Virus record (IMG/VR): IMGVR_UViG_3300025137_005412
Span: 32,001 to 96,000 of that record
Source: a virus
Reading direction: 5' to 3' (one strand)
DNA length: 64,000 nt
The position numbers and the translations under genes were made by a program. The notes under the pieces are model-generated. The model was given only the letters and a program-made list of their open reading frames with translations, did no database searches and was not told where the DNA came from. This document shows, piece after piece, positions 1 to 64,000 of this stretch. Positions within the stretch are counted from its first letter, which is position 1. Each line of letters opens with the position of its first letter.

Positions 1-884
1 ATTTCAAATCAAACTTAGCTTTACTTATGGCTTCTGCATATCTTAGAAAATATGAAGATGCTGTATGTCTATTATATGATACAGAATTCGGTATCACACC
101 TGAATATCTTCAAAGTATGAATGTAGATCCTAAAAGATGTATGCATACACCAATAGAACATGTAGAACAACTTAAGTTTGATATTACAAAACAATTAGAA
201 CAAATTGACAAAGGCGATAAGGTCATTATACTTATTGATTCAGTTGGTAATTTAGCTTCAAAGAAAGAACTTGAAGATGCACTTGATGGTAAGTCAGTTG
301 CTGATATGTCAAGAGCTAAAGCAATTAAATCTTTATTTAGAATAATTACACCTTACCTAACAACAAGAGATATACCATTAGTTGCGGTAAATCATACATA
401 TAAAGAGATTGGCATGTTCCCTAAAGACATTATGTCTGGTGGTTCAGGTATTTACTACTCAGCCAATCAAATATTATTTATGGGTAGGCAACAAGAAAAA
501 GATGGTACAGAAATCTCAGGTTATAACTTTATGATGGGTGTTGAAAAATCTAGATTTGTAAGAGAAAAAACAAGACTTCCATTATCAATATCATGGGAAG
601 GTGGCATTAACAAATGGTCAGGCCTTCTTGATATCGGACTAGAACTTGGATGGATTACTAAACCATCTGTTGGTTGGTTCGAAGGTACTAATCCTAATAC
701 AGGTGAAGTATTTTTAAAGAAAAGACGAGCAGAAACTAATTCATCAGAGTATTGGCTACCATTACTTAAGTCTGGTTTTAGTGATGCTATTGAAAAAAGA
801 TATGCAATTGGTTCTATTCAATCAGTAGTGGAGGAAAATGTCGAAGTTGTCGAAGAAGATTCAACCGTTGATAACGATCAATGA
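1..884 (+). CDS. uvsX: UvsX RecA-like recombinase (5'-truncated by window edge)
   Basis: Frame open from nt 3 (FKSNLALLM, end of Walker A region); YDTEFG, IDSVGNLASKKE, VADMSRAK and SGGSGIYYSA motifs; upstream of the 40/41 genes as in T4. Confidence 0.95.
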   Translation, partial: FKSNLALLMASAYLRKYEDAVCLLYDTEFGITPEYLQSMNVDPKRCMHTPIEHVEQLKFDITKQLEQIDKGDKVIILIDSVGNLASKKELEDALDGKSVADMSRAKAIKSLFRIITPYLTTRDIPLVAVNHTYKEIGMFPKDIMSGGSGIYYSANQILFMGRQQEKDGTEISGYNFMMGVEKSRFVREKTRLPLSISWEGGINKWSGLLDIGLELGWITKPSVGWFEGTNPNTGEVFLKKRRAETNSSEYWLPLLKSGFSDAIEKRYAIGSIQSVVEENVEVVEEDSTVDNDQ

Positions 885-1641
885 TCAGCCGTATCTTCAT
901 ATAGATCTATTAGATAATAATACTGCAAGTGAAATTCATCAAGAAGTAGTATGGGGTATGTCAATGACTGACAATACTATATTTAGTGTTGGTGATGACT
1001 ATAGTCGTGGTGATGCATATACCAAATATTTTGATTCAGATTTTTTAGATGTAAAATATGCTAGGCAGGCATTATCAGAAGATGAAGAACAAAGAATCAA
1101 GTCATTACCAGTTGATGATTTTAAAAAGCAAAAGATTATGGAAAGGTATCTTAAGTTCTCTAAAGGTGCTTATTACCCATGGAGAGATGTATATCCAATC
1201 ATGTGGTCTCAATGGAATGAACAAGAACATATTCATGGTAAGTATATTCCAGATGAAGCAAAGAAATTATTTCCTGGTACAATTAAATGGATATGGTCAA
1301 AGCTACCATTTAAGCAAATTGGTAGAGTGAATATATTTGGTGTAGATAGTTCTCAACATATTACGGTACATAGAGATAATAATCCATTTGTAATGGGTAG
1401 TGATCATCATTCAATTATGTTAAGTCCAGCAAAAAACAAAAGGAGTTTTATATACGACCAAGAAAATGATAAGAAACATTATGTAGATAGCAACTGTTAT
1501 GTATTTCATGATCTTAATTATCATGGTGTTGATCCTAATCCACAATGGACATACACTATTAGAGTAGATGGAATATTTACAGACACATTTTTAAACAACT
1601 TAGAATATAGGAGGCCATGGAATGTCAAAAAACAATCCTAA
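838..1641 (+). CDS. Putative 2OG-Fe(II) oxygenase (Asp/Asn beta-hydroxylase-like)
   Basis: HRD...YHGV...TIRVDG: HxD..H facial triad plus Arg. Confidence 0.55.
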   Translation: MSKLSKKIQPLITINDQPYLHIDLLDNNTASEIHQEVVWGMSMTDNTIFSVGDDYSRGDAYTKYFDSDFLDVKYARQALSEDEEQRIKSLPVDDFKKQKIMERYLKFSKGAYYPWRDVYPIMWSQWNEQEHIHGKYIPDEAKKLFPGTIKWIWSKLPFKQIGRVNIFGVDSSQHITVHRDNNPFVMGSDHHSIMLSPAKNKRSFIYDQENDKKHYVDSNCYVFHDLNYHGVDPNPQWTYTIRVDGIFTDTFLNNLEYRRPWNVKKQS

Positions 1642-1903
1642 GAATTTTAAATCATATATAGACCCTGAAGGTGGTGAATGGATAGAAGTCACCGGTAAAG
1701 GTCATAAATATAATGGTGTTATATGGAGACCAGTAGATATGGATCTTAAAGAAGATAAGATTAAATTTCAAGTAGAGTTTCTCACTATCGAAGATGCTGA
1801 GAAATATGCTAAAGAATCAAAGTTTGAACAAATGGCATCTGATATTATAGCAGACATATTAAACGTGAAAAAGAATGATGCACCGAGTATAATTATTCCA
1901 TGA
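1622..1903 (+). CDS. Hypothetical protein, gp40-like by position
   Basis: Small ORF between uvsX and gene 41, where T4 has gene 40. Confidence 0.4.
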   Translation: MSKNNPKNFKSYIDPEGGEWIEVTGKGHKYNGVIWRPVDMDLKEDKIKFQVEFLTIEDAEKYAKESKFEQMASDIIADILNVKKNDAPSIIIP

Positions 1904-3270
1904 GTGTTGATTCAACAGAACTTAGAAAAGGTATCTTATACAATATGATGGTCAACGAAGACTATTGTAGAAAAGTTGCACCATTTCTTAAAGATGATTA
2001 TTTTACAGAAAAGCATGAGAAAGTTATTCTCGAAGAAGTTGTAAGATACTTTAATAAGAACAATGCATTACCTAGTTCTGCTGCACTTAAAATTGAAGTT
2101 GAATCAAGAACTGATTTGACTGAGCCAATTTATAACTCTATTCAAGATTTTCTAAATAAAGATATACAGCCAATTAATAAAACTGATTGGTTAGTTGATA
2201 AAACAGAAATGTGGTGTCAAGAGCGTGCAATAGTAAATGCAGTATATAAAGCTGTTAATGTTATTGGTGGTGATGATAAGAAAACTCCAATGACAGCATT
2301 ACCTGAATTATTACATGATGCTATTGGTACTTCATTTGATAAATCTGTAGGTCATGATTATACAGAACAAGTTGAAGAAAGATGGGATTACTATAATAAG
2401 AAAGAAAACAAATTAGAAACTGGTCTTGAACATTTAGATTATATCTTACGTGGTGGTATTCCTGAAAAAACACTTGGTGTTATTATGGCTGGTACTGGTG
2501 TAGGTAAATCTTTATTTATGTGTTCAGTATCATCAAGTTTACTTGAACGTGGTAAAAATATTCTTTATATTACTATGGAAATGGCAGAAGAAAAGATTGC
2601 ACAAAGAATTGATCAGAATTTACTTGACATGACTCAAGAAGAATTAGATTCTGTTGGTAAAGATAACTTCTTAAAAAGATTCCAAACATTAAGAACAAAA
2701 ACACAAGGTAGATTAGTTGTAAAAGAATATCCTACTGGTATGGCTACTGCAGCACACTTCAGATCTTTACTTAAAGAACTTGATATGAAGAAAACATTTG
2801 TACCTGATTTAATATGTATTGATTATCTTAATATTTGTAATTCTCTTAGTATAGGTAAAAATGCAAACAGCTATGAAAAGATAAAAGCTATTGCTGAAGA
2901 ACTTCGTGCATTAGCTATGGAATACAATGTTCCTGTATTAACTGCTACACAAACAAATAGACAAGGCATGAATGATGCTGATGTTGGTATGACTGATGTT
3001 TCAGAATCATTTGGTTTACCTATGACAGCGGATTACTTCTTTGCTATGACTACAAATGATCAACTTAGAAATGATATGATGATTAGATTCAGTCAACTTA
3101 AGAATCGTTATGGTGATCCAGCAGATAGAAAAAACTGGCTACTCGGTGTTGATTATGAACATATGAAAGTCACTGATATAAAAGATCAACCTACACATAT
3201 AGAAGCACAAAATCATGCAGCCAAAAATCCACAAACTGCTCAGCCTACCCTCAATATTGATTGGACCTAA
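1900..3270 (+). CDS. 41: Replicative DNA helicase gp41 (DnaB-like)
   Basis: Walker A AGTGVGKS, YITMEMAEEKI, IDYLNI, TATQTNR, SESFGLPMTAD, QLKNRYGD. Confidence 0.96.
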   Translation: MSVDSTELRKGILYNMMVNEDYCRKVAPFLKDDYFTEKHEKVILEEVVRYFNKNNALPSSAALKIEVESRTDLTEPIYNSIQDFLNKDIQPINKTDWLVDKTEMWCQERAIVNAVYKAVNVIGGDDKKTPMTALPELLHDAIGTSFDKSVGHDYTEQVEERWDYYNKKENKLETGLEHLDYILRGGIPEKTLGVIMAGTGVGKSLFMCSVSSSLLERGKNILYITMEMAEEKIAQRIDQNLLDMTQEELDSVGKDNFLKRFQTLRTKTQGRLVVKEYPTGMATAAHFRSLLKELDMKKTFVPDLICIDYLNICNSLSIGKNANSYEKIKAIAEELRALAMEYNVPVLTATQTNRQGMNDADVGMTDVSESFGLPMTADYFFAMTTNDQLRNDMMIRFSQLKNRYGDPADRKNWLLGVDYEHMKVTDIKDQPTHIEAQNHAAKNPQTAQPTLNIDWT

Positions 3271-3337
3271 ACCATTCTCTTAGAGTATAAAAAATATACT
3301 CAGAACTAGTATAATATTAATAGCAAAAGGAGATAAT

Positions 3338-4186
3338 ATGATTTTATTAGATTTTAGTTCAATAGCCATGTCAGCCATGTTCCCACGTATCGAGGAGTTT
3401 GATGAGGAAAAAGAACTTATAAGACACACGATGATTAACATTATTCGTAAGTATAATGTAGAACATAGAGATGAATATGGTGAAACAATAGTATGTATGG
3501 ATGCTGCTAATTCATGGCGTAGACAATACTTTACACCATATAAAGCTAATCGTAGAAAGAATAGAAGTAATAGTATACACGATTGGGATGGTATCTTTAA
3601 GATGATCAATCAGGTACGTGATGATATTATACAGTATAGTCCATTTAAATGTGTATGGGTAGACACATGTGAAGCAGATGATGCTATAGGAACTATTGTA
3701 GAAAAGAATAATACACCTCAGCCAGTACTTATTGTATCTCCTGATGGTGATTTCAAACAATTACAGAAATATCCTAATGTAAAACAATGGTCAAATATAC
3801 AGAAAAAATGGGTAAAATCAGATAATCCTGAAGAAGAACTATTTGAAAAGATATGTAGAGGTGACACTGGTGATGGTGTTCCTAATGTATTATCTGATGA
3901 TGAAGTACTTATTACTGAAGGTGCAAGACAAACACCTGTCACAAAGAAACAAATGACAATGTTAAAAGGTGATCCATTAGAATGGCCACTACAAGTACAA
4001 CGTAGATTTATTAGAAATAAACAACTTATTGATCTAACTCAGACTCCAGAGCTGAAAAAAGATGAAATCATGAAGCAATATAATGGTGATACGCGTGGTT
4101 CTATACAGAAATGGATGAGTTATCTCATGAAACACCAAATGAAGCTTCATTTAGAGTCATTGACTGATTTCGAAGTTCGAAAATAA
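3338..4186 (+). CDS. rnh: RNase H / 5'-3' exonuclease (T4 rnh family)
   Basis: SWRR..F..YKANR, EADD, SPDGDFKQLQ, GDTGDGVPN. Confidence 0.93.
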   Translation: MILLDFSSIAMSAMFPRIEEFDEEKELIRHTMINIIRKYNVEHRDEYGETIVCMDAANSWRRQYFTPYKANRRKNRSNSIHDWDGIFKMINQVRDDIIQYSPFKCVWVDTCEADDAIGTIVEKNNTPQPVLIVSPDGDFKQLQKYPNVKQWSNIQKKWVKSDNPEEELFEKICRGDTGDGVPNVLSDDEVLITEGARQTPVTKKQMTMLKGDPLEWPLQVQRRFIRNKQLIDLTQTPELKKDEIMKQYNGDTRGSIQKWMSYLMKHQMKLHLESLTDFEVRK

Positions 4187-4192
4187 TAAATA
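4185..4192 (+). promoter_or_regulatory. T4-type late promoter (AATAAATA)
   Basis: NATAAATA variant of the gp55 consensus ahead of the RBS AAGGAG and ORF 4231. Confidence 0.6.
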
Positions 4193-4230
4193 CTATGTCG
4201 ACAATTTAACATTATTTAAGGAGACTCCAA

Positions 4231-4881
4231 ATGGCATATAAAGGTTATAGAAAACCAATCGTATTTCGAGGTACAGATTCAGAGACATCTCTGCAATATG
4301 TAGGTTCGGTAGATACGACTACCACTGGAACTACTGATTCTGACGATAATACACTTGCTACGGTCGGCGGATTTGGAGTCACTCATGCAGTCACTTCTAG
4401 AAAAGCATCCGGTAATACTGTAGCAACTGCCGATTCCGATGGAAACAAAGGAACAGTCAAATCATTAGAGATATTGGAAGCGCTGCCAGGTTGGTACATG
4501 AAAGGTGATTCATCAAAAGGAAATACAGCAATACTGGATTCCGATGCTGAAGGCAACTTTGGTACAGACCTAGGTACTTCTACTGATGTTCAGGTTGAAA
4601 ATGGTATATACACATTAAGTTTCGCTACTAGAGATTCAGACTGTGGTGTAGGTGACTACATCGTAGCTGTTCAAGGTGGTGGAGTTTACTATGAAGGCTA
4701 TGTCACTGGCAAAACAACAGGAAACAATGATATCCAGATTCGTCCGGTATCAGGAAACTGGAAAGGTTTTGACGGTACAGCAGCTTGGAAATATACCACT
4801 TCAAACAAACAGCATAAAGGTCAAGATATCGAATTTGCTGGAACAGTAGTAGATGCACCAACAGCTAAATTCAAAATTTAG
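4231..4881 (+). CDS. Thr/Gly-rich hypothetical protein, probably virion structural
   Basis: Late promoter, strong RBS, T/G/D/S-rich with four DSD motifs, downstream hairpin. Confidence 0.5.
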   Translation: MAYKGYRKPIVFRGTDSETSLQYVGSVDTTTTGTTDSDDNTLATVGGFGVTHAVTSRKASGNTVATADSDGNKGTVKSLEILEALPGWYMKGDSSKGNTAILDSDAEGNFGTDLGTSTDVQVENGIYTLSFATRDSDCGVGDYIVAVQGGGVYYEGYVTGKTTGNNDIQIRPVSGNWKGFDGTAAWKYTTSNKQHKGQDIEFAGTVVDAPTAKFKI

Positions 4882-4893
4882 AGGTAGTTAATT

Positions 4894-5430
4894 ATGGCAA
4901 CAGCGGTTATTACATGGGGCAGAATGAACCCACCAACCGCTGGTCATGAAAAACTGGTAAACAAATTAAGAAAGGCTTCTCGCTTTCACGGTGGGAAGCC
5001 TTTCGTGTTTCTAACGAAGACATTCAAAAAACCAAAAGACCCACTTCCATATAGAGATAAAGTCAAGCTTGCAAAGAAAGCATTTGGTAATATTGTAAAA
5101 GATCATAAAGGTAAAACACTTATTGATCTTATGAAAGAACTAGAAAAGAAGTATGATGACCTATATGTAGTTGTAGGCTCTGATAGAGTAAGTGAATTCG
5201 AAACACTCTTAAACAAATATAATGGAAAAGATTATACATTTTCTAGTATAACTATATTATCTGCAGGAGAAAGAGACCCTGATGCAGAAGGTGTTTCTGG
5301 TATATCTGCAAGTAAGATGAGAAAATTTGCAGCTGATGATGATTATGATTCATTTGCTAAAGGTTTACCATCATTAATAAGAGGATCAACTGCTAAAAAA
5401 GCATTTGATTTAGTAAGAAAAAATTTATAA
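4894..5430 (+). CDS. Cytidylyltransferase-like (HxGH) nucleotidyltransferase
   Basis: WGRMNPPTAGH, VVGSDR, SAGERDPD, SASKMR; family common in T4-like marine phages. Confidence 0.85.
   Translation: MATAVITWGRMNPPTAGHEKLVNKLRKASRFHGGKPFVFLTKTFKKPKDPLPYRDKVKLAKKAFGNIVKDHKGKTLIDLMKELEKKYDDLYVVVGSDRVSEFETLLNKYNGKDYTFSSITILSAGERDPDAEGVSGISASKMRKFAADDDYDSFAKGLPSLIRGSTAKKAFDLVRKNL
4970..5010 (+). terminator. Terminator/attenuator-like hairpin inside a CDS
   Basis: GAAAGGCTTCTCGC (4970-4983) pairs with GTGGGAAGCCTTTC (4991-5004), followed by GTGTTT. Confidence 0.5.
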
Positions 5431-5445
5431 AAAAAAGGTTATATT

Positions 5446-6030
5446 ATGACTATAAAAACTCAAGACATGCAAGTCTTTGAAATCTTAAATGAACTAGATG
5501 CTTGCACAACAAAACAACGTAAAGTTGATCTCATAAACACTAAGTATAATTCACATACTCCATTACAATATATTCTGAGATGGAACTATGATGATAGCAT
5601 TAAATCAATGATGCCTGAAGGTGAACCACCATTTGATAAAGAAAGAAAAGATGGATCATCTCCACAATCATTATGGACATACTTAAAGATGTTTCCTAAT
5701 TTTGTTGAGTCAGCTCAATCTAAACAACTACCTGAATTGAAAAGAGAAAATCTATTCATTGAAATGCTTGATGCCTTGGATGTAGAAGAATCCGTAACGG
5801 TATGTCTTGCTAAAGACGGTAAGCTTGAGGATAAGTATAATATATCTTTAGATGTAGTAAATGCTGCATACCCTGATATTGGTTTAGTATCAGAACCCCT
5901 ACCTGAACCAACTCCAAAAGAACAAAAAGATGACCTTTTATCGCAAGCAAAGGCAGTAAAGGAACAAGTAAAAGAATTAAATAGTTTAGCAAAAGAGCTA
6001 ACTGATAAAGCAAAAGCGATAACGGAGTAA
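5446..6030 (+). CDS. Conserved hypothetical protein of T4-like phages
   Basis: PEGEPPF and KRENLFIEML motifs typical of a conserved T4-like family. Confidence 0.55.
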   Translation: MTIKTQDMQVFEILNELDACTTKQRKVDLINTKYNSHTPLQYILRWNYDDSIKSMMPEGEPPFDKERKDGSSPQSLWTYLKMFPNFVESAQSKQLPELKRENLFIEMLDALDVEESVTVCLAKDGKLEDKYNISLDVVNAAYPDIGLVSEPLPEPTPKEQKDDLLSQAKAVKEQVKELNSLAKELTDKAKAITE

Positions 6031-6033
6031 AAT

Positions 6034-6546
6034 ATGGCATTATTAGAATGCGTGAAATTTGGTCACGATATAGGCCAATTAAAGCCTGCAATAAATGAAG
6101 TAGGTTTTGATATACATTATAACAAAATCTACATGAAGTTAGTGGAAGATTTTAATAAAGGTATTGGCGATTTTGCTTTTAACAAAGCCGGAGCACACCT
6201 TCACGGGTTGTACTTCGAAAATTTAAGGGAACGAAGAGAAAACAATATCCCTATTGGAAAAGCGGAACATATCATTACACAAAGGTATGGGAATTTTGAT
6301 AATTTTAAGAAGCAAGTTCAAGAACAAGCTTCGAGATTACAAGGTTCTGGTTGGGTATTTATGAACATGCAAGGTTATGTGAATATTATACCTAATTATA
6401 GAATTGTAGATAATGTTGGAATGATTATAAACTGTTGGGAACATGCTTACGCATATACTTTCGGTCATGATCGAGCAGCATTTGTTGATTCTATATTTGA
6501 TATTATTGATTGGGATAAAGTTAACTCACGTTTGAATGGTGAGTAA
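6034..6546 (+). CDS. Fe/Mn superoxide dismutase-like protein (degenerate)
   Basis: IHY, HLHGLYFENL, QGSGWVF, NCWEHAY in place of DxWEHAY. Confidence 0.8.
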   Translation: MALLECVKFGHDIGQLKPAINEVGFDIHYNKIYMKLVEDFNKGIGDFAFNKAGAHLHGLYFENLRERRENNIPIGKAEHIITQRYGNFDNFKKQVQEQASRLQGSGWVFMNMQGYVNIIPNYRIVDNVGMIINCWEHAYAYTFGHDRAAFVDSIFDIIDWDKVNSRLNGE

Positions 6547-7605
6547 ATGTGTGTTGTTGCTGCAAAGCACTTCAAAGGACATGGTTGGATTTTAGTAAAA
6601 AATCGTGACCGTAATTATCCTACTGAGGTAAAATTAGTTCAATCAAAACGTTCAGGCATTGAACGCTTATTCCTACGTGATACAACTACGGGTTATAGTG
6701 AAGGTCTAAATGAAACAGGCTTATCAATAGTATCTGCTTCAGTGATGGTTAAAAAAGATGAGAAAGAAGGTGGTGGTAGAGCATCTGATTCTCAAAACTG
6801 GACATCACCTGATGGACAAAGAATAAGAAGAGCACTATATCAAAAGACTGTAAAAGGTGCAGTCAAATCATTATTAGATTCACAGATTCCTGGAAACACT
6901 ATTATTTCTGATGGTAAAGAATGCTATCTTATTGAAGCTGCATTTACTAATTACGAAAAACCTGATCAAAAATATCACAGCATAGTTAAAAAGATTCAAC
7001 CAAAAGATATTTGTGTAAGAACAAATCATGGTATAGCATTACCATGGACAGGTTATGATATAAAAGACCCTGAACAAAAACCTGATAGGTTATCTTCAGA
7101 AAGCAGATTGAAAATAGCAACTGCAGAAATTAAAAAAGCTAAGGATCCACAAGCATTATTGAACGCCTTAGGTGTAGCACCTGAAAAAGACCCACAAATG
7201 AATCCTATAAGAATCAATAAAGGTAAAGGTGTTATGAGAACTACAGGTCAAATCATGTTAAATCCATTAGAAAGAGTATTTACATATAGACCTACAATGT
7301 CAGAAGTAGAATTAAGCAACTACAATAAGATCAATGCAGAAACATCTAAGACTTTCTTTGAGATCATATCAAACAGAGAACTAATTAGCTTTGGTTCTTT
7401 TAGTGAAGGTACAGAATCATGGGAAGCAGGATATAAAAGACGTGTAGTAAAGACTACTAAAGCAGAGCATAAAGACAAAGGTCTTATGTGGAGAATTAAA
7501 GGTAAAGACAGACCAGAAATTAGTATCAAACTATATAAAGACAAACCATCTTTTGCAGAATTCAAAAAACAAATGAAAAGAGTGGCTGGACATGAATTTG
7601 GCTAG
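6547..7605 (+). CDS. Ntn-hydrolase-like protein with basic C-terminal domain
   Basis: Cys2 nucleophile (MCVV), KNRDR, EGLNETG, RTNHG. Confidence 0.55.
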   Translation: MCVVAAKHFKGHGWILVKNRDRNYPTEVKLVQSKRSGIERLFLRDTTTGYSEGLNETGLSIVSASVMVKKDEKEGGGRASDSQNWTSPDGQRIRRALYQKTVKGAVKSLLDSQIPGNTIISDGKECYLIEAAFTNYEKPDQKYHSIVKKIQPKDICVRTNHGIALPWTGYDIKDPEQKPDRLSSESRLKIATAEIKKAKDPQALLNALGVAPEKDPQMNPIRINKGKGVMRTTGQIMLNPLERVFTYRPTMSEVELSNYNKINAETSKTFFEIISNRELISFGSFSEGTESWEAGYKRRVVKTTKAEHKDKGLMWRIKGKDRPEISIKLYKDKPSFAEFKKQMKRVAGHEFG

Positions 7606-8812
7606 TTTCTTATCTGAAGCTGCTGACAGCTCACAGAATCTACATCTTACACATGTAGATGAAGACCTATTTGAAAGAGGAGATGAAGGTGCTAAGGCAT
7701 CTATTGAATCTTGTAGAAATGTATTGGATGGCATTGGTACGGGTGAGACAGCACTTACAATCAAATGGGATGGTGCACCTGCTATATTTGCTGGTGTAGA
7801 TCCTGCTGATGGTAAATTCTTTGTATCAACAAAATCAGCATTCAACAAAACACCAATACTATATAAGAGTGCATCTGATAAGAAAAAATTTAAAACAGGT
7901 GATAAGCTTGCAATTGCTCATAAAGAGTTTCAAAAGATTGGTATACCATCAGGAGTTGTATTACAAGGTGACCTTATGTTTACTAAAGGTGATCAGAAAT
8001 ATGAGACTATTGATGATAAAAGATACATAACAGCTCATCCGAATACTATTGTTTATGCTTGGGATGCTGAAAGTGATGTAGGTAAACAAATAAGAAATGC
8101 AAACATAGGTGTTGTTTGGCATACTACATATTCAGGTAAAGACTTACAAAGTATGAAAGCAAGATTCGGAGTAAACGTAAATAAATTAAAAAGCTCACGT
8201 TCTATATGGATGGATGATGCATATTTTAAAGGTGCTAATGTTGCCTTTACTGATGCTGAGAAAATTAAAGTAGAAAAAATCTTATCATCAGCAGAAAGTA
8301 AAATTGGCAAGTTTGATAAGCTTAAAGAAATAATGGCAATGATACCATCAGCTGCTGTTGGTGCTGGAATAAAAACATTTATAAACTCTAATATTAGAAA
8401 AGGTCAATTGCCTACAGCAAGAAAAAATCCAGTAAAAGATTATATTGAATATGTAGATACATATTACGAAGATAAGATTATCAGTAAGTTAAAGACAGAT
8501 AAAGCTATAGACTCTAAGAGAGCTGCAAAGAGACAATTAAGATCTGATCTTGGTAAGAATGCTGCTATTTTAAAAGCTGCATTTGAATATGTAGATCTCA
8601 TTACTCAAGCTAAAGTACAAATAATTAAAAAACTAGTATCGTTGGATAAACAAAAGCAATTTGTTAAAACAAGTAGTGGTTTTAAAGTGACTAATCCAGA
8701 AGGTTATGTAGCTATAAATTCTAAAAAAGGTGAAGCTGTTAAATTTGTAGACAGATTAGAATTTAGCTATAATAATTTTTCTGACAGTGTAATCAAAGGA
8801 TGGCAAAAATGA
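7592..8812 (+). CDS. Ligase-like nucleotidyltransferase (DUF6267-like conserved phage protein)
   Basis: TIKWDG (KxDG motif I), LQGDL, PEGYV, VKFVDR. Confidence 0.65.
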   Translation: MNLASFLSEAADSSQNLHLTHVDEDLFERGDEGAKASIESCRNVLDGIGTGETALTIKWDGAPAIFAGVDPADGKFFVSTKSAFNKTPILYKSASDKKKFKTGDKLAIAHKEFQKIGIPSGVVLQGDLMFTKGDQKYETIDDKRYITAHPNTIVYAWDAESDVGKQIRNANIGVVWHTTYSGKDLQSMKARFGVNVNKLKSSRSIWMDDAYFKGANVAFTDAEKIKVEKILSSAESKIGKFDKLKEIMAMIPSAAVGAGIKTFINSNIRKGQLPTARKNPVKDYIEYVDTYYEDKIISKLKTDKAIDSKRAAKRQLRSDLGKNAAILKAAFEYVDLITQAKVQIIKKLVSLDKQKQFVKTSSGFKVTNPEGYVAINSKKGEAVKFVDRLEFSYNNFSDSVIKGWQK

Positions 8813-9045
8813 AAACTATTGTAGTAATAACTGCTTTGTTATGGTATGCAAATAATCCTGTCCAAATGCAAACAGACTGGCCAGGTGGTGAATTTGAAAC
8901 GTTATATGAATGTAGAGAGTTTCTGCACTCTAATAAAGTAATGCTTACATTAGGCTTATTTGAAAAGCACATAGAAGATGAAGAAGGTAATCATCTGTTA
9001 AGTTGGGAGTACTTCTGCGAATCTAGATCTTTTACTGATACATAG
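8809..9045 (+). CDS. Hypothetical protein with N-terminal hydrophobic segment
   Basis: ATGA overlap with upstream stop; signal-like N-terminus. Confidence 0.5.
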   Translation: MKTIVVITALLWYANNPVQMQTDWPGGEFETLYECREFLHSNKVMLTLGLFEKHIEDEEGNHLLSWEYFCESRSFTDT

Positions 9046-9059
9046 GAATTAAATATAGT

Positions 9060-9968
9060 ATGAGTATATTAGATGGCCTTACAAAAGAATACATCATGGA
9101 AAATAGCTCCTTATTAGGAGATTATAAACATGTGATACACAACCTTGATATTCCATTATTTTTCAATCCAGCCAATACAGATCCTATTAACTTTGGTTTG
9201 GCTTTTGATCTAGTGGTAGCTGGTTGGATTAATTCATTTCCAGCAGTAAGAGGTGTAAATGTCTTTCACCCTGTTCAAGAAGGAAAAACATTAATGAGAT
9301 TTGATGAAACCCAAGAAAACTTTGAGAATCAAAAATATATTAGATTTCCACCACATTCACCTATTAATTATGAACCCTATATACATGTCTCTGAAAATGG
9401 TATTGATTTTAAGTCAAAAGCTAAAGCCGCTAGAGGTGAAACAACTAAAGACACAGTAGATTTTGAATTAGAGAATGTTATGGTTGGATTTAATAATGAA
9501 ATAGTCAGAAGTCATGAACATTCAGGTGATGATAATAATGCACGTATATTTTTAGGTCCACAAAGATGTCTAGATACTAACTGGAGATTACCTGAAGCAT
9601 CATATAAACGCAGATTAGTAAAAGATAAAGATATATTTGATATAGGTTATCATTTTAGTTCTACTGATGGTGATAAACAAATGTCAGGTAGATATGAAGA
9701 AAAATGTTTTGCAGGTAAAAACACATTTAACTTTATGAATTGGCATAACAAATATCTTGGTTCGCCTAAACTTGATAAGGTTATAAGAAGAATGGCACAA
9801 TGTAAAGAATTCCATGGTACACTCGGAGGTTTATCCTTCTTAGCATTATCAATGAAGATACCTACAACAATACACACAAATCCAAGAATGACTTGGACAC
9901 CACAAAAGAAAGTTATGAAAACATTAGCACGTAGAAGTGGTGCAACATTTATGGAGGCAACAGCATAA
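9060..9968 (+). CDS. Hypothetical protein, GT-B (GT9-like) C-terminus
   Basis: EFHGTLGGLSFLALSMKIPT resembles the GT9 'G.DSG..HLA.AL..PT' segment; paralog of next ORF. Confidence 0.4.
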   Translation: MSILDGLTKEYIMENSSLLGDYKHVIHNLDIPLFFNPANTDPINFGLAFDLVVAGWINSFPAVRGVNVFHPVQEGKTLMRFDETQENFENQKYIRFPPHSPINYEPYIHVSENGIDFKSKAKAARGETTKDTVDFELENVMVGFNNEIVRSHEHSGDDNNARIFLGPQRCLDTNWRLPEASYKRRLVKDKDIFDIGYHFSSTDGDKQMSGRYEEKCFAGKNTFNFMNWHNKYLGSPKLDKVIRRMAQCKEFHGTLGGLSFLALSMKIPTTIHTNPRMTWTPQKKVMKTLARRSGATFMEATA

Positions 9969-10933
9969 TGTCATCAGGTAAACTAGACAATCTAATAATT
10001 CAAATGGGTTGGAGATCAGCTCAAAAAGGTTTTGCACGTAGACGTAATGGAACACAAAGAGAAATTGCAGATACATACAATTTTGGTTTAGGTCATACAT
10101 TATTAGCCATGACATTTATTGGTGAAACATATCCGACTAAAGCACAAAGAGATGCAGGTGTATATAACCCACATATTGAAGTACTATATCCTGATTCAGA
10201 CACATCAGGTAATATCATGTTTAGATACCACGATGTTAAGTCTATATTAGATTCAGATCTAATGAATGCACCTAACTTAGTATTCGAAGCATATACACCA
10301 CTTACTGGTGATCCTGACTCAAGATTTTTAGGATTAAATGATGGTACTGCTGTTTACAATGTAGACTCAGATAAGGAATTGGTAGCTAACCTAGTAGAGT
10401 ATAACTGGGAACAAATATCAAGCTTTGGTGGTACAGATAAAAATATTGACATGTACTCATATGATATATTTCAATCACAATTTTCTAGAGCTGGTACACC
10501 AGCATTAAACTTCCCTAAATTAAGATCAGATCTTATTCCACGCTATCGAAGTGGAGAAGATCATTATACACATTGCTTTAAATTCAGTAATGATAGCGAT
10601 GGTATGGGTGTATCAGATGAGATGATTGCTAAATGGAAAACTGAGAATGAGTCGACTGCATGGAATTTTGACTCAGATACATCCTCGACACTCGAGAATG
10701 TAGTCAAAAAAATGAAGAATAGTAGATATTATCATGGTACCTTGAATGGTTTAGCCATCCTAGCATTAGTCTGTGGTGTTCCTGCAACTGTTTATATGCC
10801 AACTGCAGTATCTCTCAGCCAAGAACAGAAAGCTCTTAAAAAGATATTCCTTAATAATGGTGGCACCATAATGACTCAAGAGAATTTCATGCTGGCAAAT
10901 CAGTCTATTGGATTTACTGAAGGTAATTTATAG
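9968..10933 (+). CDS. Hypothetical protein, GT-B (GT9-like) C-terminus, DSD-rich
   Basis: YYHGTLNGLAILALVCGVPAT; NFGL motif shared with 9060 ORF; TAATG coupling. Confidence 0.4.
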   Translation: MSSGKLDNLIIQMGWRSAQKGFARRRNGTQREIADTYNFGLGHTLLAMTFIGETYPTKAQRDAGVYNPHIEVLYPDSDTSGNIMFRYHDVKSILDSDLMNAPNLVFEAYTPLTGDPDSRFLGLNDGTAVYNVDSDKELVANLVEYNWEQISSFGGTDKNIDMYSYDIFQSQFSRAGTPALNFPKLRSDLIPRYRSGEDHYTHCFKFSNDSDGMGVSDEMIAKWKTENESTAWNFDSDTSSTLENVVKKMKNSRYYHGTLNGLAILALVCGVPATVYMPTAVSLSQEQKALKKIFLNNGGTIMTQENFMLANQSIGFTEGNL

Positions 10934-10955
10934 AAAAAACTAGTATAATACTAGT

Positions 10956-11375
10956 ATGACAATGCATTTATTAAGAGGTACACCTGGCCTCAACACCAAA
11001 AAAGCTAATGTAAAATACACAAAGGCTAAACTGGCCTCTCTAAGAGTATCACATAGAAATCATAACAAATGGGCTAAAGCTAATCGCATGCCTGATCTTA
11101 TATTAGACTTCGAAGATTATAAGTTATACACTCGTGGTCTATGGAAACCTAAAACTAACACTGATATTGTCATTAACAAACTTCCCACGTTATCAAGAGA
11201 TAAGGGTCCAGAATATCCATCACTTAACAGCGGTAAATACAATGCTTTTAAGAAAGAACCAATGAAATATACTGGTACCCTTATCAAGGGAATTGCACAA
11301 ATGCATAAGTCTAATGCTGTGCCTATAATTAATAAACAACAAGCAATTGATGTTGCTAAGATGAGAAGAGGATAA
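10956..11375 (+). CDS. Conserved basic hypothetical protein of T4-like phages
   Basis: YTGTLIKGIAQMHKSNAVPI C-terminal motif; preceded by AGTATAAT. Confidence 0.6.
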   Translation: MTMHLLRGTPGLNTKKANVKYTKAKLASLRVSHRNHNKWAKANRMPDLILDFEDYKLYTRGLWKPKTNTDIVINKLPTLSRDKGPEYPSLNSGKYNAFKKEPMKYTGTLIKGIAQMHKSNAVPIINKQQAIDVAKMRRG

Positions 11376-11376
11376 G

Positions 11377-11634
11377 ATGATGATGAAAGAAGATTTATAC
11401 AGAGTATATGCAGATGTAGTCAGGTCAGATCAAATGCAAGCTTCTGAAGTAATAGCATTATTTAAAGATGAACCAGGATTTGCTGATTGGTATCGCAAAA
11501 AATATTTAGATGAAAAGTCATCAGTTCAGAAGATTGAAAGATGGGCTGAAAGAAATCCAAAAAACTCTTGGGTACAAGACACTGCTTTATTACTAATTAG
11601 AAAATTGACCAGTGTCACTAATTGCAGAAAGTAA
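11377..11634 (+). CDS. Hypothetical protein
   Basis: ORF with RBS in co-directional array. Confidence 0.5.
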   Translation: MMMKEDLYRVYADVVRSDQMQASEVIALFKDEPGFADWYRKKYLDEKSSVQKIERWAERNPKNSWVQDTALLLIRKLTSVTNCRK

Positions 11635-12193
11635 TTCCACACAAAGAAACTGGAATTTAGATAAAGATTTAGATGCAGACATTGATCTACTTCTAATAGA
11701 TGCATTACAAAATGCACCATCCAAACAAAATCTACCATTCTATATTGCTCACTTATGTAGTGACAGAGATCTTATTGAAAAGATACATGCTAATACCATG
11801 GGTTATAGTGATGCAAGTAATATAATAAGACCTAATGATCAAGTTCTTGCTCATAGATTGATCGCTTTCGAAGCATACGAAGAGCCAAATAAGTATTATG
11901 AAAATATGGATGTTGAGCAGTATAATACTTTAGTAAGGAGAGATCAATTGATGGCAGTAGGCATTGCTTCTGGTTATGTAAATTTAGTAGCACACCAACA
12001 TGGTTTGAAAACAGGATATTGTGCATGCCATAATGACACTGCTGTACGTGATTTGTTAGAAGCTGATGGTGAAATAATTACAATGATTGGTGTAGGTTAT
12101 CCTGACACAAGTAAAGATAAGAATGATTCTATGTATGGTGACTATAAGTATAAATCAAGACCAAAGAAAAAAATAGAGGTATTAATTAAATGA
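11612..12193 (+). CDS. Nitroreductase family protein
   Basis: STQRNW, APSKQN, GIASGY...AHQHGLKTGYC, IGVGYP. Confidence 0.8.
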   Translation: MSLIAESNSTQRNWNLDKDLDADIDLLLIDALQNAPSKQNLPFYIAHLCSDRDLIEKIHANTMGYSDASNIIRPNDQVLAHRLIAFEAYEEPNKYYENMDVEQYNTLVRRDQLMAVGIASGYVNLVAHQHGLKTGYCACHNDTAVRDLLEADGEIITMIGVGYPDTSKDKNDSMYGDYKYKSRPKKKIEVLIK

Positions 12194-12561
12194 CACAAAT
12201 TGTAATTGTTGGTCATTCACCTGGTAAGGTAGATGCAGAGAAATCTATGACACTTAAACGTGTAAAAGATTGGATGGAATCATGCGATATATTAATGTAT
12301 GATTGGTATAATCTTGTAGATCATCATGCACCTGATTTAAAGTTAAAAGAAGCTACACTGAAACCAGAAACACTAAAAAAATATAGTGTAATTATATCAA
12401 TTGGCAATTTAGCTGATGATTGGTGTAAGAAGAATGACATAAATAACTATAAGATGCCACATCCATCAGGACTGAATAGAATATGGAATGATAAGAGAAG
12501 AGCTAATAAGATTATAAGAGAATTAAAGAGACATATATATGCAAACTACGCAGCTATCTAG
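12190..12561 (+). CDS. Minimal uracil-DNA glycosylase-superfamily protein
   Basis: IVIVGHSPG (motif A-like), ISIGNLA, MPHPSGLNR (motif B). Confidence 0.65.
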   Translation: MTQIVIVGHSPGKVDAEKSMTLKRVKDWMESCDILMYDWYNLVDHHAPDLKLKEATLKPETLKKYSVIISIGNLADDWCKKNDINNYKMPHPSGLNRIWNDKRRANKIIRELKRHIYANYAAI

Positions 12562-13207
12562 TATATTTTCAGATGAAGAAAGACAAGCTCTATTAGAGAT
12601 ATACTACTCACATAAAGAGTATGATACTGAAGCTATGAAGAAAGCACCAGTATGTGATCATACATTAGATATAGTACAGGACAGAATCAGGCAGCTCATA
12701 GGCACTGATTATGAATACGTTTCTGGTAATTACTATGAACATACTAAACCGTTTTATCCTCACACTGACTTCAGAAAAGAATGGGTAGAAAGTATTAATA
12801 TGGTAATACCATTAAAGAATAGAACAGAAAACTATAATGGTAAGCTTGTTATATTTGATCAGATGTGGGAAGATGATAGTCAGACATGGATGATGACACA
12901 TCCAACAACTCAGTTTACAGTAAATACAGCACTAAGCGGATGTCCATTTGATTATCCTATTACAAACAAAACAGGCGAGAAGATGGATCAAATGTTTTGG
13001 GAAACTCATCTTAAACAATTCCCTTCATGGTGTTGGAATGAATTATCAGGTCATACTTATAGATACGAAGAGAACAGCATAATAATATTCAATAATAAGA
13101 AAATACACTGCACTAATAATTTTAAAGGCAGTAAGACTGGTCTTACATTAAGATATAAGAAGAGACATACAAATCCATTATTTAAGGAGTATGCAAATGT
13201 TAGTTGA
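12539..13207 (+). CDS. Putative 2OG-Fe(II) oxygenase
   Basis: PHTD...IHCT...K.GLTLR. Confidence 0.6.
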   Translation: MQTTQLSSIFSDEERQALLEIYYSHKEYDTEAMKKAPVCDHTLDIVQDRIRQLIGTDYEYVSGNYYEHTKPFYPHTDFRKEWVESINMVIPLKNRTENYNGKLVIFDQMWEDDSQTWMMTHPTTQFTVNTALSGCPFDYPITNKTGEKMDQMFWETHLKQFPSWCWNELSGHTYRYEENSIIIFNNKKIHCTNNFKGSKTGLTLRYKKRHTNPLFKEYANVS

Positions 13208-13892
13208 TATACAAGGTGTTGGTACGGTAGGTATGGCAATGAGACATATCTTTAGGCATTGCTTTCATGAAAGTTTAACTGATGTAGATGCAGTGATCAT
13301 TACAAATCATGAAGATTACTTGTATGATGTACTTACTGATGTATTGAAATGGCATACAGGTTTAGTCATAATCAAATGTACTGTAAGACCTGATATATTA
13401 AAAAAGATTATGGGTCTACATGACAAGATATGTTATGTACCTGAATTTCTTAGAGAAAAGCATTCACTTACAGATGCTACATTACCAGAGTTCAGAATAT
13501 TTGGTGGTACCAAAGAAAATATTGCATTAGCAGAAAAAGTGTTTGCTGATTCACACTCACATGCACATAGAATATTCCACATGTCCGCAGAAGAAGCTGC
13601 GTTTGTCAAGTATAGCATTAACTCTTATCTTGCTCTTAAAGTAGGTTTCTTTAATGATCTATATGATAAGGCTAAAAAAGAAAATTTGAATTGGTATAAT
13701 ATTAGTCAAGCAATTATAGCAGATGAAAGAATTGGTTCATCACATTCAGAAGTACCTGGTCATGATGGTGAGTTTGGTTTTGGTGGTAAATGTTTACCTA
13801 AAGACTTAGAAGCTTTTATAGATTATACAAAGTCTGATTTGCTTAAAGAAGTAAGAAATAGTAATGAAGGCAGGAGAGCATTAAACAAATGA
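13191..13892 (+). CDS. Short UDP-glucose/GDP-mannose 6-dehydrogenase homolog
   Basis: GVGTVG, IKCTV, PEFLRE, KYSINSYLALKV, GFGGKCLPKD; lacks C-terminal domain. Confidence 0.85.
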   Translation: MQMLVDIQGVGTVGMAMRHIFRHCFHESLTDVDAVIITNHEDYLYDVLTDVLKWHTGLVIIKCTVRPDILKKIMGLHDKICYVPEFLREKHSLTDATLPEFRIFGGTKENIALAEKVFADSHSHAHRIFHMSAEEAAFVKYSINSYLALKVGFFNDLYDKAKKENLNWYNISQAIIADERIGSSHSEVPGHDGEFGFGGKCLPKDLEAFIDYTKSDLLKEVRNSNEGRRALNK

Positions 13893-14122
13893 AGAGAGAT
13901 ATATTAGAGAGTATGATGGATATTGGTAGTGGTTTCATTATAGCCATTATAATTCAATTAACAATATTTCCTTTCTATGGTATTACAGTTTCAATATTTG
14001 AGAATTTTCAAATTGCACTAATATTCTTAATAGTGTCAATGACAAGATCAGCTTTATGGAGAAGATTTTTTAGAAGGAGAAAAGACTATGATGATAGACT
14101 TAAATATAGTAGGTATCAATGA
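13889..14122 (+). CDS. Small two-TM membrane protein
   Basis: Two hydrophobic helices; S..RS..WRRFF tail common in phage small membrane proteins. Confidence 0.6.
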   Translation: MKRDILESMMDIGSGFIIAIIIQLTIFPFYGITVSIFENFQIALIFLIVSMTRSALWRRFFRRRKDYDDRLKYSRYQ

Positions 14123-14570
14123 TCCAAGACAAGGTGTAGCAATCAAAGACGCAGTTGAAAATGCTATGCTTACATTAATGCCTAAACGTGAGAAGCCAAT
14201 ATACATCAATGTAGAAATTGGTTTAGATGAAGATATGGGTGCAGCTGTAGGTTTTATGATTGAAGGTGGTGAACCTGATGAATTTGACATGTTCTTACGT
14301 AAAGATATATTAAATGATATGGAAGAGTTGATAGTCACAGTGACACATGAATGTGTACATATAAAACAATATTTACGTAAAGAGTTAAGAGATATTAGTG
14401 CTGATAAAAAGATTTGGCATGGTGTTGAATACAATACGTCAGAAGAAGATTATAATAAATGTCCATGGGAAGTAGAAGCATATTTTCTACAATTACCAGT
14501 GGCTAATAGTATACTAAAGGAGTATGAAAAGATATGGCATTCAGGACAAACAGCAGTAGCACAGCAGTAA
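14088..14570 (+). CDS. Zincin-like metallopeptidase
   Basis: HECVH..Q and PWEVEA. Confidence 0.7.
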   Translation: MMIDLNIVGINDPRQGVAIKDAVENAMLTLMPKREKPIYINVEIGLDEDMGAAVGFMIEGGEPDEFDMFLRKDILNDMEELIVTVTHECVHIKQYLRKELRDISADKKIWHGVEYNTSEEDYNKCPWEVEAYFLQLPVANSILKEYEKIWHSGQTAVAQQ

Positions 14571-14920
14571 GCTGGGAAGAAATGATGGATTGGTCAAGAC
14601 AATTGGCCGATAAAATTAAACAATCAGATGACAAAGATGTCAAGTCAATATTTCCTGTTGATCATGAGGATATCATACCTGCTTGGATGGTTGCAAAAAA
14701 CCTAGGTATTGGTATCCTTCCAGGTCATGCAGATTTGAATGCAAAGTATTTAGCATTTCATGTAGATAACAGTGTGTTCTCTGATATTGCATTTGTCAAT
14801 TACCATTTAGAAGGTGCAGATACACAGATCTTATCTGTTCCAAAGCATTTCGTTCTCAATGAAAGTTATATTGATGAAGAACCTAAGAAAACTTATCAGT
14901 ATCCATGGTATAATATCTAG
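14534..14920 (+). CDS. Degenerate phosphoribosyltransferase-like protein
   Basis: SWEE...LA.KI, IIPA.MVA..LG and C-terminal YPW resemble purine PRTases, but PRPP loop is absent. Confidence 0.35.
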   Translation: MAFRTNSSSTAVSWEEMMDWSRQLADKIKQSDDKDVKSIFPVDHEDIIPAWMVAKNLGIGILPGHADLNAKYLAFHVDNSVFSDIAFVNYHLEGADTQILSVPKHFVLNESYIDEEPKKTYQYPWYNI

Positions 14921-14923
14921 TAT

Positions 14924-15490
14924 ATGAATATTTTTATTCTTGATGAAAGTCCAGTAATTGCAGCACAAATGCATTGTGACAAGCATGTACCTAAAATGAT
15001 AGTTGAATCTGCACAAATGATATGCACAGCTCATCGTATGCTTGATGGTTCTACAATAAGAAAGCCATCTAAATCAGGTAAGCGTATTATAAACTATTGG
15101 CAACACCCTGATCCAAATGATGAAGAGTTGCTATATAAAGCTGTTCATCATAATCATCCATGTACCGTATGGGCTAGACAAACTACAGGTAATTATGATT
15201 GGCACTATGAATTGTTTGCTGAATTATGCAATGAATTTACCAAACGATTTGGTAAAACCCATCTAACAGAATCCCTTCTCTTAGAGCGACTAAAGAAATA
15301 TCCAGTCAATTTACCTAAAGGTGATATTACACCATTTGCACTAGCAATGAGTAATAAACCAGAATGCGTAGTTGAAGGTGATGCTATACAATCATACAAA
15401 AACTACTACAAGTCTAAGCTTGAGTATATGCCAATGGATTGGACACGTGCTCAAATGAAACCTGAGTGGTTTGATGCAATCGCAATATAA
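14924..15490 (+). CDS. Pyrimidine-dimer DNA glycosylase (DenV-like) family protein
   Basis: MNIFILD..P..AAQ.HCDKHV.KMIVESAQM and H.NHPCT.W. Confidence 0.75.
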   Translation: MNIFILDESPVIAAQMHCDKHVPKMIVESAQMICTAHRMLDGSTIRKPSKSGKRIINYWQHPDPNDEELLYKAVHHNHPCTVWARQTTGNYDWHYELFAELCNEFTKRFGKTHLTESLLLERLKKYPVNLPKGDITPFALAMSNKPECVVEGDAIQSYKNYYKSKLEYMPMDWTRAQMKPEWFDAIAI

Positions 15491-15630
15491 GATAGTACCT
15501 GCATTCACAGGTGGATACAACATAATAGCAATAAATAATAGTAGCTGGCAAGAAGTGGCAGGTCCATACTTGACAGAGAAAGAAGCTCTAACTGATTTAA
15601 CATTGTATGAGCAAGGCGAAGTAGTAGATA

Positions 15631-17148
15631 ATGACAAACAAAACAAGAACTATAATAGATCTTAGAAAACTTCCAGTTAAAGACTTGACTGATATAAGTT
15701 ATGGTGGTAAGTCATCATCTCTTGAAGAGATTGATACTGAAACATTTGCTACAGCAATAAACAAAATATCCAATACATTCTGTATAGCTAAATGGAAGCA
15801 AACAACATTACACCTACAAAATGGTCATACACATTCGTGTCACCATCCACAAACACATAAGATACCATGGCAAGAGTTGCAAACAAGACCATCAGCATTA
15901 CATAATACTACTAAGAAGATGATGATGCGTGATCAGATGAAGAACAATGTAAGACCACGTGAATGTGAGTATTGTTGGAGAGTAGAAGATGCTCGTAAAA
16001 AGAAAGGTGATCCTTGGTCAGATAGAATACATAAGAGTAGAGATCATTGGGCATTAAAACATTTACCTGAGATATTAAAGAATGATTCTACTTATGATGT
16101 ACCACCTTCATATCTTGAAGTATCATTCAGTAATGTATGTAATTTTAAATGTGCGTATTGTGCACCACATATATCATCTCAATGGATGCAGGAAATTAAA
16201 GCGAAAGGTGCATATCCAACATCAGCAAAATTCAACAACTTAGATTGGATTCAAAAAGAAGGTCTAATGCCAATACCAAACAATAAGCCAAATGTATATG
16301 TTGAAGCATTTTGGAAATGGTTCCCTGAAATATACAAACACCTTGAAGTATTTCGTATTACAGGTGGTGAACCGTTTATGTCTAAAGATACTATCAAGGT
16401 ACTAGACTTTTTAACAGATAATCCTGCACCTAACATGTCATTTGCTATCAATACTAATCTATGCATACCTGATAAGTTATTTGAACAAGTCATGGGTAAA
16501 TTAAAAAGACTTGTGGTTGAGAAGAAGATCAAGAATTTACACCTATTCACAAGTGCAGAAGCATACGGTAAGGCATCAGACTATATACGATTTGGTATGG
16601 ACTATGAGCTATGGTACAGAAATTGTCAATGGGTTATAAACAACATACCTGATGTAGATGAAAACAATCCTACAGTATTGACTATAATGTCTACAGTAAA
16701 CCTATTGAGTCTACCATCATATGTAAAGTTTATTCAAGATGTAAGTATGCTAAAGAAAGAAGCTAGTGTAAACATGAAGAATCCTAAGCTCTATGAAAGA
16801 GACTTAAAAAACATGTGTCCAGTAAGAGTTGACTTTCCATATCTTAGAAATCCTGAATTCTTGACTATGTTCCTATATCAAAATCCTAAGTTTAAGCTAG
16901 AAGGTAAGAAATGGATAGACAATGCCATATTTGCAGCTAAAATGGGTGGCTTTAATGAATATGAAATAGACAGAATGACTAGGCTCCTAAACACCTATAT
17001 GGGTGACCAAAGATGGACTGAGGTACAACGTACCAAGCATGAAAGAGACTTTAAAAAGTACATTATTGAATACGATAAGAGAAGAAGTGTTGATTTTGAT
17101 ACTGTTTTTCCTGAGTTAAAAACCTTTAAAGATAGTATAATACTATAG
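15631..17148 (+). CDS. Radical SAM protein with N-terminal twitch/SPASM-like Cys cluster
   Basis: CNFKCAYC, ITGGEP, INTN; N-terminal C..KW, SCHHP, CEYCW. Confidence 0.88.
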   Translation: MTNKTRTIIDLRKLPVKDLTDISYGGKSSSLEEIDTETFATAINKISNTFCIAKWKQTTLHLQNGHTHSCHHPQTHKIPWQELQTRPSALHNTTKKMMMRDQMKNNVRPRECEYCWRVEDARKKKGDPWSDRIHKSRDHWALKHLPEILKNDSTYDVPPSYLEVSFSNVCNFKCAYCAPHISSQWMQEIKAKGAYPTSAKFNNLDWIQKEGLMPIPNNKPNVYVEAFWKWFPEIYKHLEVFRITGGEPFMSKDTIKVLDFLTDNPAPNMSFAINTNLCIPDKLFEQVMGKLKRLVVEKKIKNLHLFTSAEAYGKASDYIRFGMDYELWYRNCQWVINNIPDVDENNPTVLTIMSTVNLLSLPSYVKFIQDVSMLKKEASVNMKNPKLYERDLKNMCPVRVDFPYLRNPEFLTMFLYQNPKFKLEGKKWIDNAIFAAKMGGFNEYEIDRMTRLLNTYMGDQRWTEVQRTKHERDFKKYIIEYDKRRSVDFDTVFPELKTFKDSIIL

Positions 17149-17174
17149 TAAAACAATTTAAAGTGAGGTAAATT

Positions 17175-17327
17175 ATGGAAGCACATCCAGAAGTAGAATC
17201 GCTGAAGCATAGAATACAAGAACTTGAGCGTGATATTGGCAATTACAGAGTTCAGATTGCCGAATACAGGCAAATCGTACATGAACTATCTAACAAAAAT
17301 AAAAAAGAATATTGGAGAACACCATGA
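17175..17327 (+). CDS. Small coiled-coil protein (not in ORF track)
   Basis: RBS GAGG; MEAHPEVESLKHRIQELERD...; stop overlaps next ATG. Confidence 0.5.
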   Translation: MEAHPEVESLKHRIQELERDIGNYRVQIAEYRQIVHELSNKNKKEYWRTP

Positions 17328-17602
17328 GAGAACATTATGATTCTATAATGAATGATAAGGTAAATGCACTTAAAGATTTACCTTTTCAAGTCAAGTTCAT
17401 GTCTATGCAGATATTAGCATGGATGTGGTCTGCTGTTTTTGGTATCTACATCATAGAGAGTATATATGCATTTGGCATATCAGCTCTTGCACATGCACTG
17501 TTTATTGCAATGACTGGCCTAACGGCTATATACTTTAAGCAAGTACAAAGAGAAAGAGTAGATGGTATACTAACAAGAGGTAAAGGCGGAGAACATGAGT
17601 AG
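17324..17602 (+). CDS. Small two-TM membrane protein
   Basis: MQILAWMWSAVFGI hydrophobic helices; ATGA coupling at 17324. Confidence 0.6.
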   Translation: MREHYDSIMNDKVNALKDLPFQVKFMSMQILAWMWSAVFGIYIIESIYAFGISALAHALFIAMTGLTAIYFKQVQRERVDGILTRGKGGEHE

Positions 17603-17674
17603 TAAAGAAAGATTACTTTGGTTTATATTTGGTTTTATGCCTTTCATATTTTTAATAATAGCATTAGCTGAAGG

Positions 17675-17989
17675 ATGGATAGTTATATGAGTGATGAAAA
17701 AATCTATATATCACCTGATGGTGGTAAAACAATATATGAACAAATAGATGGTAAGCGTGGTCCATTAGTAGATAAAAAGAGTGATGACTTTGATGTACCA
17801 AGCTGGAAGTACATTCGAGTAGAGTACGAGGAAAGTATCATACAAATAAATAAATTAATAGAACTTCACGAAATGAAATACAACAAGACTCGTGAAGAGT
17901 TTCATAAAAAGGCTTATGAATCTTTAATCTCGTACATGCATGAATTAAAAGCTTACATTGTAAAGAAAGAGGAGGATTACTTTAAATGA
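17675..17989 (+). CDS. Hypothetical protein
   Basis: IYISPDGGKTIY motif; co-directional. Confidence 0.5.
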   Translation: MDSYMSDEKIYISPDGGKTIYEQIDGKRGPLVDKKSDDFDVPSWKYIRVEYEESIIQINKLIELHEMKYNKTREEFHKKAYESLISYMHELKAYIVKKEEDYFK

Positions 17990-18573
17990 AAATGTTCAAA
18001 GACGGCACATGGTTGATGTGGTTGGCACTTACCATGATGTTTATGTTTTTTGTTATGTTGCCTACAGGTGCAGCAACCGAGCCAAAACAACCCATCATAG
18101 AATATACTAATCAAGATGAATTCATAACATCAGTCCAGTCATGTGCTACATTTGAGAATTCACTCTTAAATGAAAATGATCATGTACCAGTAGAGATCAT
18201 TACTGCAATGGCAGTATTAGAAACCGGTTATGGTAAGAGTAGATTCGCTAATGTTGCAAACAACTTGTTTGGTATCAGAACATGGGATCTATCAACACCA
18301 CATGTCAAGCCACTTGGTTATGAAGGTAATGAAATAAAGTGGGCTGTAAAGAAGTACGATACTAAATGTGATAGTGTCAAGCACATGATCAGTATACTAA
18401 ATAACCTACATTTCTATGAGAAGTTTAGAGAAGCAAGAGAACAGTTCTTTAATTTCAGAGGTGTAAGTCTATATGACATGGTCCATACATTACATCCATG
18501 GAGCACCAATCCAGAATATACCAACCTTATAAACAATAGAGTCAAGCACATCGAAGTCGCATTTTCTGACTAA
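17986..18573 (+). CDS. GH73 glucosaminidase / Bax-like peptidoglycan hydrolase with N-terminal TM or signal
   Basis: AVLETGYGKSRFA, NNLFGI, WSTNPEY. Confidence 0.8.
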   Translation: MKMFKDGTWLMWLALTMMFMFFVMLPTGAATEPKQPIIEYTNQDEFITSVQSCATFENSLLNENDHVPVEIITAMAVLETGYGKSRFANVANNLFGIRTWDLSTPHVKPLGYEGNEIKWAVKKYDTKCDSVKHMISILNNLHFYEKFREAREQFFNFRGVSLYDMVHTLHPWSTNPEYTNLINNRVKHIEVAFSD

Positions 18574-18585
18574 AACTCACATTTT

Positions 18586-18759
18586 ACTGTGATATATTTG
18601 TCACAGTTGTCAATAAAAACACTCTTAAAGTACTAAGTAGTTGTTTTCTAATAACAAAATAATCTAAAAAAACTGCAGTTTAATGTAAAAAACGTTGTAC
18701 ATTACCGTATAACCTGTATAGAATAGTACATATAACTGATTAACAAAGGAGAATATATG
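18586..18759 (+). promoter_or_regulatory. Early promoter cassette A
   Basis: Palindrome 18586-18607, IHF-like box 18634-18646, TGTACA-N17-TAGAAT, RBS AAAGGAG. Confidence 0.75.
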
Positions 18760-19038
18760 ACAATTAATATAACTACAGGATATGAATACACTGGTTCAAA
18801 TGCAGATGCATGCGGTGATATTGAAGAAGTTTGTACATTTAAACAAGGTATCAAACACTTTGGCATTAGCGGTGGACAAGTTAAAGGCATGAAAGCAGTT
18901 GCTAGATTGGTAAGATACAGAATAGAAGAAGATGATGACGGTAAAGAAATCAAACGTCCAGTATACTTCTCAGTATTTGATGCTAATGAGTTTGCTGCTA
19001 GAAAAGCTTTACTTAAACCAACTAAGAGGGTAGCATAA
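18757..19038 (+). CDS. ArdC N-terminal-like ssDNA-binding protein
   Basis: NITTGYEYTGSN, TFKQ, VKG.K, YFSVF match the ArdC-N pattern. Confidence 0.55.
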   Translation: MTINITTGYEYTGSNADACGDIEEVCTFKQGIKHFGISGGQVKGMKAVARLVRYRIEEDDDGKEIKRPVYFSVFDANEFAARKALLKPTKRVA

Positions 19039-19304
19039 TGCATGAAACATTTGAAACAACTGTTGATACTTATCATCATATGACTAAGATGGTAATAGAC
19101 AAATTTAAAGTGAAATATAGAAGCCCATACTGCGAGAGCTCATTATGGAAAGGTATACCTATTGAGTTCTTACCCACATTCAAACAATTGTTTGGTACTG
19201 GGTACTTAATCAAGTATAGAGGCACCTCTAAAGACTATTACAGCAGACCACAAGCACATTGTCATAAACAATATGCAGATACATTTGCAGTATACAGAAA
19301 ATAA
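19038..19304 (+). CDS. Hypothetical early protein
   Basis: TAATG coupled ORF. Confidence 0.55.
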   Translation: MHETFETTVDTYHHMTKMVIDKFKVKYRSPYCESSLWKGIPIEFLPTFKQLFGTGYLIKYRGTSKDYYSRPQAHCHKQYADTFAVYRK

Positions 19305-19352
19305 TTCGCTTTAAGAGTATAATATTAATAACAATCAAGCAAGGGAGACATC

Positions 19353-19796
19353 ATGCAACTTATAATAGAAACACAATATATGGAAAACTACAATGTAGAA
19401 AATCCTGGCCAAGGTCAAGATAGATGGAAATATAAAGGTGGTTCCACTTATAAGGTGCAGGATGTTGACATTAACATGGACTTTAAGAAATACATTAAGA
19501 CACATCTAGCTCCGAAGATAGAGTATGAGTCAGATATGTCTCAAGAATATATTCTTGACTGGTCCATCGTGTCAGATGACTATCTGTCAGACTTTGAAAA
19601 GTCTCAACTTGAATATGAAGGTTTTAAGGGCTATCAAGAACCTAAGATCTATATTGAAGATGATAAGATGACTAAGATCAAAGAGTTTGAGGGTCATCGT
19701 GGTAGAAATAGACACGTGTGGGAATGGTTTGCTGATGGTTCTGAATGGGTATACAATAAAGCATTATCATTTGAACTAACAAGAAGGGTAGCATAA
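19353..19796 (+). CDS. Hypothetical protein
   Basis: TQYMENY...WKYKGG motif common in phage early ORFs; own promoter and RBS. Confidence 0.6.
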   Translation: MQLIIETQYMENYNVENPGQGQDRWKYKGGSTYKVQDVDINMDFKKYIKTHLAPKIEYESDMSQEYILDWSIVSDDYLSDFEKSQLEYEGFKGYQEPKIYIEDDKMTKIKEFEGHRGRNRHVWEWFADGSEWVYNKALSFELTRRVA

Positions 19797-20245
19797 TGGG
19801 CGATTACGTAATATTCGATGTAGATGGTACATTGATGGACATTACTCACAGACGTAAGTTTGTACAGAGTAGTCCAAAAGACTGGGATTCATTCAATGAT
19901 CCTAAGAATGTAGAGAAAGATACACCTATTGAAGAGGTGTTTGAGCTTGCTAGACTATTATCTAAGCGAAACTATATAGTCATATCAAGTGGTAGAAAGA
20001 AGAAGCTAAGGGATCTGACTATGAAGCAGATAAGAGCCAATGGACTTGACCCTGAACTAGCACTCTTTCGAAGTGATACAGACTTTAGGCCAGATCATGA
20101 GCTTAAACGTGATCATCTGCAGAAGATGATACTTCACTTTAATGACGAGTTCCCACGTATGGCCTTTGATGATAGAGATTCAGTGGTAGATATGTGGCGA
20201 GAGAATGGTATCAAGACCTTTCAGCCTGAAAGAGGTAATTTTTAA
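19796..20245 (+). CDS. HAD phosphatase, PseT 3'-phosphatase domain-like
   Basis: FDVDGT, SSGR, RPD..LK, FDDR..VV.MWR. Confidence 0.85.
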   Translation: MGDYVIFDVDGTLMDITHRRKFVQSSPKDWDSFNDPKNVEKDTPIEEVFELARLLSKRNYIVISSGRKKKLRDLTMKQIRANGLDPELALFRSDTDFRPDHELKRDHLQKMILHFNDEFPRMAFDDRDSVVDMWRENGIKTFQPERGNF

Positions 20246-20434
20246 CACAATAAGGTATAATAATAATACAGGAGAAAACACACATGATTGACGTACTTAA
20301 TGAGATAGAATATCTAGAAAAGATCAAAGACGCTGCAGAAGATAAAGACTTCGCAAAGGTTATAGAGCTATGTAGAGACAAGATACATGATAATGTCAAG
20401 GTAGTAAAAGACTTTGAATTTGCAAATCACCTAG

Positions 20435-20878
20435 ATGAAAACAGCAACTAATAGAGAGATAATGGGTAGGCTAGGTGAAGAAGCCCTAGCCGCCAAGTAC
20501 AATTTTACCCTGTCGGATGACAAGTACGATATGGAAAAAGATGCGATAGATGAGAGTGGTAATCGAGTAGAGATTAAGACTCAGAATCGTCATCCTGCCG
20601 GGTATTTTACGGTCAACCTTGCCAATGTTAATCAGTTGAAGAAGTGTGTAGAGGTTGACCGTCTTTTGTTTCTCGAGTATGACAACAGTGATACTCTTAA
20701 AGTATGGGAATGTCCAAAGAATGATAAGGCCAGAAGAGCTAAGACAATCAGAACACGTGATGGTAGAGCCATGGCTGGATTCCCAATAGATGAGATGGAG
20801 ATGATCGAGGAGATGCAAGATAAGGAACTATCACGCATGTTTAAGCAACTATCACAGTCAAAGGTCATTGATGTATAA
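20435..20878 (+). CDS. PD-(D/E)XK nuclease-like protein
   Basis: GRLGEE...KD...VEIKTQ. Confidence 0.5.
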   Translation: MKTATNREIMGRLGEEALAAKYNFTLSDDKYDMEKDAIDESGNRVEIKTQNRHPAGYFTVNLANVNQLKKCVEVDRLLFLEYDNSDTLKVWECPKNDKARRAKTIRTRDGRAMAGFPIDEMEMIEEMQDKELSRMFKQLSQSKVIDV

Positions 20879-21188
20879 TCCACTTCCACAGTTTCTTACT
20901 CTTAAAGAGTCAGTAATACATGGTCTTGGATGCTTTGCACGAGAGAGTATACCATCACAGTTCATTATCGGTGTGACACATGTATACCTTGATCATAAGA
21001 TCATAAGAACACCACTTGGTGGTTTTATCAACCATGCCGTACTCTCAAACTGTGTACTCGAAGATGGATATCTCAACCAGGATGATGAGATTATCAACAT
21101 GTACAAGTGTAAACGAATCATGACAACAAGATTAATTAACCCCGGTGAGGAGCTAACACTCACCTACAAGATGTACGACCCGACATGA
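20868..21188 (+). CDS. SET-domain protein
   Basis: S.IHGLGCFA, GGFINH, GEELTLTY. Confidence 0.85.
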   Translation: MMYNPLPQFLTLKESVIHGLGCFARESIPSQFIIGVTHVYLDHKIIRTPLGGFINHAVLSNCVLEDGYLNQDDEIINMYKCKRIMTTRLINPGEELTLTYKMYDPT

Positions 21189-21610
21189 CACCATTAGAAA
21201 CACTCTTAATTCTATATCTCGGCACACTCATACTTTTCAGTGGTACGCCGAAGATCTAACAAGCTCGGTAAGGCCTATGTAAGACTCTTTTGTTTTGCAG
21301 GGATAGGCGTTAAACAGAGTAAAGATCAGAAGAATTCACATGAACACGAGGTTCGCGCCAGAAACATATACCCAGGAGAGTACGTAGGTGGTCCCATTGA
21401 CCCCATTCATAACGATTCTGACCTGTATCCACAGATACTATACAACTATAACAACAAGAAAGATAGTAAACCAATCGTGTATATACCATTAGATGATACA
21501 CCGATACACTTAGAACCATTCAAATCATTATGTCTATATCTACTACTCAGCACTATATCAATACTGTTTATAGGTGGTCTGATGTACCTCCTAAGTGTTC
21601 TGATCACTCC

Positions 21611-21744
21611 CTGAGCTCCCGTGCATTGGTGCTCGGTGTTCAATGTGTATTTAAAAATACAGCTGAAAATAGCCGGTACGAGGGCTCTATAGACCCTTCT
21701 AAACACCACCGAGAGATGCCGACTAAATCCACAGGGAGCCTCGG
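21611..21744 (+). ncRNA. Candidate structured RNA or structured DNA element
   Basis: Nested stems with G-U pairs in a GC-richer intergenic region; family not recognised. Confidence 0.35.
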
Positions 21745-21797
21745 AATATCACGGCCGACACCCCTCTATAGCACACGAGTACAAAAAACTCATAAAA

Positions 21798-21959
21798 ACA
21801 GTGATAAAAATGTCACAGTAGGGAATAAAAATGACGGCTGTGGTCTAAGTGGTTGATTTCTAATAACAAAATAATCTAAAAAAATGCATAAAGTTGTTTA
21901 CATGCTCGCCGAACTGTATAGAATAGGCTATATCAATGATTAACAAAGGTAAATATATG
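21798..21959 (+). promoter_or_regulatory. Early promoter cassette B
   Basis: 21845-21884 matches 18633-18672 at 38/40; perfect IHF box 21846-21858; TTTACA-N16-TAGAAT. Confidence 0.7.
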
Positions 21960-22136
21960 ACAGAAAAAATGAAAGCGGCATTTCAAAAAGCCGTAACCAA
22001 CCCAGAAAACTTGAATCTTGATGGTTCAATTAACTGGAACTTTGTAGATGCAGATGTGTATCATGAAGTAGACCCTGATGAAACTACTGTACATTACAAT
22101 AAGTTTCATATGCTTTGTAATTCTTTTAAACTTTAA
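21957..22136 (+). CDS. Small early protein
   Basis: Behind cassette B; DGSINWNFVDAD motif. Confidence 0.6.
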   Translation: MTEKMKAAFQKAVTNPENLNLDGSINWNFVDADVYHEVDPDETTVHYNKFHMLCNSFKL

Positions 22137-22153
22137 CAGCGAGGACAATAACC

Positions 22154-22342
22154 ATGAGTAAAATGAATCAACTATACCTAGAACTAAGCGAACGTGCACA
22201 GGACTATATCAGCGACTTTGCTGATAAGAAGTACTTCACATTATTAGATGCCAAGGATGCCTACCTTGATATATACGGCGAGTCAGCTGCTCCCATCTTT
22301 GAACAAGAATGCGAAACAGCTAGCGAGATAGGTATCATATAA
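22154..22342 (+). CDS. Small early protein
   Basis: RBS GAGGA; MSKM start typical of phage early ORFs. Confidence 0.55.
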   Translation: MSKMNQLYLELSERAQDYISDFADKKYFTLLDAKDAYLDIYGESAAPIFEQECETASEIGII

Positions 22343-22454
22343 TGCTTGAAACAATCTTATACTGGGTAATATTCCCAACTATGGGCTTCACATTCTATTG
22401 TGCATGTGTAGCCCTATACCTACATACAAAAGAAATCTTTAAGGAGGATATATA

Positions 22455-22964
22455 ATGGCTAAATCAGGCTACAAACAACCAAATACAATCGAAGAAGCTG
22501 TCAAGGGTCTTACCCCTGTGGTAAAGAAATTTGCAAGACAGTATACCCGTAATCACTATCACCTGTACGAAGACCTCATGCAGGATGGTTTTATGGGTAT
22601 CTGTGAGGCATGGGAAAAGTTTGACCATACCAAGGGTGCCAGCTTTACCACCTACGCATGGTTCTATATCCGTAAGAAGATGCAGACCACGGTAGATCCC
22701 TTTTGGAAATGGGATAATAAGACGGTGCCAGAAGACTGGGCTCCCGATAGTGGCTATGAGCATAGCTTCGATGGCTTCGCCGCAGTACAGGCATTCCATC
22801 AGTTAAATGAGTATGAGCAGAAGCTTATCATGCTCAGAACCGAGGGCTATACCTTTAGTGAGATAGCTAAGACCCTTAATAAAGAATCACCTAAGAAGCG
22901 ATCTCTGAATAAGATCAGGTCTGAAATACTTGAGATACAAGATCGCCTGGTAGCAGAAGAATAG
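22455..22964 (+). CDS. Sigma-70-family RNA polymerase sigma factor (regions 2 and 4)
   Basis: YEDLMQDGFMGICEAWEKFD..KGASFTTYAWFYIR (region 2); EGYTFSEIAKTL (region 4 HTH). Confidence 0.85.
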   Translation: MAKSGYKQPNTIEEAVKGLTPVVKKFARQYTRNHYHLYEDLMQDGFMGICEAWEKFDHTKGASFTTYAWFYIRKKMQTTVDPFWKWDNKTVPEDWAPDSGYEHSFDGFAAVQAFHQLNEYEQKLIMLRTEGYTFSEIAKTLNKESPKKRSLNKIRSEILEIQDRLVAEE

Positions 22965-22978
22965 TACTAGGTAGGTAA

Positions 22979-23017
22979 TCCCATCAAATACCCGAGACCG
23001 TTAGGTATTTGGTGGGG
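22979..23017. terminator. Hairpin at the convergence of + and - gene blocks
   Basis: TCCCATCAAATACC / GGTATTTGGTGGGG 14-bp stem; T8 and T7 tracts at 23060-23082. Confidence 0.55.
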
Positions 23018-23080
23018 CAAAAGTCCCGGGAAGGTCGTCCGTGCTTAGCTCCGAAGAGATTTTTTTTCACCAGGATTTTT

Positions 23081-24328
23081 TTACCCGAGTATTGGTGGTA
23101 ATGGTAGAGAGGATTCGTTATCACTTGCCCTCTGGGGATGTTCGGCTAGTATTGGTTTAGCTCCCTCTATATAGGGTGGAGGTGGTGGATTCAATATGAT
23201 CTTCTTCGGTGGTTCTATACCCATAGATTGAAAGTTATTCGGTATCTGTTGTAGTGTATCATTTGAACCGGTAATAGCATGTCTCATTGCATTTCTTTCA
23301 TTCATTTCCTTCTCGAATTGTTGTCTCTGCTGCTCATCTGTTGGATATACTGTATTACCTCCCTGGTCGAATAGACCCATCCAAGGTATATGTATCCTTA
23401 CCGGACCGATAGGAGTATCAATATCGCATTCTAATACCGTGTCTTTACCCTTCGGACCGGCCTTGATCTGTTCGTGCTTCGCCTGTATTCGAAGCTGCAG
23501 TACATCTTTCGGATGCATAAGATCGGGGTAGATGATATTCTCCTGACCCGCCAGCTGTCTCTCGATACTCGCCCGGATATCATCCGGATTATCCTCATAG
23601 GCGATACCTCGGACCTCGGGAGTTATCTTCTTAATATCTACGAGCTCCTCATCATTCTCTATATGTGCCATCAGGTTCTCCCATGTTATCTGATGAAAGT
23701 TATCAAATCCAATGAGTCTCGGAGGTGACTTACCATCGAGTGGATTGACGTGATAGAACTCGGTATCGGGGAACTGTTTAATAATCCACTGATATCTTCT
23801 CTGCCAGTTACGAAATGTAGGTGCTCCGTTGATTACACCTTCCTTCTTCTTGGCATAGTGCTTCATACCCTCATAGAGGTTATTCATCAGGCCATTACTA
23901 TCGGGATTATTGATATCGGCATCGGACTTGATACCAAAGAAGTCATTACCGATGAGAAAGATCTTCTTATGTTCATGTACCTTACAGGCCACATAGGTGG
24001 CGGATGGTCCGGCTGCAAACTTCTCGGGTGTTGGTATCTTCTTGGCTCCGCTTCCAGGTTTAGGAAACCACGTATAGAACCAGTTCGATCTCGGCCAGTT
24101 AGGTGTAGTCTTCAATATAGTACGAGTCATAGGCTCATCAGATGCTACTAATACATGTGGTGCAAACTCTTCTCGATAGAACCAGTTGCAGGCATAGAGT
24201 ATTCCATACTCTTTAAGTGTCTTAATATCCTTATCTTTTCTTGTGATACCGTTACCAATTACCCATGCGTACTGACCGGTCGGTAGTGTCTTCTTACCGG
24301 TACCCTTAATCTTTGGAAGCTTCTTCAT
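23081..24328 (-). CDS. Glycosyltransferase-like protein (sialyltransferase/DUF115-like N-terminus), Pro-rich tail
   Basis: VIGNG.TR, YACN.FYRE.F.P..LVA.D, IFLIG.D. Confidence 0.5.
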   Translation of the reverse strand: MKKLPKIKGTGKKTLPTGQYAWVIGNGITRKDKDIKTLKEYGILYACNWFYREEFAPHVLVASDEPMTRTILKTTPNWPRSNWFYTWFPKPGSGAKKIPTPEKFAAGPSATYVACKVHEHKKIFLIGNDFFGIKSDADINNPDSNGLMNNLYEGMKHYAKKKEGVINGAPTFRNWQRRYQWIIKQFPDTEFYHVNPLDGKSPPRLIGFDNFHQITWENLMAHIENDEELVDIKKITPEVRGIAYEDNPDDIRASIERQLAGQENIIYPDLMHPKDVLQLRIQAKHEQIKAGPKGKDTVLECDIDTPIGPVRIHIPWMGLFDQGGNTVYPTDEQQRQQFEKEMNERNAMRHAITGSNDTLQQIPNNFQSMGIEPPKKIILNPPPPPYIEGAKPILAEHPQRASDNESSLPLPPILG

Positions 24329-25410
24329 ATATACCTCTTCATAAATTTGTTAAGACCCGCATCAACATGTAGAGACCTGTTCATGTTATGTTCTCGATCC
24401 TTATTAGTATTATACCATATATCCTGCCATTCTTTATCACTCAGGTGATATAAACGACTGATCTCCTCGTTCAACCTGTTAAGTCTATTAAGTGGATTAC
24501 GTTCGTTGTCGTATGAATGGTCTATATACCGATCAAAGAACTTCCATCCCTTCCTTCGTAGGTTGTTGATATGATGTTGCTGTGCCCAGTACAGAGAAAG
24601 GTTCCCTGATCTGAGAGCACGAAATGTCTTCTCACTTGCAAATGTAGTTAACGGTCCACCATTGACTCGTGTTTCCGATACGATCTCCAGTTGAAAGTTT
24701 GCTCGTGAATCATAGCTATCTACCATGGCACCATTCTCTCCCGCTATCAGGTCCTGTCCCTCATTAGTTATTCTATTCTTAATAGAACCCCAATTATCAA
24801 AGTGTTTCTTTAATGGTTCACTGATATGCGGTCTCTCGAGCTCGGTAAGTACATGTGGACATCTGATCTCCATCTGCATATTACTATTTACAAGTCTCTT
24901 TAAGAGTTCGATACGATATGTATAGTGTCTTCTCATCCAGAAGAACATACGATACTTCCTACTTACCTTCTGATCTCTTCGATTGTTAGATGGTTCAGGC
25001 TGTGACTGTGATAGATTACAATCAACGAACTTCTTCCAGTATGGAATATAGATCCAGTTCTTATCACAATTCTGAGTAAGTGGTCCTGAATTACAATGCC
25101 AGAAGTTTATGTTATCATAGTTCTTAAACTCATTCTTTACATCAAACCATTCAAGAAACCATGGTTCCATACCGACATTGACTATATAGACTACCTGATC
25201 ATTACCATGCTCATCATACATCTTATTCATATAATCACGAGCTACTTTATAGTCATTAAAGCCACCCATATGTTCAAAGTATATTACCTTATGATTCTTT
25301 GAGAGAGTAGCAAGATGTGGTTGAAAGCAGGATAGAGCTTTAGGTTTGAATGGGTACATCGATGTACCCATTTCTCTGATAAATGAGTTTGCTTGTATTA
25401 GTGGAAACAT
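24325..25410 (-). CDS. Putative glycosyltransferase (SEKT-motif, GT10-like)
   Basis: EIVSET...FASEKTFRAL...GWKFFD..IDHSYD. Confidence 0.5.
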   Translation of the reverse strand: MFPLIQANSFIREMGTSMYPFKPKALSCFQPHLATLSKNHKVIYFEHMGGFNDYKVARDYMNKMYDEHGNDQVVYIVNVGMEPWFLEWFDVKNEFKNYDNINFWHCNSGPLTQNCDKNWIYIPYWKKFVDCNLSQSQPEPSNNRRDQKVSRKYRMFFWMRRHYTYRIELLKRLVNSNMQMEIRCPHVLTELERPHISEPLKKHFDNWGSIKNRITNEGQDLIAGENGAMVDSYDSRANFQLEIVSETRVNGGPLTTFASEKTFRALRSGNLSLYWAQQHHINNLRRKGWKFFDRYIDHSYDNERNPLNRLNRLNEEISRLYHLSDKEWQDIWYNTNKDREHNMNRSLHVDAGLNKFMKRYI

Positions 25411-26573
25411 TGTTCGGTTCCATACTTTATAATCTTCTTAGTTCGAGGAATATCAAGATCGACATCATCTCCCCAAGGATCAACGAGTATTGAACCATCG
25501 GCAATGGAATCTATTATAAACTGTGAAGGACCACGGCTACAGAGATATACAGCCGGTTCACTCAGATACTTCTCATAATGAATCTTTGGTTGATTAAACA
25601 TATCTATCTGTGCCTCCATATCTTCAATCCATGCAGCGACTAGGAGAGAAGGAGAACCATCCGTGAGTTCAGATTCTGACTTAAAACCATTATCTAGAAA
25701 TACAATCGGTAGATCAAATGTCAAAAGATACTCGGACATCTTCTTAGCTTGAAAATCTCTTGCTTCCATGACCGATGAGAAGAGATCGTACTTAAGTTTA
25801 AGTTCCTCTGATAGAGACTTTAATGCTATATTATCTCGTGGATGACATGGACCACCGTCACCAAGACCAGGCTTCATGTATTTCTCACTGATAATTCTTT
25901 TCTTTGATTTGGCCAGAGCATTACATACCATGTTAGCATCTGTATGACCAATCTCCATTGCTACATCTTGAATCATATTGACAAAGGATATTTTCATAGA
26001 GATAAAAGTATTATAGAATACCTTTATACATTCAGCCTCCTCATATGAACCAGTTTCCCATCTCACTTTCGTAGTGATAATAGGTTTATAGAATTCTTTC
26101 AGTTCTTTAATATCTTCTTCATCACCACCAGCAATCATCATCTCAGGATTTAGAAAATCTTCCTTTACGGTACCCATTGCAATCAGATATGGATTGTATG
26201 CGAGTCTATAATTTTCAGGTATGTCGATCAATCTGTTTCTAAATGTGGTAGGTAATACAGTAGAGATTACAGTAACGAGTGCGTTGGGAGCGGCATAGTC
26301 ATTGAGATCTATGAGTACATCTTCAAGAGATGAGTAATCAAAATCCATTGCGGGTAAATTGTAAGTAGGTTTTTCACCACCATAGTTTTCATGATGTGGT
26401 GTAGGTACGGCAATAAAGATCATCTCAGCATCTTTACATACTTCAGCCATGTCAGTATTCATTTTTATATCATGAATATGAACATCATAGTATTCATTCA
26501 TTACATCAGCAACTGGTTGACCAAGTTTGCCTGCTCCGATAAATGCTACTTTCTTATTTTTTGCCACTGTCAA
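25398..26573 (-). CDS. UDP-glucose/GDP-mannose 6-dehydrogenase family
   Basis: GAGKLG, IAVPTPH, ISTV, YNPYLIAMG, KVFYNTFIS, GDGGPCHPRD. Confidence 0.9.
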   Translation of the reverse strand: MTVAKNKKVAFIGAGKLGQPVADVMNEYYDVHIHDIKMNTDMAEVCKDAEMIFIAVPTPHHENYGGEKPTYNLPAMDFDYSSLEDVLIDLNDYAAPNALVTVISTVLPTTFRNRLIDIPENYRLAYNPYLIAMGTVKEDFLNPEMMIAGGDEEDIKELKEFYKPIITTKVRWETGSYEEAECIKVFYNTFISMKISFVNMIQDVAMEIGHTDANMVCNALAKSKKRIISEKYMKPGLGDGGPCHPRDNIALKSLSEELKLKYDLFSSVMEARDFQAKKMSEYLLTFDLPIVFLDNGFKSESELTDGSPSLLVAAWIEDMEAQIDMFNQPKIHYEKYLSEPAVYLCSRGPSQFIIDSIADGSILVDPWGDDVDLDIPRTKKIIKYGTEQCFH

Positions 26574-26659
26574 AACCTTTTTTAAGAATACTTAAAACTA
26601 GGATTGTGGCTAAGGAAATGATGAAAGCATCCGCAATAGTTAATAGATCCATGATTTAT

Positions 26660-27367
26660 TTATTTTACGAGTTTGAAGTGACGCTCGTATACATGAAGAT
26701 TCTGAACTTGCCATACTATCTGGCCAATCTTAACACTAAGATCTTGGGATAAACGTGAAAGAACTTCTTGCTGCCATGCATAATCATTACGATAGCCATA
26801 TATAACATCATTAGATCTCATTTGAACTACTGAATGAATGGAGTTATTACGAATATAATATGTCACAGCATTAGTACAGATGAAATCATTCTTGCCATTT
26901 TCTCGGTATTCTTTCCATATAGATGGACGATTGTATATCATAGCAGCACGTCTGGAATCTGGATTATCAAGAAGTTCTTCGACTACATGTTCATATTGAT
27001 TATGATATAGATCATCGAAGATTAACTTACCGTAATTTGAATTGATATTACCATAATGATCAGCAGACATTTGCCATGCTTTAGGTGGTAGTTTATCTTC
27101 AGGACCATAGATGTCATATATATTTGTAGAGGTTGAATCATACCATTCAATTTCAGCATCTATATACTTTTGATTAGGGATACCAAAGATCGCAGGTTCA
27201 TCGGCTACAAAAGAAGCACCAATTAATTCTATAGTCTTAGAACCAGATCGATCCTTGGTAAACTTTTTTTGATTCAGTTCACTAATAAAGTGAGATCTGA
27301 TATCAGAAACTTTAGGTGTTAGATCATTTTTCAAAGATCTTCGCGAGAATTCCAGTATTTCCGCCAT
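26660..27367 (-). CDS. 42: dCMP hydroxymethylase (gp42-like)
   Basis: NSNYG, DFICTNAVTYYIR, MRSNDVIYGYRNDYAWQ, LHVYERHF closely match T4 gp42, including the cytosine-specifying Asp. Confidence 0.88.
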   Translation of the reverse strand: MAEILEFSRRSLKNDLTPKVSDIRSHFISELNQKKFTKDRSGSKTIELIGASFVADEPAIFGIPNQKYIDAEIEWYDSTSTNIYDIYGPEDKLPPKAWQMSADHYGNINSNYGKLIFDDLYHNQYEHVVEELLDNPDSRRAAMIYNRPSIWKEYRENGKNDFICTNAVTYYIRNNSIHSVVQMRSNDVIYGYRNDYAWQQEVLSRLSQDLSVKIGQIVWQVQNLHVYERHFKLVK

Positions 27368-27746
27368 GGTCAGGTGCCTCCCAATTTGCTGGTTTAGTTA
27401 AGTCCGGTAATCCATAAGGATTAGGACGTGATTCTTTAATTCCAATTTCTTTATTTAAGTTTGCTTTAAGTACTTCTTGCCATGCTTTATTACCATCTAC
27501 TTTGAAAGCATCAAGTGTACCAGCAGCAAATACAATAAGATCAATAAGACCATCTACAATTTCTTTTGTATCACCATCATCAAGTGCTGCTTTAGTTTCA
27601 TCTAATTCTTCTTGACACATTTCTAATCTAAATGCTAGGTACTTACCAAGCATATCTTTATTCATTCTATCTACTACTACAGGTACCATATATTTCATAT
27701 GCATACCTTTCATATCTTCAAATATATCACTCATATCTTGCTCCAT
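27324..27746 (-). CDS. MazG-like all-alpha NTP pyrophosphohydrolase
   Basis: QEELDE...EIVDGLIDL...V.KAN..K...KP.NW..P. Confidence 0.8.
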   Translation of the reverse strand: MEQDMSDIFEDMKGMHMKYMVPVVVDRMNKDMLGKYLAFRLEMCQEELDETKAALDDGDTKEIVDGLIDLIVFAAGTLDAFKVDGNKAWQEVLKANLNKEIGIKESRPNPYGLPDLTKPANWEAPDHGGNTGILAKIFEK

Positions 27747-28041
27747 TAAAAATTGCTGAGAATATTAAAGGTTCTATATCTGTATTATACACTTTATGAA
27801 ACTTATTTGCTGGTACTGGAATAGTATCACCAGGTTTAACTGCAAATGTTTCTTCATCTATTTGCATAAGTCCATTACCTTTTGTAAATACATATACTTC
27901 TTCTTGTTGTTTATCACTGTGTGTATGACCATTTGTTTCACATCCAGGTTGTAAGCAAGTAATTGATGGAACTAATATCTTTAGTTCATCATTATCTAGT
28001 ACGTAGTACCTCTCGTCTTTCTTAGCTATTTTCCAGGTCAT
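27727..28041 (-). CDS. Cupin-domain protein
   Basis: GHTH...EEVYVF..G.G...GD...VP...FHKV.N. Confidence 0.85.
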   Translation of the reverse strand: MTWKIAKKDERYYVLDNDELKILVPSITCLQPGCETNGHTHSDKQQEEVYVFTKGNGLMQIDEETFAVKPGDTIPVPANKFHKVYNTDIEPLIFSAIFNGARYE

Positions 28042-28312
28042 GTGTATGTAAGGCTATAAGAGCGTAATGTAATATCTTCATGATATCAGCTCTGTTTTTA
28101 CCATCTTTCTTTCCATATCGTTGTGTATATTTTAAAACATTACCTAAACTAAAGCTTAGGCCATGGCCACAATCAATAATAAATTCTGTTGATTGAAACT
28201 TATTCTTAGAGTAATGACCATCATAAGTCTTATCAATATAAGATTGCAGATCATCAATCAGATTCTTTTCATTGAACTTGTATTCTATTTTACTTTGTGA
28301 ATGGCCAGCCAT
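28022..28312 (-). CDS. DUF3310-like protein
   Basis: HYS...Q..E.I...F..GNVLKY..RYGKKDG...D..K. Confidence 0.75.
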   Translation of the reverse strand: MAGHSQSKIEYKFNEKNLIDDLQSYIDKTYDGHYSKNKFQSTEFIIDCGHGLSFSLGNVLKYTQRYGKKDGKNRADIMKILHYALIALHTHDLENS

Positions 28313-28493
28313 TTTTATTTCCTTTTAAGTTTTCAATTCTTTCTTTTAAAAAAGATATAGTAGTATATATGAATCCACAATCATGTGGTTCTAATAATGT
28401 TTCGAAATATTTGATTTCATTTTCTAGTATTTCTATTTTAGCACCATCAGAATATTCCATGGTACCACTATCATTTATTTGTTTATTGTCCAT
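28290..28493 (-). CDS. Hypothetical protein
   Basis: PHDCG.I.TTIS.L..R motif; overlaps neighbours. Confidence 0.55.
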   Translation of the reverse strand: MDNKQINDSGTMEYSDGAKIEILENEIKYFETLLEPHDCGFIYTTISFLKERIENLKGNKNGWPFTK

Positions 28494-28767
28494 CCATTTT
28501 TCCTCTCATATATGATACTGCGAATGAGCAGTAATTAATCATGTCTTTATAGGTATCTTCTAGTGATTCAAACTTTACATCACCATCAGCTTCGAGAAGA
28601 GACTGAGCTCTAAGTAGTTTCTGATGAATCATGTCATGAATAGTATCAACACCACGCCTGTAATGCATGGCTTGTTTAATATCTGATTTGGGATTTTGAT
28701 AATCTTGAGACTTAGCTAATTGTAAGTCAATACATTCTTTAAGTATTTTTACTGATTCTTTTTCCAT
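28483..28767 (-). CDS. Nucleotide-modification-associated domain protein (Nmad1/DUF1599-like)
   Basis: K..DY...K..R...ESLEDT..D.INY. Confidence 0.7.
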   Translation of the reverse strand: MEKESVKILKECIDLQLAKSQDYQNPKSDIKQAMHYRRGVDTIHDMIHQKLLRAQSLLEADGDVKFESLEDTYKDMINYCSFAVSYMRGKMDGQ

Positions 28768-29227
28768 GGTGCTCGCTGTGTATGTTTATTAATCTATTAA
28801 TATTATACTTTTTAATTCTAATTTTTTTCTGTACGAGATGATTCATCCATGATTTTTTATTTGTAAACTTATCTCCATAGAATATCTTTAAGAGTGTATC
28901 ATCACTGATACCTTTTCTATCGAATAATCTATCAAGATCAAATGTAGTTGGTAGTACTTCATCAGCAGTATCTCTCTTATAGAGTTCATATGATTGCGGA
29001 TGATAATCTTTAATGTATGATATAAAGTTTGCACTATAACCACAATTAAAGCAATGGCATACAAGACCTTGTTGTTTTGCATCTACCCAGAATCTTGCTT
29101 TACGAGTATTAGTAGCACTATCACCACATACTTGACATGACCAGTTCCATGAGTATTGAGTTTTCTTCTTATAGTTTCTTACTTCGTAAGTAAGACTGTC
29201 AGCAATTGAAATTAAGTTATGAAGCAT
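28739..29227 (-). CDS. DNA primase zinc-binding domain (gp61 N-terminus only)
   Basis: CQVCGDS..N.RKAR...HCFNCG; no TOPRIM domain. Confidence 0.75.
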   Translation of the reverse strand: MLHNLISIADSLTYEVRNYKKKTQYSWNWSCQVCGDSATNTRKARFWVDAKQQGLVCHCFNCGYSANFISYIKDYHPQSYELYKRDTADEVLPTTFDLDRLFDRKGISDDTLLKIFYGDKFTNKKSWMNHLVQKKIRIKKYNINRLINIHSEHHGKRISKNT

Positions 29228-29988
29228 TCTTGAATTTTATCTATTTGTCTAAGAGTTTCTTCGAACATGTTTGGTGTTAACATGTTTGGTCCATCAGAAG
29301 GTGCTACAGTAGGATTATCATGAACTTCCATAAAGAATCCATCTACACCAACGGCAGCTGCAGCTCTACATAATGGTTGAACGAATTGTCTTTTACCACC
29401 ACTGACTCCATCACCAGCACCAGGTTCTTGTACTGAATGTGTAGCATCGAATATAACTTTCATATTTGGATAATCTTTTTGAAGTACCTGTCTCATATAA
29501 CTTAAACCTCTCATGTCTACTACTAGATTATTATACCCGAAAGTTGTACCTCTTTCTGTAATCCATATAGGAGCATCAGGATCAGGTTTAGATAGTATAC
29601 CTTTAACTTCTTTATATGATAGGAATTGACCTTTCTTTATATTAACAGGTTTCCATGTAGAACATGCTTCTACAATAAGATCTGTTTGTCTGCAAAGAAA
29701 AGCTGGGATTTGGAATACATCTATAATGTCTTGAAGATATTCCACTTGATAGCACTCATGAACATCCGTCAAAAGTTTCATGTCTGGATTTTCATTCTTT
29801 AGAAACTCAAAGTCCTCAACGAATTGTTTTAATCCAACACCTCGTTTACCTTTAACTGAACTTCGGTTTGCCTTATCAAAAGAAGCTTTATAATAAAATT
29901 CACCACTTACAATCTCTTTGATAGCGTCAAACATTTTCTGTGAATGTTCAATACTTTCATGTTGACATGGTCCCGCAATTAAAATCAT
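29212..29988 (-). CDS. kdsA: KDO-8-phosphate synthase
   Basis: IAGPC, KASFDKANRSS, QIPAFLCRQTDL, KKGQF, ERG..FGYNNLVVDM, DATHSVQ, SDG. Confidence 0.95.
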   Translation of the reverse strand: MILIAGPCQHESIEHSQKMFDAIKEIVSGEFYYKASFDKANRSSVKGKRGVGLKQFVEDFEFLKNENPDMKLLTDVHECYQVEYLQDIIDVFQIPAFLCRQTDLIVEACSTWKPVNIKKGQFLSYKEVKGILSKPDPDAPIWITERGTTFGYNNLVVDMRGLSYMRQVLQKDYPNMKVIFDATHSVQEPGAGDGVSGGKRQFVQPLCRAAAAVGVDGFFMEVHDNPTVAPSDGPNMLTPNMFEETLRQIDKIQECFIT

Positions 29989-30142
29989 AATTTAGTTTCT
30001 ATCGTAAAAATCGTCTAAAGGGTTATCAGGTAGATTATACTTCTTTTTACGATCTTTTTCCGCTTGTTCTTTTTCTTCTTTAGTTAGGCCGCGATCTTTC
30101 AGAGGTCTAGCCTCCATAAATCGGTCTGTCATACTATATTTA

Positions 30143-30571
30143 TTACCCGATATTATCAAGTGCATCTCTGACAAATTTGATATTATCAGCATTATTATCT
30201 AACACTTTAATAGCATCATCCATATAAGTTATGTAGTCTGTTTCTTGTTCTATCTCTCTAACAATCACATCAACTTTATCATGTATAGGATCATCGTGAT
30301 CTACTAGGTCCCATATCTTATAGCCAATAGATTCAATCTCACTTACTTTTTCTTTGAAAAATTTTTGAGCCTGTTCTTTATTGTAGCTATCCATAATAGT
30401 ATCATAATCTCTGCTACCTTTTTCAGCAACTGAGAGTACTAGCTCATCATCACTTGACCAAGCTTCGTACAGTACATACTCTTTGCCATCTCTGACACCT
30501 TGAACACGAATGATCTTTTCTTCATCAGTATAGTTATCTTCAATAACATTTTTTAAATTTTCTAGTTTCAT
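30143..30571 (-). CDS. Acidic hypothetical early protein
   Basis: ORF downstream of cassette C. Confidence 0.55.
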   Translation of the reverse strand: MKLENLKNVIEDNYTDEEKIIRVQGVRDGKEYVLYEAWSSDDELVLSVAEKGSRDYDTIMDSYNKEQAQKFFKEKVSEIESIGYKIWDLVDHDDPIHDKVDVIVREIEQETDYITYMDDAIKVLDNNADNIKFVRDALDNIG

Positions 30572-30573
30572 AT

Positions 30574-30915
30574 TTACCTACTTTCTTGGATTAATCTTGG
30601 AGTGTGAGCATTTCTTTCCATTTTTGAAAAGTATTCTGACCACCATTTATCAGTACTAGTTTCTCTGACTTCAGAGGTCTTGATTACTTGTTTTAAAGTA
30701 ATAAGATCTGCTTCATAAAAATCTAATAACATATCAGTGAATGGATTTCTGTCATTTGATTTCCATTTGATTTCATTGCCATCAGCATAAAAATCATCTT
30801 TATATGTTTCTACTGCATTTTGTGTAGTAGACCATTGATAATTGTAGAACTCATCATTTCTCTTATAGTCTCTACCAGCGATAGTCACTTCATTAAATAA
30901 TTTTTTATCTTTCAT
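30574..30915 (-). CDS. Hypothetical early protein
   Basis: ATG at 30915 after RBS AAAGGAG of cassette C. Confidence 0.6.
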   Translation of the reverse strand: MKDKKLFNEVTIAGRDYKRNDEFYNYQWSTTQNAVETYKDDFYADGNEIKWKSNDRNPFTDMLLDFYEADLITLKQVIKTSEVRETSTDKWWSEYFSKMERNAHTPRLIQESR

Positions 30916-31104
30916 ATATTCTCCTTTGTTAATCATTTATATGTACCATTCTATACAGGTTATACAGTAATGTACAACGTTTTATGCGTTTCTTTAAGAT
31001 TAAATTGTTATAAGAAAACAACTACTTAGACCTAAACTGTTAATAACTTTTAGATTATACTTTAAAATCAACAACTTAAACTTTCGTTTGTTATCAACCA
31101 CTTA
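30913..31104 (-). promoter_or_regulatory. Early promoter cassette C (inverted copy of A) with IHF-consensus boxes
   Basis: 30913-30981 is the reverse complement of 18691-18759 (66/69); WATCAANNNNTTR at 31066 and 31092. Confidence 0.78.
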
Positions 31105-31734
31105 AAGTTTTTTCCTCATAGCAGCCATTTTTTGTCTAGCGGTGTGCCATCTTGAAAAGGAATAAGGTGTAGGATGCTTACCTAGCTTGAGACCTTCTTT
31201 TCTAAATTCTGATTTAAGAACATCATGACATTCTCTACCCATAAATGCTGATACTAGTTTTAAGAGTACATTACGGTATTCACGACCATGATGCATCTGA
31301 CCTGCGGCATGAGATAATTCATGAAGTAGAACATATAGATTATAACCATGTTTCTGATCAAGTGTAATCTCATATATGTATGCCCAGCCATGACAACCAC
31401 GACCATTGTAGTTTGCCTTATCTCTAAGCTTTACTTTATGACCACCCTTAGCGTCAGCTTTTATAAATGCTGAGGACTTACAAATCCTATTGCATCTTTG
31501 CTGAGCCTCTTTAAGAGTCTTATAATATTCTTGTTTGTGTTTAAATGCTGGTGTTCTGTATAGTGCTCTTTCTGCTCTATATACTTTACCAGCTTCGGTA
31601 TCTCGTTTATTTTCCATACGAGACATGCTGTGTTTTTTCTTATGCTGATTGAGATATCTGATATAAGCTCGTTGCTCGCCAACAAGGATATCCTCCCTCT
31701 CATTGACATCGTTTTTAAACGACTGATAGTCCAT
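31102..31734 (-). CDS. SprT-like zinc metalloprotease-domain protein
   Basis: VLLHELSH...HHG. Confidence 0.65.
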   Translation of the reverse strand: MDYQSFKNDVNEREDILVGEQRAYIRYLNQHKKKHSMSRMENKRDTEAGKVYRAERALYRTPAFKHKQEYYKTLKEAQQRCNRICKSSAFIKADAKGGHKVKLRDKANYNGRGCHGWAYIYEITLDQKHGYNLYVLLHELSHAAGQMHHGREYRNVLLKLVSAFMGRECHDVLKSEFRKEGLKLGKHPTPYSFSRWHTARQKMAAMRKKL

Positions 31735-31760
31735 ACTTAAGTTGTCCTCTCTGTTAGTAT

Positions 31761-32003
31761 TTATTTCATGTCATTCAAAGTCGTATCGTCAGTAGAGTCT
31801 TTATTAGACTGGCGCTTAGATTGCCAGTTATTGATATGATTTTGAATTTGTTTCTGAGTAAGTTTGATTTTGAAATTCTCAGGAAAGTCTTTTCTTTCTT
31901 GAAGTAGGTTTTCAAGAAATTTGATTTTAGCTTTTTTAGTAGGTAAAGCTTGGAATGGTTGATATAAAGTTTCTGTTTTGTTTTGTTGAGTGTATTTTGT
32001 CAT
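31761..32003 (-). CDS. Hypothetical protein
   Basis: ORF behind an IHF-box-rich promoter region. Confidence 0.45.
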   Translation of the reverse strand: MTKYTQQNKTETLYQPFQALPTKKAKIKFLENLLQERKDFPENFKIKLTQKQIQNHINNWQSKRQSNKDSTDDTTLNDMK

Positions 32004-32038
32004 AATTGTAATTGGTACTTTCTTTGTTGATTATTAAA

Positions 32039-32161
32039 ATTATACTCATTTTATCAAATTTTTATACGTTTGTAAAACAGTTTGTTTCGTTTGGAATCAA
32101 CCACTTAGAAAAAAGGCTTTAGAAACAATCACTTATAGTTTCGTTTGGAATCAACTACTTA
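32039..32161 (-). promoter_or_regulatory. Promoter region with tandem IHF-consensus repeats
   Basis: GTTTCGTTTGGAATCAAC(C/T)ACTTA at 32084-32107 and 32138-32161; box at 32052; AGTATAAT on - strand at 32039-32046. Confidence 0.65.
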
Positions 32162-32617
32162 TGCGAAGACGTGTAAATTAATCCAGTCACAGGTCATAGC
32201 GGGCTTCTTTTCTCCCTCTATTTCAATAACTATATCTATTGTTGTTCTAAACTTATTACCTAGTTTCTTATATGATTTAAGAGTAAAGTGAGCTCTGATT
32301 TTCTGATCAGCTTTTACTGCTTGTCTAAATTTTAGATTCTCTACTCCAACATTAGTAGCAAAGACCTGACCAGCAAAAGGTTTAATAATCTCATAACTAA
32401 ATTTTGGTAGTAGGGAAACAATGAGAAATCCATGAGATATGATACCACCAAATGGTGTAGCCTTAGCATAGTTCTCATCAGTATGGATTGGTTGATCATC
32501 ACCAATCAATGCACCATATAATTGTATTAGTTCTCTATCAATGGTTTCCCATGATGAAGTTAACTTTACTCCAATATGTTCTTTATATTTTTTGTCAGCT
32601 GCATCAATGGTGTTCAA
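32159..32617 (-). CDS. MaoC-like (hot-dog) dehydratase
   Basis: GDDQPIHTD..YA..TPFGG.I.HG. Confidence 0.88.
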   Translation of the reverse strand: MNTIDAADKKYKEHIGVKLTSSWETIDRELIQLYGALIGDDQPIHTDENYAKATPFGGIISHGFLIVSLLPKFSYEIIKPFAGQVFATNVGVENLKFRQAVKADQKIRAHFTLKSYKKLGNKFRTTIDIVIEIEGEKKPAMTCDWINLHVFA

Positions 32618-32850
32618 AGTTTTTTCTCATCCAATTGTTTTTTGAATTGATCATATCCACCAATATTATTATCATCAACAAAGATCTGTGGAAATGTTCT
32701 TGCATTTGGTTGTAGTTCTAATAACTCTTCCATTGTAAAATCTTTATTCAACATTAGCTTCTCATAAGTATGTTCAGTTAATTTCTTTGCTTCTCTCTCA
32801 GCCATATCACAGTATGGACATGGAGTTTTACTATAAATTTTTATATGCAT
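32614..32850 (-). CDS. Glutaredoxin
   Basis: CPYC, RTFPQIF, IGGY. Confidence 0.92.
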   Translation of the reverse strand: MHIKIYSKTPCPYCDMAEREAKKLTEHTYEKLMLNKDFTMEELLELQPNARTFPQIFVDDNNIGGYDQFKKQLDEKKL

Positions 32851-32852
32851 GA

Positions 32853-33296
32853 TTAAGCCTGTAAATATGTTAGCATTGTCTTAGCATCAGAACATTCAAA
32901 TGGATCAGCATCTACTTCACATTCATTGCATTTACCTTCTTCAACAAACATCTTTACAACTTGACCGTCATGTAATAAAGATGAATAACGCCATGATCTT
33001 GAACCAAATCCTTTATTCTTCTTAGTCACTAACATGTTTAGTTTGTTTGTTAGGTCACCATTGCCATCGGCAATATATTTTACTTTAGTAATTTCTTGCT
33101 TTTCAAACCAAGCTTTCATTACGAATTCATCATTTACTGAGATACAATATACCTCATCAATACCACACTTTTTAATCTCGTCATATAGTTCTTCATAACC
33201 TGGTAAATGTTGTGTAGAACAAGTTGGTGTAAATGCACCAGGCAATCCAAAGATTACCACTTTCTTATTATCGAATAGCTCTTTAAACTGAGACAT
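32853..33296 (-). CDS. Peroxiredoxin (Prx5-like)
   Basis: LPGAFTPTCS..HLPGY, SVND.FVM.AW, RSWRY. Confidence 0.92.
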   Translation of the reverse strand: MSQFKELFDNKKVVIFGLPGAFTPTCSTQHLPGYEELYDEIKKCGIDEVYCISVNDEFVMKAWFEKQEITKVKYIADGNGDLTNKLNMLVTKKNKGFGSRSWRYSSLLHDGQVVKMFVEEGKCNECEVDADPFECSDAKTMLTYLQA

Positions 33297-33336
33297 ACTT
33301 TCTCCTTTACTTTAGTTTCTATAGGTATTATACTTA

Positions 33337-34665
33337 TTATGCGAAAAAACTTTCAAGATCAGAAGCTTTTTCTTTTTGATGTACAGCTTTAGTTTTACTT
33401 ACTATATCTGAATACACATCGATAGCATCACAGTGAGACTTCCAAAACTCAAAAGCTTTATGTCTTTCTTCATCTCTCTTAGAATGATTAGTACTTAACA
33501 TTGATAATGTATCAGCAACCGCTGTATACTCATGATTAATCAAAGCTACCTTATGAGCATCTGCACCATAATTTCTTTGTTTAAAATTATCTGTAAGGAA
33601 CACTGTACCACTATTTTCACATGCAATAACTGGATCACCAATCTTATTGTGAATAATATGAGCACCAAAATGTTCATGGAATATAGGAACTGTACCAGCA
33701 CCTAAACAATCTGCATGACAGTATTCTATATTTGCACCATATTGTTCTGGCTTGAGATGATATAGATCAGAACCAAACATAGACTTTGCCATTCTTAACA
33801 TCATATCATGGTGTTGATAGCCAGGATAAAGATAAGCACCTTTATTTAGTTCTTCTTCACCATATTCAAACTTACCAGTTTCATCATATTCTTTTTCAGG
33901 CCTAAACTTATTTACTACATTCCATCTTGTTGATGGATCCTTATCATTTTTATATAAGATACCTTTATAACCTATTGATGCTTCTAATCCTTCAAGTATT
34001 GTAATGAATCCTCTATCCATCATTTTTTCTTGATGAAAATCAATTAGTTGCTGTGGACCTTTCCATCCAGCAGATCTACCAACCCATCTAATAATCTTTT
34101 CTTGTTCTTCAATTGGTTGCCAATACTTTTCTTTACCTTCATCAAAGTTATAACCTACACCTGCAGTTGTAATAGGAACTGAAATGTTTTCTTTCTCACA
34201 CCATTTAGAAAATGGATTAGTTGTAGCATGAGTCATAATAACATCTAAACATTCTAATACTTCTTTAAGTTTAGCATTACGATGAATTGATTGAATATTA
34301 TGATCAACCTGAACAATGCTTTTCTTAACATTAATTTTTTTTAATAACTCTATGAAGTTGTCAACACATTGTTCAGGGTGATTTTTAGATGGAACAGAAA
34401 AGACAATCAAAGCTTCACACTCATTTATCTCATCAATGACCTCAGTACAAGTCATTAGATCTGGAAACTTCTTAGTTGATTTACTAATATCTGACCAGTC
34501 TGCTCCTCTAAAATAGTTTACATCAAACTCCATGGAGTTTTGTCTTGGCCATACTTTATCCATAGTGGCATAGACTTTTACACCCATTAGTTTTTGGAAT
34601 TCTACTACATTCTTTGTGACACCGCAACCTTCGACACCACGACCCATAAGTACTGCTACAGTCAT
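33337..34665 (-). CDS. DNA alpha-glucosyltransferase homolog
   Basis: MGRGVEGCGVTK matches T4 a-gt MARGLEGCGVTK; SVP, DH, GR...WKG, EY.H...GT.PIF. Confidence 0.82.
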   Translation of the reverse strand: MTVAVLMGRGVEGCGVTKNVVEFQKLMGVKVYATMDKVWPRQNSMEFDVNYFRGADWSDISKSTKKFPDLMTCTEVIDEINECEALIVFSVPSKNHPEQCVDNFIELLKKINVKKSIVQVDHNIQSIHRNAKLKEVLECLDVIMTHATTNPFSKWCEKENISVPITTAGVGYNFDEGKEKYWQPIEEQEKIIRWVGRSAGWKGPQQLIDFHQEKMMDRGFITILEGLEASIGYKGILYKNDKDPSTRWNVVNKFRPEKEYDETGKFEYGEEELNKGAYLYPGYQHHDMMLRMAKSMFGSDLYHLKPEQYGANIEYCHADCLGAGTVPIFHEHFGAHIIHNKIGDPVIACENSGTVFLTDNFKQRNYGADAHKVALINHEYTAVADTLSMLSTNHSKRDEERHKAFEFWKSHCDAIDVYSDIVSKTKAVHQKEKASDLESFFA

Positions 34666-35543
34666 TTGTTTTTACCTCTCTCTAAATTATACTGATCCAT
34701 ACACATATCTTCTAAACTCTTTGTTAGTGTAATCTTTTCTGATAATGTATCTACAGTTGAAGATTCAGCATCGCCTTCACGTCTACCACTTATCTTTATT
34801 GCTACACCTTTACCAGTGACTTTTCTCATTGTTTCAATAACTTCATTTACTGAATAACCTTCATTAGAACCTAAACATTCGTATGGTGTATTTGATGGTC
34901 CATCATCAACAGCATTACATATTGCATTTGCTAGGTCAACCACATGTACATAATCTCGTATGCATGTACCGTCTTTAGTATTATAATCAGTACCATATAC
35001 TTCCATCCAATCTCGTTTACCGCATGCAACCTCAGCAGCTACCCTTATTAAATGAGTTGATGGACCTATTTGTTTGTGTACACCATCTGAACCTGATACA
35101 TTGAAGAATCTAAATATTGTATATCCACCAGCTTTTTCTTTAATAACATCTTCAGCAGCTACTTTTGATTTGGCATAAGGTGATGCCATTTCCCATGCGG
35201 CTGATGTAGATGCAAATAAGATATGAGCCTTTGGAAACATTTCACATACACTTAATGTACCCATTACATTACTCACATAATAATCTGATGGTCTCTTCAT
35301 ACTTTCAGGTACTACTGACAATCCACCTAAATGAACTACTGCTTCATAGTCCGGATATAATTGAGATTTTCTATAGTCTCTTACATTATTATTATAATAA
35401 TTCTTTAAGTATTGGTTTACATCATTCTTATCTTCTCCATGAATATTAATATCCATGCCATCAATAATATGACCACGTTCATTTAGTATCTTACATACAT
35501 GTGAACCAATATATCCATTACAACCTGTGACTAAGACTCGCAT
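34662..35543 (-). CDS. galE: UDP-glucose 4-epimerase-like SDR
   Basis: TGCNGYIGSH, VPES, YAKSK, RFFNV.G, DGTCIRDYVHV.DLA, RREGD. Confidence 0.88.
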   Translation of the reverse strand: MRVLVTGCNGYIGSHVCKILNERGHIIDGMDINIHGEDKNDVNQYLKNYYNNNVRDYRKSQLYPDYEAVVHLGGLSVVPESMKRPSDYYVSNVMGTLSVCEMFPKAHILFASTSAAWEMASPYAKSKVAAEDVIKEKAGGYTIFRFFNVSGSDGVHKQIGPSTHLIRVAAEVACGKRDWMEVYGTDYNTKDGTCIRDYVHVVDLANAICNAVDDGPSNTPYECLGSNEGYSVNEVIETMRKVTGKGVAIKISGRREGDAESSTVDTLSEKITLTKSLEDMCMDQYNLERGKNK

Positions 35544-35938
35544 ACTCTTCTCCTTAAATCTGACGATGAGAATCTATGTTCTCGTTTATTAAAATACAAA
35601 GATATACCACGCTTCTTACATACATCTTTACCAGTAAAATCTTTTTCTCTATACTCATCACCAAGAATTCTAACATCAATAGTATATAGTTCTAATATAT
35701 CTTCTAAATCTTTTTCAGTAGCATAAGGAATAATCTCATCAACATACTTTACTGCTTTGAGTTGTGTATATCTTTCTACTAAAGTTTGAATGGGTGAGTT
35801 CTTTTCTTTTCTATCAATCGATGGATCCACTTGCAAAGCACATATAAGATAATCACATTGTGACTTTGCATCTCTTAACATTTGTACATGACCTGCATGT
35901 AGCAAATCAAATGATGAACAGCTGAATCCAATCTTCAT
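35531..35938 (-). CDS. Glycerol-3-phosphate cytidylyltransferase-like (TagD family)
   Basis: FDLLHAGH, ER..QL.AVKYVDE, R.H.FSSS.LR. Confidence 0.85.
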   Translation of the reverse strand: MKIGFSCSSFDLLHAGHVQMLRDAKSQCDYLICALQVDPSIDRKEKNSPIQTLVERYTQLKAVKYVDEIIPYATEKDLEDILELYTIDVRILGDEYREKDFTGKDVCKKRGISLYFNKREHRFSSSDLRRRVCES

Positions 35939-35957
35939 AGTAGTATTATACCCCGAA

Positions 35958-35985
35958 ATGGGAGGAATATTTCTACTCCTCCCAT
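35958..35985 (-). terminator. Intrinsic terminator-like hairpin after the HTH gene
   Basis: ATGGGAGGA...TCCTCCCAT 9-bp stem. Confidence 0.6.
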
Positions 35986-36007
35986 AACAATAACAAATAA
36001 GGTTAGT

Positions 36008-36271
36008 TTATACTAAGCCTTGCGCAATTGCTTGGTAGCCCGCTGCTACAACAGCTCGTGTTGGAGTACCTAAACGATACCTTAATGCACGAAGACTGCT
36101 AGATTTAGCAGGTCTGTTGCCGTAGATAGCATAACCTTTATTTCTAAGGTTTGCAACCACTGCAGTTGGGTTAGCCATGTTAAATCTGTCTCTCATTTGA
36201 GCAACAGTTAACTCAGCACCATTTGATAGAGCATCAATTACTTTGCTCTCTTGGGATTTTGTTTTAGCCAT
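36008..36271 (-). CDS. Small winged-HTH DNA-binding protein
   Basis: Likely start 36271 after RBS AAGGAG; L..G.ELT..Q...RF...NP.A.V..LR..GY; YRLGTP. Confidence 0.7.
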   Translation of the reverse strand: MAKTKSQESKVIDALSNGAELTVAQMRDRFNMANPTAVVANLRNKGYAIYGNRPAKSSSLRALRYRLGTPTRAVVAAGYQAIAQGLV

Positions 36272-36405
36272 TTGTATTTTCTCCTTACTTAGTCTAAAAA
36301 ATATGTTAATTAATTTTAACATCACGAATAGATTATACTCTTTATCTCGATTTTTTTCATTTTCTTTTAGAGTGAGTACCCGCACCCCCGCGGGTACACA
36401 CGGGT

Positions 36406-36413
36406 AATAAATA
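36406..36413 (+). promoter_or_regulatory. Late promoter AATAAATA
   Basis: Immediately before ORF 36418; preceded by GC hairpin 36377-36398. Confidence 0.6.
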
Positions 36414-36417
36414 ATGT

Positions 36418-37842
36418 ATGATGAAATGGTTGCTACTTCCTGTAGCTTTAACAATCTCTGCGATCGCTGCTTTCTACTCAATCTATGGATTGGTAGCTAT
36501 ATTTGCCGCGGCCGTGATACCAATTATAATCATGGGTACAGCCCTTGAGATTGGTAAACTTGTATCCGTTGTATATCTACATCAGTACTGGGTAGAAACT
36601 AAGTTTCTCTTAAAGAGCTATCTAGTGTTGGCTGTTGCACTTCTCATGTTTATTACATCATTAGGAATATTTGGATTCCTTTCTAAGGCTCATGTTGAGC
36701 AAGCATCTTTAAGTGAAGAGCAGGTTGCTTTAATTGAAACACTTGAAGATAAAGAAATCAGATCAGAATTAAAAATTGAAAGATGGAATAAAGAGCTAAC
36801 CAAGCTATTAAACAATGAAGATACACGTGTAGACACTCTTATAGGAAATGAGCAAGATCAACTCAATAGTTTATATGATAGAATTGATAAAGAAAAAACC
36901 ACAGCTGCTGATAGATTTGATAATGCTAAGGCTGCAGCAAACAAGGCTTACACTCAAAAAGTAAAAACAATCAATGATACAATAACAGGCTTTGGCTCTC
37001 AAAGTAAGAAGACAGATCAAATTGAAATTGCAAATGGTGAGCTTAAAAAAGAATTAAGTAGTATTGAAAAGAAATACAATAATGAAGTAGAAGATATTGA
37101 TACTAAATATAAAGACGAAATTTTAGAATTACAAAATGTAATTAAAGGTTATAGAAATCAAGTCACAGAAAAAACTGGTGATATTGATATAAAGATTGTT
37201 GAATTAGAATCTAAGATAGATGCTGAACAAAAAATAATTGATGAAGTCATTGGTGAAAAAGGAATCTATGAGAAAGAATATAGAAAGCTTGAAGCTGAAG
37301 TCGGACCAATTAAATATATTGCTGAACTTATCTATGGCGAAACTGATAGAGGTTTATTAGAAGATGCTGTAAGATGGGTTATTATTATATTAGTTATTGT
37401 ATTTGATCCTCTAGCGGTTGCGTTATTAATAGCATGGAATGATATTATAAAACGTGAATATCCAAGAAGTCCATATCCAATTCCTAAAATAAGAAAACCT
37501 GAACCGGTAGAACCAGAAAAAAAAACTGAAGAACCCGAAGAAGAAGAGCATTGGTTAGAAGAAGAACCAAAGGTTGAGGTTAAAGAAGAAGTTGAAGTAG
37601 AAAAGGATTACGAAAAAAGCCATTACTATAATATGGGTGGACAAAAAGTAAAAGCAAATCCTAAAACACTAAAAGACTTTATGGAAGAAACACCTGATTT
37701 CTTCGCGCAGCTAGCGGATGAAATGGGTGGAAGAGTAGAATATGATAGTGACGCTGCACAGATAGATGTTCCTGAAGATGTATTGGAACAATTACCTGAT
37801 GGTACTTATAGAAAGAAAGAACCGAAGCGTACAAGAATTTAA
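36418..37842 (+). CDS. Membrane protein with long coiled coil
   Basis: Three N-terminal TM helices (SLGIFGFLSKAH), coiled coil, EVGPIKYIA, TM with VFDPLA, acidic tail. Confidence 0.75.
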   Translation: MMKWLLLPVALTISAIAAFYSIYGLVAIFAAAVIPIIIMGTALEIGKLVSVVYLHQYWVETKFLLKSYLVLAVALLMFITSLGIFGFLSKAHVEQASLSEEQVALIETLEDKEIRSELKIERWNKELTKLLNNEDTRVDTLIGNEQDQLNSLYDRIDKEKTTAADRFDNAKAAANKAYTQKVKTINDTITGFGSQSKKTDQIEIANGELKKELSSIEKKYNNEVEDIDTKYKDEILELQNVIKGYRNQVTEKTGDIDIKIVELESKIDAEQKIIDEVIGEKGIYEKEYRKLEAEVGPIKYIAELIYGETDRGLLEDAVRWVIIILVIVFDPLAVALLIAWNDIIKREYPRSPYPIPKIRKPEPVEPEKKTEEPEEEEHWLEEEPKVEVKEEVEVEKDYEKSHYYNMGGQKVKANPKTLKDFMEETPDFFAQLADEMGGRVEYDSDAAQIDVPEDVLEQLPDGTYRKKEPKRTRI

Positions 37843-37851
37843 GGTTTTAAT

Positions 37852-38133
37852 ATGAAAGAGTTTATGATATTGCTAAGTGAATTTGGATTGCCAGTGGCTG
37901 GTGCAGTCGTAATGGCAGTATTCATTTATATTATATTAAGATATATTCTAGATTCAGTGGTTGGTCAAGCCACAACTCTCAAATCAATTATAACTCAATT
38001 AGATAATCGTGTTAAGAACATGAATAATGACATGATAAAACTCGATATACAAATAACTCATGTGTTAGGTTTAAAGCCAGATGAAGAACGTATATCAAGA
38101 GCCAATGGTAAAGAAGATGCGAGAAGAGATTAA
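37852..38133 (+). CDS. Small single-TM coiled-coil protein
   Basis: FGLP + TM + LDNRV..M.ND.IKL; paralog of next ORF. Confidence 0.65.
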   Translation: MKEFMILLSEFGLPVAGAVVMAVFIYIILRYILDSVVGQATTLKSIITQLDNRVKNMNNDMIKLDIQITHVLGLKPDEERISRANGKEDARRD

Positions 38134-38411
38134 TGAAAATCGTAATTGAAATTTTAACTGTATACGGATTTCCAACTTTAGCTGCTATAGCAATGGGTTG
38201 GTTTATTTGGTTTGTCTATAATTTCACTACAAAAAATATCAAAAAGAAACTTGGTGAAACTAATGTAGTTCTTATTGCTTTGTTAGATAGAATCAGAATG
38301 CTTGATAATGATATTATAAGATTGCGTTCTAAACTAGACACAATCATTCAGATGAAAGAGAATGAAAAGCCGTCTAAATCACATACCGTAACTAAAGATT
38401 CTAATAAATAA
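38133..38411 (+). CDS. Small single-TM coiled-coil protein
   Basis: YGFP + TM + LLDRI.MLDNDIIRL. Confidence 0.65.
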   Translation: MKIVIEILTVYGFPTLAAIAMGWFIWFVYNFTTKNIKKKLGETNVVLIALLDRIRMLDNDIIRLRSKLDTIIQMKENEKPSKSHTVTKDSNK

Positions 38412-38414
38412 TAT

Positions 38415-38930
38415 ATGATAAAAGCACAACTAAAGATAGGTGTGCTGCGTACTTGGGTTGTTATGTTTCTTGCGGTGATAGTGGCAGCCCTACTCCCGAC
38501 AAATCTCTCAGCTAGTGAACTGAACTTTGAGTTTGGCAACCCCGCATTCTCAAAGCAAGGCTACTCTTCACATGTATTATCTATCGAGCAATTACAATAT
38601 TCACGAGATAAAGATAACGAGAAAGATAAAAAATCAGAAGCAGCATCGGCAGAAAGAGATCTAAATAATACAACTATTGCTAAGTTTATTAAGAACGTAG
38701 AATCAAGAATTTATGCCAACCTTTCTAAACAATTGGTTGATAATATGTTTGGTACTAACTGTGTAAATACAGATGCCATTACATGTGCAACTTCAGGTAC
38801 CGCAGAAGTAGAAGGTGCCACAATATATTGGGTGAGAGACGATACTACTGATACAATAACTTTAACCGTAACTGATGATACAAATAATACTACAACAATC
38901 ACTGTTCCTATCGGAGACTTTCTTTTCTAA
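38415..38930 (+). CDS. csgF: Curli assembly protein CsgF-like
   Basis: Signal peptide then SELNFEFGNPAF..GYSSHVL; F...VESRIYA.LS.QL...FG; late promoter AATAAATA at 38403. Confidence 0.8.
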   Translation: MIKAQLKIGVLRTWVVMFLAVIVAALLPTNLSASELNFEFGNPAFSKQGYSSHVLSIEQLQYSRDKDNEKDKKSEAASAERDLNNTTIAKFIKNVESRIYANLSKQLVDNMFGTNCVNTDAITCATSGTAEVEGATIYWVRDDTTDTITLTVTDDTNNTTTITVPIGDFLF

Positions 38931-38939
38931 TAGAAATGT

Positions 38940-39770
38940 ATGCAGATGAAAACAATTGCACTTTTAACATTAATGTCATTGATGATAACTGGGTGTGTAA
39001 GCACTCCAGATAAGATAGATTATTATATTGATAAACCTGTTTTTGCACACAGTACTCCGACATCTGAATTACTAGAAACTTTACCAGCTCTTGATGGTGA
39101 TATTATTACTATTGCAGTATATAGTTTTTTAGATAAAACTGGTCAAAGAAAACCAAGTACAAAGTTTTCTCAATTATCAACAGCCATATCTCAAGGTGCA
39201 GATGTATGGGTTATACAAGCTTTAAAAGAAGCAGGTGATGGAACCTGGTTTAAAGTTGTTGAAAGAATGGGATTAGATAATGTAATAAAAGAAAGACAGC
39301 TTATACGTTCTACAAGAGAAGCGTATGATGGAGATCAAGCTGTAGGAAATTCTTTAAAGCCTCTAATATTTGCCGGTCTCTTATTAGAAGGTGGAGTCGT
39401 AGCCTACGATACTAATATCGATACAGGTGGAAGCGGCGCAAGATACTTTGGCATTGGTATATCTGAAGAATATCGGGTAGATCAAGTCACTGTTGCTATG
39501 AGAATCGTTGCTGTACAGACAGGCGAAGTTTTAATTACCGTATCAGGTACTAAAACAATTGCTAGTCATAAATCAGGAACGGATGTATTTAGATTTCTCG
39601 ATATGGGAACTAAAGCATTAGAAATAGAGAGCGGAGTTGCTATGAACGAGCCAGTAAATTATGCCATTCGATCAGCTATCGAATATTGCGTTATAGAAGT
39701 AATTAAACAAGGAAAAGACCAAGGTCTTTGGAAATATAAGGAGATAAAATATGAAAAAGATGTTCATTAG
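38940..39770 (+). CDS. csgG: Curli secretion channel CsgG (lipoprotein)
   Basis: Lipobox ITGC, AVYSF.DKTGQRKP, STA.SQG, WF.VVER.GL.N..KERQ.IR, GG.GARY.GIG, NEPV. Confidence 0.92.
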   Translation: MQMKTIALLTLMSLMITGCVSTPDKIDYYIDKPVFAHSTPTSELLETLPALDGDIITIAVYSFLDKTGQRKPSTKFSQLSTAISQGADVWVIQALKEAGDGTWFKVVERMGLDNVIKERQLIRSTREAYDGDQAVGNSLKPLIFAGLLLEGGVVAYDTNIDTGGSGARYFGIGISEEYRVDQVTVAMRIVAVQTGEVLITVSGTKTIASHKSGTDVFRFLDMGTKALEIESGVAMNEPVNYAIRSAIEYCVIEVIKQGKDQGLWKYKEIKYEKDVH

Positions 39771-40443
39771 CTTTTTAGTCATTTCGTTTCTTAGTTTAAC
39801 AGGTACATTATTAGCGAATGATATTTATGTCACACAAAGTGGTAATACACTTGACTTAGATATTACGCAAGATGGCCAAAACAATACTGTTGGTAATTCT
39901 ACCACATCATCATCGGTTGTAGGTGCTACATCTACTATTGATATTGATCAAGTAGGAAATAGTAATGTGTTAACTTTTGATGTTAACGGTGCTAGTTATA
40001 CCGGTACTTTTAGTACTACGGGTAATTCCAACAATATTGATTTTAATTGTGATAGTACTGCAGGAAATAGTTCATGTGCTACAGTCACAAGTAATATAAC
40101 ATGGGTTGGTAGTTCCAATGATTTAGATATAGACATTGGAGAAACCTCTGCGGCTGGTGGCGGTACAGTAGCTATAACAGGAGCAAGTGGTTCCGATTCA
40201 AACGTTATTGCTGCAACTGTCGATGGCACAAGCGCTATCTTAACCTTGACTGTTAACGGAGATACGAATAACTGGTTGATAGATATTGATGGTAATGGAG
40301 ACATTAACGGCCATACGTTAATTCACACCCATACCGGTGGTATTGCTGATGTAGATATAGTTCAGAGTGGTGTTAATGATGCCATTATAAACTTAACTAC
40401 TGTAGGTGATAATCACGATATTGATATAAGTCAAACAGACTAA
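39751..40443 (+). CDS. Secreted curlin-like beta-repeat protein
   Basis: Signal peptide; repeats of type I.Q.G..N; N/G/T/D-rich. Confidence 0.7.
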   Translation: MKKMFISFLVISFLSLTGTLLANDIYVTQSGNTLDLDITQDGQNNTVGNSTTSSSVVGATSTIDIDQVGNSNVLTFDVNGASYTGTFSTTGNSNNIDFNCDSTAGNSSCATVTSNITWVGSSNDLDIDIGETSAAGGGTVAITGASGSDSNVIAATVDGTSAILTLTVNGDTNNWLIDIDGNGDINGHTLIHTHTGGIADVDIVQSGVNDAIINLTTVGDNHDIDISQTD

Positions 40444-41570
40444 TGCGTGTTATAATAAAGAGTATTGCTCTCATTGTGGCGGTGAGTATAGTGTTTTTGT
40501 ATGGCAATAAAGTTTATGCTAATACCATAGGAGATGTCATATTACAAGAGGGCAATACTGTTATAGAACAAAGTGGAGAAGATAATATATCTGTCGAAGG
40601 ACTAGGTATATTTTCTTATGATGTCGTTAAGACGGGAAATGGTAAAACTGCTATCTCGTTTATTGACGACACTCGCGTTGATGTCACTGAACATTCAAAA
40701 CTCATAATTGACGAGTTTGTATTTGATCCTGTAAACAATAAAGGATCACTCTCATTGAAAGCAACTTTAGGAACTGTACGTTATGCTTCTGGCCAGATAG
40801 CAAAGAACTATGCACAGAACGTAAGTATAACTACTCCAACTGCAACAATCGGAGTAAGAGGAACTGATTTTAGTATGACCGTCGATGAAATTGGCGGATC
40901 AACAATTATACTATTACCATCATGCAATACAAGTGGATATTGTTATGTAGGAGAAATTGAAGTTGAAACAGATGCTGGATTTGTAATAATGAATCAAGCA
41001 TTCCAAGCAACTGTAGTCACAACAGGTGAAACAAAACCTATGAAGCCTGTCATCTTAGATCTAGATGAAACAATGATAGGTAATCTTTTAATAATTCAGA
41101 AACCACCAGAAATTAAAGAACAGCAAGAAAAAGCTGAGTATAATGAAGTAGCAAATGCTCTTGATATAGACTTCTTAGAATTTAATGATTTAGAAGTTGA
41201 TGAGCTTGAACTTGAAAATGATACATGGGCTACTGGTCTAGATATAGATTTTTTAGAACAAAACTTCTTAGTAGATGTATTAGATCAAATTAATAAAGAA
41301 CTTGCAAAAGCAATGAGATCAGCATTTGCAAAATCAGAACAAGATACTATTGGTAATATAAAACTTGGTAAGGATCCTGAAACTGGTATCTTTATATTAG
41401 ATGAAGATCCTCAATGGGTGTATGGTAGAGAAGGACCATCCAATTATTTTGAATTAAGATTAGATAGAGAGTTTGGATATATTATTAGTTTTACTCAAGG
41501 CGATTTTGAAATATATGACTTTGAATTAGGAGGACAGGATAATGAGATCCGCATTTTTCAAAGCAATTAG
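40443..41570 (+). CDS. Secreted FecR-domain protein
   Basis: Signal peptide; D.V.TG.G...I.F.D.T.V...EHS.L.ID; TPTATIGVRGTDF; G.IEV. Confidence 0.85.
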   Translation: MRVIIKSIALIVAVSIVFLYGNKVYANTIGDVILQEGNTVIEQSGEDNISVEGLGIFSYDVVKTGNGKTAISFIDDTRVDVTEHSKLIIDEFVFDPVNNKGSLSLKATLGTVRYASGQIAKNYAQNVSITTPTATIGVRGTDFSMTVDEIGGSTIILLPSCNTSGYCYVGEIEVETDAGFVIMNQAFQATVVTTGETKPMKPVILDLDETMIGNLLIIQKPPEIKEQQEKAEYNEVANALDIDFLEFNDLEVDELELENDTWATGLDIDFLEQNFLVDVLDQINKELAKAMRSAFAKSEQDTIGNIKLGKDPETGIFILDEDPQWVYGREGPSNYFELRLDREFGYIISFTQGDFEIYDFELGGQDNEIRIFQSN

Positions 41571-42861
41571 TATTCTATTTTTTGTTCTATTAATGAATGA
41601 TACTGTCGAAGCTGGTTCATTGAACTATGAGGTGTTTGCAATTACATCATACGCTCCATATTTAGAAGCACCTTGTTTTGATGGTGGTAATTATCTTTCT
41701 ACATGTAATAATACTAATCCAGCGTATAGAGGTGCTTCACAGGGAAGTGGTACTCTTGACAGTTTAAATTACAACTGGAATAGTGGCAATATTAATATTG
41801 GTGGCAATAATTATAGTGGATCATATAGAATGATAGTTATCACAGGATATTGGCAACATCCAGGAACTGCAGGTCAAACATCAACTGTATATTTTGCTGG
41901 TCGTAATGATGATGGTCTTATAGTAAATATTAATAATACTAAAGTAATATCTGACTGGGCACAACAAGGTCCAACATATTGGAACTCTAATGGTTCATTT
42001 TCTGGTGTGGGTGGTCAATGGTATCCGATAAATATAAACTGGTATGAATGGAGTGGTTCTGCCAATATGGATATTCATTATAGAATTGATGGTAATAATG
42101 CTACTAATACAACATCTGGTTGGTTAGATATGAACAACAATCATTTTGCCTTGACATTAACTGTGCAAGCAGGTATAACTTCATCTCAACAAACTTCAGT
42201 GACTAATACAAAGAATACATCAAGCACTACAAATAACATATACATAACACAAAGTGGTAGCAATGTAGATCTTAGTATACTACAAGATGGTGATAATAAT
42301 GTGGTGATAGGAACTGACTTAACATCTGCAGGTGTAATCAGTGGAGATAATAATGATGTAGATATAGCACAATATAGTAATAACAATATATTAGGAATTG
42401 ATATAAGCGGTAATTCAAATGATGTTGATATTTGGCAAGACCTAAATCAACGAGCAATAATAGATATTAATGGAGCATCAAACACTTTAGCTTTAAAACA
42501 AGAAGATCTCAATGGTTCAGGTGCTCACTATACTAACATAGATCTTGATGGTAATAACAATATACTAAGCTTATGGCAAAAAGAAACTGGTGATAAGATC
42601 TTATTTATGGATATTGGCAATAGTAATAACGTGACTACATTACAACATGGAACTGGTGATCATTTTCTTGATATAAATCTTGGTGATAGTCATACTGTAA
42701 ATGTAGAACAGGATGGTTCTGGAACTCATAATGCTTATATTAATTTGACAGGAAATTCTTCCTCACTTACATTAACACAAGATAGTTCAAGCAATATGAA
42801 TTATCATTTAAATCAGAATTGTACTAATCCAAGTTGCTCAGCAACGGTGACACAGAACTAA
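41542..42861 (+). CDS. Secreted protein: PA14-like domain plus curlin-like repeats
   Basis: NYNW.SG...ITGY...NDDG..V.IN...VI.DW..QG...G.WYPI.I.WYEW.G.A (PA14-like); C-terminal Q.G..N repeats. Confidence 0.7.
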   Translation: MRSAFFKAISILFFVLLMNDTVEAGSLNYEVFAITSYAPYLEAPCFDGGNYLSTCNNTNPAYRGASQGSGTLDSLNYNWNSGNINIGGNNYSGSYRMIVITGYWQHPGTAGQTSTVYFAGRNDDGLIVNINNTKVISDWAQQGPTYWNSNGSFSGVGGQWYPININWYEWSGSANMDIHYRIDGNNATNTTSGWLDMNNNHFALTLTVQAGITSSQQTSVTNTKNTSSTTNNIYITQSGSNVDLSILQDGDNNVVIGTDLTSAGVISGDNNDVDIAQYSNNNILGIDISGNSNDVDIWQDLNQRAIIDINGASNTLALKQEDLNGSGAHYTNIDLDGNNNILSLWQKETGDKILFMDIGNSNNVTTLQHGTGDHFLDINLGDSHTVNVEQDGSGTHNAYINLTGNSSSLTLTQDSSSNMNYHLNQNCTNPSCSATVTQN

Positions 42862-44726
42862 TGAAGAAAATATTTACACATTGGACATTTGCATTTGTCA
42901 CGCTCTTTATCCTTACATATATAGGATTACAAGATCCTACAGTAAAAGAAATATTACGTCTAAAATCATTTGACTTTCTTATTCAATCACAAGAAAAATC
43001 AATGTCAAAAGATATTATTATTGTAGAAATTGACGAGGCTACAATAGAAAAATACGGTCAATACCCATTTAACAGAAGTGTATATGCAGATCTAATATTA
43101 AAGTTAAGAGAGAATGAAGCTGGCGTAATTCTATTTCCAATATTATTTTCTGAAGAAGATAGACAAGGTGGTGATGAATACTTTGGAGATGTATTACAAT
43201 ATGGCACTGTTATTGCACAAGTAGGTACAACACAAATAAACAAGAATGCGGTACCAAGAGGTGTTGCAAAGATTGGAGATCCAATACCATTTTTATTTGA
43301 ATGGCCTGGAATGTTAGGACCGATTCCTGAATTAAAATCAAATGGTGTAGGTGTAATTAATACTGTACCTGAAATTGATGGTGTTGTAAGAAGAATACCA
43401 TTGCTTATGAGAATTGGTGAAGAAGTTTATCCGTCAATGGCAATTGAAATGATAAGAGTTGCAGTAGGTGATCCATCATACCAAGTGAAAGCTGATGCTA
43501 ATGGTATCACTGCTATGCGGGTACCCGGGTACGCGACCATACCCACGGACATGCATGCACGGGTCTGGTTGAATTATAATAAGACCTTTGATTCTATCTC
43601 ATTAGTAGACGACGACTTGCATTATGAACTAGTAAAAGGCAAAACAGTCATAGTTTCTTTAACCGCTGAAGGTCTTAATAACATTATAGCTACACCATTA
43701 GGTGAACAATATTCACATACAATAATAGCAAACAACATTCAAACAATTATTGATGGTGATAATATTATTAGAAATGATTTACAATTACTAGAACTTTTAA
43801 TTGCATTCATGGCTTCTGCTTGTTTTATAGCATTAACAAGAATAGCACCTTATTGGATTATTGGTGTAGGTCTTATTGGTGCATATATAGTGAGTGTATA
43901 TGGTACATACTTTATGTTTCATCAAACAAAAGAGATGTATGATGTAAGTTGGTTTCTTATCATGATTACATTTGTAAGTTTACATGCAATCTTTAATAGA
44001 TTCATACTAGAGTTTAATTTAAAACAACAAATAAGAAAACAATTTGAAAAGTATCTTGATCCAAGACAAGTTGCTATATTACAAAAGAATCCAGATAAGA
44101 TTAAACTAGGTGGTGATAGAAAAGAAATGAGTTTCTTATTTATGGATATTGTAGGTTTCACACCGATATCAGAACATTACAAAAATCAAGATGATCCAGA
44201 AGGATTAGTCGAAGTCATTAATGATTATCTAAATAGAATGACTAAGATTGTTTTAAGAAATGGTGGTACTGTAGACAAATATATGGGTGATTGTATTATG
44301 GCATTTTGGAATGCACCACTTGATTGTGATAATCATGCGGATCTTGCGGTACAAACAGCAATTGAATGTGCTGAAGAAACAGAAATAATTAAAGAAGAAT
44401 TTAAAGCAAAAGGTTTACCTGAAATTAATATTGGAAGTGGTGTAAATACTGGTACTTGTATTGTAGGTAATATGGGTAGTGAAATGAGATTAGATTATTC
44501 AGTGATTGGTGATTCAGTAAATCTTGCCGCTAGATTAGAAGCTGCAACTAGAAACTATAAAGATAAAGATGGTAATGTAGCTACATTATTATATTCACAA
44601 CATACTAAGGATTTACTAACTAATGTAGAGTCTATCGAAGTGGATAAGATAAAAGTTAAAGGTAAAGAAGAATTAATTACTATCTACTCACCACTATCTA
44701 CAAGTTCTGCTTCTAAACCTGGATAG
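42861..44726 (+). CDS. CHASE2-domain class III adenylyl cyclase
   Basis: N-terminal TM, CHASE2 (IIIVEIDE...GQYPF.R, DGVVRR.PL), 3 TM, FMDIVGFT, DKYMGD, YSVIGDSVNLAARLE, VKGK; probable start 42861 (TAATG). Confidence 0.93.
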   Translation: MKKIFTHWTFAFVTLFILTYIGLQDPTVKEILRLKSFDFLIQSQEKSMSKDIIIVEIDEATIEKYGQYPFNRSVYADLILKLRENEAGVILFPILFSEEDRQGGDEYFGDVLQYGTVIAQVGTTQINKNAVPRGVAKIGDPIPFLFEWPGMLGPIPELKSNGVGVINTVPEIDGVVRRIPLLMRIGEEVYPSMAIEMIRVAVGDPSYQVKADANGITAMRVPGYATIPTDMHARVWLNYNKTFDSISLVDDDLHYELVKGKTVIVSLTAEGLNNIIATPLGEQYSHTIIANNIQTIIDGDNIIRNDLQLLELLIAFMASACFIALTRIAPYWIIGVGLIGAYIVSVYGTYFMFHQTKEMYDVSWFLIMITFVSLHAIFNRFILEFNLKQQIRKQFEKYLDPRQVAILQKNPDKIKLGGDRKEMSFLFMDIVGFTPISEHYKNQDDPEGLVEVINDYLNRMTKIVLRNGGTVDKYMGDCIMAFWNAPLDCDNHADLAVQTAIECAEETEIIKEEFKAKGLPEINIGSGVNTGTCIVGNMGSEMRLDYSVIGDSVNLAARLEAATRNYKDKDGNVATLLYSQHTKDLLTNVESIEVDKIKVKGKEELITIYSPLSTSSASKPG

Positions 44727-46261
44727 TAGTTATCCCCGTAAATTTGTTTCTTTGCATAGTTGTAGGCAAATGCAGCGGTCTTTCTTTCCATATGTTCCCA
44801 ATTAATATCTTTTTGTTTTGTATGTTGTATCTTTCTAAAGTCTTCATCAATAGCTGTTAATTGCATGAGTCTAAATCCAGCAGGCTTAACAAATTCGTTA
44901 GAAGCATAATTGAATTCAACACATGCTCTATTTGCTGTAGATGAATTGAAGTTTCCTTGTTTCCAATATAATCCATTACCTGGAATAGGAAACTTATATC
45001 CCCATTTCTGAGCATCTCTATCAAACTTACTCATTTGTATTTCACCTGGTTTTTCATGTTGATTAATATAAAGTGCTTGAAAAATCCAATATCCAGGTTG
45101 ATGTTTTACTAACCAATCCCATGTCTCTTGTAAATTTTCTTGTGTTTCTCCTGGTAATCCAATAATAAATCCTAATTCAAATGTGATTTCATCTTTCCAA
45201 TCATTCATTAATTCTTCCATGAATTCTTTACCCATTCTACCATTCCAACCTTTACCAATTGCTTTCGAAGCTTCTGGATGAAATGATTCGATACCAAAGA
45301 ATGGTGATACTAATCCTATCTCTCTTAATAAATCTTTCTGCGCTTTCCTTGCCCATATTAAATCCAATCTATGATAACCTACATACTTTAAATCAAATGG
45401 CAAGTCACTTGATATTTTTGCAAGTTGTTCCATCTTATCCATATCCTCATTAAATGTATCATCAGTAAAGATATATTTTGTTGTACCGAATGTTTCATAG
45501 TTATATAAGAACTCATCTTCAATTCTCTTGTAATCTCTTATATAAGTTCCTTTCTTTTTTCCAATTAGTGGATATGAACAGAATGAACATTCAAATTGAC
45601 AGCCTCTACCCATCTCCATAAGTAAAGCTTCATTAGAACCTATAGATAAGTTAGTACCAATGTACGCACGATTTGATTGTTTTATATCAAAATCTTTTCT
45701 TACACCAGCAAAATTACTTCTTTCATCGAGATATTTTAAGAAAGCATCTTCAGCAAAGCCATGAATCTTTCTCCAATTAAATTCCATATTACCATAGTGT
45801 GATTGTGAACCTCCCATTACCCAATCTAATTTTGGATATTTTCTTTCTAATTCTGTTCTTGCATTAATTACCCAGTAAGGTTCTTCAGTTCTATTTGGAC
45901 CAGCCATCATATTAGTAAAGTTCTGATCGAATAGTTTTCTTTTTTGTGTTGGATCGTTTGAATGACCGACTTGATCACCAACTGATGTAGTGTATGTATT
46001 TGTTTTTTGAGAACCTTTTGCTTTCTTCATCCTTACACTTGGATGCCAGAAAGATGTACTTACACCGATACCAATTGTTTCAGGACCGATATGTTTCTCA
46101 TTAATTTCTATAAAATCTTTGTGTTGTAGTAAATGACTGAAGTCAATTACTTTTACGTTGTACCCATGTTGAATACACCATGACGCAAGTTGATGTGGAC
46201 CTAATGGTCTTATTGGAGCGTAATCCTCCGCAAGACAATTCCATATAACAAAATGCGCCAT
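44684..46261 (-). CDS. B12-binding-type radical SAM protein
   Basis: RPLGP..LA, GRGCQFECSFC, DDTFN, FGIESF, FIIGLPGET. Confidence 0.85.
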   Translation of the reverse strand: MAHFVIWNCLAEDYAPIRPLGPHQLASWCIQHGYNVKVIDFSHLLQHKDFIEINEKHIGPETIGIGVSTSFWHPSVRMKKAKGSQKTNTYTTSVGDQVGHSNDPTQKRKLFDQNFTNMMAGPNRTEEPYWVINARTELERKYPKLDWVMGGSQSHYGNMEFNWRKIHGFAEDAFLKYLDERSNFAGVRKDFDIKQSNRAYIGTNLSIGSNEALLMEMGRGCQFECSFCSYPLIGKKKGTYIRDYKRIEDEFLYNYETFGTTKYIFTDDTFNEDMDKMEQLAKISSDLPFDLKYVGYHRLDLIWARKAQKDLLREIGLVSPFFGIESFHPEASKAIGKGWNGRMGKEFMEELMNDWKDEITFELGFIIGLPGETQENLQETWDWLVKHQPGYWIFQALYINQHEKPGEIQMSKFDRDAQKWGYKFPIPGNGLYWKQGNFNSSTANRACVEFNYASNEFVKPAGFRLMQLTAIDEDFRKIQHTKQKDINWEHMERKTAAFAYNYAKKQIYGDNYYPGLEAELVDSGE

Positions 46262-46278
46262 GTAGTATTTAACTACTC

Positions 46279-47187
46279 TTAAGAGTCAGCAGCTAAGGTC
46301 TTAAAGTAATCTTCAAGATCTTCATCATCATCTTTGGTAGTTGATTCTTTGCTTTCAAATACTTGTGCAAAGTCATTACCTTCAGTTGTTGATGTTTCAG
46401 CAGTTGGCACTTCGACGGTTTTTGTAGCTACTGCCGGAGCAGAAGTTTCCATAATCTCGCCAAGAGTCAAGGTGAGCTTTTCTTTAAGTTCGTCATAAGA
46501 CTTAAACTTATCTTCAGCAACAAGATCATGAACATCATGCTGTGCATCAAATATAGCTTTCATCTTTTCATCAGACTCAGATAAAGCAGATGACTTTTCA
46601 AATGTAGAAGAGTCATAGTTCCAATAGCCACCAACCATTTTGATTTTGATTCTAAAGTTTGCACCTTCGATTAAATCAAATGGATTAACTGGTTGATCAT
46701 CATCAAACTCAGGTTGCATTGCAGACATAATTTTGTCAAAGATTTTTTGACCAAATTTGTATATCTTAACTTTACCTTCGTTTGTGGTGTCATTAGGATC
46801 ATTGAGAACAAGTGCATTCGCATAGTAAGCAGTTCTTCGTTTCTGCTTTCTTGCAATATCTTTATTCTCTTCAATACCTGAATTCCATAACTTAGAGTTA
46901 TGTTCAGATACTGGATCTTGTTTACCGATGGTTGTTAGAGAATTCTCTATATACCATTTACCAGTGGGACCCTGAAAACCATGATCATACATAGTCACCC
47001 AAGGTGTTTTGTTGGAATCTTTACCAGGTAAGAATCGAACTACAGCATAACCTGTACCATCTTTTCCCATACGTGGTTTCCAGATACGATCATCATCGTA
47101 GCTTTTCTTCTCAGTATTTTTCTGTAAAGATTGTTGAAGTTGCTCAAATTGATTTGAGCGGTTTTTTAGATAATCATCAAAAGACAT
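46279..47187 (-). CDS. 32: Single-stranded DNA-binding protein gp32
   Basis: DDRIWKP..K.G.GYAV.RFLP, HGFQGPTG.WYIENSLTT, FG.KIFDKI, YWNYD.S.F, acidic tail. Confidence 0.96.
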   Translation of the reverse strand: MSFDDYLKNRSNQFEQLQQSLQKNTEKKSYDDDRIWKPRMGKDGTGYAVVRFLPGKDSNKTPWVTMYDHGFQGPTGKWYIENSLTTIGKQDPVSEHNSKLWNSGIEENKDIARKQKRRTAYYANALVLNDPNDTTNEGKVKIYKFGQKIFDKIMSAMQPEFDDDQPVNPFDLIEGANFRIKIKMVGGYWNYDSSTFEKSSALSESDEKMKAIFDAQHDVHDLVAEDKFKSYDELKEKLTLTLGEIMETSAPAVATKTVEVPTAETSTTEGNDFAQVFESKESTTKDDDEDLEDYFKTLAADS

Positions 47188-47243
47188 AATTTACCTCCGT
47201 TTCGTCGTTTCGATTGTTCGTAGCAGTTAAGTTTAACAAGATT

Positions 47244-47831
47244 CTAGCTTGATATAAAAGTATCTCTTGCAATACCTTCATAATATTTATACTCCAGTTT
47301 ATTAATTATAAATGGTTTATACTTCTTGACTTTCTTGATATAATCAGGCCAGACAAAAGGTAATTTAACCATCGCTTCGTGCTTCTCCAAAAACGGATAT
47401 ATATTATCTAATAATACCACGGATTCAAGATTTATTTCGCTTTTCATCACTTTATCATGAATTAATGGTATTGAATCTTTTGTAGCTTCTAACATTTTAG
47501 ATGGACCAACTTCTTTTATATGTATCATATCATCTTTAAATAGTTGTGGCATTCTTCTTATCTTACTTTTCCATTCTTCGAAAGTGGACTTATTCATATT
47601 CTTTATCCAGCATTTTGGATTATCAATAAAGTGTGAGACTAGAAAGTCTTCTATATCTGATGGCTCTATTACTTTAGTTAGCTTTTCAAATGAGAACATA
47701 TCATTTCTTTTTTGATATGCATCTGTTGAAGCTTTTACTTTACCACCAAACTTGTGATAATCATAGTTGCTTGTAAAGTGTCTTTGTAATGCAAGGTATT
47801 TTAAGTAAGCGAGATATCCTGTCTTTGTCAT
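47244..47831 (-). CDS. 59: Helicase loader gp59
   Basis: Y..YLAL..HF...YDY.K..G...KR.D..FEKL; KY.PF; next to gene 32. Confidence 0.88.
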   Translation of the reverse strand: MTKTGYLAYLKYLALQRHFTSNYDYHKFGGKVKASTDAYQKRNDMFSFEKLTKVIEPSDIEDFLVSHFIDNPKCWIKNMNKSTFEEWKSKIRRMPQLFKDDMIHIKEVGPSKMLEATKDSIPLIHDKVMKSEINLESVVLLDNIYPFLEKHEAMVKLPFVWPDYIKKVKKYKPFIINKLEYKYYEGIARDTFISS

Positions 47832-48391
47832 GTACTATACCTATAATTTATTTCTGCATGTTTCTCTTCATCAGCTCTTATCTTTATAATAATATCTCTG
47901 AGTGTTGAATCATCTTTTAAATTATAGTACTGTTTTGCTAGCTTTGTTGCTGGAATATTTTCAGCTTGTCCAGAATCAACCATGTGTAAGTATTGTGTAT
48001 AAGATATTACAGCTTCTTTCTCAAAGTAATGTATCATTCTGTGAGCTGTCTTTGGAAAGAATACAAACAGAAAAAAGTAAAATACAAGAAAGATAAATTG
48101 TGCAAATAATACTATCCATCTTTCTAACCATGTAGGTTTTGCTATATCAATAAAAATCATGAGATGCATTCTTTCATTCTCAGCTTCATCCATCATCTCT
48201 CTTATCTTAGGACCAAGACCAGCTTCCATTTTTCTTAATGATTTCATGTGTAGCCATACACCAGCTACAATACCTGGAACACCTGCAATAGTCTCTAATA
48301 CTATTGCTCTATGCCCATATCTCTTTGCAAAGAACGTGTCAGCTATGAGCCGAAAGAAGGAGGTCATAGATCTTGCAAACTTATCAGACAA
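47828..48391 (-). CDS. aox: Alternative oxidase (di-iron ubiquinol oxidase)
   Basis: RAIVLETIAGVPG, EAENERMHL, FEKEAVISY, IRADEEKH. Confidence 0.92.
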   Translation of the reverse strand: MSDKFARSMTSFFRLIADTFFAKRYGHRAIVLETIAGVPGIVAGVWLHMKSLRKMEAGLGPKIREMMDEAENERMHLMIFIDIAKPTWLERWIVLFAQFIFLVFYFFLFVFFPKTAHRMIHYFEKEAVISYTQYLHMVDSGQAENIPATKLAKQYYNLKDDSTLRDIIIKIRADEEKHAEINYRYST

Positions 48392-48674
48392 GGCTATTGA
48401 CCTTATACTTTAACATATTTAGGTCAGAAGCATCTTTCTCAATCTTTTCTTTTATATTCTTAGGCAACATTAACTTCATACCTTCTACTTCTAATCCATA
48501 TTTTTCACAGACATATACTACAGCATCAATATAATTACCACCACCAGATGCTACAACTTCTTCTATTTCTTTTGGTAGGTTTTTAACTTTAGCTTGGAAA
48601 TCACTATCTGTAATTTCTTTTTTCCTTGCAGATAACTTGGGTAAGGTATCGTTGTCTTCTAATCCTATTTGCAT
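48384..48674 (-). CDS. 33: Late transcription coactivator gp33
   Basis: NYIDAV...CE...E...KEKIE.DA..LN.L; T4 order 33-59-32. Confidence 0.8.
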   Translation of the reverse strand: MQIGLEDNDTLPKLSARKKEITDSDFQAKVKNLPKEIEEVVASGGGNYIDAVVYVCEKYGLEVEGMKLMLPKNIKEKIEKDASDLNMLKYKVNSLV

Positions 48675-48901
48675 TATGTTATTTCTGGGTTATCTTGTAC
48701 GTCATAATCTTTTGATAAGACGGACTTAATTAAATTTGCTAGAACAACATCCATGTCATTCAAATTTCTTGATCTGTAGTAATCTTCTACTAATTGTAGT
48801 ATTCTGATTTGTTCTTTATGTGGTACTGATGCATTTTTCTTGAAATTAATAATGTCAGTCATTACTTTCTGTACATCAGAGGGTCCTATAAAACTATCCA
48901 T
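48674..48901 (-). CDS. Hypothetical protein
   Basis: Probable start 48901 after RBS GGAG. Confidence 0.5.
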   Translation of the reverse strand: MDSFIGPSDVQKVMTDIINFKKNASVPHKEQIRILQLVEDYYRSRNLNDMDVVLANLIKSVLSKDYDVQDNPEIT

Positions 48902-49559
48902 ATTCACTCTCCTGTTGTTTTGATTTATATAAGGCAATTCTCGTCTTAAGTCTTTCAGTCCAATACTTGTTTTCTCTGGCAGTTTTGGTAAACTCTTGGA
49001 TCCTACCATCTTGAGTGCAGATAATGATTTTAGTACTTTTTGGTAATATGTTTGTATGTTCATAAAATGCATTGAAGTAAAAAGCCGCTTGTATAAAATA
49101 ATCTTGTATCCATTCTTCATTCTTTGGTTTCTTAGAAGTCTTAAAATCAATAACGGATATTTCACCATCCATTTCAGCAATACAATCTACAGTACCAGCA
49201 ACTCCTAAGCGATCACTGTATACCGCTTGTTCTAGACACTTAACAGTAGATATCCTGTCAAGGGTAGGACGTATGGCTCTAAATAATATAGATTTATCAA
49301 ACTTTTCATTGAGTAAATATCTTTCACATTCTTTATGAAAGCGAGTACCGTGTGTTGTTGCTTGTTTGCTAACTCTGTTTGCTTCTTTTTCACCAACTCT
49401 TTTCTTCCATTCAAATAGTTTTGTCTTATCAGCGGTTTGTCCAAGTACTGTTGTTATAGATGGATATTTATTTCCATCCGGAGTATTGTAGTATCTTCTG
49501 TCAGGTTCCGTAACTTGTTCAAGCTTAGGAACTTTAATAAAATCATGTTGAAACTTCAT
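48894..49559 (-). CDS. PD-(D/E)XK exonuclease
   Basis: YPSITTVL, GT.FH, AGTVDC, IDFKTS, YF.Q...Y. Confidence 0.88.
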   Translation of the reverse strand: MKFQHDFIKVPKLEQVTEPDRRYYNTPDGNKYPSITTVLGQTADKTKLFEWKKRVGEKEANRVSKQATTHGTRFHKECERYLLNEKFDKSILFRAIRPTLDRISTVKCLEQAVYSDRLGVAGTVDCIAEMDGEISVIDFKTSKKPKNEEWIQDYFIQAAFYFNAFYEHTNILPKSTKIIICTQDGRIQEFTKTARENKYWTERLKTRIALYKSKQQESEYG

Positions 49560-50676
49560 CTAATATCTTTTTAACATCTTTTTCATCTAGTACCGCCGAT
49601 TCTAAATTAAACATATAGTCTAATAATACTAATTCTACCAAGGATTTTAATCCTCTTGCACCTACACCTCGTTCTAAGGCTTTTTCAGCAATGAGTTCTA
49701 ATCCTTTCTTTGAAATCTTTAATTCAATATCAGAGTATGCAAATAGTCTTGAATATTGATCTATCAAATTATTCTTTACTTTAGATAATATATCAATAAG
49801 ATTTTCTTTAGTAAGTTCTTGTAATGGTGCAATAGTTGGTATACGACCTAGAATCTCAGGAATAAATCCATACTCTTCTAAATCTTGTGGTTGTACATGA
49901 TTGATTATATTAGTCAGTGATTCTTTCTCTTTAAATTGTGCACCAAATCCAATACCAGTTTTTCCTGTACTTAATCTATCTTGAATAACTTCATCTAAAC
50001 CAGTAAATGCACCACCAACAATGAATAATATATTAGATGTATCTACAACAAATCTTACTTTAGATAATCCTTGCATTCTTTCCATTTCAATTTCAGTACC
50101 TTCAATAAGTTTTAATAAAGCTTGTTGTACTGCTTCACCACCAACATCTTTTCTATTTCTTCCAGCACCACCATCATTCTTACTACAAATTTTATCAAAC
50201 TCATCAATGAATACTATTCCTGTAGCTGCAGCATCAAAGTTTCCTCTAGCATTTTGAAATAATCCATCAACTACAGATTCAACATCTTTACCAACATAAC
50301 CTGAAGCTGTCATGTTATTAGCATCAGCAATGTAATAAGGAACCTTCATCATTTCAGCAAGCTTCTTTACAAGATAAGTTTTACCAGAACCTGTAGGACC
50401 TAATAACATAAGATTTGTTTTTTCAATTCTATTAGTATCATCATAACCTTCTTCTTTAAAGATCATTAATCTTTTATAATGGTTATGTGCACCAGTAGAG
50501 AGAACTTTCTTCGCTCTATCTTGACTTATAACATAAGTATCAAGATATTCGTAAATCTCTTTAGGTGATGGTAATGTAAAATCTAATTGTGCCTTAACAG
50601 TATAAAGACTTAGTTTTTCTCTAGCCTTTGATATATTATTAAGTAAGAATTCTTTATCTACCTGACCGATGCTCAT
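49543..50676 (-). CDS. clpX: ClpX AAA+ unfoldase lacking the zinc-binding N-domain
   Basis: GPTGSGKT, GYVG.DVE, FIDEFDKI, DVGGEAVQQALLK, IGF loop, PEILGR, GARGL. Confidence 0.93.
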   Translation of the reverse strand: MSIGQVDKEFLLNNISKAREKLSLYTVKAQLDFTLPSPKEIYEYLDTYVISQDRAKKVLSTGAHNHYKRLMIFKEEGYDDTNRIEKTNLMLLGPTGSGKTYLVKKLAEMMKVPYYIADANNMTASGYVGKDVESVVDGLFQNARGNFDAAATGIVFIDEFDKICSKNDGGAGRNRKDVGGEAVQQALLKLIEGTEIEMERMQGLSKVRFVVDTSNILFIVGGAFTGLDEVIQDRLSTGKTGIGFGAQFKEKESLTNIINHVQPQDLEEYGFIPEILGRIPTIAPLQELTKENLIDILSKVKNNLIDQYSRLFAYSDIELKISKKGLELIAEKALERGVGARGLKSLVELVLLDYMFNLESAVLDEKDVKKILDEVST

Positions 50677-51091
50677 ATTGATTATGCTTTCTGTGAGAAG
50701 TTTTTGATTCCCAGTTTTCTATTGCTTTCTTTATACTCTCTTCTGCCAATACAGAACAGTGTAATTTAATTGGTGGCAATTCAAGTGCTGCTGCAATTTC
50801 TTTATCTTTAATATTCTTTGCTTCATCAATTGTTTTACCGGTTAACATTTCAACAAACATTGTGGATGATGCTATTGCACTGCCACAACCATAAGTTTTA
50901 AACTTTACATCTATTATTATACCATTTTCATCGAGTTTTAATTGTAATTTCATAACATCTCCGCAGGCGGGTGCACCTACCATACCAGTAGCAATATCAT
51001 GATCTTTAGGATCAAACCTACCAACAGAGTGTTTATCCGGGTTCCTCAGTACAGATTCAAATCTGTCAACAACCTTCTTAGAGTATGCCAT
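50654..51091 (-). CDS. iscU: Fe-S cluster scaffold IscU
   Basis: GAPACGDVMKLQ, FKTYGCGSAIASS, LPPIKLHCS. Confidence 0.95.
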   Translation of the reverse strand: MAYSKKVVDRFESVLRNPDKHSVGRFDPKDHDIATGMVGAPACGDVMKLQLKLDENGIIIDVKFKTYGCGSAIASSTMFVEMLTGKTIDEAKNIKDKEIAAALELPPIKLHCSVLAEESIKKAIENWESKTSHRKHNQYEHRSGR

Positions 51092-51330
51092 TAAATGATG
51101 TGGTCTAAACCTTTTGAGAGTGGATGAAGCTTCTTAGCTTCTCTCATTTTGTCTTTGAATCCCTCAGGTAATTTACCTTTTTGAACTGATGTCTGAGATA
51201 TAATTTTAGGGGCACCTATTATAAAGATATAGTTTGGGTTATCTTTAAGCCATTGTTCTTTCTCAGCCCATGGCATATTAACTTCTTTTTGATTCTTTGT
51301 TTTCTTGTGTTCTATTGTGTATATTGGCAT
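51091..51330 (-). CDS. Conserved small protein (FmdB-like N-terminus)
   Basis: MPIYT...WLKDNP...GF.D. Confidence 0.55.
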   Translation of the reverse strand: MPIYTIEHKKTKNQKEVNMPWAEKEQWLKDNPNYIFIIGAPKIISQTSVQKGKLPEGFKDKMREAKKLHPLSKGLDHII

Positions 51331-51533
51331 ATTAACCCTTTAGTTTTTCCTTTTCGTTTAGTCTCGCTATGAGCTCTGAGTAAAATTTCTTAAACTGTCT
51401 ATCACTCTTTACCAGAGTAGGTTTAACTTCCGCTGCATGGTTTATAATATCCCAGGCTCTTCTTGCTGCAGTTTCTGCTTCTTTAGAATGTGTCATAGTT
51501 GCTCCTTGTTAAGTATATTATACCAAAATAAGG

Positions 51534-51541
51534 TATAAATA
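51534..51541 (+). promoter_or_regulatory. Late promoter TATAAATA
   Basis: Exact T4 late consensus just before ORF 51546. Confidence 0.75.
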
Positions 51542-51545
51542 TATC

Positions 51546-52088
51546 ATGCCATCTAATACTATTTATCAAAGATATGCAGAACGAGCCGAGAAGGCAGGTG
51601 TGAAGAGAAACACAAGAGGTGCAATTGACTGGTTTCGAAAGACTATAAGAAAAGATAGAGCTGTGGATTTAGATAAAGCAACTGAAGGTTTAAAACAAAA
51701 AGGTATTCAACCTGGTAATCTTTATATTTATGGATATAATCCTAAGTATGCTAAAGAGTTGAAGTATTATGATAGCTTTCCTTGTTGTCTTATATTAGAG
51801 ACTACAAAGGATGGATGGTATGGTCTGAATTTACATTATCTGCCACCTGCTATGAGAGCAAGATTATTGGCAGAGAATAATGTAAAGTCAGGAAATGGTC
51901 TGAAAATAGGTAAAGCCATGGGAAGAAGTAGATTTGGTAAGCATGCATTGCATAGATATATTGCCAATCAATTAACTTCAAGACCAAAATTTGTTCCAAT
52001 AAAAGATTGGGAAATAGCAATACAATTACCATTTGAAGGATTTAATAAGATTAGTAATACACAAATATGGAGAAAAGCGAATGGCTAA
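51546..52088 (+). CDS. 2: DNA end protector gp2-like
   Basis: Y.PKY..EL.YYD.FP, GLNLHYLPP..R, W..A..LP.E.F. Confidence 0.8.
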   Translation: MPSNTIYQRYAERAEKAGVKRNTRGAIDWFRKTIRKDRAVDLDKATEGLKQKGIQPGNLYIYGYNPKYAKELKYYDSFPCCLILETTKDGWYGLNLHYLPPAMRARLLAENNVKSGNGLKIGKAMGRSRFGKHALHRYIANQLTSRPKFVPIKDWEIAIQLPFEGFNKISNTQIWRKANG

Positions 52089-52239
52089 ATTAGCGAAAAG
52101 TTATCAGGCACATGAAAAAACAAGAAAAAAGACATCACAAGGAACAGGTGGTCGTGGAAGAAAAGTAAAAATTGGTATGTCAATGATGAATAAAAGTAAA
52201 CGTCGTTCATACAAAGCTTATAGAGGACAAGGTAGATAA
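52081..52239 (+). CDS. Small basic protein
   Basis: KKTSQG...K.YRGQGR motif common in marine T4-like phages. Confidence 0.65.
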   Translation: MAKLAKSYQAHEKTRKKTSQGTGGRGRKVKIGMSMMNKSKRRSYKAYRGQGR

Positions 52240-52932
52240 ATGGCATTACAAGAGTTTAGAGCAAACCTTTCAAAAGGTGGATTAGCAAGAGCCAGTAAAT
52301 GGATGGTTCGTGTATTTCCTCCTAGAGGAGTCACTGCTTCTGGTAATGCTCTTGGTAGATTGCTTGGTGGTGGATTAGAAATTAACCTACCAATATTTGA
52401 TGCATTAGACAATGCAGTTGGAGTATTAAATGATATTGATGTAAGTCTTGGTGGATTGAATATAAACTACAATCCAAATATTCCTACATTAGGTTATGCT
52501 TTATCAGGAGAGAATGAAGCATTAAGAACAATTAATTTATTCACAGCAGATGTAGAATTACCTGGTAGAGATGTGAATGAAATAGAAAGAAGAACAGAAG
52601 GTGAAGTAAGATCTGTAGGATACTTACATACACATCAAAGTCTTAATGTAGGTTATTACTGTTCTGAATCTCTAGCAGAAAAAGATTTCTTTGAAACTTG
52701 GCAAGAAGTTGTTTATAACAAAGATAAGGTTGCGAGTGGTTATTATGATGACTACACGAGCCGTATCGAAGTGATTAAATATAATGCAAGCTTCAAGAAA
52801 GAAGTTGCCAGATATCAATTCAATGAATGTTATCCAACAAACATTGGTTCACTGCAATTGGAAAATACTGGTGATGCAATTATGAAACTGCAATTGCAGT
52901 TTAAATTTAGAAACTATGATAGGATAAAATAA
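52240..52932 (+). CDS. Tail-tube-like baseplate protein (gp54/gp19 fold)
   Basis: GGLAR, V.LPGR, FF..WQ, YYDDY, E.YP..I. Confidence 0.75.
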   Translation: MALQEFRANLSKGGLARASKWMVRVFPPRGVTASGNALGRLLGGGLEINLPIFDALDNAVGVLNDIDVSLGGLNINYNPNIPTLGYALSGENEALRTINLFTADVELPGRDVNEIERRTEGEVRSVGYLHTHQSLNVGYYCSESLAEKDFFETWQEVVYNKDKVASGYYDDYTSRIEVIKYNASFKKEVARYQFNECYPTNIGSLQLENTGDAIMKLQLQFKFRNYDRIK

Positions 52933-53639
52933 TGAGCGAGATTAGTCGTATTAAAATATCGACTCCCGAATATGATGAAATTTTACCTTCTACCAAAGAA
53001 GCGATAAAGATCAAACCATTCAGAGTAGCCGATGAAAAAACTCTTTTGATAGCATCAGAGAGCAAAGACCCCAAACAAATGGTGAATGCCATGAAAAAGA
53101 TTGTGGGTAATAGCCTTGTTGAAGATAGAGACATAGAGAAATTAGCTCCACATGATTTTGAATATCTGTTCTTAAAGATCAGAGCAAAGTCTGTTGGTGA
53201 AATTTCAAAACTAAAAGTAGCATGTAAAGAGTGTGAAACTAAAAATGATGTTGAATTTGATTTAGAGTCAGTCAGCATTAAAGAAGATGAAAACTTTTCT
53301 TCAGTACTTAAGATAAATGATAGGCTTCATTTTAAAATGAAGTACTTGAGTTTAGATGATGTTGTTGGAATGGATCCAGATGCAAAATCTTCTGAGATGT
53401 TTAGTATTATCGCAGATGCTGTAGATGTTATTGTCTATGAAGATGAAACAATAAATGTGGGTAAAGCAGAAAAGAAAGATGCATTAGATCTAATTGAAAG
53501 TCTACCATCCAAAGACTTTGAACAATTTGTTAATTACTTTTCTAATATGCCACATGTTATAGGTGTTGCAAACTTTAAGTGTTCAAACTGTGGTGCTGAA
53601 AATGCACATGAGATAAGAGGCCTTCAAAATTTTTTTTGA
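52932..53639 (+). CDS. 26: Baseplate hub subunit gp26
   Basis: P.Y...LPST, PF.V..EK.LL.A.ES, D.EYLFL.IRAKSVGE, CxxC, GL.NFF. Confidence 0.88.
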   Translation: MSEISRIKISTPEYDEILPSTKEAIKIKPFRVADEKTLLIASESKDPKQMVNAMKKIVGNSLVEDRDIEKLAPHDFEYLFLKIRAKSVGEISKLKVACKECETKNDVEFDLESVSIKEDENFSSVLKINDRLHFKMKYLSLDDVVGMDPDAKSSEMFSIIADAVDVIVYEDETINVGKAEKKDALDLIESLPSKDFEQFVNYFSNMPHVIGVANFKCSNCGAENAHEIRGLQNFF

Positions 53640-53836
53640 TAGCCCTTTCCCACATTAATTTAGAACACTACTATAAACTTAACTTTGCGATGAAACAACA
53701 TCACAAGTGGAGTATTGGTGAAATAGAATTAATGATACCTTGGGAAAGGGAAATATATGCTGGATTATTACAGCGGTTTCTTGAAGAAGAGCGTGACAGG
53801 CAAAAAGCCCAAGACGCTAAAATGAAGAGGAAATAA
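53636..53836 (+). CDS. 51: Baseplate hub assembly catalyst gp51
   Basis: YYK.NFA..QHHKWS..EIE.MIPWEREIY. Confidence 0.88.
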   Translation: MIALSHINLEHYYKLNFAMKQHHKWSIGEIELMIPWEREIYAGLLQRFLEEERDRQKAQDAKMKRK

Positions 53837-53838
53837 TT

Positions 53839-54630
53839 TTGAAGAATGAGTTCAAACATAACATACTTAAAGTCATGGGGATTTTCCAAATCGCTCTGCC
53901 TATCTGTGCTATTACATGGTTTATTCTATTTGGGTTGGACCCTGTTTTACTAATTGCTGGAATAGCTTTAGGTTATATTTTTTTCATACTCACTATGGCT
54001 GGGTACCACAGAATTCTGGCTCATAAAATTGTACAAACACCAACATGGTTTAAAGCACTATACAGCTTTGTCGGTTCTCTAGCTTTCTCATCACCACCAA
54101 TATCATGGGCCTCTACTCATATACTGCACCACATGTTCTCAGACACTGATAAGGATCCACATTCACCTAAGTATTTAGGACCTATCAAAAGTTCTTTATT
54201 CTATTTTCAAACACCATTCGGTGAGATTATGAAGAAGCTCAATCTTAGAGAAAAGAAAAAGTTTCTCATGACAATTAAACATCTTATCAAAGACCCAATA
54301 CTTATATTCTTTGAAAAGAACTATCTTGTATTAACCTTTATGTATTGCATAGCTCTAGCAATCATTCATCCATCGTTAGTTATATACTTCTATTGTATAC
54401 CTGTAATGTATAGTCATCTAGGTGCATTGCTAGTGGTCACTAATCATGATGGTGTATTTGGTGGAGTAAACAATAGCAATAGACATAGAGCATTCAATAA
54501 ATTTTTATTATGGCCAATAGTATATGGTGAACACAATCATGCTGATCATCATGACCACCCTGGACGCGCGGATGGATTAAATAATCTATTAAGGAAAGTG
54601 TTTAGTAAATGGCCGAAGAGCAAAGTATAA
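53839..54630 (+). CDS. Membrane fatty-acid desaturase (delta-9-like)
   Basis: His boxes HRILAH, HILHH..SD...DPHSP, GE..HADHH; TM helices. Confidence 0.9.
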   Translation: MKNEFKHNILKVMGIFQIALPICAITWFILFGLDPVLLIAGIALGYIFFILTMAGYHRILAHKIVQTPTWFKALYSFVGSLAFSSPPISWASTHILHHMFSDTDKDPHSPKYLGPIKSSLFYFQTPFGEIMKKLNLREKKKFLMTIKHLIKDPILIFFEKNYLVLTFMYCIALAIIHPSLVIYFYCIPVMYSHLGALLVVTNHDGVFGGVNNSNRHRAFNKFLLWPIVYGEHNHADHHDHPGRADGLNNLLRKVFSKWPKSKV

Positions 54631-56315
54631 ATCAAAGAAAAATTCAACTTCTAAAAGAGAAGAATATTGCTGACGAGATAAAAAATCTTGGCAGCTTGAA
54701 TGAGATCATACGTCGTAATAAAAAGATAGCTGATCAAATGCTTGATAGTTTTACAAAATCAGATGGAAAGAAAACTGTTATTGACCAAGAAGCCGTAGCT
54801 AAAGATGTTGACGGTGCTAGAAAAGCACTCATAGAATTTCAAAAACAAGCTTCAGCCTCAGCAGATGTTGAAGGAAAAGCAGATAGTACTAAAGAAGCTA
54901 TAGACGCTTTAGGTGTTAAATTACAAGATCTTCAAAAAAGAGATAATGAAGGTGATAAGAAATTTTTAATGAAATTATTTGGAACACCTGGAGATAGAAA
55001 ACAAGCTCAAGCTGAAATGAAACAATTCTTTATGGACCTACCAAAGAAGATTGGTTTAAAATTAAGTGGTATAGTGAACAAAGCATTCAGTTCAATAAAA
55101 GATGGAATAGGTACTTTCTTTGATATTCTCAAAACAGGTTTATTATTACTTGGTGGACTTGCTGCACTCGATGGATTCATAGACGGTTGGTCAAATGCAG
55201 AAAGATGGTTAGGTGCTAATGCTAATTTTGGTGATAGACTTGCTTCTGGATTAACAGGTATTGTTCGTGCATTTAAGCCGATGACAGATGAAGAAGCCGC
55301 TGCATTAGCTGAAAATTTAGCTGGTAAATTTGAAACATTAACCGCTATAATTAAAAGAATTGGTACTGCATTTGGAAACATTCTTGGTTTAAATACTGAT
55401 GCAGAATCACAAAGTCTTTTTGATAAAATAAAAGATTGGGGTATAGCTATAACGACATCATTATTATTATTCACAAATATAGCATCTACAATGGCTGTAG
55501 GAATTATAAAACAAGCTGGAAAACTATTCTATCAAGTCGGATTATTTGCTTTGAATTCAAAGTTCCTTTCAGCAAGGTATTTAAAAATAAATGCTATATT
55601 AGCTGGTAGAAAACTTAAAGCAGCATTAACTGGTCTTAGACTTGGAATGATTGCATTTGCAACCGTAACGATTCCAGCAATGGCAGCTACGATATGGGGA
55701 ATGGTCTCAGCTGTAGGAGTCTTCTTAGTATCAAATCCAATTGGTTGGATAATCTTAGCCTTACTTGCGGTTGGAGCTTTATTTTATGTCTTCTGGGATC
55801 AAATCTCAGCTATGCATAAAGCCGTTAAAGATTCTGGTGGTTATATACTACATTTAAAATTGATGTGGGCAAAAGTCACCGATGCCATAGGTTCATTTGC
55901 TAATATGTTTATTGGTTGGTACAATAGTATTATAAGCTATCTACCAGAGTTTATGAGACCAAGACAAATACCAAAAAGTTCTATGTTTGCAACCGATAGT
56001 GCTGATAAGATTAAAGCAGAAATGACACAAAATATGAGAGAAGCTGCAGAAAGAGATGCTGCACTTGAAACCGCTCAGTTAGAACAACAAAATAATGTTT
56101 CAGCCTATGATATGGGATCTGGAAGTGAAGCAGCTGAGTTAGCGGATTTTGAAGCTCAAATGGCTGCATTAGGAATTAATAGCGAAGGTACAACAACAAC
56201 AAATAATGCTGCAGCATTCACACAAAATATTGTCAATACAAATAATAATACTTCAGTTGCTTTGAAAACGAGACCTGGTTATACTATGGATTTTGGTAGT
56301 GCTTATAGCTACTAA
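54609..56315 (+). CDS. Tape-measure/baseplate hub protein (gp29-like)
   Basis: Long alpha-helical protein with hydrophobic NPIG segments; located in the baseplate cluster. Confidence 0.6.
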   Translation: MAEEQSINQRKIQLLKEKNIADEIKNLGSLNEIIRRNKKIADQMLDSFTKSDGKKTVIDQEAVAKDVDGARKALIEFQKQASASADVEGKADSTKEAIDALGVKLQDLQKRDNEGDKKFLMKLFGTPGDRKQAQAEMKQFFMDLPKKIGLKLSGIVNKAFSSIKDGIGTFFDILKTGLLLLGGLAALDGFIDGWSNAERWLGANANFGDRLASGLTGIVRAFKPMTDEEAAALAENLAGKFETLTAIIKRIGTAFGNILGLNTDAESQSLFDKIKDWGIAITTSLLLFTNIASTMAVGIIKQAGKLFYQVGLFALNSKFLSARYLKINAILAGRKLKAALTGLRLGMIAFATVTIPAMAATIWGMVSAVGVFLVSNPIGWIILALLAVGALFYVFWDQISAMHKAVKDSGGYILHLKLMWAKVTDAIGSFANMFIGWYNSIISYLPEFMRPRQIPKSSMFATDSADKIKAEMTQNMREAAERDAALETAQLEQQNNVSAYDMGSGSEAAELADFEAQMAALGINSEGTTTTNNAAAFTQNIVNTNNNTSVALKTRPGYTMDFGSAYSY

Positions 56316-56854
56316 GATCTTCTTTTAGGTTTAGTATATTTTCTTACTATTTTATTTCCAGCAGATTTAGACAATCTTTTTTCAGCAAGTAATAGACTCT
56401 TATCTACTTCCCAAGATAATATACCCATTCTTTGTAATTCTACTTCAGTCCAAATTTCAAATTTCAAACCATTCTTCATACAAGCATTATTGGCGTTCTT
56501 CCATTTCTCAGAATTGATTGCCCATCTCGCAGTCTCTTCAATCCATCTTTTAGACTTTCTTGTTGGAGATTCTGGTGGTACAGTTTCTTTCTTTGGCTTT
56601 ACTTCTATTACTTTTGTAGTACCATCTCTGAATTTTATATAGAAATCTGGATAATATCTGGCTCTCTTACCAGTCACGGGGTGTTGATATGGTATAGCAA
56701 TCTCTTCACTTGCCCATTCCATTACATCAATGTTCTCATCACACCACTTCATGACGTTTCTTTCCCATAAAGATCTGTATAAAATCTTCTTAGGATCACC
56801 TGCATATTTTTGTGGATTATCTAGTGATGTAAATTTTCCTCTGTATGTTGCCAT
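56312..56854 (-). CDS. 4: Head completion nuclease gp4
   Basis: NP.KY.GD...I.YRSLWE, W.SEE..IPY, RYYPDF, EVKP. Confidence 0.92.
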   Translation of the reverse strand: MATYRGKFTSLDNPQKYAGDPKKILYRSLWERNVMKWCDENIDVMEWASEEIAIPYQHPVTGKRARYYPDFYIKFRDGTTKVIEVKPKKETVPPESPTRKSKRWIEETARWAINSEKWKNANNACMKNGLKFEIWTEVELQRMGILSWEVDKSLLLAEKRLSKSAGNKIVRKYTKPKRRS

Positions 56855-56892
56855 AATAAATATCTATATTAGTAATTAATAGGATATTTATT
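56855..56892. promoter_or_regulatory. Divergent pair of late promoters
   Basis: AATAAATA on + at 56855-56862 and on - at 56885-56892. Confidence 0.6.
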
Positions 56893-56897
56893 TAAAA

Positions 56898-58013
56898 ATG
56901 CCAGAGAATTTTGTAAGCTTAAGATACCCAGAGAATCTCGGTACATCATCATCACCTAACTACGTGACATTTTCACCAGTAGAAATTGATTATGGTACAG
57001 GAACAAATTATGGAAACCCAGTAGATCGTGGAAGTGGTGGTTTATTCGGTGGTGGATCAGGTGGAGGTCTTGACATAAATCTTGGTGGTGGTAATCCATT
57101 TAAACAAATTGCAAATCAAATTGGTGGTACATTAACAAGCCTAGCTGATGCAGCCTTAGATTCAATTGATGCTATTGGTAGTATTTTTGAAGCAGGTTCT
57201 TTATCAGCTAAAGCAAGTGCATTTGGTAAAATTGTAAATGGTAAAATTCGTATTGGAGATTTTATACTTTCATCTGGAATTAAAACAACTGCTCCACAAT
57301 TAAACACTAAAGGTTCTATATCATTATATTTACCACAGTCACTCACATCAAATACTTCAGCTAACTATGAGAATAAAGAATTAGGTGCAACAGGTGCAGC
57401 TGCACTCGAAGCAACCTCAGGAACTGATACACTTAACGCATCAGAAGATGCACCAAAGTTGTTGGAGGCATTGTTAGGAGATACTATAAAAAGAACTGGT
57501 CAACTTGGAGATATATTAGCTATTAAAGAAGGTGCTATTGTAAATCCATATTCATACCAATTATTTGGTGGTGTGTCACATAGAACATTTTCATATCAAT
57601 TTGATTTTGTACCAAAGAATGCCAAAGAAGCAAGAGAAGTAGCGAATATATGTGATATGTTTTTATTCTATATGCTTCCATCTAAAGGTATAGGCGATGC
57701 TGAAACTAAATTTTTTAGTCAAAATGAACTTAAAGATGGTGAAGCAGCAACTAAAGATAATATGGGAAGTGAGATAAAAGGAGATTTTGGTAGACATTTC
57801 CTAAAGATGCCATCAATGTGGGAAATCAATTACTTTAGAAATGGTAATGAATTATCTCATGTACAAAAACCAAATAAATGTTTTATGGATACATGTAATA
57901 TTACTTATGGTGGAGATTCTGGTAATCTTTTACATTCTGATGGTTCACCAGTAAAAACTACAATTGAAATGTCATTCACAGAAGTTGAACCATTGGTAAG
58001 AGGTCGTCAGTAA
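56898..58013 (+). CDS. 48: Baseplate tail-tube cap gp48
   Basis: LRYP, I.LYLP, NP...LF.GV..R.F.Y.F.F.PKN..E, F.E.E. Confidence 0.85.
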   Translation: MPENFVSLRYPENLGTSSSPNYVTFSPVEIDYGTGTNYGNPVDRGSGGLFGGGSGGGLDINLGGGNPFKQIANQIGGTLTSLADAALDSIDAIGSIFEAGSLSAKASAFGKIVNGKIRIGDFILSSGIKTTAPQLNTKGSISLYLPQSLTSNTSANYENKELGATGAAALEATSGTDTLNASEDAPKLLEALLGDTIKRTGQLGDILAIKEGAIVNPYSYQLFGGVSHRTFSYQFDFVPKNAKEAREVANICDMFLFYMLPSKGIGDAETKFFSQNELKDGEAATKDNMGSEIKGDFGRHFLKMPSMWEINYFRNGNELSHVQKPNKCFMDTCNITYGGDSGNLLHSDGSPVKTTIEMSFTEVEPLVRGRQ

Positions 58014-58669
58014 TGTCTTATTTTAAAAACTTCCAAAGAATAGTATACGAATTTCCTGATGATGTTAAGAGAGTAATTACAGACTTATCAATAAGACCAA
58101 AATTTAGAGATAATATTCTAGAGAATGTAAACAATTTTGAATTTTATAATGTAAGAGATGGTGATACACCAGAGATCATTGCTTATGAACAATATGGTGA
58201 TGTTGAATTACATTGGGCTATATTAATTGCAAATAATGTTATGAGTATCTATAATGATTGGGTAAAAGATCAGAACCAATTTCAAGAGTTTCTTTTTCAA
58301 AAATATAAAACACAAAGTGATAGTGATGGAGTTGCAGTGACTTTATCTAAGGTTGGAGTCACAGAGTACATACAATTTGTAGGTACTTCTTCAAATGACT
58401 TTTCAAGTTATGTCACAGGCACTAGTGTTAAAACAAGACCACATCATTTTGAAGATACAAATAAAGTAGTTTACTCTTATGATAGTATTGTAAATAATGG
58501 TTCACTTAAAGATGCATTTGGAAATGGAATATCATATCCAACAGTATCTCCAGTATCAATTGAAACTGTAGAAGATAGATTAAATGAAGAGAAAAGACAA
58601 ATCATTATTCCATCAAGAGCAGTAATCGATAAATTGCGTAAAGAAATCAAAGAGTATATAAATGGCTAA
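58013..58669 (+). CDS. 53: Baseplate wedge gp53
   Basis: MSYF..F, Y...DGDTPE.IA...YG...LHW.IL..N, E...NE.KR.I. Confidence 0.9.
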   Translation: MSYFKNFQRIVYEFPDDVKRVITDLSIRPKFRDNILENVNNFEFYNVRDGDTPEIIAYEQYGDVELHWAILIANNVMSIYNDWVKDQNQFQEFLFQKYKTQSDSDGVAVTLSKVGVTEYIQFVGTSSNDFSSYVTGTSVKTRPHHFEDTNKVVYSYDSIVNNGSLKDAFGNGISYPTVSPVSIETVEDRLNEEKRQIIIPSRAVIDKLRKEIKEYING

Positions 58670-59858
58670 CACAGGTAATTTCCCTGGAAAATGGGAACTA
58701 AAGAAATGCGAAGTAGCAAGAAGTGGATCTGGTCTAGAGATCACATCGCTCGTTTCTGAATTCAATGTATATGCATCTATTATAGATCCAACAATTGTTG
58801 GTGAATTACTTATTATAGATGGACAAAATTTACTTTCAGGAATGCCAGTTCAAGGAGGTGATATTATAAAACTAACTGTTGAAATAACTGGTGAAATAAG
58901 AGAATACAAATTACAGATTGCGCAAATAAAAAATATAAGTGATCTTGAAACTCAAAGAATGTATGTATTTCAATGTGTTTCTATATTCTTCTTTGAAAGC
59001 TTTCATCAAAAGTTCTCTCAATCATTTAAAGGACCACTATCTGAAACAGCTTTAACTATATTTAAAAAATACACTGATGAAAAGTATGGAATATGGGAAG
59101 GTTCTAAGGGATCTGAAACAGTTATTATTCCTAATTGGAATCCTATTAAAGCATTAACTTGGTTGGCTGCAAGATCTGAATCATTAGAACAAGCTGTAAG
59201 ATTTAGATTCTTTCAAGATACTAAGGGTAAATTTAATTTTATGCCAATCGAAAAGGCACTTACTAATTATAAAGATAATCCACCATTTGAATTTGTATAT
59301 CGTGGAAATAAATCTGGTATTGGTTCAGCAACACAAACAGATGAAGATTTTCATGCTATCAAAAATTTAAACTTCAATCCATCATCTTATGATTTAGGAA
59401 AAGCTTTGAGAGAAGGTTATTTAAAAGCAAGATCTTATGGCATTAATATTACTAATAAGACACAAACAATAATTGACTATGATTACTTTGCAGAATTTGA
59501 TTCAAAAGATTATCTGAATGATTTTCCAAGTTATTATAAAAAAGATTTTAATGTTGGTAAAATTAAGATGGATTTAATTACATCTTCTGGTAAGCAAAAA
59601 AGTATTTCAGATTTAAGAAGAACTACTGTGACCGATTATAATCAGATGGTACAAATTACAATATTTGGTAATTCAGAAATTGATATTGGTCAAGTTGTAG
59701 ATCTTGATATTCCAAATCCAGATCCAGCCAACAAGTCAGATCAGGATAAATTATGGTCTGGTAAATATTATGTAATAGGAAAAAGAGATCTATATACTGG
59801 TGATAATTGTAATATGGTTCTTGATTGTGCAAAAGAAAGTATGGGTATGCAGTTATGA
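58662..59858 (+). CDS. Baseplate hub protein (gp27-like)
   Basis: Between genes 53 and 5; IPNW.P..A..WL, FFQ, G.S....G, SGKY. Confidence 0.6.
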   Translation: MANTGNFPGKWELKKCEVARSGSGLEITSLVSEFNVYASIIDPTIVGELLIIDGQNLLSGMPVQGGDIIKLTVEITGEIREYKLQIAQIKNISDLETQRMYVFQCVSIFFFESFHQKFSQSFKGPLSETALTIFKKYTDEKYGIWEGSKGSETVIIPNWNPIKALTWLAARSESLEQAVRFRFFQDTKGKFNFMPIEKALTNYKDNPPFEFVYRGNKSGIGSATQTDEDFHAIKNLNFNPSSYDLGKALREGYLKARSYGINITNKTQTIIDYDYFAEFDSKDYLNDFPSYYKKDFNVGKIKMDLITSSGKQKSISDLRRTTVTDYNQMVQITIFGNSEIDIGQVVDLDIPNPDPANKSDQDKLWSGKYYVIGKRDLYTGDNCNMVLDCAKESMGMQL

Positions 59859-61162
59859 TGTTAGATGGAAGAATGTATTGGTTTTCTGGTGTTGTTGAGG
59901 ATAGAAATGATCCAGAAAGAATGGGTAGAGTTAAAGTAAGAATTCACGGTGTTCATACTGATAATAAAGATTTAATACCTACAGAAGATTTACCTTGGTC
60001 ACAAGTAATGATGCCTATAACATCTGCATCACTCGCGGGTGTAGGTACGTCTGCGACTGGAATTGTACCAGGTTCATGGGTAGTAGGTTATTTTATTGAT
60101 GGAGCTGATATGCAAGAGAGTATTATTATGGGTACTCTACCATCAAAACCATATATAAAAAATCCTGAGATTGGATTCTTTGATCCTAAAGGACAACATC
60201 CAACAAGATCAGATGGTGTAGATACACCTGACTCAGCTTTAACAAGTAAGTTTAGTGAGCATCCATCATATGTCGAGAAGGTAGATAAAAGACAAACAAA
60301 AGTAGAGACTGCTACTCCACCATGGCTTCGAACCGTAACTATAGATGAAGAAGATGATCCTAAGTTTACAAGACCTACATGGGATATGCCAGAAATACAA
60401 AGAGGTTTTGAACCATCTTATCCATTTAATAAAGTCACTGAAACAGAAAGAGGTCATGTATTTGAAGTAGATGATACTCAAGGAAATGAAAGAATTTCAA
60501 TGTATCATAGAGGTGGTACTAACTTTGAAATTCAGGATAATAGTGATATGACTTCAACTATTGTTGGTGATAATTATACAGTAGTGTTTGGTAATGATAA
60601 GATATATGTAAAAGGTAATGTAGATATTACAATCGATGGAGATGTAAGAGAACTCATTAAAGGTAATTACCATTTAGAAGTTGAGAAAGATTATACTGTA
60701 AATGTAAAAGGATCACGTGAAACAGCAATTGGTGGTAATGAATTATTAGAAGTTGGTCGAGCTTATTCATCAAATATAAATCTCGATTATACAACAAGAA
60801 TTGGTGGTCATGAAATAAGAGTTGTAGATAAATCAAGAAATACAACTATTGGTGATTCAGAAGATTTAACAGTCACAACTAATATGAATGAGATTGTTTC
60901 TGGTAAGAGAGATATGTTTACAAAGGATGAACATACACAAGTGATTACAGACAAATTAAATATATCAGCACTAGGTGATATTACTGTAGGTACTAAAGCG
61001 AATCATGTAGAAACTATTAAGGGTACTAGAACAGAAGTTATTGATGGTGCTGTAGGTGAAACCTATAAAGATGGACAAACAACAAATGTCACTGGCACAA
61101 TAGATATAGATGCTACTGAAGATGTTGATATGGATACTGGAGGCAATATACTGTTAAACTAA
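59855..61162 (+). CDS. 5: Baseplate hub/spike gp5 (OB fold plus beta-helix, no lysozyme domain)
   Basis: WF.GVVEDR.DP...GRV.VR..G.H, LPW, YPFNKV.ETE.GH..E.DDT, V.G repeats. Confidence 0.92.
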   Translation: MMLDGRMYWFSGVVEDRNDPERMGRVKVRIHGVHTDNKDLIPTEDLPWSQVMMPITSASLAGVGTSATGIVPGSWVVGYFIDGADMQESIIMGTLPSKPYIKNPEIGFFDPKGQHPTRSDGVDTPDSALTSKFSEHPSYVEKVDKRQTKVETATPPWLRTVTIDEEDDPKFTRPTWDMPEIQRGFEPSYPFNKVTETERGHVFEVDDTQGNERISMYHRGGTNFEIQDNSDMTSTIVGDNYTVVFGNDKIYVKGNVDITIDGDVRELIKGNYHLEVEKDYTVNVKGSRETAIGGNELLEVGRAYSSNINLDYTTRIGGHEIRVVDKSRNTTIGDSEDLTVTTNMNEIVSGKRDMFTKDEHTQVITDKLNISALGDITVGTKANHVETIKGTRTEVIDGAVGETYKDGQTTNVTGTIDIDATEDVDMDTGGNILLN

Positions 61163-61596
61163 TGAATGAACTTTTAAACTCAGAAATACTAAACATTTGG
61201 AATTTGCTCGGACCATGGGCTGCTATCATAGGTTCTATAATAGTTGGTATGTGGATAAAGGATTGGTCTACAGGATTTGCAAAAGGTGCTAGATTCAGAA
61301 TGAGTAAATCATTTAATGAAGGTGATAAGGTATTATTAGAAGGAAAGCCTGCACTTATTATAAAGATTGGATTTACTGAAACAGTATTTGGAATCTATAA
61401 TGAAGATGGTTATACATGGAGATATGTGCAGAATGAAAGAATACCATTTCTTAAATTAGAAAAAATTGTAGATAAAGATCTACATCAAGATACAGATGCA
61501 GAAAAAGCACAGAAGATAATTGACACAATACAAAATGTAGAGATCGCTAAGAATGCGAAAGAGATTGAGGCTATGAAGAATGGCAAAAAAAAATAA
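61162..61596 (+). CDS. Small membrane protein, MscS-like beta domain
   Basis: TM followed by F.EGD.V..EG....I.KIG...T.F. Confidence 0.5.
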   Translation: MNELLNSEILNIWNLLGPWAAIIGSIIVGMWIKDWSTGFAKGARFRMSKSFNEGDKVLLEGKPALIIKIGFTETVFGIYNEDGYTWRYVQNERIPFLKLEKIVDKDLHQDTDAEKAQKIIDTIQNVEIAKNAKEIEAMKNGKKK

Positions 61597-62137
61597 ATTC
61601 CTCTCAAAATTAACAATGGCTTATATTAATATGCCTGAACCACATGCGGTTTCTAAAGAAGCTGTTGAATATGTTGTATCAGAAATAGAAACAAGAAATA
61701 AGTTTTGGGATGCTTCAGTCGCTGCACATGATGAAGATCCTTCATTTGCTGTAAGAGAATATTGTAAAGAGAATGGTTTGGATTTTCCTAAAGAAGTTTA
61801 TACCCTAGAAGATGAAGCAGTAGAAACTATTAAGTTCTTTAAAAGAAAGTTTGCACAAGATAGACCTTATGAAGCAGCAAGAAAATTAGGTATGCCAGAA
61901 CTAGATAGATTACCTAGCAAAACAAATAAAACAAGATCATATCCAAGTGGTCATTCAACACAGGGTTATCTGGCTGGATTATATGTAGCTCAAGAAAATC
62001 CTGAACATGCTGATAAAATAATGGCTGCAAGTTTAGAATGTGGAATTGGTAGAATAAAAGCTGGATTCCATTATTTAAATGATCATCATGGTGGTATTCA
62101 TTTAGCTCAAGAAATATTTAGATTGATACAGAAATGA
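61580..62137 (+). CDS. PAP2-family phosphatase
   Basis: K.......RP, SYPSGH, R..AG.HY..D. Confidence 0.85.
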   Translation: MAKKNKFLSKLTMAYINMPEPHAVSKEAVEYVVSEIETRNKFWDASVAAHDEDPSFAVREYCKENGLDFPKEVYTLEDEAVETIKFFKRKFAQDRPYEAARKLGMPELDRLPSKTNKTRSYPSGHSTQGYLAGLYVAQENPEHADKIMAASLECGIGRIKAGFHYLNDHHGGIHLAQEIFRLIQK

Positions 62138-62739
62138 AAAGTTTTGCACAAATATTACAAGAAGAAGCTGGTAAAGGTTTAACTGTATTTGATATTGATG
62201 ATACATTATTTAGAACTTCTGCTAAAGTAAAAGTTAAAAATAAAAAAACAGGAGATGTAAAAGAACTTCCACCACATAAGTTTAATAAGTATAAGTTGAA
62301 GAAAGATGAAGAGTGGGATTTTGGTGAGTTTAAATCTGCAAAGATATTTCAGCAGACAGCTATGCCAATTGGTAGAATGGTAAAGAAAGCAAAAGCTATA
62401 ATTAGAAATGCTACAAGAAGAGGTTCTAAAGTAATTATAATTACAGCTCGATCTGATATGGATGATAGAGACTTATTTTTAGATACTTTCCGCGCGCACG
62501 GAATTGATATTGATAAGGTACATGTTGAGAGAGCTGGAAATCTTGGTGGTAGTGCAGCTGCAGCTAAGAAAAAAATATTTCAAAAGTATCTGAGTTCAGG
62601 TGACTTTGAGAGAGTGCGATTTTTTGATGATGATAAAACTAACTTGAAGAGCTTTTTGTCTCTTAAGAAAGAATATTCTGAAGTTGACTTTTCTGCCTTT
62701 CAAGTACAAAATAACGGCACAGTTAGGAGTGTTAAATAA
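62134..62739 (+). CDS. HAD-superfamily phosphatase
   Basis: FDIDDTL, ITAR, K, FFDD...NL. Confidence 0.82.
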   Translation: MKSFAQILQEEAGKGLTVFDIDDTLFRTSAKVKVKNKKTGDVKELPPHKFNKYKLKKDEEWDFGEFKSAKIFQQTAMPIGRMVKKAKAIIRNATRRGSKVIIITARSDMDDRDLFLDTFRAHGIDIDKVHVERAGNLGGSAAAAKKKIFQKYLSSGDFERVRFFDDDKTNLKSFLSLKKEYSEVDFSAFQVQNNGTVRSVK

Positions 62740-63140
62740 TGTACGAATATAGATGTAAAATATTAAGAGTAATTGATGGCGATACTGCGGATGTAGATAT
62801 TGATTTAGGTTTTGGAGTGTGGATGCACAAAGAAAGAGTAAGATTCCATGGAATTGATACACCTGAATCTAGAACAAGAGACTTAGTAGAAAAGAAATAT
62901 GGTCTTGCTGCGAAAGCTTTTGTTCAAAAGTATTTACCTAAAGGATCAGCACAAACTCTTGTGACTCAAAAAGATGGTACTGGTAAATTCGGTAGAATCT
63001 TAGGTAAATTTAAACTAGATGATGGGACTATGCTTGGAGAACTTATGATTCAAGAAGGTCATGCTGTAGAGTATCATGGACAATCAAAAGAAGAGATTGC
63101 TGAGGCTCATATAAAAAATAGGGAGATAGTAAAGATATGA
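62739..63140 (+). CDS. Thermonuclease (SNase-like)
   Basis: VIDGDT, R..GIDTPE, GKFGR.L. Confidence 0.9.
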   Translation: MYEYRCKILRVIDGDTADVDIDLGFGVWMHKERVRFHGIDTPESRTRDLVEKKYGLAAKAFVQKYLPKGSAQTLVTQKDGTGKFGRILGKFKLDDGTMLGELMIQEGHAVEYHGQSKEEIAEAHIKNREIVKI

Positions 63141-63207
63141 CATTTCTAATTATGATAGGTGTGACTATTATCATGTTATGGGTTATTAGTTCAGCAGCAG
63201 GTCTATA

Positions 63208-63504
63208 ATGCCAGGCGTAACTCGATTAGGTGATAAACATTCTGGACATGCAAGTCCAACACCAAATCCATTTCATCAAACCGCCTATGTTGGTGGTTCA
63301 GGTAATGTATTTGCTAATGCGAAAAATGTAATGAGAGCAAATCAAGATTCTACATCATGTGGAGATCCGGCTGTGGCTGGTTCTAGTAAGGTATTTGTAA
63401 ATACAAAACCAGTGCATAGAATTGGAGATGCAACTGGTGGTCATGGTAGTTGGGTACCAAACTCATCTGCTGAAGGTTCTGGAAACGTAATAGCAGGAGG
63501 ATAA
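63208..63504 (+). CDS. PAAR spike-tip protein (gp5.4-like)
   Basis: RLGD...H, GS..VF.N, R.GD...H, GS.NV.AG. Confidence 0.88.
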   Translation: MPGVTRLGDKHSGHASPTPNPFHQTAYVGGSGNVFANAKNVMRANQDSTSCGDPAVAGSSKVFVNTKPVHRIGDATGGHGSWVPNSSAEGSGNVIAGG

Positions 63505-63505
63505 T

Positions 63506-64000
63506 ATGGTTTTAAAATGTGGTACTAATGAAGCTTTAAAAGGTCTTACAGATAAGACTAAAGAAGTGGCTGATACGTTAAAGAATGCCGTGAACCTTGA
63601 TGAGTTAGAAGCTTTCAAAGCAAAAGCTGAAGGTATAGCTGAAGATGTTAAAGGTAAATTAGTTTCTCAAATACCAAAACCTAAAAACTTACAAACTGAA
63701 CTAGCAGCTTTAGGTAAATTAGGAGATGCAGTAAGTGTAGGACTTGCTGTAGCTGCTATTGAAAAAGATTTTGGTAAAGGATTAGCTGCTGGTGTTTTAA
63801 CTGGTGCATTAAAAAATATTGTTCCACCACTTTTACAAGGAGCGGCTGGAGTTATACAAGGTGCTGAAGATGCATTATCAGGTGCGTTAGCAGGTGCTGG
63901 AAAATCATTTGATGTATGCAAAAATGTTCCTAATCTTGAAATAGATGATTCAGGTGAACCTGTAGAAAAAGCAAAAGTAGAAGCTAAAGCAGACGGCCCT
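63506..64000 (+). CDS. Ala/Gly-rich hypothetical protein (3'-truncated)
   Basis: RBS GGAGG, ATG at 63506, frame open to window end. Confidence 0.6.
   Translation, partial: MVLKCGTNEALKGLTDKTKEVADTLKNAVNLDELEAFKAKAEGIAEDVKGKLVSQIPKPKNLQTELAALGKLGDAVSVGLAVAAIEKDFGKGLAAGVLTGALKNIVPPLLQGAAGVIQGAEDALSGALAGAGKSFDVCKNVPNLEIDDSGEPVEKAKVEAKADGP

Follow-up and report, generated by a model that had tools for sequence, protein, structure and literature searches.

Why would a phage encode a DNA glycosyltransferase of the T4 alpha-glucosyltransferase (AGT) family in tandem with a nucleotidyltransferase and a sugar epimerase, and which sugar would such an enzyme transfer? A previous, sequence-only reading of this locus had argued that T4 a-gt needs no donor-synthesis genes, and T-even a-gt indeed lies between gp55 and gp47, has no sugar genes nearby in isolates and draws on host UDP-glucose. 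We analyzed the locus within a 64,000-nucleotide stretch of viral DNA (hereafter the window) and compared its three genes (hereafter the trio) with relatives in IMG/VR, aquatic metagenomes and phage isolates. Judged from these comparisons, the trio most likely puts a phage-made, probably non-glucose sugar on hmC DNA.

A translationally coupled trio in an uncultured marine phage

The source phage is an uncultured marine myovirus, T4-like and related to the Kyanoviridae (cyanophage- and pelagimyophage-like). When the region was compared with 50,697 phage records by megablast, no match appeared, and the phage belongs to a clade without a close cultured relative. By gp41 identity, Pelagibacter phage HTVC008M (46%) is no closer than the cyanophages (47–51%), and searches for AGT and gp42 homologues in HTVC008M came up empty. 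The trio is set in a block of replication and nucleotide-metabolism genes (DNA polymerase, UvsX, gp41 and dCMP deaminase), outside the tail-fibre island.

All three ORFs are on the minus strand and translationally coupled, in the overlapping arrangement first described for them. They encode an HxGH (cytidylyltransferase-like) nucleotidyltransferase (P0001, 135 aa; 35531–35938), a GalE-like SDR 4-epimerase (P0002, 293 aa; 34662–35543) and the AGT homologue (P0003, 442 aa; 33337–34665). The first two genes overlap by 13 nt (35531–35543) and the last two by 4 nt, ATGA (34662–34665), with Shine-Dalgarno sequences ahead of the epimerase gene (AAGGAG) and the AGT gene (GAGAGG).

The earlier proposal that a single RGTATAAT promoter drives the trio stands in part. 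The motif is enriched in the window (30 copies against 11.4 ± 3.4 expected; none of 100 shuffles reached 30), its copies are mostly sense-oriented and ahead of genes, four of them end 6–9 nt 5′ of a start codon, and the –10-like box before the trio, GGTATAAT (35945–35952, minus strand), is conserved in three relatives (L004, L005 and L007). However, this box ends only 6 nt 5′ of the nucleotidyltransferase ATG, so a transcript starting there would be leaderless, and a sigma-70 scan passed over it for lack of a –35 element; the promoter-like sites that the scan reported in the region (17 against 19.1) are at chance level. A second copy, AGTATAAT (34686–34693, minus strand), lies 21 nt ahead of the AGT start, within the 3′ end of the epimerase gene, and may be a coding by-product because it falls on conserved Q-Y-N codons. 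There is also a stronger promoter match at 36332–36360, ahead of a small upstream ORF (87 aa), which it could drive with possible read-through into the trio. Between this ORF and the trio we read a hairpin, GGGAGGA-N10-TCCTCCC (35960–35983, minus strand), whose stem is kept with compensatory changes in the same three relatives and which is a possible partial terminator. No terminator was found 3′ of the trio, and a further RGTATAAT copy (33327–33334) stands ahead of the next gene.

An AGT-family transferase and a gp42-type hydroxymethylase

The third gene of the trio encodes a retaining GT-B glycosyltransferase of the AGT family (PF11440). The protein scores 101.5 bits against PF11440 (gathering cut-off 25), matches the alpha-glucosyltransferase family phrog_2888 at 3.8e-58 and matches the T4 AGT structure 1xv5 at 5.5e-34 (phmmer). 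When its AF2 model (pLDDT 86, pTM 0.83) was compared with the PDB, ranks 1–9 were all T4 AGT chains, among whose structures are 1xv5 and 1y6f (E 1e-29 to 1e-26, TM 0.69–0.87), and the next family followed only at 3e-10. By sequence as well as by fold, T4 AGT structures were the only strong matches, and membership in the AGT family holds. The protein is nevertheless only 24–28% identical to T4 a-gt and sits on a very long branch; its best isolate matches are T-even-type phages at 27–28% identity. Published surveys of alpha-glucosyltransferase homologues covered sequenced isolates only, nearly all of them T-even phages (PMC13216743), and in aquatic metagenomes we found the family in 253 clusters (E ≤ 1e-5) and 219 IMG/VR stretches.

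We compared the donor pocket with that of T4 AGT, for which section 3.3 of PMC6024577, citing Lariviere 2005, assigns G15 and R204 to the beta-phosphate, E311 to the ribose and H114, H116 and H140 to glucose. G15, D115, H116, H140, R204, K209 and E306 (T4 numbering) are invariant across 83 environmental sequences. The window protein retains the nucleotide contacts, with G15 kept, R204 present as R197 and E311 replaced conservatively by Asp319, and it retains two glucose contacts, H116 and H140 (its H122 and H146). The third, H114, is Val120, and this position is Val in 82 of the 83 environmental homologues. To judge from these residues, the glucose specificity of the enzyme is in doubt.

The base on which the transferase would act is predicted from genes about 6 kb downstream of the trio, on the same strand. 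These are a dCMP hydroxymethylase of gp42 type (235 aa; 26660–27367, minus strand), 51% identical to T4 gp42, and a MazG/PRA-PH-type NTP pyrophosphatase, a candidate dCTPase (27324–27746, minus strand; PF01503), which is kept beside the module in relatives. A gp42-like gene occurs in 21 of the 24 loci whose sequence reaches 6 kb or more upstream of the AGT gene, and in one relative (L009) the nucleotidyltransferase and epimerase genes flank a gp42 orthologue 52% identical to that of the window. Asp or Asn at position 169 of E. coli ThyA distinguishes the hmC from the 5-hydroxycytosine (5hoC) type of enzyme (PMC13326640), and Asp at position 177 specifies cytosine. In our alignment the window hydroxymethylase has Asp at ThyA positions 169 and 177, as in T4 gp42, whereas the Mosigvirus homologue of Shigella phage JK36, which we took as the 5hoC-synthase type, has Asn169. 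Given Asp169 and 51% identity to gp42 against ~25% to the JK36 homologue, we rejected 5-hydroxycytosine, and the predicted modified base is hmC. This separates the window from RB69 and DLP3, which carry arabinosyl-5-hydroxycytosine, and from Rhizobium phage RL38J1, which carries galactosyl-5hoC (PMC13326640). They too are T4-like or large myoviruses in which genes for NDP-sugar synthesis accompany DNA glycosyltransferases and a homologue of thymidylate synthase, but their Asn169 homologue makes 5hoC, their transferases are GT4-like rather than AGT-family, and their donor genes are those of arabinose-5-P isomerase, kinase/uridylyltransferase and phosphatase, or of UDP-Galp mutase.

The window also encodes an NDP-sugar 6-dehydrogenase of the UDP-Glc/GDP-Man dehydrogenase family (25398–26573, minus strand; PF00984, PF03721; TIGR03026 146 bits), and a short paralogue type of this enzyme adjoins the AGT–SDR pair or the nucleotidyltransferase in relatives. 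Two ORFs at 23081–25410 gave weak protein-atlas leads (GT10-like, 0.82; MptE-like, 0.89) and were set aside.

The epimerase, the nucleotidyltransferase and their linkage to AGT homologues

Unlike T-even a-gt, the environmental AGT homologues are almost always paired with an SDR gene, which adjoins the transferase gene (no more than 1.3 kb away) in 52 of 54 evaluable IMG/VR loci. Three unrelated SDR types act as partners: a GalE-type, a 251-aa type and a heptose-epimerase-like type, the partner in the 318-aa SDR clade scoring best as ADP-heptose 6-epimerase. All 12 evaluable GalE-type loci have a nucleotidyltransferase within 1.3 kb even though gene order is rearranged. The three genes occur together in four sub-lineages, across which AGT identity falls from 94% to 52% and the order varies (CT-GalE-AGT, GalE-CT-AGT or CT-TS-dcd-GalE-AGT). 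One subclade, which nests within lineages of other SDR types, has an upstream CT-GalE cassette in place of the downstream SDR. The linkage is thus kept, as the sequence-only reading had proposed to check, and this supports the view that the trio works as a conserved unit linked to an hmC pathway. We also asked whether any residue of the donor pocket varies with SDR type beyond what phylogeny explains and found none: H114V is common to all three SDR-partner clades, and the pocket residues of the nested GalE-type subclade go with those of its S251-type relatives.

The epimerase (PF01370, 101 bits) scores 206.2 bits with the galE equivalog TIGR01179, below the cut-off of 262.3 bits, yet this is by far its best model, a heptose epimerase model giving 50 bits. 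Every one of its 32 solved relatives at E ≤ 1e-20 is a UDP-Glc/Gal 4-epimerase (best 2c20, 1e-36). The NAD motif GxxGxxG is present as GCNGYIG, the catalytic triad is preserved with S124 replaced by Thr and with Y149 and K153 invariant, and the UDP contacts N179, R231, R292 and D295 are kept; the protein also carries a 15-aa deletion. In place of the bulky gatekeeper of the E. coli enzyme (Tyr299), which limits its substrates to UDP-hexoses that are not acetylated, the window protein and four further orthologues (five phage orthologues in total) have Ser. Studies of E. coli Y299C and WbpP S306 reportedly linked a small gatekeeper residue to acceptance of N-acetylated substrates, and because of this the Ser suggests that the epimerase may accept UDP-GlcNAc/GalNAc. 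Because 4-epimerases work in both directions, the presence of the gene does not by itself tell which epimer is used.

The role of the nucleotidyltransferase is the weakest link of our reading. The protein belongs to the HxGH superfamily (PF01467, 55.8 against 21 bits; TIGR00125, 52 against 27.7 bits) and has HAGH at residues 14–17 along with KxK and (R/K)YVDE motifs; with it, all three gene families named at the outset were confirmed. It falls below the equivalog cut-offs of both TagD (TIGR01518, 65.8 against 165.4 bits) and RfaE domain II (TIGR02199, 73.4 against 181.5 bits); its top NCBIfam match is rfaE_dom_II, as is its PHROG annotation, and its nearest solved relatives are human ECT (3elb) and TagD (1coz), with HldC (5x9q) weaker. 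The gene product is 71–76% identical in lineages whose AGT is only 45–54% identical, and 76% identical in Vibrio phage phiKT1024, a phage in which searches detected no homologue of AGT or gp42. Cyanophage P-TIM68, a phage not known to carry hmC, encodes a family member of 31% identity within a heptose-type cluster, GmhA-kinase-CT-epimerase-GT. Across the wider clade the nucleotidyltransferase is optional (13 of 24 loci) and usually stands beside gp42 and a cupin rather than AGT. Such a small, PGI/PMI-like cupin is present in the window (27727–28041, minus strand; Cupin_2 1e-11, GPI 5e-5, MannoseP_isomer 2e-3), and a cupin gene immediately precedes that of the nucleotidyltransferase in L031, L055, L090–L095 and Acinetobacter phage Ab1-TPeters. 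Because in other phages the nucleotidyltransferase adjoins a cupin sugar-phosphate isomerase and a phosphomannomutase (PMM), its context favors sugar-1-phosphate activation over CDP-glycerol. The cupin–PMM context is compatible with the RfaE domain II family but is no proof of it. A tblastn search of the 152-kb record (~85% complete) found none of PMM, KdsB and a C5-methyltransferase-like gene, which are module companions in relatives, and GmhA was likewise not found in this record.

Which sugar would be placed on hmC

We consider it fairly probable that the trio supplies the sugar donor and its transferase to a cytosine hypermodification pathway of T4 type, the product of which is an alpha-Gal- or alpha-GalNAc-type hmC rather than glucosyl-hmC. 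A donor other than host UDP-glucose is the better reading because of the SDR pairing in 52 of 54 loci and because one of the three glucose-contacting histidines differs from T4. To this extent the non-standard donor first proposed for the locus survives; its CDP-activated polyol version is not favored, given the failed TagD and RfaE domain II cut-offs, the cupin and PMM neighbors and the close copy in a Vibrio phage in which neither AGT nor gp42 was found.

In the pathway we envisage, the gp42-type dCMP hydroxymethylase and the MazG-like pyrophosphatase, both clear in gene identity, would replace dC by hmC. The AGT homologue, a retaining GT-B enzyme by family, fold and catalytic residues, would then move a sugar from an NDP-sugar onto the hydroxymethyl group. 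The GalE-like enzyme would turn a host UDP-hexose or UDP-HexNAc into its 4-epimer, the actual donor, as suggested by the near-universal AGT–SDR pairing, the intact epimerase catalytic residues and the small Ser gatekeeper. Finally, and least securely, gene neighborhoods hint that the HxGH nucleotidyltransferase may activate a sugar-1-phosphate to an NDP-sugar, which might either be passed to the epimerase, in which case the phage would not depend on nucleotide-sugar pools of the host, or be a second donor for further decoration. The two enzymes may not act in one line, because the epimerase keeps UDP-type contacts and the nearest families of the nucleotidyltransferase make CDP- or ADP-linked products. 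By analogy with T4, the phage would gain resistance to nucleases that read cytosine or hmC. Several observations run against this explanation: the sub-cut-off galE score, the 15-aa deletion, the sharing of H114V across SDR clades, and the optional nature of the nucleotidyltransferase, relatives of which also occur in phages with no AGT or gp42 found or known.

The modification had also been called possibly undescribed, which is too strong, as epimerase-dependent glycosylation of 5hmC is already known for other glycosyltransferase families; the AGT-family version would be new. Subclass II metavirome GT and epimerase pairs transfer sugar to 5hmC in an epimerase-dependent manner and yield Hex, HexNAc or HexA adducts, and in the contig 53 pathway a HAD/APH enzyme, a cytidylyltransferase and a beta-GT-like GT-B produce heptose-5hmC (bioRxiv 10.1101/2023.12.21.572611). 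The window shares with subclass II the adjacency of transferase and epimerase (here a 4-nt overlap). It differs in combining a GT-B AGT with the gp42 route, whereas subclass II enzymes have a GT-A fold and act on 5hmC made post-replicatively by a C5-methyltransferase and a TET-like dioxygenase; a scan of the genes surrounding the trio turned up no TET-like gene. The contig 53 pathway likewise needs a cytidylyltransferase-family enzyme for the donor of a DNA GT-B, but its transferase is of the beta-GT-like family and its kinase/phosphatase partner is absent from the window module. These families go unmentioned in the MetaGPA paper (PMC8670742), and our literature search found no paper combining alpha-glucosyltransferase, epimerase, cytidylyltransferase and phage.

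Alternatively, the enzyme could carry out plain T4-like alpha-glucosylation with UDP-glucose, the other two genes topping up the pool in a streamlined marine host that is short of nucleotide sugars. Such a role would fit the reversible epimerase reaction, the retention of two of the three glucose-contact histidines and of the nucleotide contacts (E311 as Asp), and the full isomerase–mutase–nucleotidyltransferase set of relatives, which resembles a route for making the donor de novo out of central metabolites. But cells normally derive UDP-galactose from UDP-glucose, and an epimerase would thus be ill suited to producing the latter; three unrelated SDR types around one transferase clade fit donor diversification better than supply; and H114 is replaced clade-wide. 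We regard this alternative as unlikely.

A heptose or mannose route, in which RfaE-domain-II-like activation of heptose- or mannose-1-phosphate is followed by SDR epimerization and AGT transfer to hmC, seems quite unlikely as well. The rfaE_dom_II match, the PMI-like cupin and PMM genes flanking the nucleotidyltransferase in relatives and Ab1-TPeters, the ADP-heptose 6-epimerase-like partner of the 318-aa SDR clade, the P-TIM68 cluster and the published cytidylyltransferase-dependent heptose-5hmC (bioRxiv 10.1101/2023.12.21.572611) all lend it color. The window SDR, however, is clearly GalE-like (206 against 50 bits) with UDP-type contacts kept, neither PMM nor GmhA was found in the ~85% complete 152-kb record, and HldC is a weaker match than TagD or ECT.

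Decoration with a phospho-alcohol, transferred to sugar or base from CDP-glycerol, CDP-ethanolamine or similar, has the ethanolamine-phosphate and glycerol-3-phosphate cytidylyltransferases as nearest solved relatives and the HxGH, KxK and (R/K)YVDE motifs in its favor, but it is very improbable given a TagD score far under the cut-off (66 against 165 bits), recurrent cupin and PMM neighbors that point to a sugar phosphate, and the lack of a detectable LicD-, TagF- or EptA-kind phosphotransferase near the trio.

We attach equally little weight to the view that the module does not act on DNA, its epimerase and nucleotidyltransferase genes, together with those of the dehydrogenase and KdsA, being auxiliary metabolic genes (AMGs) for the cell envelope (LPS or capsule) and the AGT either adjacent by chance or acting on a non-DNA acceptor. 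The same kinds of gene, namely rfaE-like, UDP-glucose dehydrogenase, glycosyltransferases, two ‘thymidylate synthases’ and dCMP deaminase, have been described as ‘LPS-related AMGs’ of pelagimyophages and assigned to host O-chain modification (PMC7029224; the marine T4-like phages of that study also carry curli genes), and similar nucleotidyltransferase and epimerase genes occur in phages with no gp42 or AGT found or known. Here, however, the linkage of gp42 and AGT points to DNA: PF11440 is known only from DNA glucosyltransferases, the T4 catalytic and nucleotide contacts are kept (E311 as Asp), the SDR (52/54) and gp42 (21/24) linkage together with translational coupling is not incidental, and the genes lie in the replication and nucleotide-metabolism block rather than the tail-fibre island.

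The AGT family is abundant in aquatic metagenomes and almost always wired to a sugar-modifying enzyme. With slightly more doubt than belief, we extend the hypermodification reading to a very large clade of T4-like phages from the sea and from fresh water, all uncultured, in which AGT-family enzymes would put non-glucose sugars on hmC and swappable SDR cassettes (GalE-type with nucleotidyltransferase, 251-aa type, or heptose-epimerase-like type with dehydrogenase) would set the donor; pelagimyophage-like ‘LPS auxiliary metabolic genes’ would then be DNA hypermodification genes, and the sugar-hmC of the window cassette would be chemically new for the AGT family. Should the chemistry be confirmed, a gene set that common ocean phages carry would be reclassified as ‘DNA armour’ instead of ‘host envelope remodelling’, 5hmC labelling and sequencing chemistry could draw on AGT-family enzymes that accept new donors, and virome assemblies and restriction- or nanopore-based analyses would have to allow for fully glycosylated cytosines.

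The AGT homologue differs from T4 a-gt in one further respect, an extra C-terminal tail, DLESFFA (33340–33360, minus strand). Most of the environmental tails compared end in (G/T/S)LE(E/D/A)FF after a variable, low-pLDDT linker, an ending absent from T4-type a-gt, and this LExFF motif may resemble clamp-binding tails.

The trio and its transcription

The window covers bases 32001-96000 of a 152-kb IMG/VR virus record. The three overlapping minus-strand genes described in the sequence-only reading are present exactly where it placed them. P0001 (35531-35938) encodes a 135-aa HxGH nucleotidyltransferase (PF01467, cytidylyltransferase-like; hereafter CT), P0002 (34662-35543) a 293-aa GalE-like SDR epimerase (PF01370; TIGR01179 GalE, 206 bits) and P0003 (33337-34665) a 442-aa homologue of the T4 DNA alpha-glucosyltransferase, or AGT (PF11440, 101.5 bits; cut-off 25); PHROGs matched these family assignments. 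Genes 1 and 2 overlap by 13 nt and genes 2 and 3 by 4 nt (ATGA), and genes 2 and 3 are each preceded by their own Shine-Dalgarno sequence. Directly downstream lie peroxiredoxin, glutaredoxin and MaoC-like dehydratase genes (32159-33296, minus strand), and homologues of all three come after the trio in unchanged order in the related loci L004-L007. Judged by its gp41 helicase, which is 47-51% identical to those of cyanomyophages and 46% to that of Pelagibacter phage HTVC008M, the phage is from an uncultured lineage related to Kyanoviridae.

A single promoter, the GGTATAAT box at 35945-35952, had been proposed to drive all three genes. RGTATAAT is over-represented in the window (30 copies versus 11.4 +/- 3.4 expected), mostly facing genes, and the 35945 copy and the hairpin preceding it are kept in close relatives, the hairpin with compensatory changes. 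However, the gap between the box and the first gene's ATG is 6 nt, such that the mRNA would be leaderless; a generic sigma-70 scan did not call it; a second copy lies inside the epimerase gene, 21 nt before the AGT start; and a stronger upstream promoter match (36332-36360) could read through into the trio. A single promoter is thus plausible but not established. The upstream match belongs to an 87-aa ORF (36008-36271, minus strand) that directly precedes the trio, has its own AAGGAG and stops short of the conserved hairpin. Three other window genes have a box about as close to their start as the 35945 copy (6-9 nt). In four genes, including the gp41 helicase and trio gene 1, an extended motif, RGTATAAT(A/T)(C/T)TA, ends 6-9 nt ahead of the ATG (1886-1893, 10942-10949, 14907-14914 and 35945-35952), and this nearness suggests that the phage makes leaderless early transcripts.

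Linkage across related loci

The proposed coupling of the three genes held up when its conservation was checked. Nine close IMG/VR loci retain the trio, five of them in the window's gene order; the order is PMM (eukaryote-type phosphomannomutase), CT, gp42-like, dCMP deaminase, GalE, AGT, UvsX in L009 and L010, and GalE, CT, AGT, PMI-cupin in L011 and L012. A profile search recovered 80 loci with AGT homologues (43-94% identity), in which members of one contig family are not independent in linkage counts. An SDR gene was detected in 77 of the 80; among the 54 loci with 1 kb or more of sequence to either side, 52 had it no farther than 1.3 kb from the AGT gene. These SDRs fall into three types with mutual identity of only 22-24%. 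Among the 52 evaluable loci, 12 have the GalE type upstream, 28 a 251-aa type downstream and 12 a 318-aa type downstream, the last scoring best as ADP-heptose 6-epimerase. The CT gene lies within 1.3 kb in all 12 evaluable GalE-type loci. Where at least 6 kb of upstream sequence was available (24 loci), a gp42-like gene was found in 21 and the CT gene in 13.

A quick maximum-likelihood tree built from the AGT homologues places the T4-type enzymes on a very long branch and separates a GalE-partner clade, to which the window's enzyme belongs, from a 318-type and a 251-type clade. The 251-type clade also contains nested GalE-type subclades, in which an upstream CT-GalE pair takes the place of the downstream SDR. 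On this tree, the replacement indicates that SDR partners have been exchanged as cassettes.

Longer contigs usually run DNA polymerase, MazG, (PMM) CT (dehydrogenase), gp42, dCMP deaminase, AGT, SDR (dehydrogenase), C5-methyltransferase-like gene and UvsX, sometimes with KdsA-KdsB, a cupin and gp41, and the module thus lies within a replication and nucleotide-metabolism block. In the T-even isolates RB18 and Metamorpho, a-gt is flanked by gp55 and gp47, and no sugar genes lie nearby. In most relatives (L017:9030-10220, L019:9999-11198 and the majority of L028-L098), the AGT-SDR pair is followed by the C5-cytosine-methyltransferase-like gene (~396 aa; weak PF00145/dcm match). No copy was found in the 152-kb record that contains the window; this record is an estimated ~85% complete, such that a gene's absence there is not proof of absence.

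Base, transferase and donor

The strand of the trio also encodes, about 6 kb downstream of it, a MazG/PRA-PH pyrophosphatase (27324-27746) and a gp42-type thymidylate-synthase homologue (26660-27367). The latter is 51% identical to T4 gp42 and, like it, has Asp at the positions aligned with E. coli ThyA 177 and 169. The same alignment places Asn169 in the Mosigvirus homologue of Shigella phage JK36, which we take to be of the 5-hydroxycytosine (5hoC)-synthase type. Asn169 is the published criterion for 5hoC (PMC13326640). From the two aspartates and the identity to gp42, the window phage is predicted to make hmC, not 5hoC.

Among solved structures, the P0003 sequence matched T4 AGT only (5.5e-34). 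The nine best PDB fold matches of its AlphaFold2 model (pLDDT 86) were all T4 AGT chains (E 1e-29 to 1e-26, TM 0.69-0.87), and the next-best PDB family was at least 16 orders of magnitude weaker. In T4 a-gt, G15 and R204 contact the beta-phosphate, E311 the ribose, and H114, H116 and H140 the glucose (PMC6024577, citing Lariviere 2005). The sugar donor had been proposed to be non-standard, and a sequence-level comparison of the donor pocket, mapping T4 residues onto 83 environmental homologues, found the nucleotide contacts kept and a sugar contact altered: G15, D115, H116, H140, R204, K209 and E306 never vary, Val stands in place of H114 in 82/83, and E311 is Asp in the window's clade. By these residues, the catalytic and nucleotide-binding apparatus of P0003 is intact, with one sugar contact systematically changed. 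After a variable disordered linker, most of the environmental homologues whose C-termini were compared share a (G/T/S)LE(E/D/A)FF(A/V/G) tail (33340-33360 in the window) that T4-type a-gt lacks; by likeness to the clamp-binding tails of T4-type replication proteins, it is a putative clamp-binding tail.

All 32 solved relatives of P0002 at E<=1e-20 are UDP-glucose/galactose 4-epimerases. Compared with E. coli GalE, P0002 keeps the NAD motif, the Thr/Tyr/Lys triad (S124 being Thr) and N179, R231, R292 and D295, lacks a 15-residue loop, and has Ser at the Tyr299 gatekeeper position, as do the four other phage orthologues compared. From work on E. coli Y299C and P. aeruginosa WbpP S306, a small gatekeeper reportedly goes with acceptance of N-acetylated substrates. 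P0002 looks active, UDP-linked and not limited to Glc/Gal. Plain glucosylation by the AGT homologue, with the other genes serving donor supply, would fit the kept nucleotide contacts, H116 and H140; given the replaced H114 and the three SDR types found around one transferase clade, we consider it unlikely.

P0001 carries HxGH, KxK and (R/K)YVDE motifs but falls below both equivalog cut-offs (RfaE domain II, 73 versus 181 bits; TagD, 66 versus 165 bits); among solved structures, it is closest to ethanolamine-phosphate and glycerol-3-phosphate cytidylyltransferases. The neighbouring genes say more than these family scores. CT adjoins PMM in L009, L017, L045, L046 and L065 and a small PMI/PGI-like cupin in L031, L055 and L090-L095, and Acinetobacter phage Ab1-TPeters has the order cupin, CT (60% identical), PMM (L002:4637-6201). 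Isomerase, mutase and nucleotidyltransferase make up a full route from ketose phosphate to NDP-sugar, so a sugar-1-phosphate is favoured over glycerol phosphate as the P0001 substrate. A heptose or mannose route to the sugar on hmC would suit the PMM neighbours and the 318-aa SDRs, with the GalE-like partner in the window weighing on the other side, and is quite improbable. The CDP-polyol donor of the sequence-only reading gives way to the favoured sugar-1-phosphate, on the TagD score and the cupin/PMM neighbours; despite the solved relatives, CDP-alcohol decoration is very unlikely.

Vibrio phage phiKT1024 has an isolated, 76%-identical CT copy, and searches of this phage for AGT and gp42 homologues found neither, which counts against a strict tie of CT to hmC glycosylation. 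Ab1-TPeters is cultured (110 kb), and its cassette could be a tractable model for CT function. In Prochlorococcus phage P-TIM68 (L104, 168912-173051), a cluster is annotated as carbohydrate kinase, epimerase, CT-like, cysteine dioxygenase (probably a cupin), phosphoheptose isomerase, epimerase and glucosyltransferase; it looks like an NDP-heptose pathway plus a transferase.

Proposed pathway and known systems

The gene identities, catalytic residues and linkage that we observed frame a pathway whose substrates and products we infer. Briefly, gp42 and the MazG-like enzyme would yield hmC DNA, onto which the AGT homologue would move a sugar with retention; the donor would be the 4-epimer of a host UDP-hexose or UDP-HexNAc, made by the GalE-like enzyme, and CT would supply an NDP-sugar for the main line or a second decoration.

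Phage-made donors for DNA glycosylation are already established, as in the arabinosyl-5hoC of RB69 and DLP3 and the galactosyl-5hoC of RL38J1 (PMC13326640). Metavirome clusters gave epimerase-dependent Hex, HexNAc and HexA on 5hmC as well as cytidylyltransferase-dependent heptose-5hmC, and also Kdo-5hmC; the epimerase-paired transferases there were GT-A, with the GT-B ones beta-GT-like, whereas AGT-family enzymes were not included (bioRxiv 10.1101/2023.12.21.572611). PF11440 is named in one survey that we found, of isolate genomes (PMC13216743). Given these donor-making and epimerase-paired precedents in other transferase families, the trio would be a variant of known DNA modification, and the suggestion of a possibly undescribed type is overstated, since both epimerase- and cytidylyltransferase-dependent 5hmC glycosylation are published. 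A pelagimyophage survey interpreted the genes for rfaE, UDP-glucose dehydrogenase and glycosyltransferases as serving the O-chain, and remarked on 'two thymidylate synthases plus dCMP deaminase' in one group (PMC7029224). The trio locus leads us to re-read such annotations of rfaE-like, dehydrogenase and glycosyltransferase genes; that these are envelope AMGs rather than a DNA system, as that survey's assignments would have it, is highly improbable beside the AGT fold and the replication-block setting.

The window has further candidate sugar genes. KDO-8-phosphate synthase (KdsA; 29212-29988, minus strand) scores above its NCBIfam equivalog cut-off (310 versus 242 bits); KdsB was not found in the ~85% complete record, and the two stand side by side near UvsX or gp41 in L017 and L090-L094. 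Two ORFs of 415 and 361 aa (23081-25410, minus strand), which follow an NDP-sugar dehydrogenase where the GC content is higher (0.39-0.43), have conserved counterparts in L024 and L025 and are candidate further transferases, with weak atlas leads only (MptE/Maf-like, GT10-like). A second, short NDP-sugar-dehydrogenase-like gene (233 aa; 13191-13892, plus strand) encodes a protein that shares 34% identity with the 273-aa forms flanking the AGT-SDR pair in relatives; of the dehydrogenase profiles, those forms cover just the N-terminal and central parts.

Follow-up and report, generated by a model that had tools for sequence, protein, structure and literature searches.

A pelagimyophage copy of the type VIII secretion (curli) cassette with a FecR-fold protein and a CHASE2 adenylate cyclase

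The stretch of DNA that we analysed (64,000 nucleotides, hereafter the window) comes from an HTVC008M-like pelagimyophage with 69.6% nucleotide identity to HTVC008M; the phage record is 152 kb and 85% complete, and Pelagibacter is the presumed host. A preliminary description of the window had reported a six-gene cassette, and this cassette is real: the genes from csgF to the cyclase are tightly coupled as described, all on the plus strand with junctions of -29 to +9 nt. The export or membrane signals reported throughout the set were also recovered, as each product showed, by a hydropathy heuristic, either a hydrophobic N-terminus of the signal or anchor type, or a lipobox, or transmembrane (TM) segments. 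The six genes stand as claimed; the conserved unit, however, also takes in two small TM genes at 37852-38411, sm1 and sm2. We conclude that in this region the myophage carries its version of the type VIII secretion (T8SS, 'curli') cassette known from pelagiphages. Eight conserved genes make up the cassette and encode sm1, sm2, CsgF, CsgG, a first curlin, a FecR-fold adaptor, a second curlin (PA14-headed here) and a CHASE2 adenylate cyclase. This gene content is not new, as Wittmers et al. (2022, PMC9599517) had already published that pelagiphages carry CsgF, CsgG, curlin, FecR, a second curlin and an adenylate cyclase.

The first two of these genes encode sm1 (37852..38133, plus strand; phrog_18771, 3e-31), a single-pass membrane protein of 93 aa that is hydrophobic over residues 3-38 and has a C-terminal coiled-coil-like helix, and sm2 (38133..38411, plus strand; phrog_18771, 7e-29), its 92-aa paralogue. 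The start of sm2 overlaps the stop of sm1 by 1 nt, and the motif L-D-x-R-x(4,5)-N-D is common to both proteins. Homologues of sm1 were found in viral clusters only; they accompany the cassette in loci L006, L008-L013, L015-L017 and L023, even where they themselves are relocated, and sm1/sm2 are linked to every phage cassette and missing from the cellular copies described below. In the podovirus version of the cassette, the genes upstream of csgF were annotated as histidine kinases (PMC9599517). In contrast to that annotation, the genes at this position in the window are myovirus genes for single-pass proteins of 92-93 aa, and we found no conserved His among 30 homologues and no Pfam match at E 0.01. 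A histidine kinase assignment (HisKA His plus HATPase) was ruled out on these grounds, and the sequences indicate, as a new point, that sm1 and sm2 travel with phage cassettes and cannot be histidine kinases.

A CsgF-like outer-membrane accessory protein with a signal peptide is encoded at 38415..38930 (plus strand; PF10614, 5.3e-11, 43.2 bits against a cut-off of 25.8; phrog_35372, 2e-56); searched with phmmer against solved structures, it gave no match to solved CsgF. The CsgG lipoprotein secretion channel (38940..39770, plus strand; PF03783, 6.2e-53) has a lipobox (..ITGC) at residues 16-19 and is a full-length match to E. coli CsgG (3X2R/6L7A; 173 bits, 6e-50, residues 9-267). Like the canonical E. 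coli curli system (csgBAC-csgDEFG), the cassette has a CsgG channel, a CsgF accessory protein and, putatively, curlin-repeat substrates. It differs from that system in the lack of CsgE, in an altered constriction loop (S-Q-L here versus S-N-F in E. coli) and in the FecR adaptor and CHASE2 cyclase that are built into the phage operon; a further difference is that the phage's presumed host has no CsgG and no T8SS of its own. The absence of CsgE, first noted in the window, held in the 152 kb phage record, where PF10627 was not found. It was not found in either of the two Caulobacteraceae genomes discussed below, with a positive E. coli control, and CsgE has been reported absent from alphaproteobacterial T8SS (PMC9599517).

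The first of the two curlin genes (39751..40443, plus strand) encodes Cur1, a predicted secreted curlin-repeat protein of 230 aa with Q-x-G-x-x-N type strands and a C-terminal ..IDISQTD. Its Curlin_rpt score of 17.3 bits is below the 20.7 cut-off, and hhalign matched it to the repeat half of the second curlin with a probability of 99.9%. The second curlin, PA14Cur (41542..42861, plus strand), is a predicted secreted protein in which a structure model shows a PA14-fold head (residues 27-181) and a curlin-type β-solenoid (residues 232-438; pLDDT 80-90). Both of its Pfam scores are below cut-off (PA14, 19.3 bits; Curlin_rpt, 20.4 bits against 20.7). For the curlin repeats, a profile match to the structure 8C50, a curlin-repeat protein, was weak (E 0.1). 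These genes bear on the proposal that CsgG/CsgF has taken on a new function in which, as a gated pore of the pinholin or secretin kind, it sets the time of lysis without any fibre (Buchholz 2022). The constriction residues unlike those of E. coli would suit such a pore, and sm1/sm2, being phage-linked and not in cellular copies, could be lysis-type membrane proteins. Buchholz et al. (PMC9004378) stated that csgA/B are missing, unlike the two curlin-repeat genes found here; given these two conserved genes, with their predicted secreted products, within the cassette, and the six genes in cellular genomes where there is no lysis context, we consider a fibreless pore very unlikely.

Comparison of the PA14Cur head model by Foldseek (E 5e-6, probability 1.0) with Flo/Epa adhesins and a Marinomonas PA14 sugar-binding domain (TM 0.64) confirmed its predicted PA14 fold. 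Residues D123-D124-G125 of the head are invariant in 20 homologues and align with the PA14-family DDG motif in RsgI3. The head was limited to 52 close protein clusters, whereas the second curlin is plain in most cassettes, including those of Melnitz and the cellular copies; compared with the HTVC008M, Melnitz and Wittmers pelagiphage cassettes, the window's copy is distinguished by this head. The PA14 head is thus lineage-specific, which is a new point, and because of its confinement to so few clusters, lectin display cannot be the core logic of the system, as had been suggested. The preliminary description had gone on to propose, as an example of use, that sibling virions, possibly glycosylated, are sensed by the external lectin head and that lysis or exclusion is tuned by the resulting signal. 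While the PA14 fold and glycosyltransferase genes in the window would agree with this idea, most cassettes do without the head, its sugar binding is putative and no reader for cAMP was found (see below), so that we regard sensing of sibling virions as barely plausible.

Between the curlin genes lies the gene for a FecR-fold periplasmic adaptor of 375 aa (40443..41570, plus strand; PF04773, 1.6e-8, 35.3 bits against a cut-off of 24). The protein has an N-terminal signal/anchor helix, a FecR/PupR-type β-domain (residues 30-205, modelled with pLDDT > 90), an acidic LDxDxL linker (residues 213-276), a helix and a six-stranded C-terminal domain with a curlin-like last strand. Fold matches to the FecR domain were PupR (6OVK, Z 15.4), 4M0N (Z 14.4) and the MpIBP plug (5IX9). 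The fold is periplasmic in the FecR/PupR cell-surface signalling anti-sigma factors also, where it docks on an outer-membrane transducer. In contrast to those proteins, the phage protein has no cytoplasmic anti-sigma domain, because a hydrophobic helix that starts at residue 2 leaves no room for one; its C-terminal half is unrelated, and the cassette has neither an ECF sigma factor nor a TonB-dependent transducer. Without an N-terminal anti-sigma domain, a reading of this protein as an iron regulator (iron-dicitrate anti-sigma factor) is unwarranted. A second likeness is to the retention module of RTX adhesins (MpIBP RIN, LapA), in which a periplasmic domain is likewise tied to a filament crossing an outer-membrane pore: 5IX9 superposes on residues 26-120 (VIA-align; Z 7.5, rmsd 2.1 Å over 73 residues, 25% identity), a match that at such a Z may reflect a common arrangement only. 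Secretion in that case is by T1SS/TolC, a different system.

The last strand of the FecR protein sets the csgG-linked members of the family apart. We observed a C-terminal phi-x-phi-x-Q strand in 13 of 15 csgG-linked FecR proteins but in 2 of 74 from loci without csgG, both of these exceptions being on truncated contigs; of 19 curlins, 12 end in the same way, as against 55 of 2182 background ORFs. Conservation is complete at I371 and at least 90% at Q373. Alignment of the FecR C-terminus to curlins with hhalign gave E ~1e-3 (controls ~0.1) at a probability of only ~20%, the C-terminal profile also weakly matched CsgF (E 1e-3), and a phmmer search of solved structures with the C-terminal 76 residues returned nothing useful. 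These comparisons indicate, as a new point, that csgG-linked FecR proteins end in a curlin-like strand, and such a tail would suit an adaptor that, from the periplasm, is physically joined to the fibre or the channel. A complex prediction for the FecR N-domain (residues 27-212) and the CHASE2 periplasmic domain (residues 24-305), with alignments for both, scored 0.00, was made without controls and carries weight neither way.

The final gene encodes an inner-membrane CHASE2 sensor with a class IIIb adenylate cyclase (42861..44726, plus strand; CHASE2, 2.9e-42; Guanylate_cyc, 3.8e-18). Its start is most likely the ATG at 42861 (TAATG overlap; 621 aa) rather than an alternative TTG at 42834. TM1 is close to the N-terminus, three TM segments separate the periplasmic CHASE2 domain (PF05226) from the cyclase domain, and the cyclase matches P. 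aeruginosa CyaB (3R5G, 118 bits). As stated earlier for this protein, the catalytic residues are kept (metal Asp 438 and 486, Lys 482, Ser 556, Asn 564 and Arg 568 in 630-aa numbering); in one phage subclade, Ser takes the place of the transition-state Asn. From the sequence, we infer that the product is cAMP. The phage record and four Pelagibacter genomes were all negative for cNMP-binding and GAF domains, and the four genomes also contain no cyclase of their own. Because of this, cAMP would have no recognised receiver; the apparent lack of a known cAMP reader in the presumed host is a new point, and it counts against the previous suggestion that the cassette makes cAMP to tune lysis. Since the presumed host has neither a cyclase nor a known cAMP-binding domain, any effect of cAMP must use an undescribed receptor, and this need speaks against the published analogy to cAMP-CRP and CsgD. 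A PycTM gene (8.8e-25) follows the cyclase in locus L018 only; a Pycsar-type effector beside the cyclase was dropped, as the arrangement did not recur in L020, other loci or the window.

The same analogy is part of an explanation in which curli fibres serve aggregation ('sibling capture') or act as a superinfection barrier, while FecR and the cyclase would only regulate expression, each separately, in the manner of E. coli cAMP-CRP and CsgD. It has been proposed in print (Zaragoza-Solas 2020; Wittmers 2022, PMC9599517), and both the complete secretion set with its curlin-repeat substrates and the adhesin-type PA14 head would be expected from it. Set against this are the missing CRP-type cNMP-binding and GAF domains, the lack of any report of a CsgD-like regulator, the FecR protein without an anti-sigma domain, and the csgG-specific tail of that protein, which implies a structural rather than a transcriptional link; moreover, Buchholz et al. 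(PMC9004378) reported no clumping with Melnitz. We consider this explanation unlikely, though still a contender.

Linkage of FecR and the cyclase to csgG in other genomes, a point that the preliminary description had left to a synteny survey, was found in the cultured phages HTVC008M and Melnitz, in two cellular genomes and in homologues at 34-39% identity. The FecR protein is 65% identical in amino-acid sequence to that of HTVC008M and 54% to that of Melnitz, with gene order alike in both, and the order csgF-csgG-curlin-FecR-(curlin)-cyclase held among the FecR homologues of 34-39% identity and in 15 loci from a genome-contig profile scan (based on a 10-sequence FecR alignment, as a 26-sequence one was too divergent). 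The six-gene core is also present in two Caulobacteraceae genomes, which share its genes at 70-96% amino-acid identity and in which it lies between flanks that are unrelated and clearly cellular according to PHROG and Pfam scans, gene sharing with the window being too insensitive for this call. Its presence in two bacteria is a new point. The GC content of the cellular cassette is 4-6 points below that of its flanks, and in a quick tree the cellular copies fell in an unresolved three-way split with phage lineages, from which we claim no donor. T8SS-linked cyclases formed one clade (99% support) apart from the cyclases of bacteria with FecR/CHASE2 only (100%), which points to a single origin of the T8SS-linked cyclases, again a new observation. 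Across phages and cells, the six-gene core is inherited as one unit.

FecR and CHASE2 genes also stand side by side where there is no csgG: in Omnitrophota, Myxococcota, Spirochaetales, many Alphaproteobacteria and, together with a PP2C output, Pelagibacter. Histidine-kinase outputs have been reported too (PMC5192318). FecR-CHASE2 is thus, from gene neighbourhoods, a general pair. This is pertinent to another explanation, that the FecR-fold protein serves the curlins as secretion adaptor, nucleator or cap in place of CsgE/CsgB, while the CHASE2 cyclase senses some other periplasmic cue and is linked genetically only. The absence of CsgE, the C-terminal curlin-like strand common to the FecR protein and curlins, and the weak C-terminal match to CsgF would all favour such a role. 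However, the wide occurrence of the pair without any T8SS implies for the FecR domain a separate role that is tied to CHASE2, and the cyclase is co-inherited with the T8SS as a single clade; we therefore hold a pure secretion role to be distinctly unlikely.

The explanation that we prefer, and to which we give about an even chance, is that the FecR adaptor couples the CHASE2 cyclase to the state of a secreted fibre. CsgG and CsgF would provide the infected cell with an outer-membrane channel that the host lacks; this channel would export both curlin-repeat proteins, which by stacking would form a short β-solenoid fibre, bearing a lectin-fold head in the PA14 lineage. The FecR-fold protein would stay in the periplasm with its N-terminal domain near the inner membrane, and its long acidic linker would reach to the C-terminal domain, where the curlin-mimicking last strand could engage the fibre base or channel. 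The cAMP made by the CHASE2 cyclase would then reflect, by way of this adaptor, how far secretion or the fibre has come or changed. We infer the formation of the fibre, the physical contacts and the direction of signalling.

A precedent for parts of this arrangement is the NsrA-CyaD1/D2/K-Clr system of S. meliloti, in which the outer-membrane protein NsrA relays a signal to CHASE2 adenylate cyclases that answer an external protein (PMC13001267), and in which a FecR-domain gene, smc02177, adjoins cyaD1 (PMC13001267, PMC5498481). That system differs from the phage cassette in its β-barrel outer-membrane partner, in the CRP-type Clr that reads cAMP and in smc02177, which is dispensable for signal perception (PMC5498481); in the phage, the outer-membrane element is a T8SS, and there is no recognised cAMP reader. 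Trans-envelope sensing, as first proposed for the window, thus came through in part: the csgG linkage, the curlin-like FecR tail, the channel-docking fold and the NsrA precedent speak for it, whereas the PA14 head is not general, a cAMP reader is missing and the S. meliloti FecR gene is dispensable. We think it quite doubtful that the cassette is a self-contained contact or tension sensor across the envelope, with a curlin fibre in CsgG tethered by the FecR tail to the CHASE2 cyclase and cAMP read by a non-canonical phage receptor (sm1/sm2 being candidates), which would control lysis timing or superinfection exclusion in a host without cAMP signalling of its own.

Being carried by cellular genomes as a mobile unit, the six-gene core can be studied outside phages that are hard to grow, and the curlin-like FecR tail offers a precise target for testing whether fibre and sensor are coupled. 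As FecR-CHASE2 pairs are common in bacteria, the cassette also bears on how such pairs sense.

Upstream of sm1, and ending 9 nt before it, is a gene for a 474-aa polytopic membrane protein with TM segments (36418..37842, plus strand), which had no PHROG match and no significant Pfam match. HTVC008M and Melnitz hold unrelated genes at this position, and the gene is possibly co-transcribed with the cassette while lying outside the conserved unit. The late timing that the preliminary description assigned to the operon is conjectural. A generic scan for sigma-70 promoters and terminators performed at chance level. Of the two occurrences of TATAAATA in the window, neither lies upstream of the cassette, where the sole near-match that we saw was TAATAAATA, at 36405-36413.

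The window (GC ~33%) belongs to a 152-kb IMG/VR virus record and contains T4-type genes for a DnaB-like helicase, a baseplate hub, a DNA alpha-glucosyltransferase and radical SAM proteins. Over 73% of its length, the flagged region shares 69.6% nucleotide identity with Pelagibacter phage HTVC008M; it shares 67.7% with Methylophilales phage Melnitz, and the annotations of both records place the cassette genes in the order found here. The tight coupling of these genes claimed in the preliminary description was confirmed: six plus-strand genes, with junctions of -29 to +9 nt, encode CsgF (38415-38930), CsgG (38940-39770), a curlin-like protein, Cur1 (39751-40443), a FecR-domain protein (40443-41570), a PA14/curlin protein (41542-42861) and a CHASE2 protein with a class III cyclase domain (ending at 44726). 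Pfam scores were above cut-off for CsgF, CsgG, the FecR-domain protein and both domains of the cyclase, and just under cut-off for the curlin repeat of Cur1 and for both the PA14 domain and the curlin repeat of the PA14/curlin protein. The probable start codon of the cyclase gene is the ATG at 42861, overlapping the preceding stop codon as TAATG. Upstream in the same plus-strand chain are genes for a 474-aa membrane protein (36418-37842) and for two paralogous membrane proteins of 92-93 aa, sm1 and sm2 (37852-38411; phrog_18771).

Several minor features were observed around this chain. A GC-rich palindrome, GTACCCGC..GCGGGTAC, lies at 36376-36406, just 5' of the 474-aa membrane protein gene, and is followed by TAATAAATA at 36405-36413; a related element, GTACCCGGGTAC, has been reported inside the cyclase gene at ~43517-43566. 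Divergent from the cassette strand is a small gene (36008-36270, minus strand) with a strong AAGGAGA ribosome-binding site, and the 157-aa ORF listed at this position probably has an internal ATG as its true start. At the other end, a radical SAM gene (44684-46261, minus strand) converges on the cyclase gene with a 3' end overlap of 43 nt; a second radical SAM gene is located at 15631-17148 (plus strand).

Cassettes of this type have been described before. Zaragoza-Solas et al. 2020 (PMC7029224) found csgF and csgG in pelagimyophages and suggested "sibling capture", and a later study, which does not mention the FecR and cyclase genes, proposed that lysis is timed in the manner of a pinholin or secretin (Buchholz et al. 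2022, PMC9004378). A set of CsgF, CsgG, CsgA/B, FecR, another CsgA/B and an adenylate cyclase was described from both podovirus and myovirus pelagiphages (Wittmers et al. 2022, PMC9599517); the authors put a "histidine kinase" upstream of it, noted that CsgE is missing, and found the cassette genes at 65/65 GOV2.0 stations and in metatranscriptomes. The locus in the window is thus a further example of a published phage cassette type. Within the collection of papers searched, none mentions CsgG and CHASE2 together.

CsgG aligns over its full length with the solved E. coli CsgG (173 bits), contains a lipobox, and has a constriction loop of S-Q-L where the E. coli protein has S-N-F. The cyclase domain matches P. 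aeruginosa CyaB (118 bits) and, as had been read from the sequence earlier, keeps both metal-binding Asp residues, the substrate Lys, a Ser at the second specificity position and the Asn/Arg pair. Cyclases of one phage subclade (loci L010-L013 and L015 of the survey described below) have a Lys-Asp combination, the second specificity residue being Asp, and carry Ser where other cyclases have the transition-state Asn; these substitutions may alter activity or may reflect a local shift in the alignment. In the structure model of the second curlin, a PA14 fold (residues 27-181) precedes a beta-solenoid (residues 232-438). Foldseek matched this head to Flo/Epa adhesins and to a Marinomonas PA14 sugar-binding domain (E 5e-6; TM 0.64 to the latter). 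The lectin head proposed in the preliminary description is therefore upheld at the level of a predicted fold, but it is limited to 52 close protein clusters, indicating a lineage-specific addition.

We surveyed one genome per species across 185,579 species, keeping the best 80 loci and annotating them with phmmer. Database searches with the FecR protein gave more than 7,500 close relatives in a 90% identity database and 11,829 representatives at E <1e-3 in a 50% identity library. Among the best 80 loci kept, 15 had csgG with FecR. Linkage of FecR and cyclase to csgG thus extends to other genomes, and the csgF-csgG-curlin-FecR-curlin-cyclase order is still kept in arrays whose FecR homologues are only 34-39% identical. 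Among the loci whose flanks were scanned, one binned as Luteolibacter (L015) is clearly phage, as it is flanked by a T4-type DNA polymerase and ligase. The low-GC cassette contigs L008-L017, binned in Flavobacteriaceae, Legionellales, Pirellulales, Luteolibacter, Polynucleobacter and other MAGs, are probably phage contamination. A Nisaea MAG contig (L022; GC 0.52) holds a full cassette at 420-8919 adjoining an integrase and a Cas4-like exonuclease, and possibly represents either an integrative element or a temperate phage.

Two Caulobacteraceae genomes (L018 and L020) contain cellular copies with csgF, csgG, two curlins, FecR and the CHASE2 cyclase. The first is flanked by glycosyltransferases, an OmpA-like protein, a TonB-dependent receptor and an S9 peptidase, and the second by methylmalonyl-CoA mutase, acyl-CoA dehydrogenase, an amidohydrolase and a TetR regulator. 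As the six genes are 70-96% identical between these loci while no flanking gene is shared, the six-gene core behaves as a discrete mobile unit. The GC content of the cellular cassettes is 0.51-0.53, compared to 0.56-0.59 for their flanks. These copies qualify the published claim that FecR, the histidine kinase and the adenylate cyclase are not inside bacterial type VIII secretion (T8SS) operons (PMC9599517) with respect to FecR and the cyclase. Such cellular copies are rare: of 401 alphaproteobacterial genomes sampled, the seed genome alone had a full-length cassette-type FecR. In a quick maximum-likelihood tree, T8SS-linked cyclases formed one clade (99% support), bacterial cyclases paired with FecR alone formed a separate group (100%), and the cellular copies and the phage lineages parted in a three-way split that was not resolved. 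A gene for the Pycsar effector PycTM (L018:13569-14162, 8.8e-25) lies directly 3' of the CHASE2 cyclase in just one of the Caulobacteraceae genomes.

The structure model of the FecR protein (pLDDT 77) predicts a hydrophobic helix (residues 2-20), a confident beta-domain (30-205), a disordered acidic linker (213-276) with LDxDxL motifs in 19/26 homologues, a further helix, and a C-terminal six-stranded domain (316-373). In structural superpositions, the beta-domain matched the cell-surface-signalling domain that PupR has in the periplasm (6OVK, Z 15.4) and an anti-sigma factor from Parabacteroides (4M0N, Z 14.4), and its first half matched the periplasmic plug of the MpIBP adhesin (5IX9, Z 7.5; PMC5550230). 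As the protein has no cytoplasmic anti-sigma domain, we rejected its identification as a FecR-type iron regulator.

The C-terminus of this protein provides a candidate link to the fibre. A terminal strand of the form phi-x-phi-x-Q-x-x, where phi is a hydrophobic residue, is shared by Cur1, the FecR protein and the PA14 curlin. This ending was present in 13/15 FecR homologues at loci with csgG, including both Caulobacteraceae copies, in comparison to 2/74 at loci without visible csgG; it was also found in 12/19 curlin-like ORFs and in 55/2182 of all other ORFs. One of the two csgG-linked exceptions ends in ..ITITQ and the other contains ambiguous bases, and the contigs of the two positive homologues without visible csgG are cut just upstream of FecR. 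All members of a 26-sequence alignment have I371, and conservation of Q373 reaches at least 90%. Profile comparison aligned the FecR C-terminus with curlins at E ~1e-3, end-to-end with Cur1 (control pairs: ~0.1), a match that is suggestive rather than firm given its probability of only ~20%.

We propose that the secretion or engagement state of a secreted curlin fibre would be passed through FecR, acting as an adaptor, to the CHASE2 adenylate cyclase. This coupling is the most likely reading of the cassette, in which we infer the contacts, signal direction, product and receiver alike. The trans-envelope relay suggested in the preliminary description gains partial support at its fibre-FecR step from the tail strand; its proposed tuning of lysis through cAMP is weakened. 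Searches for cNMP-binding (PF00027) and GAF (PF01590) domains found neither in the phage record or four Pelagibacter genomes, under conditions in which control genomes were positive, so these sequences appear to encode no recognisable cAMP receptor, which weakens an analogy with cAMP-CRP/CsgD. The four Pelagibacter genomes also lack CsgG and PF00211 (control genomes were positive for the latter), suggesting that the phage would bring in both a foreign secretion system and a foreign second messenger.

FecR and CHASE2 proteins are also paired outside curli loci. FecR-domain genes adjoin CHASE2 cyclases without csgG in Omnitrophota, Myxococcota, Spirochaetales and many Alphaproteobacteria, and a Burkholderia pair has a histidine-kinase output (PMC5192318). 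In S. meliloti, the FecR-domain gene smc02177 is in the same chromosomal cluster as cyaD1 yet is dispensable for perception of the plant signal (PMC5498481), which reaches CHASE2 cyclases via the outer-membrane protein NsrA (PMC13001267). Cultured Pelagibacter strains each have exactly one CHASE2 protein, with a PP2C phosphatase output, encoded in a compact operon alongside an IalB-like protein, two uncharacterized proteins and an 874-aa FecR-domain protein. In Pelagibacter ubique HIMB4 this operon (L026:6013-13277) reads IalB-like, CHASE2-PP2C (SpoIIE), 465-aa unknown, 874-aa FecR-domain and 233-aa unknown, and the CHASE2-PP2C and large FecR-domain genes co-occur in several further Pelagibacter genomes.

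The small membrane proteins sm1 and sm2 were found in viruses only, always linked to the cassette in phages and absent from its cellular copies; their identification as a histidine kinase was rejected, as they have no conserved His. On a Rickettsiales MAG contig (L023:5180-15362), homologues of sm1 and sm2 come immediately after a CHASE2 cyclase, a 1327-aa FecR-domain protein is encoded upstream and csgG is absent, suggesting that the partner of sm1 and sm2 is the cyclase rather than the T8SS.
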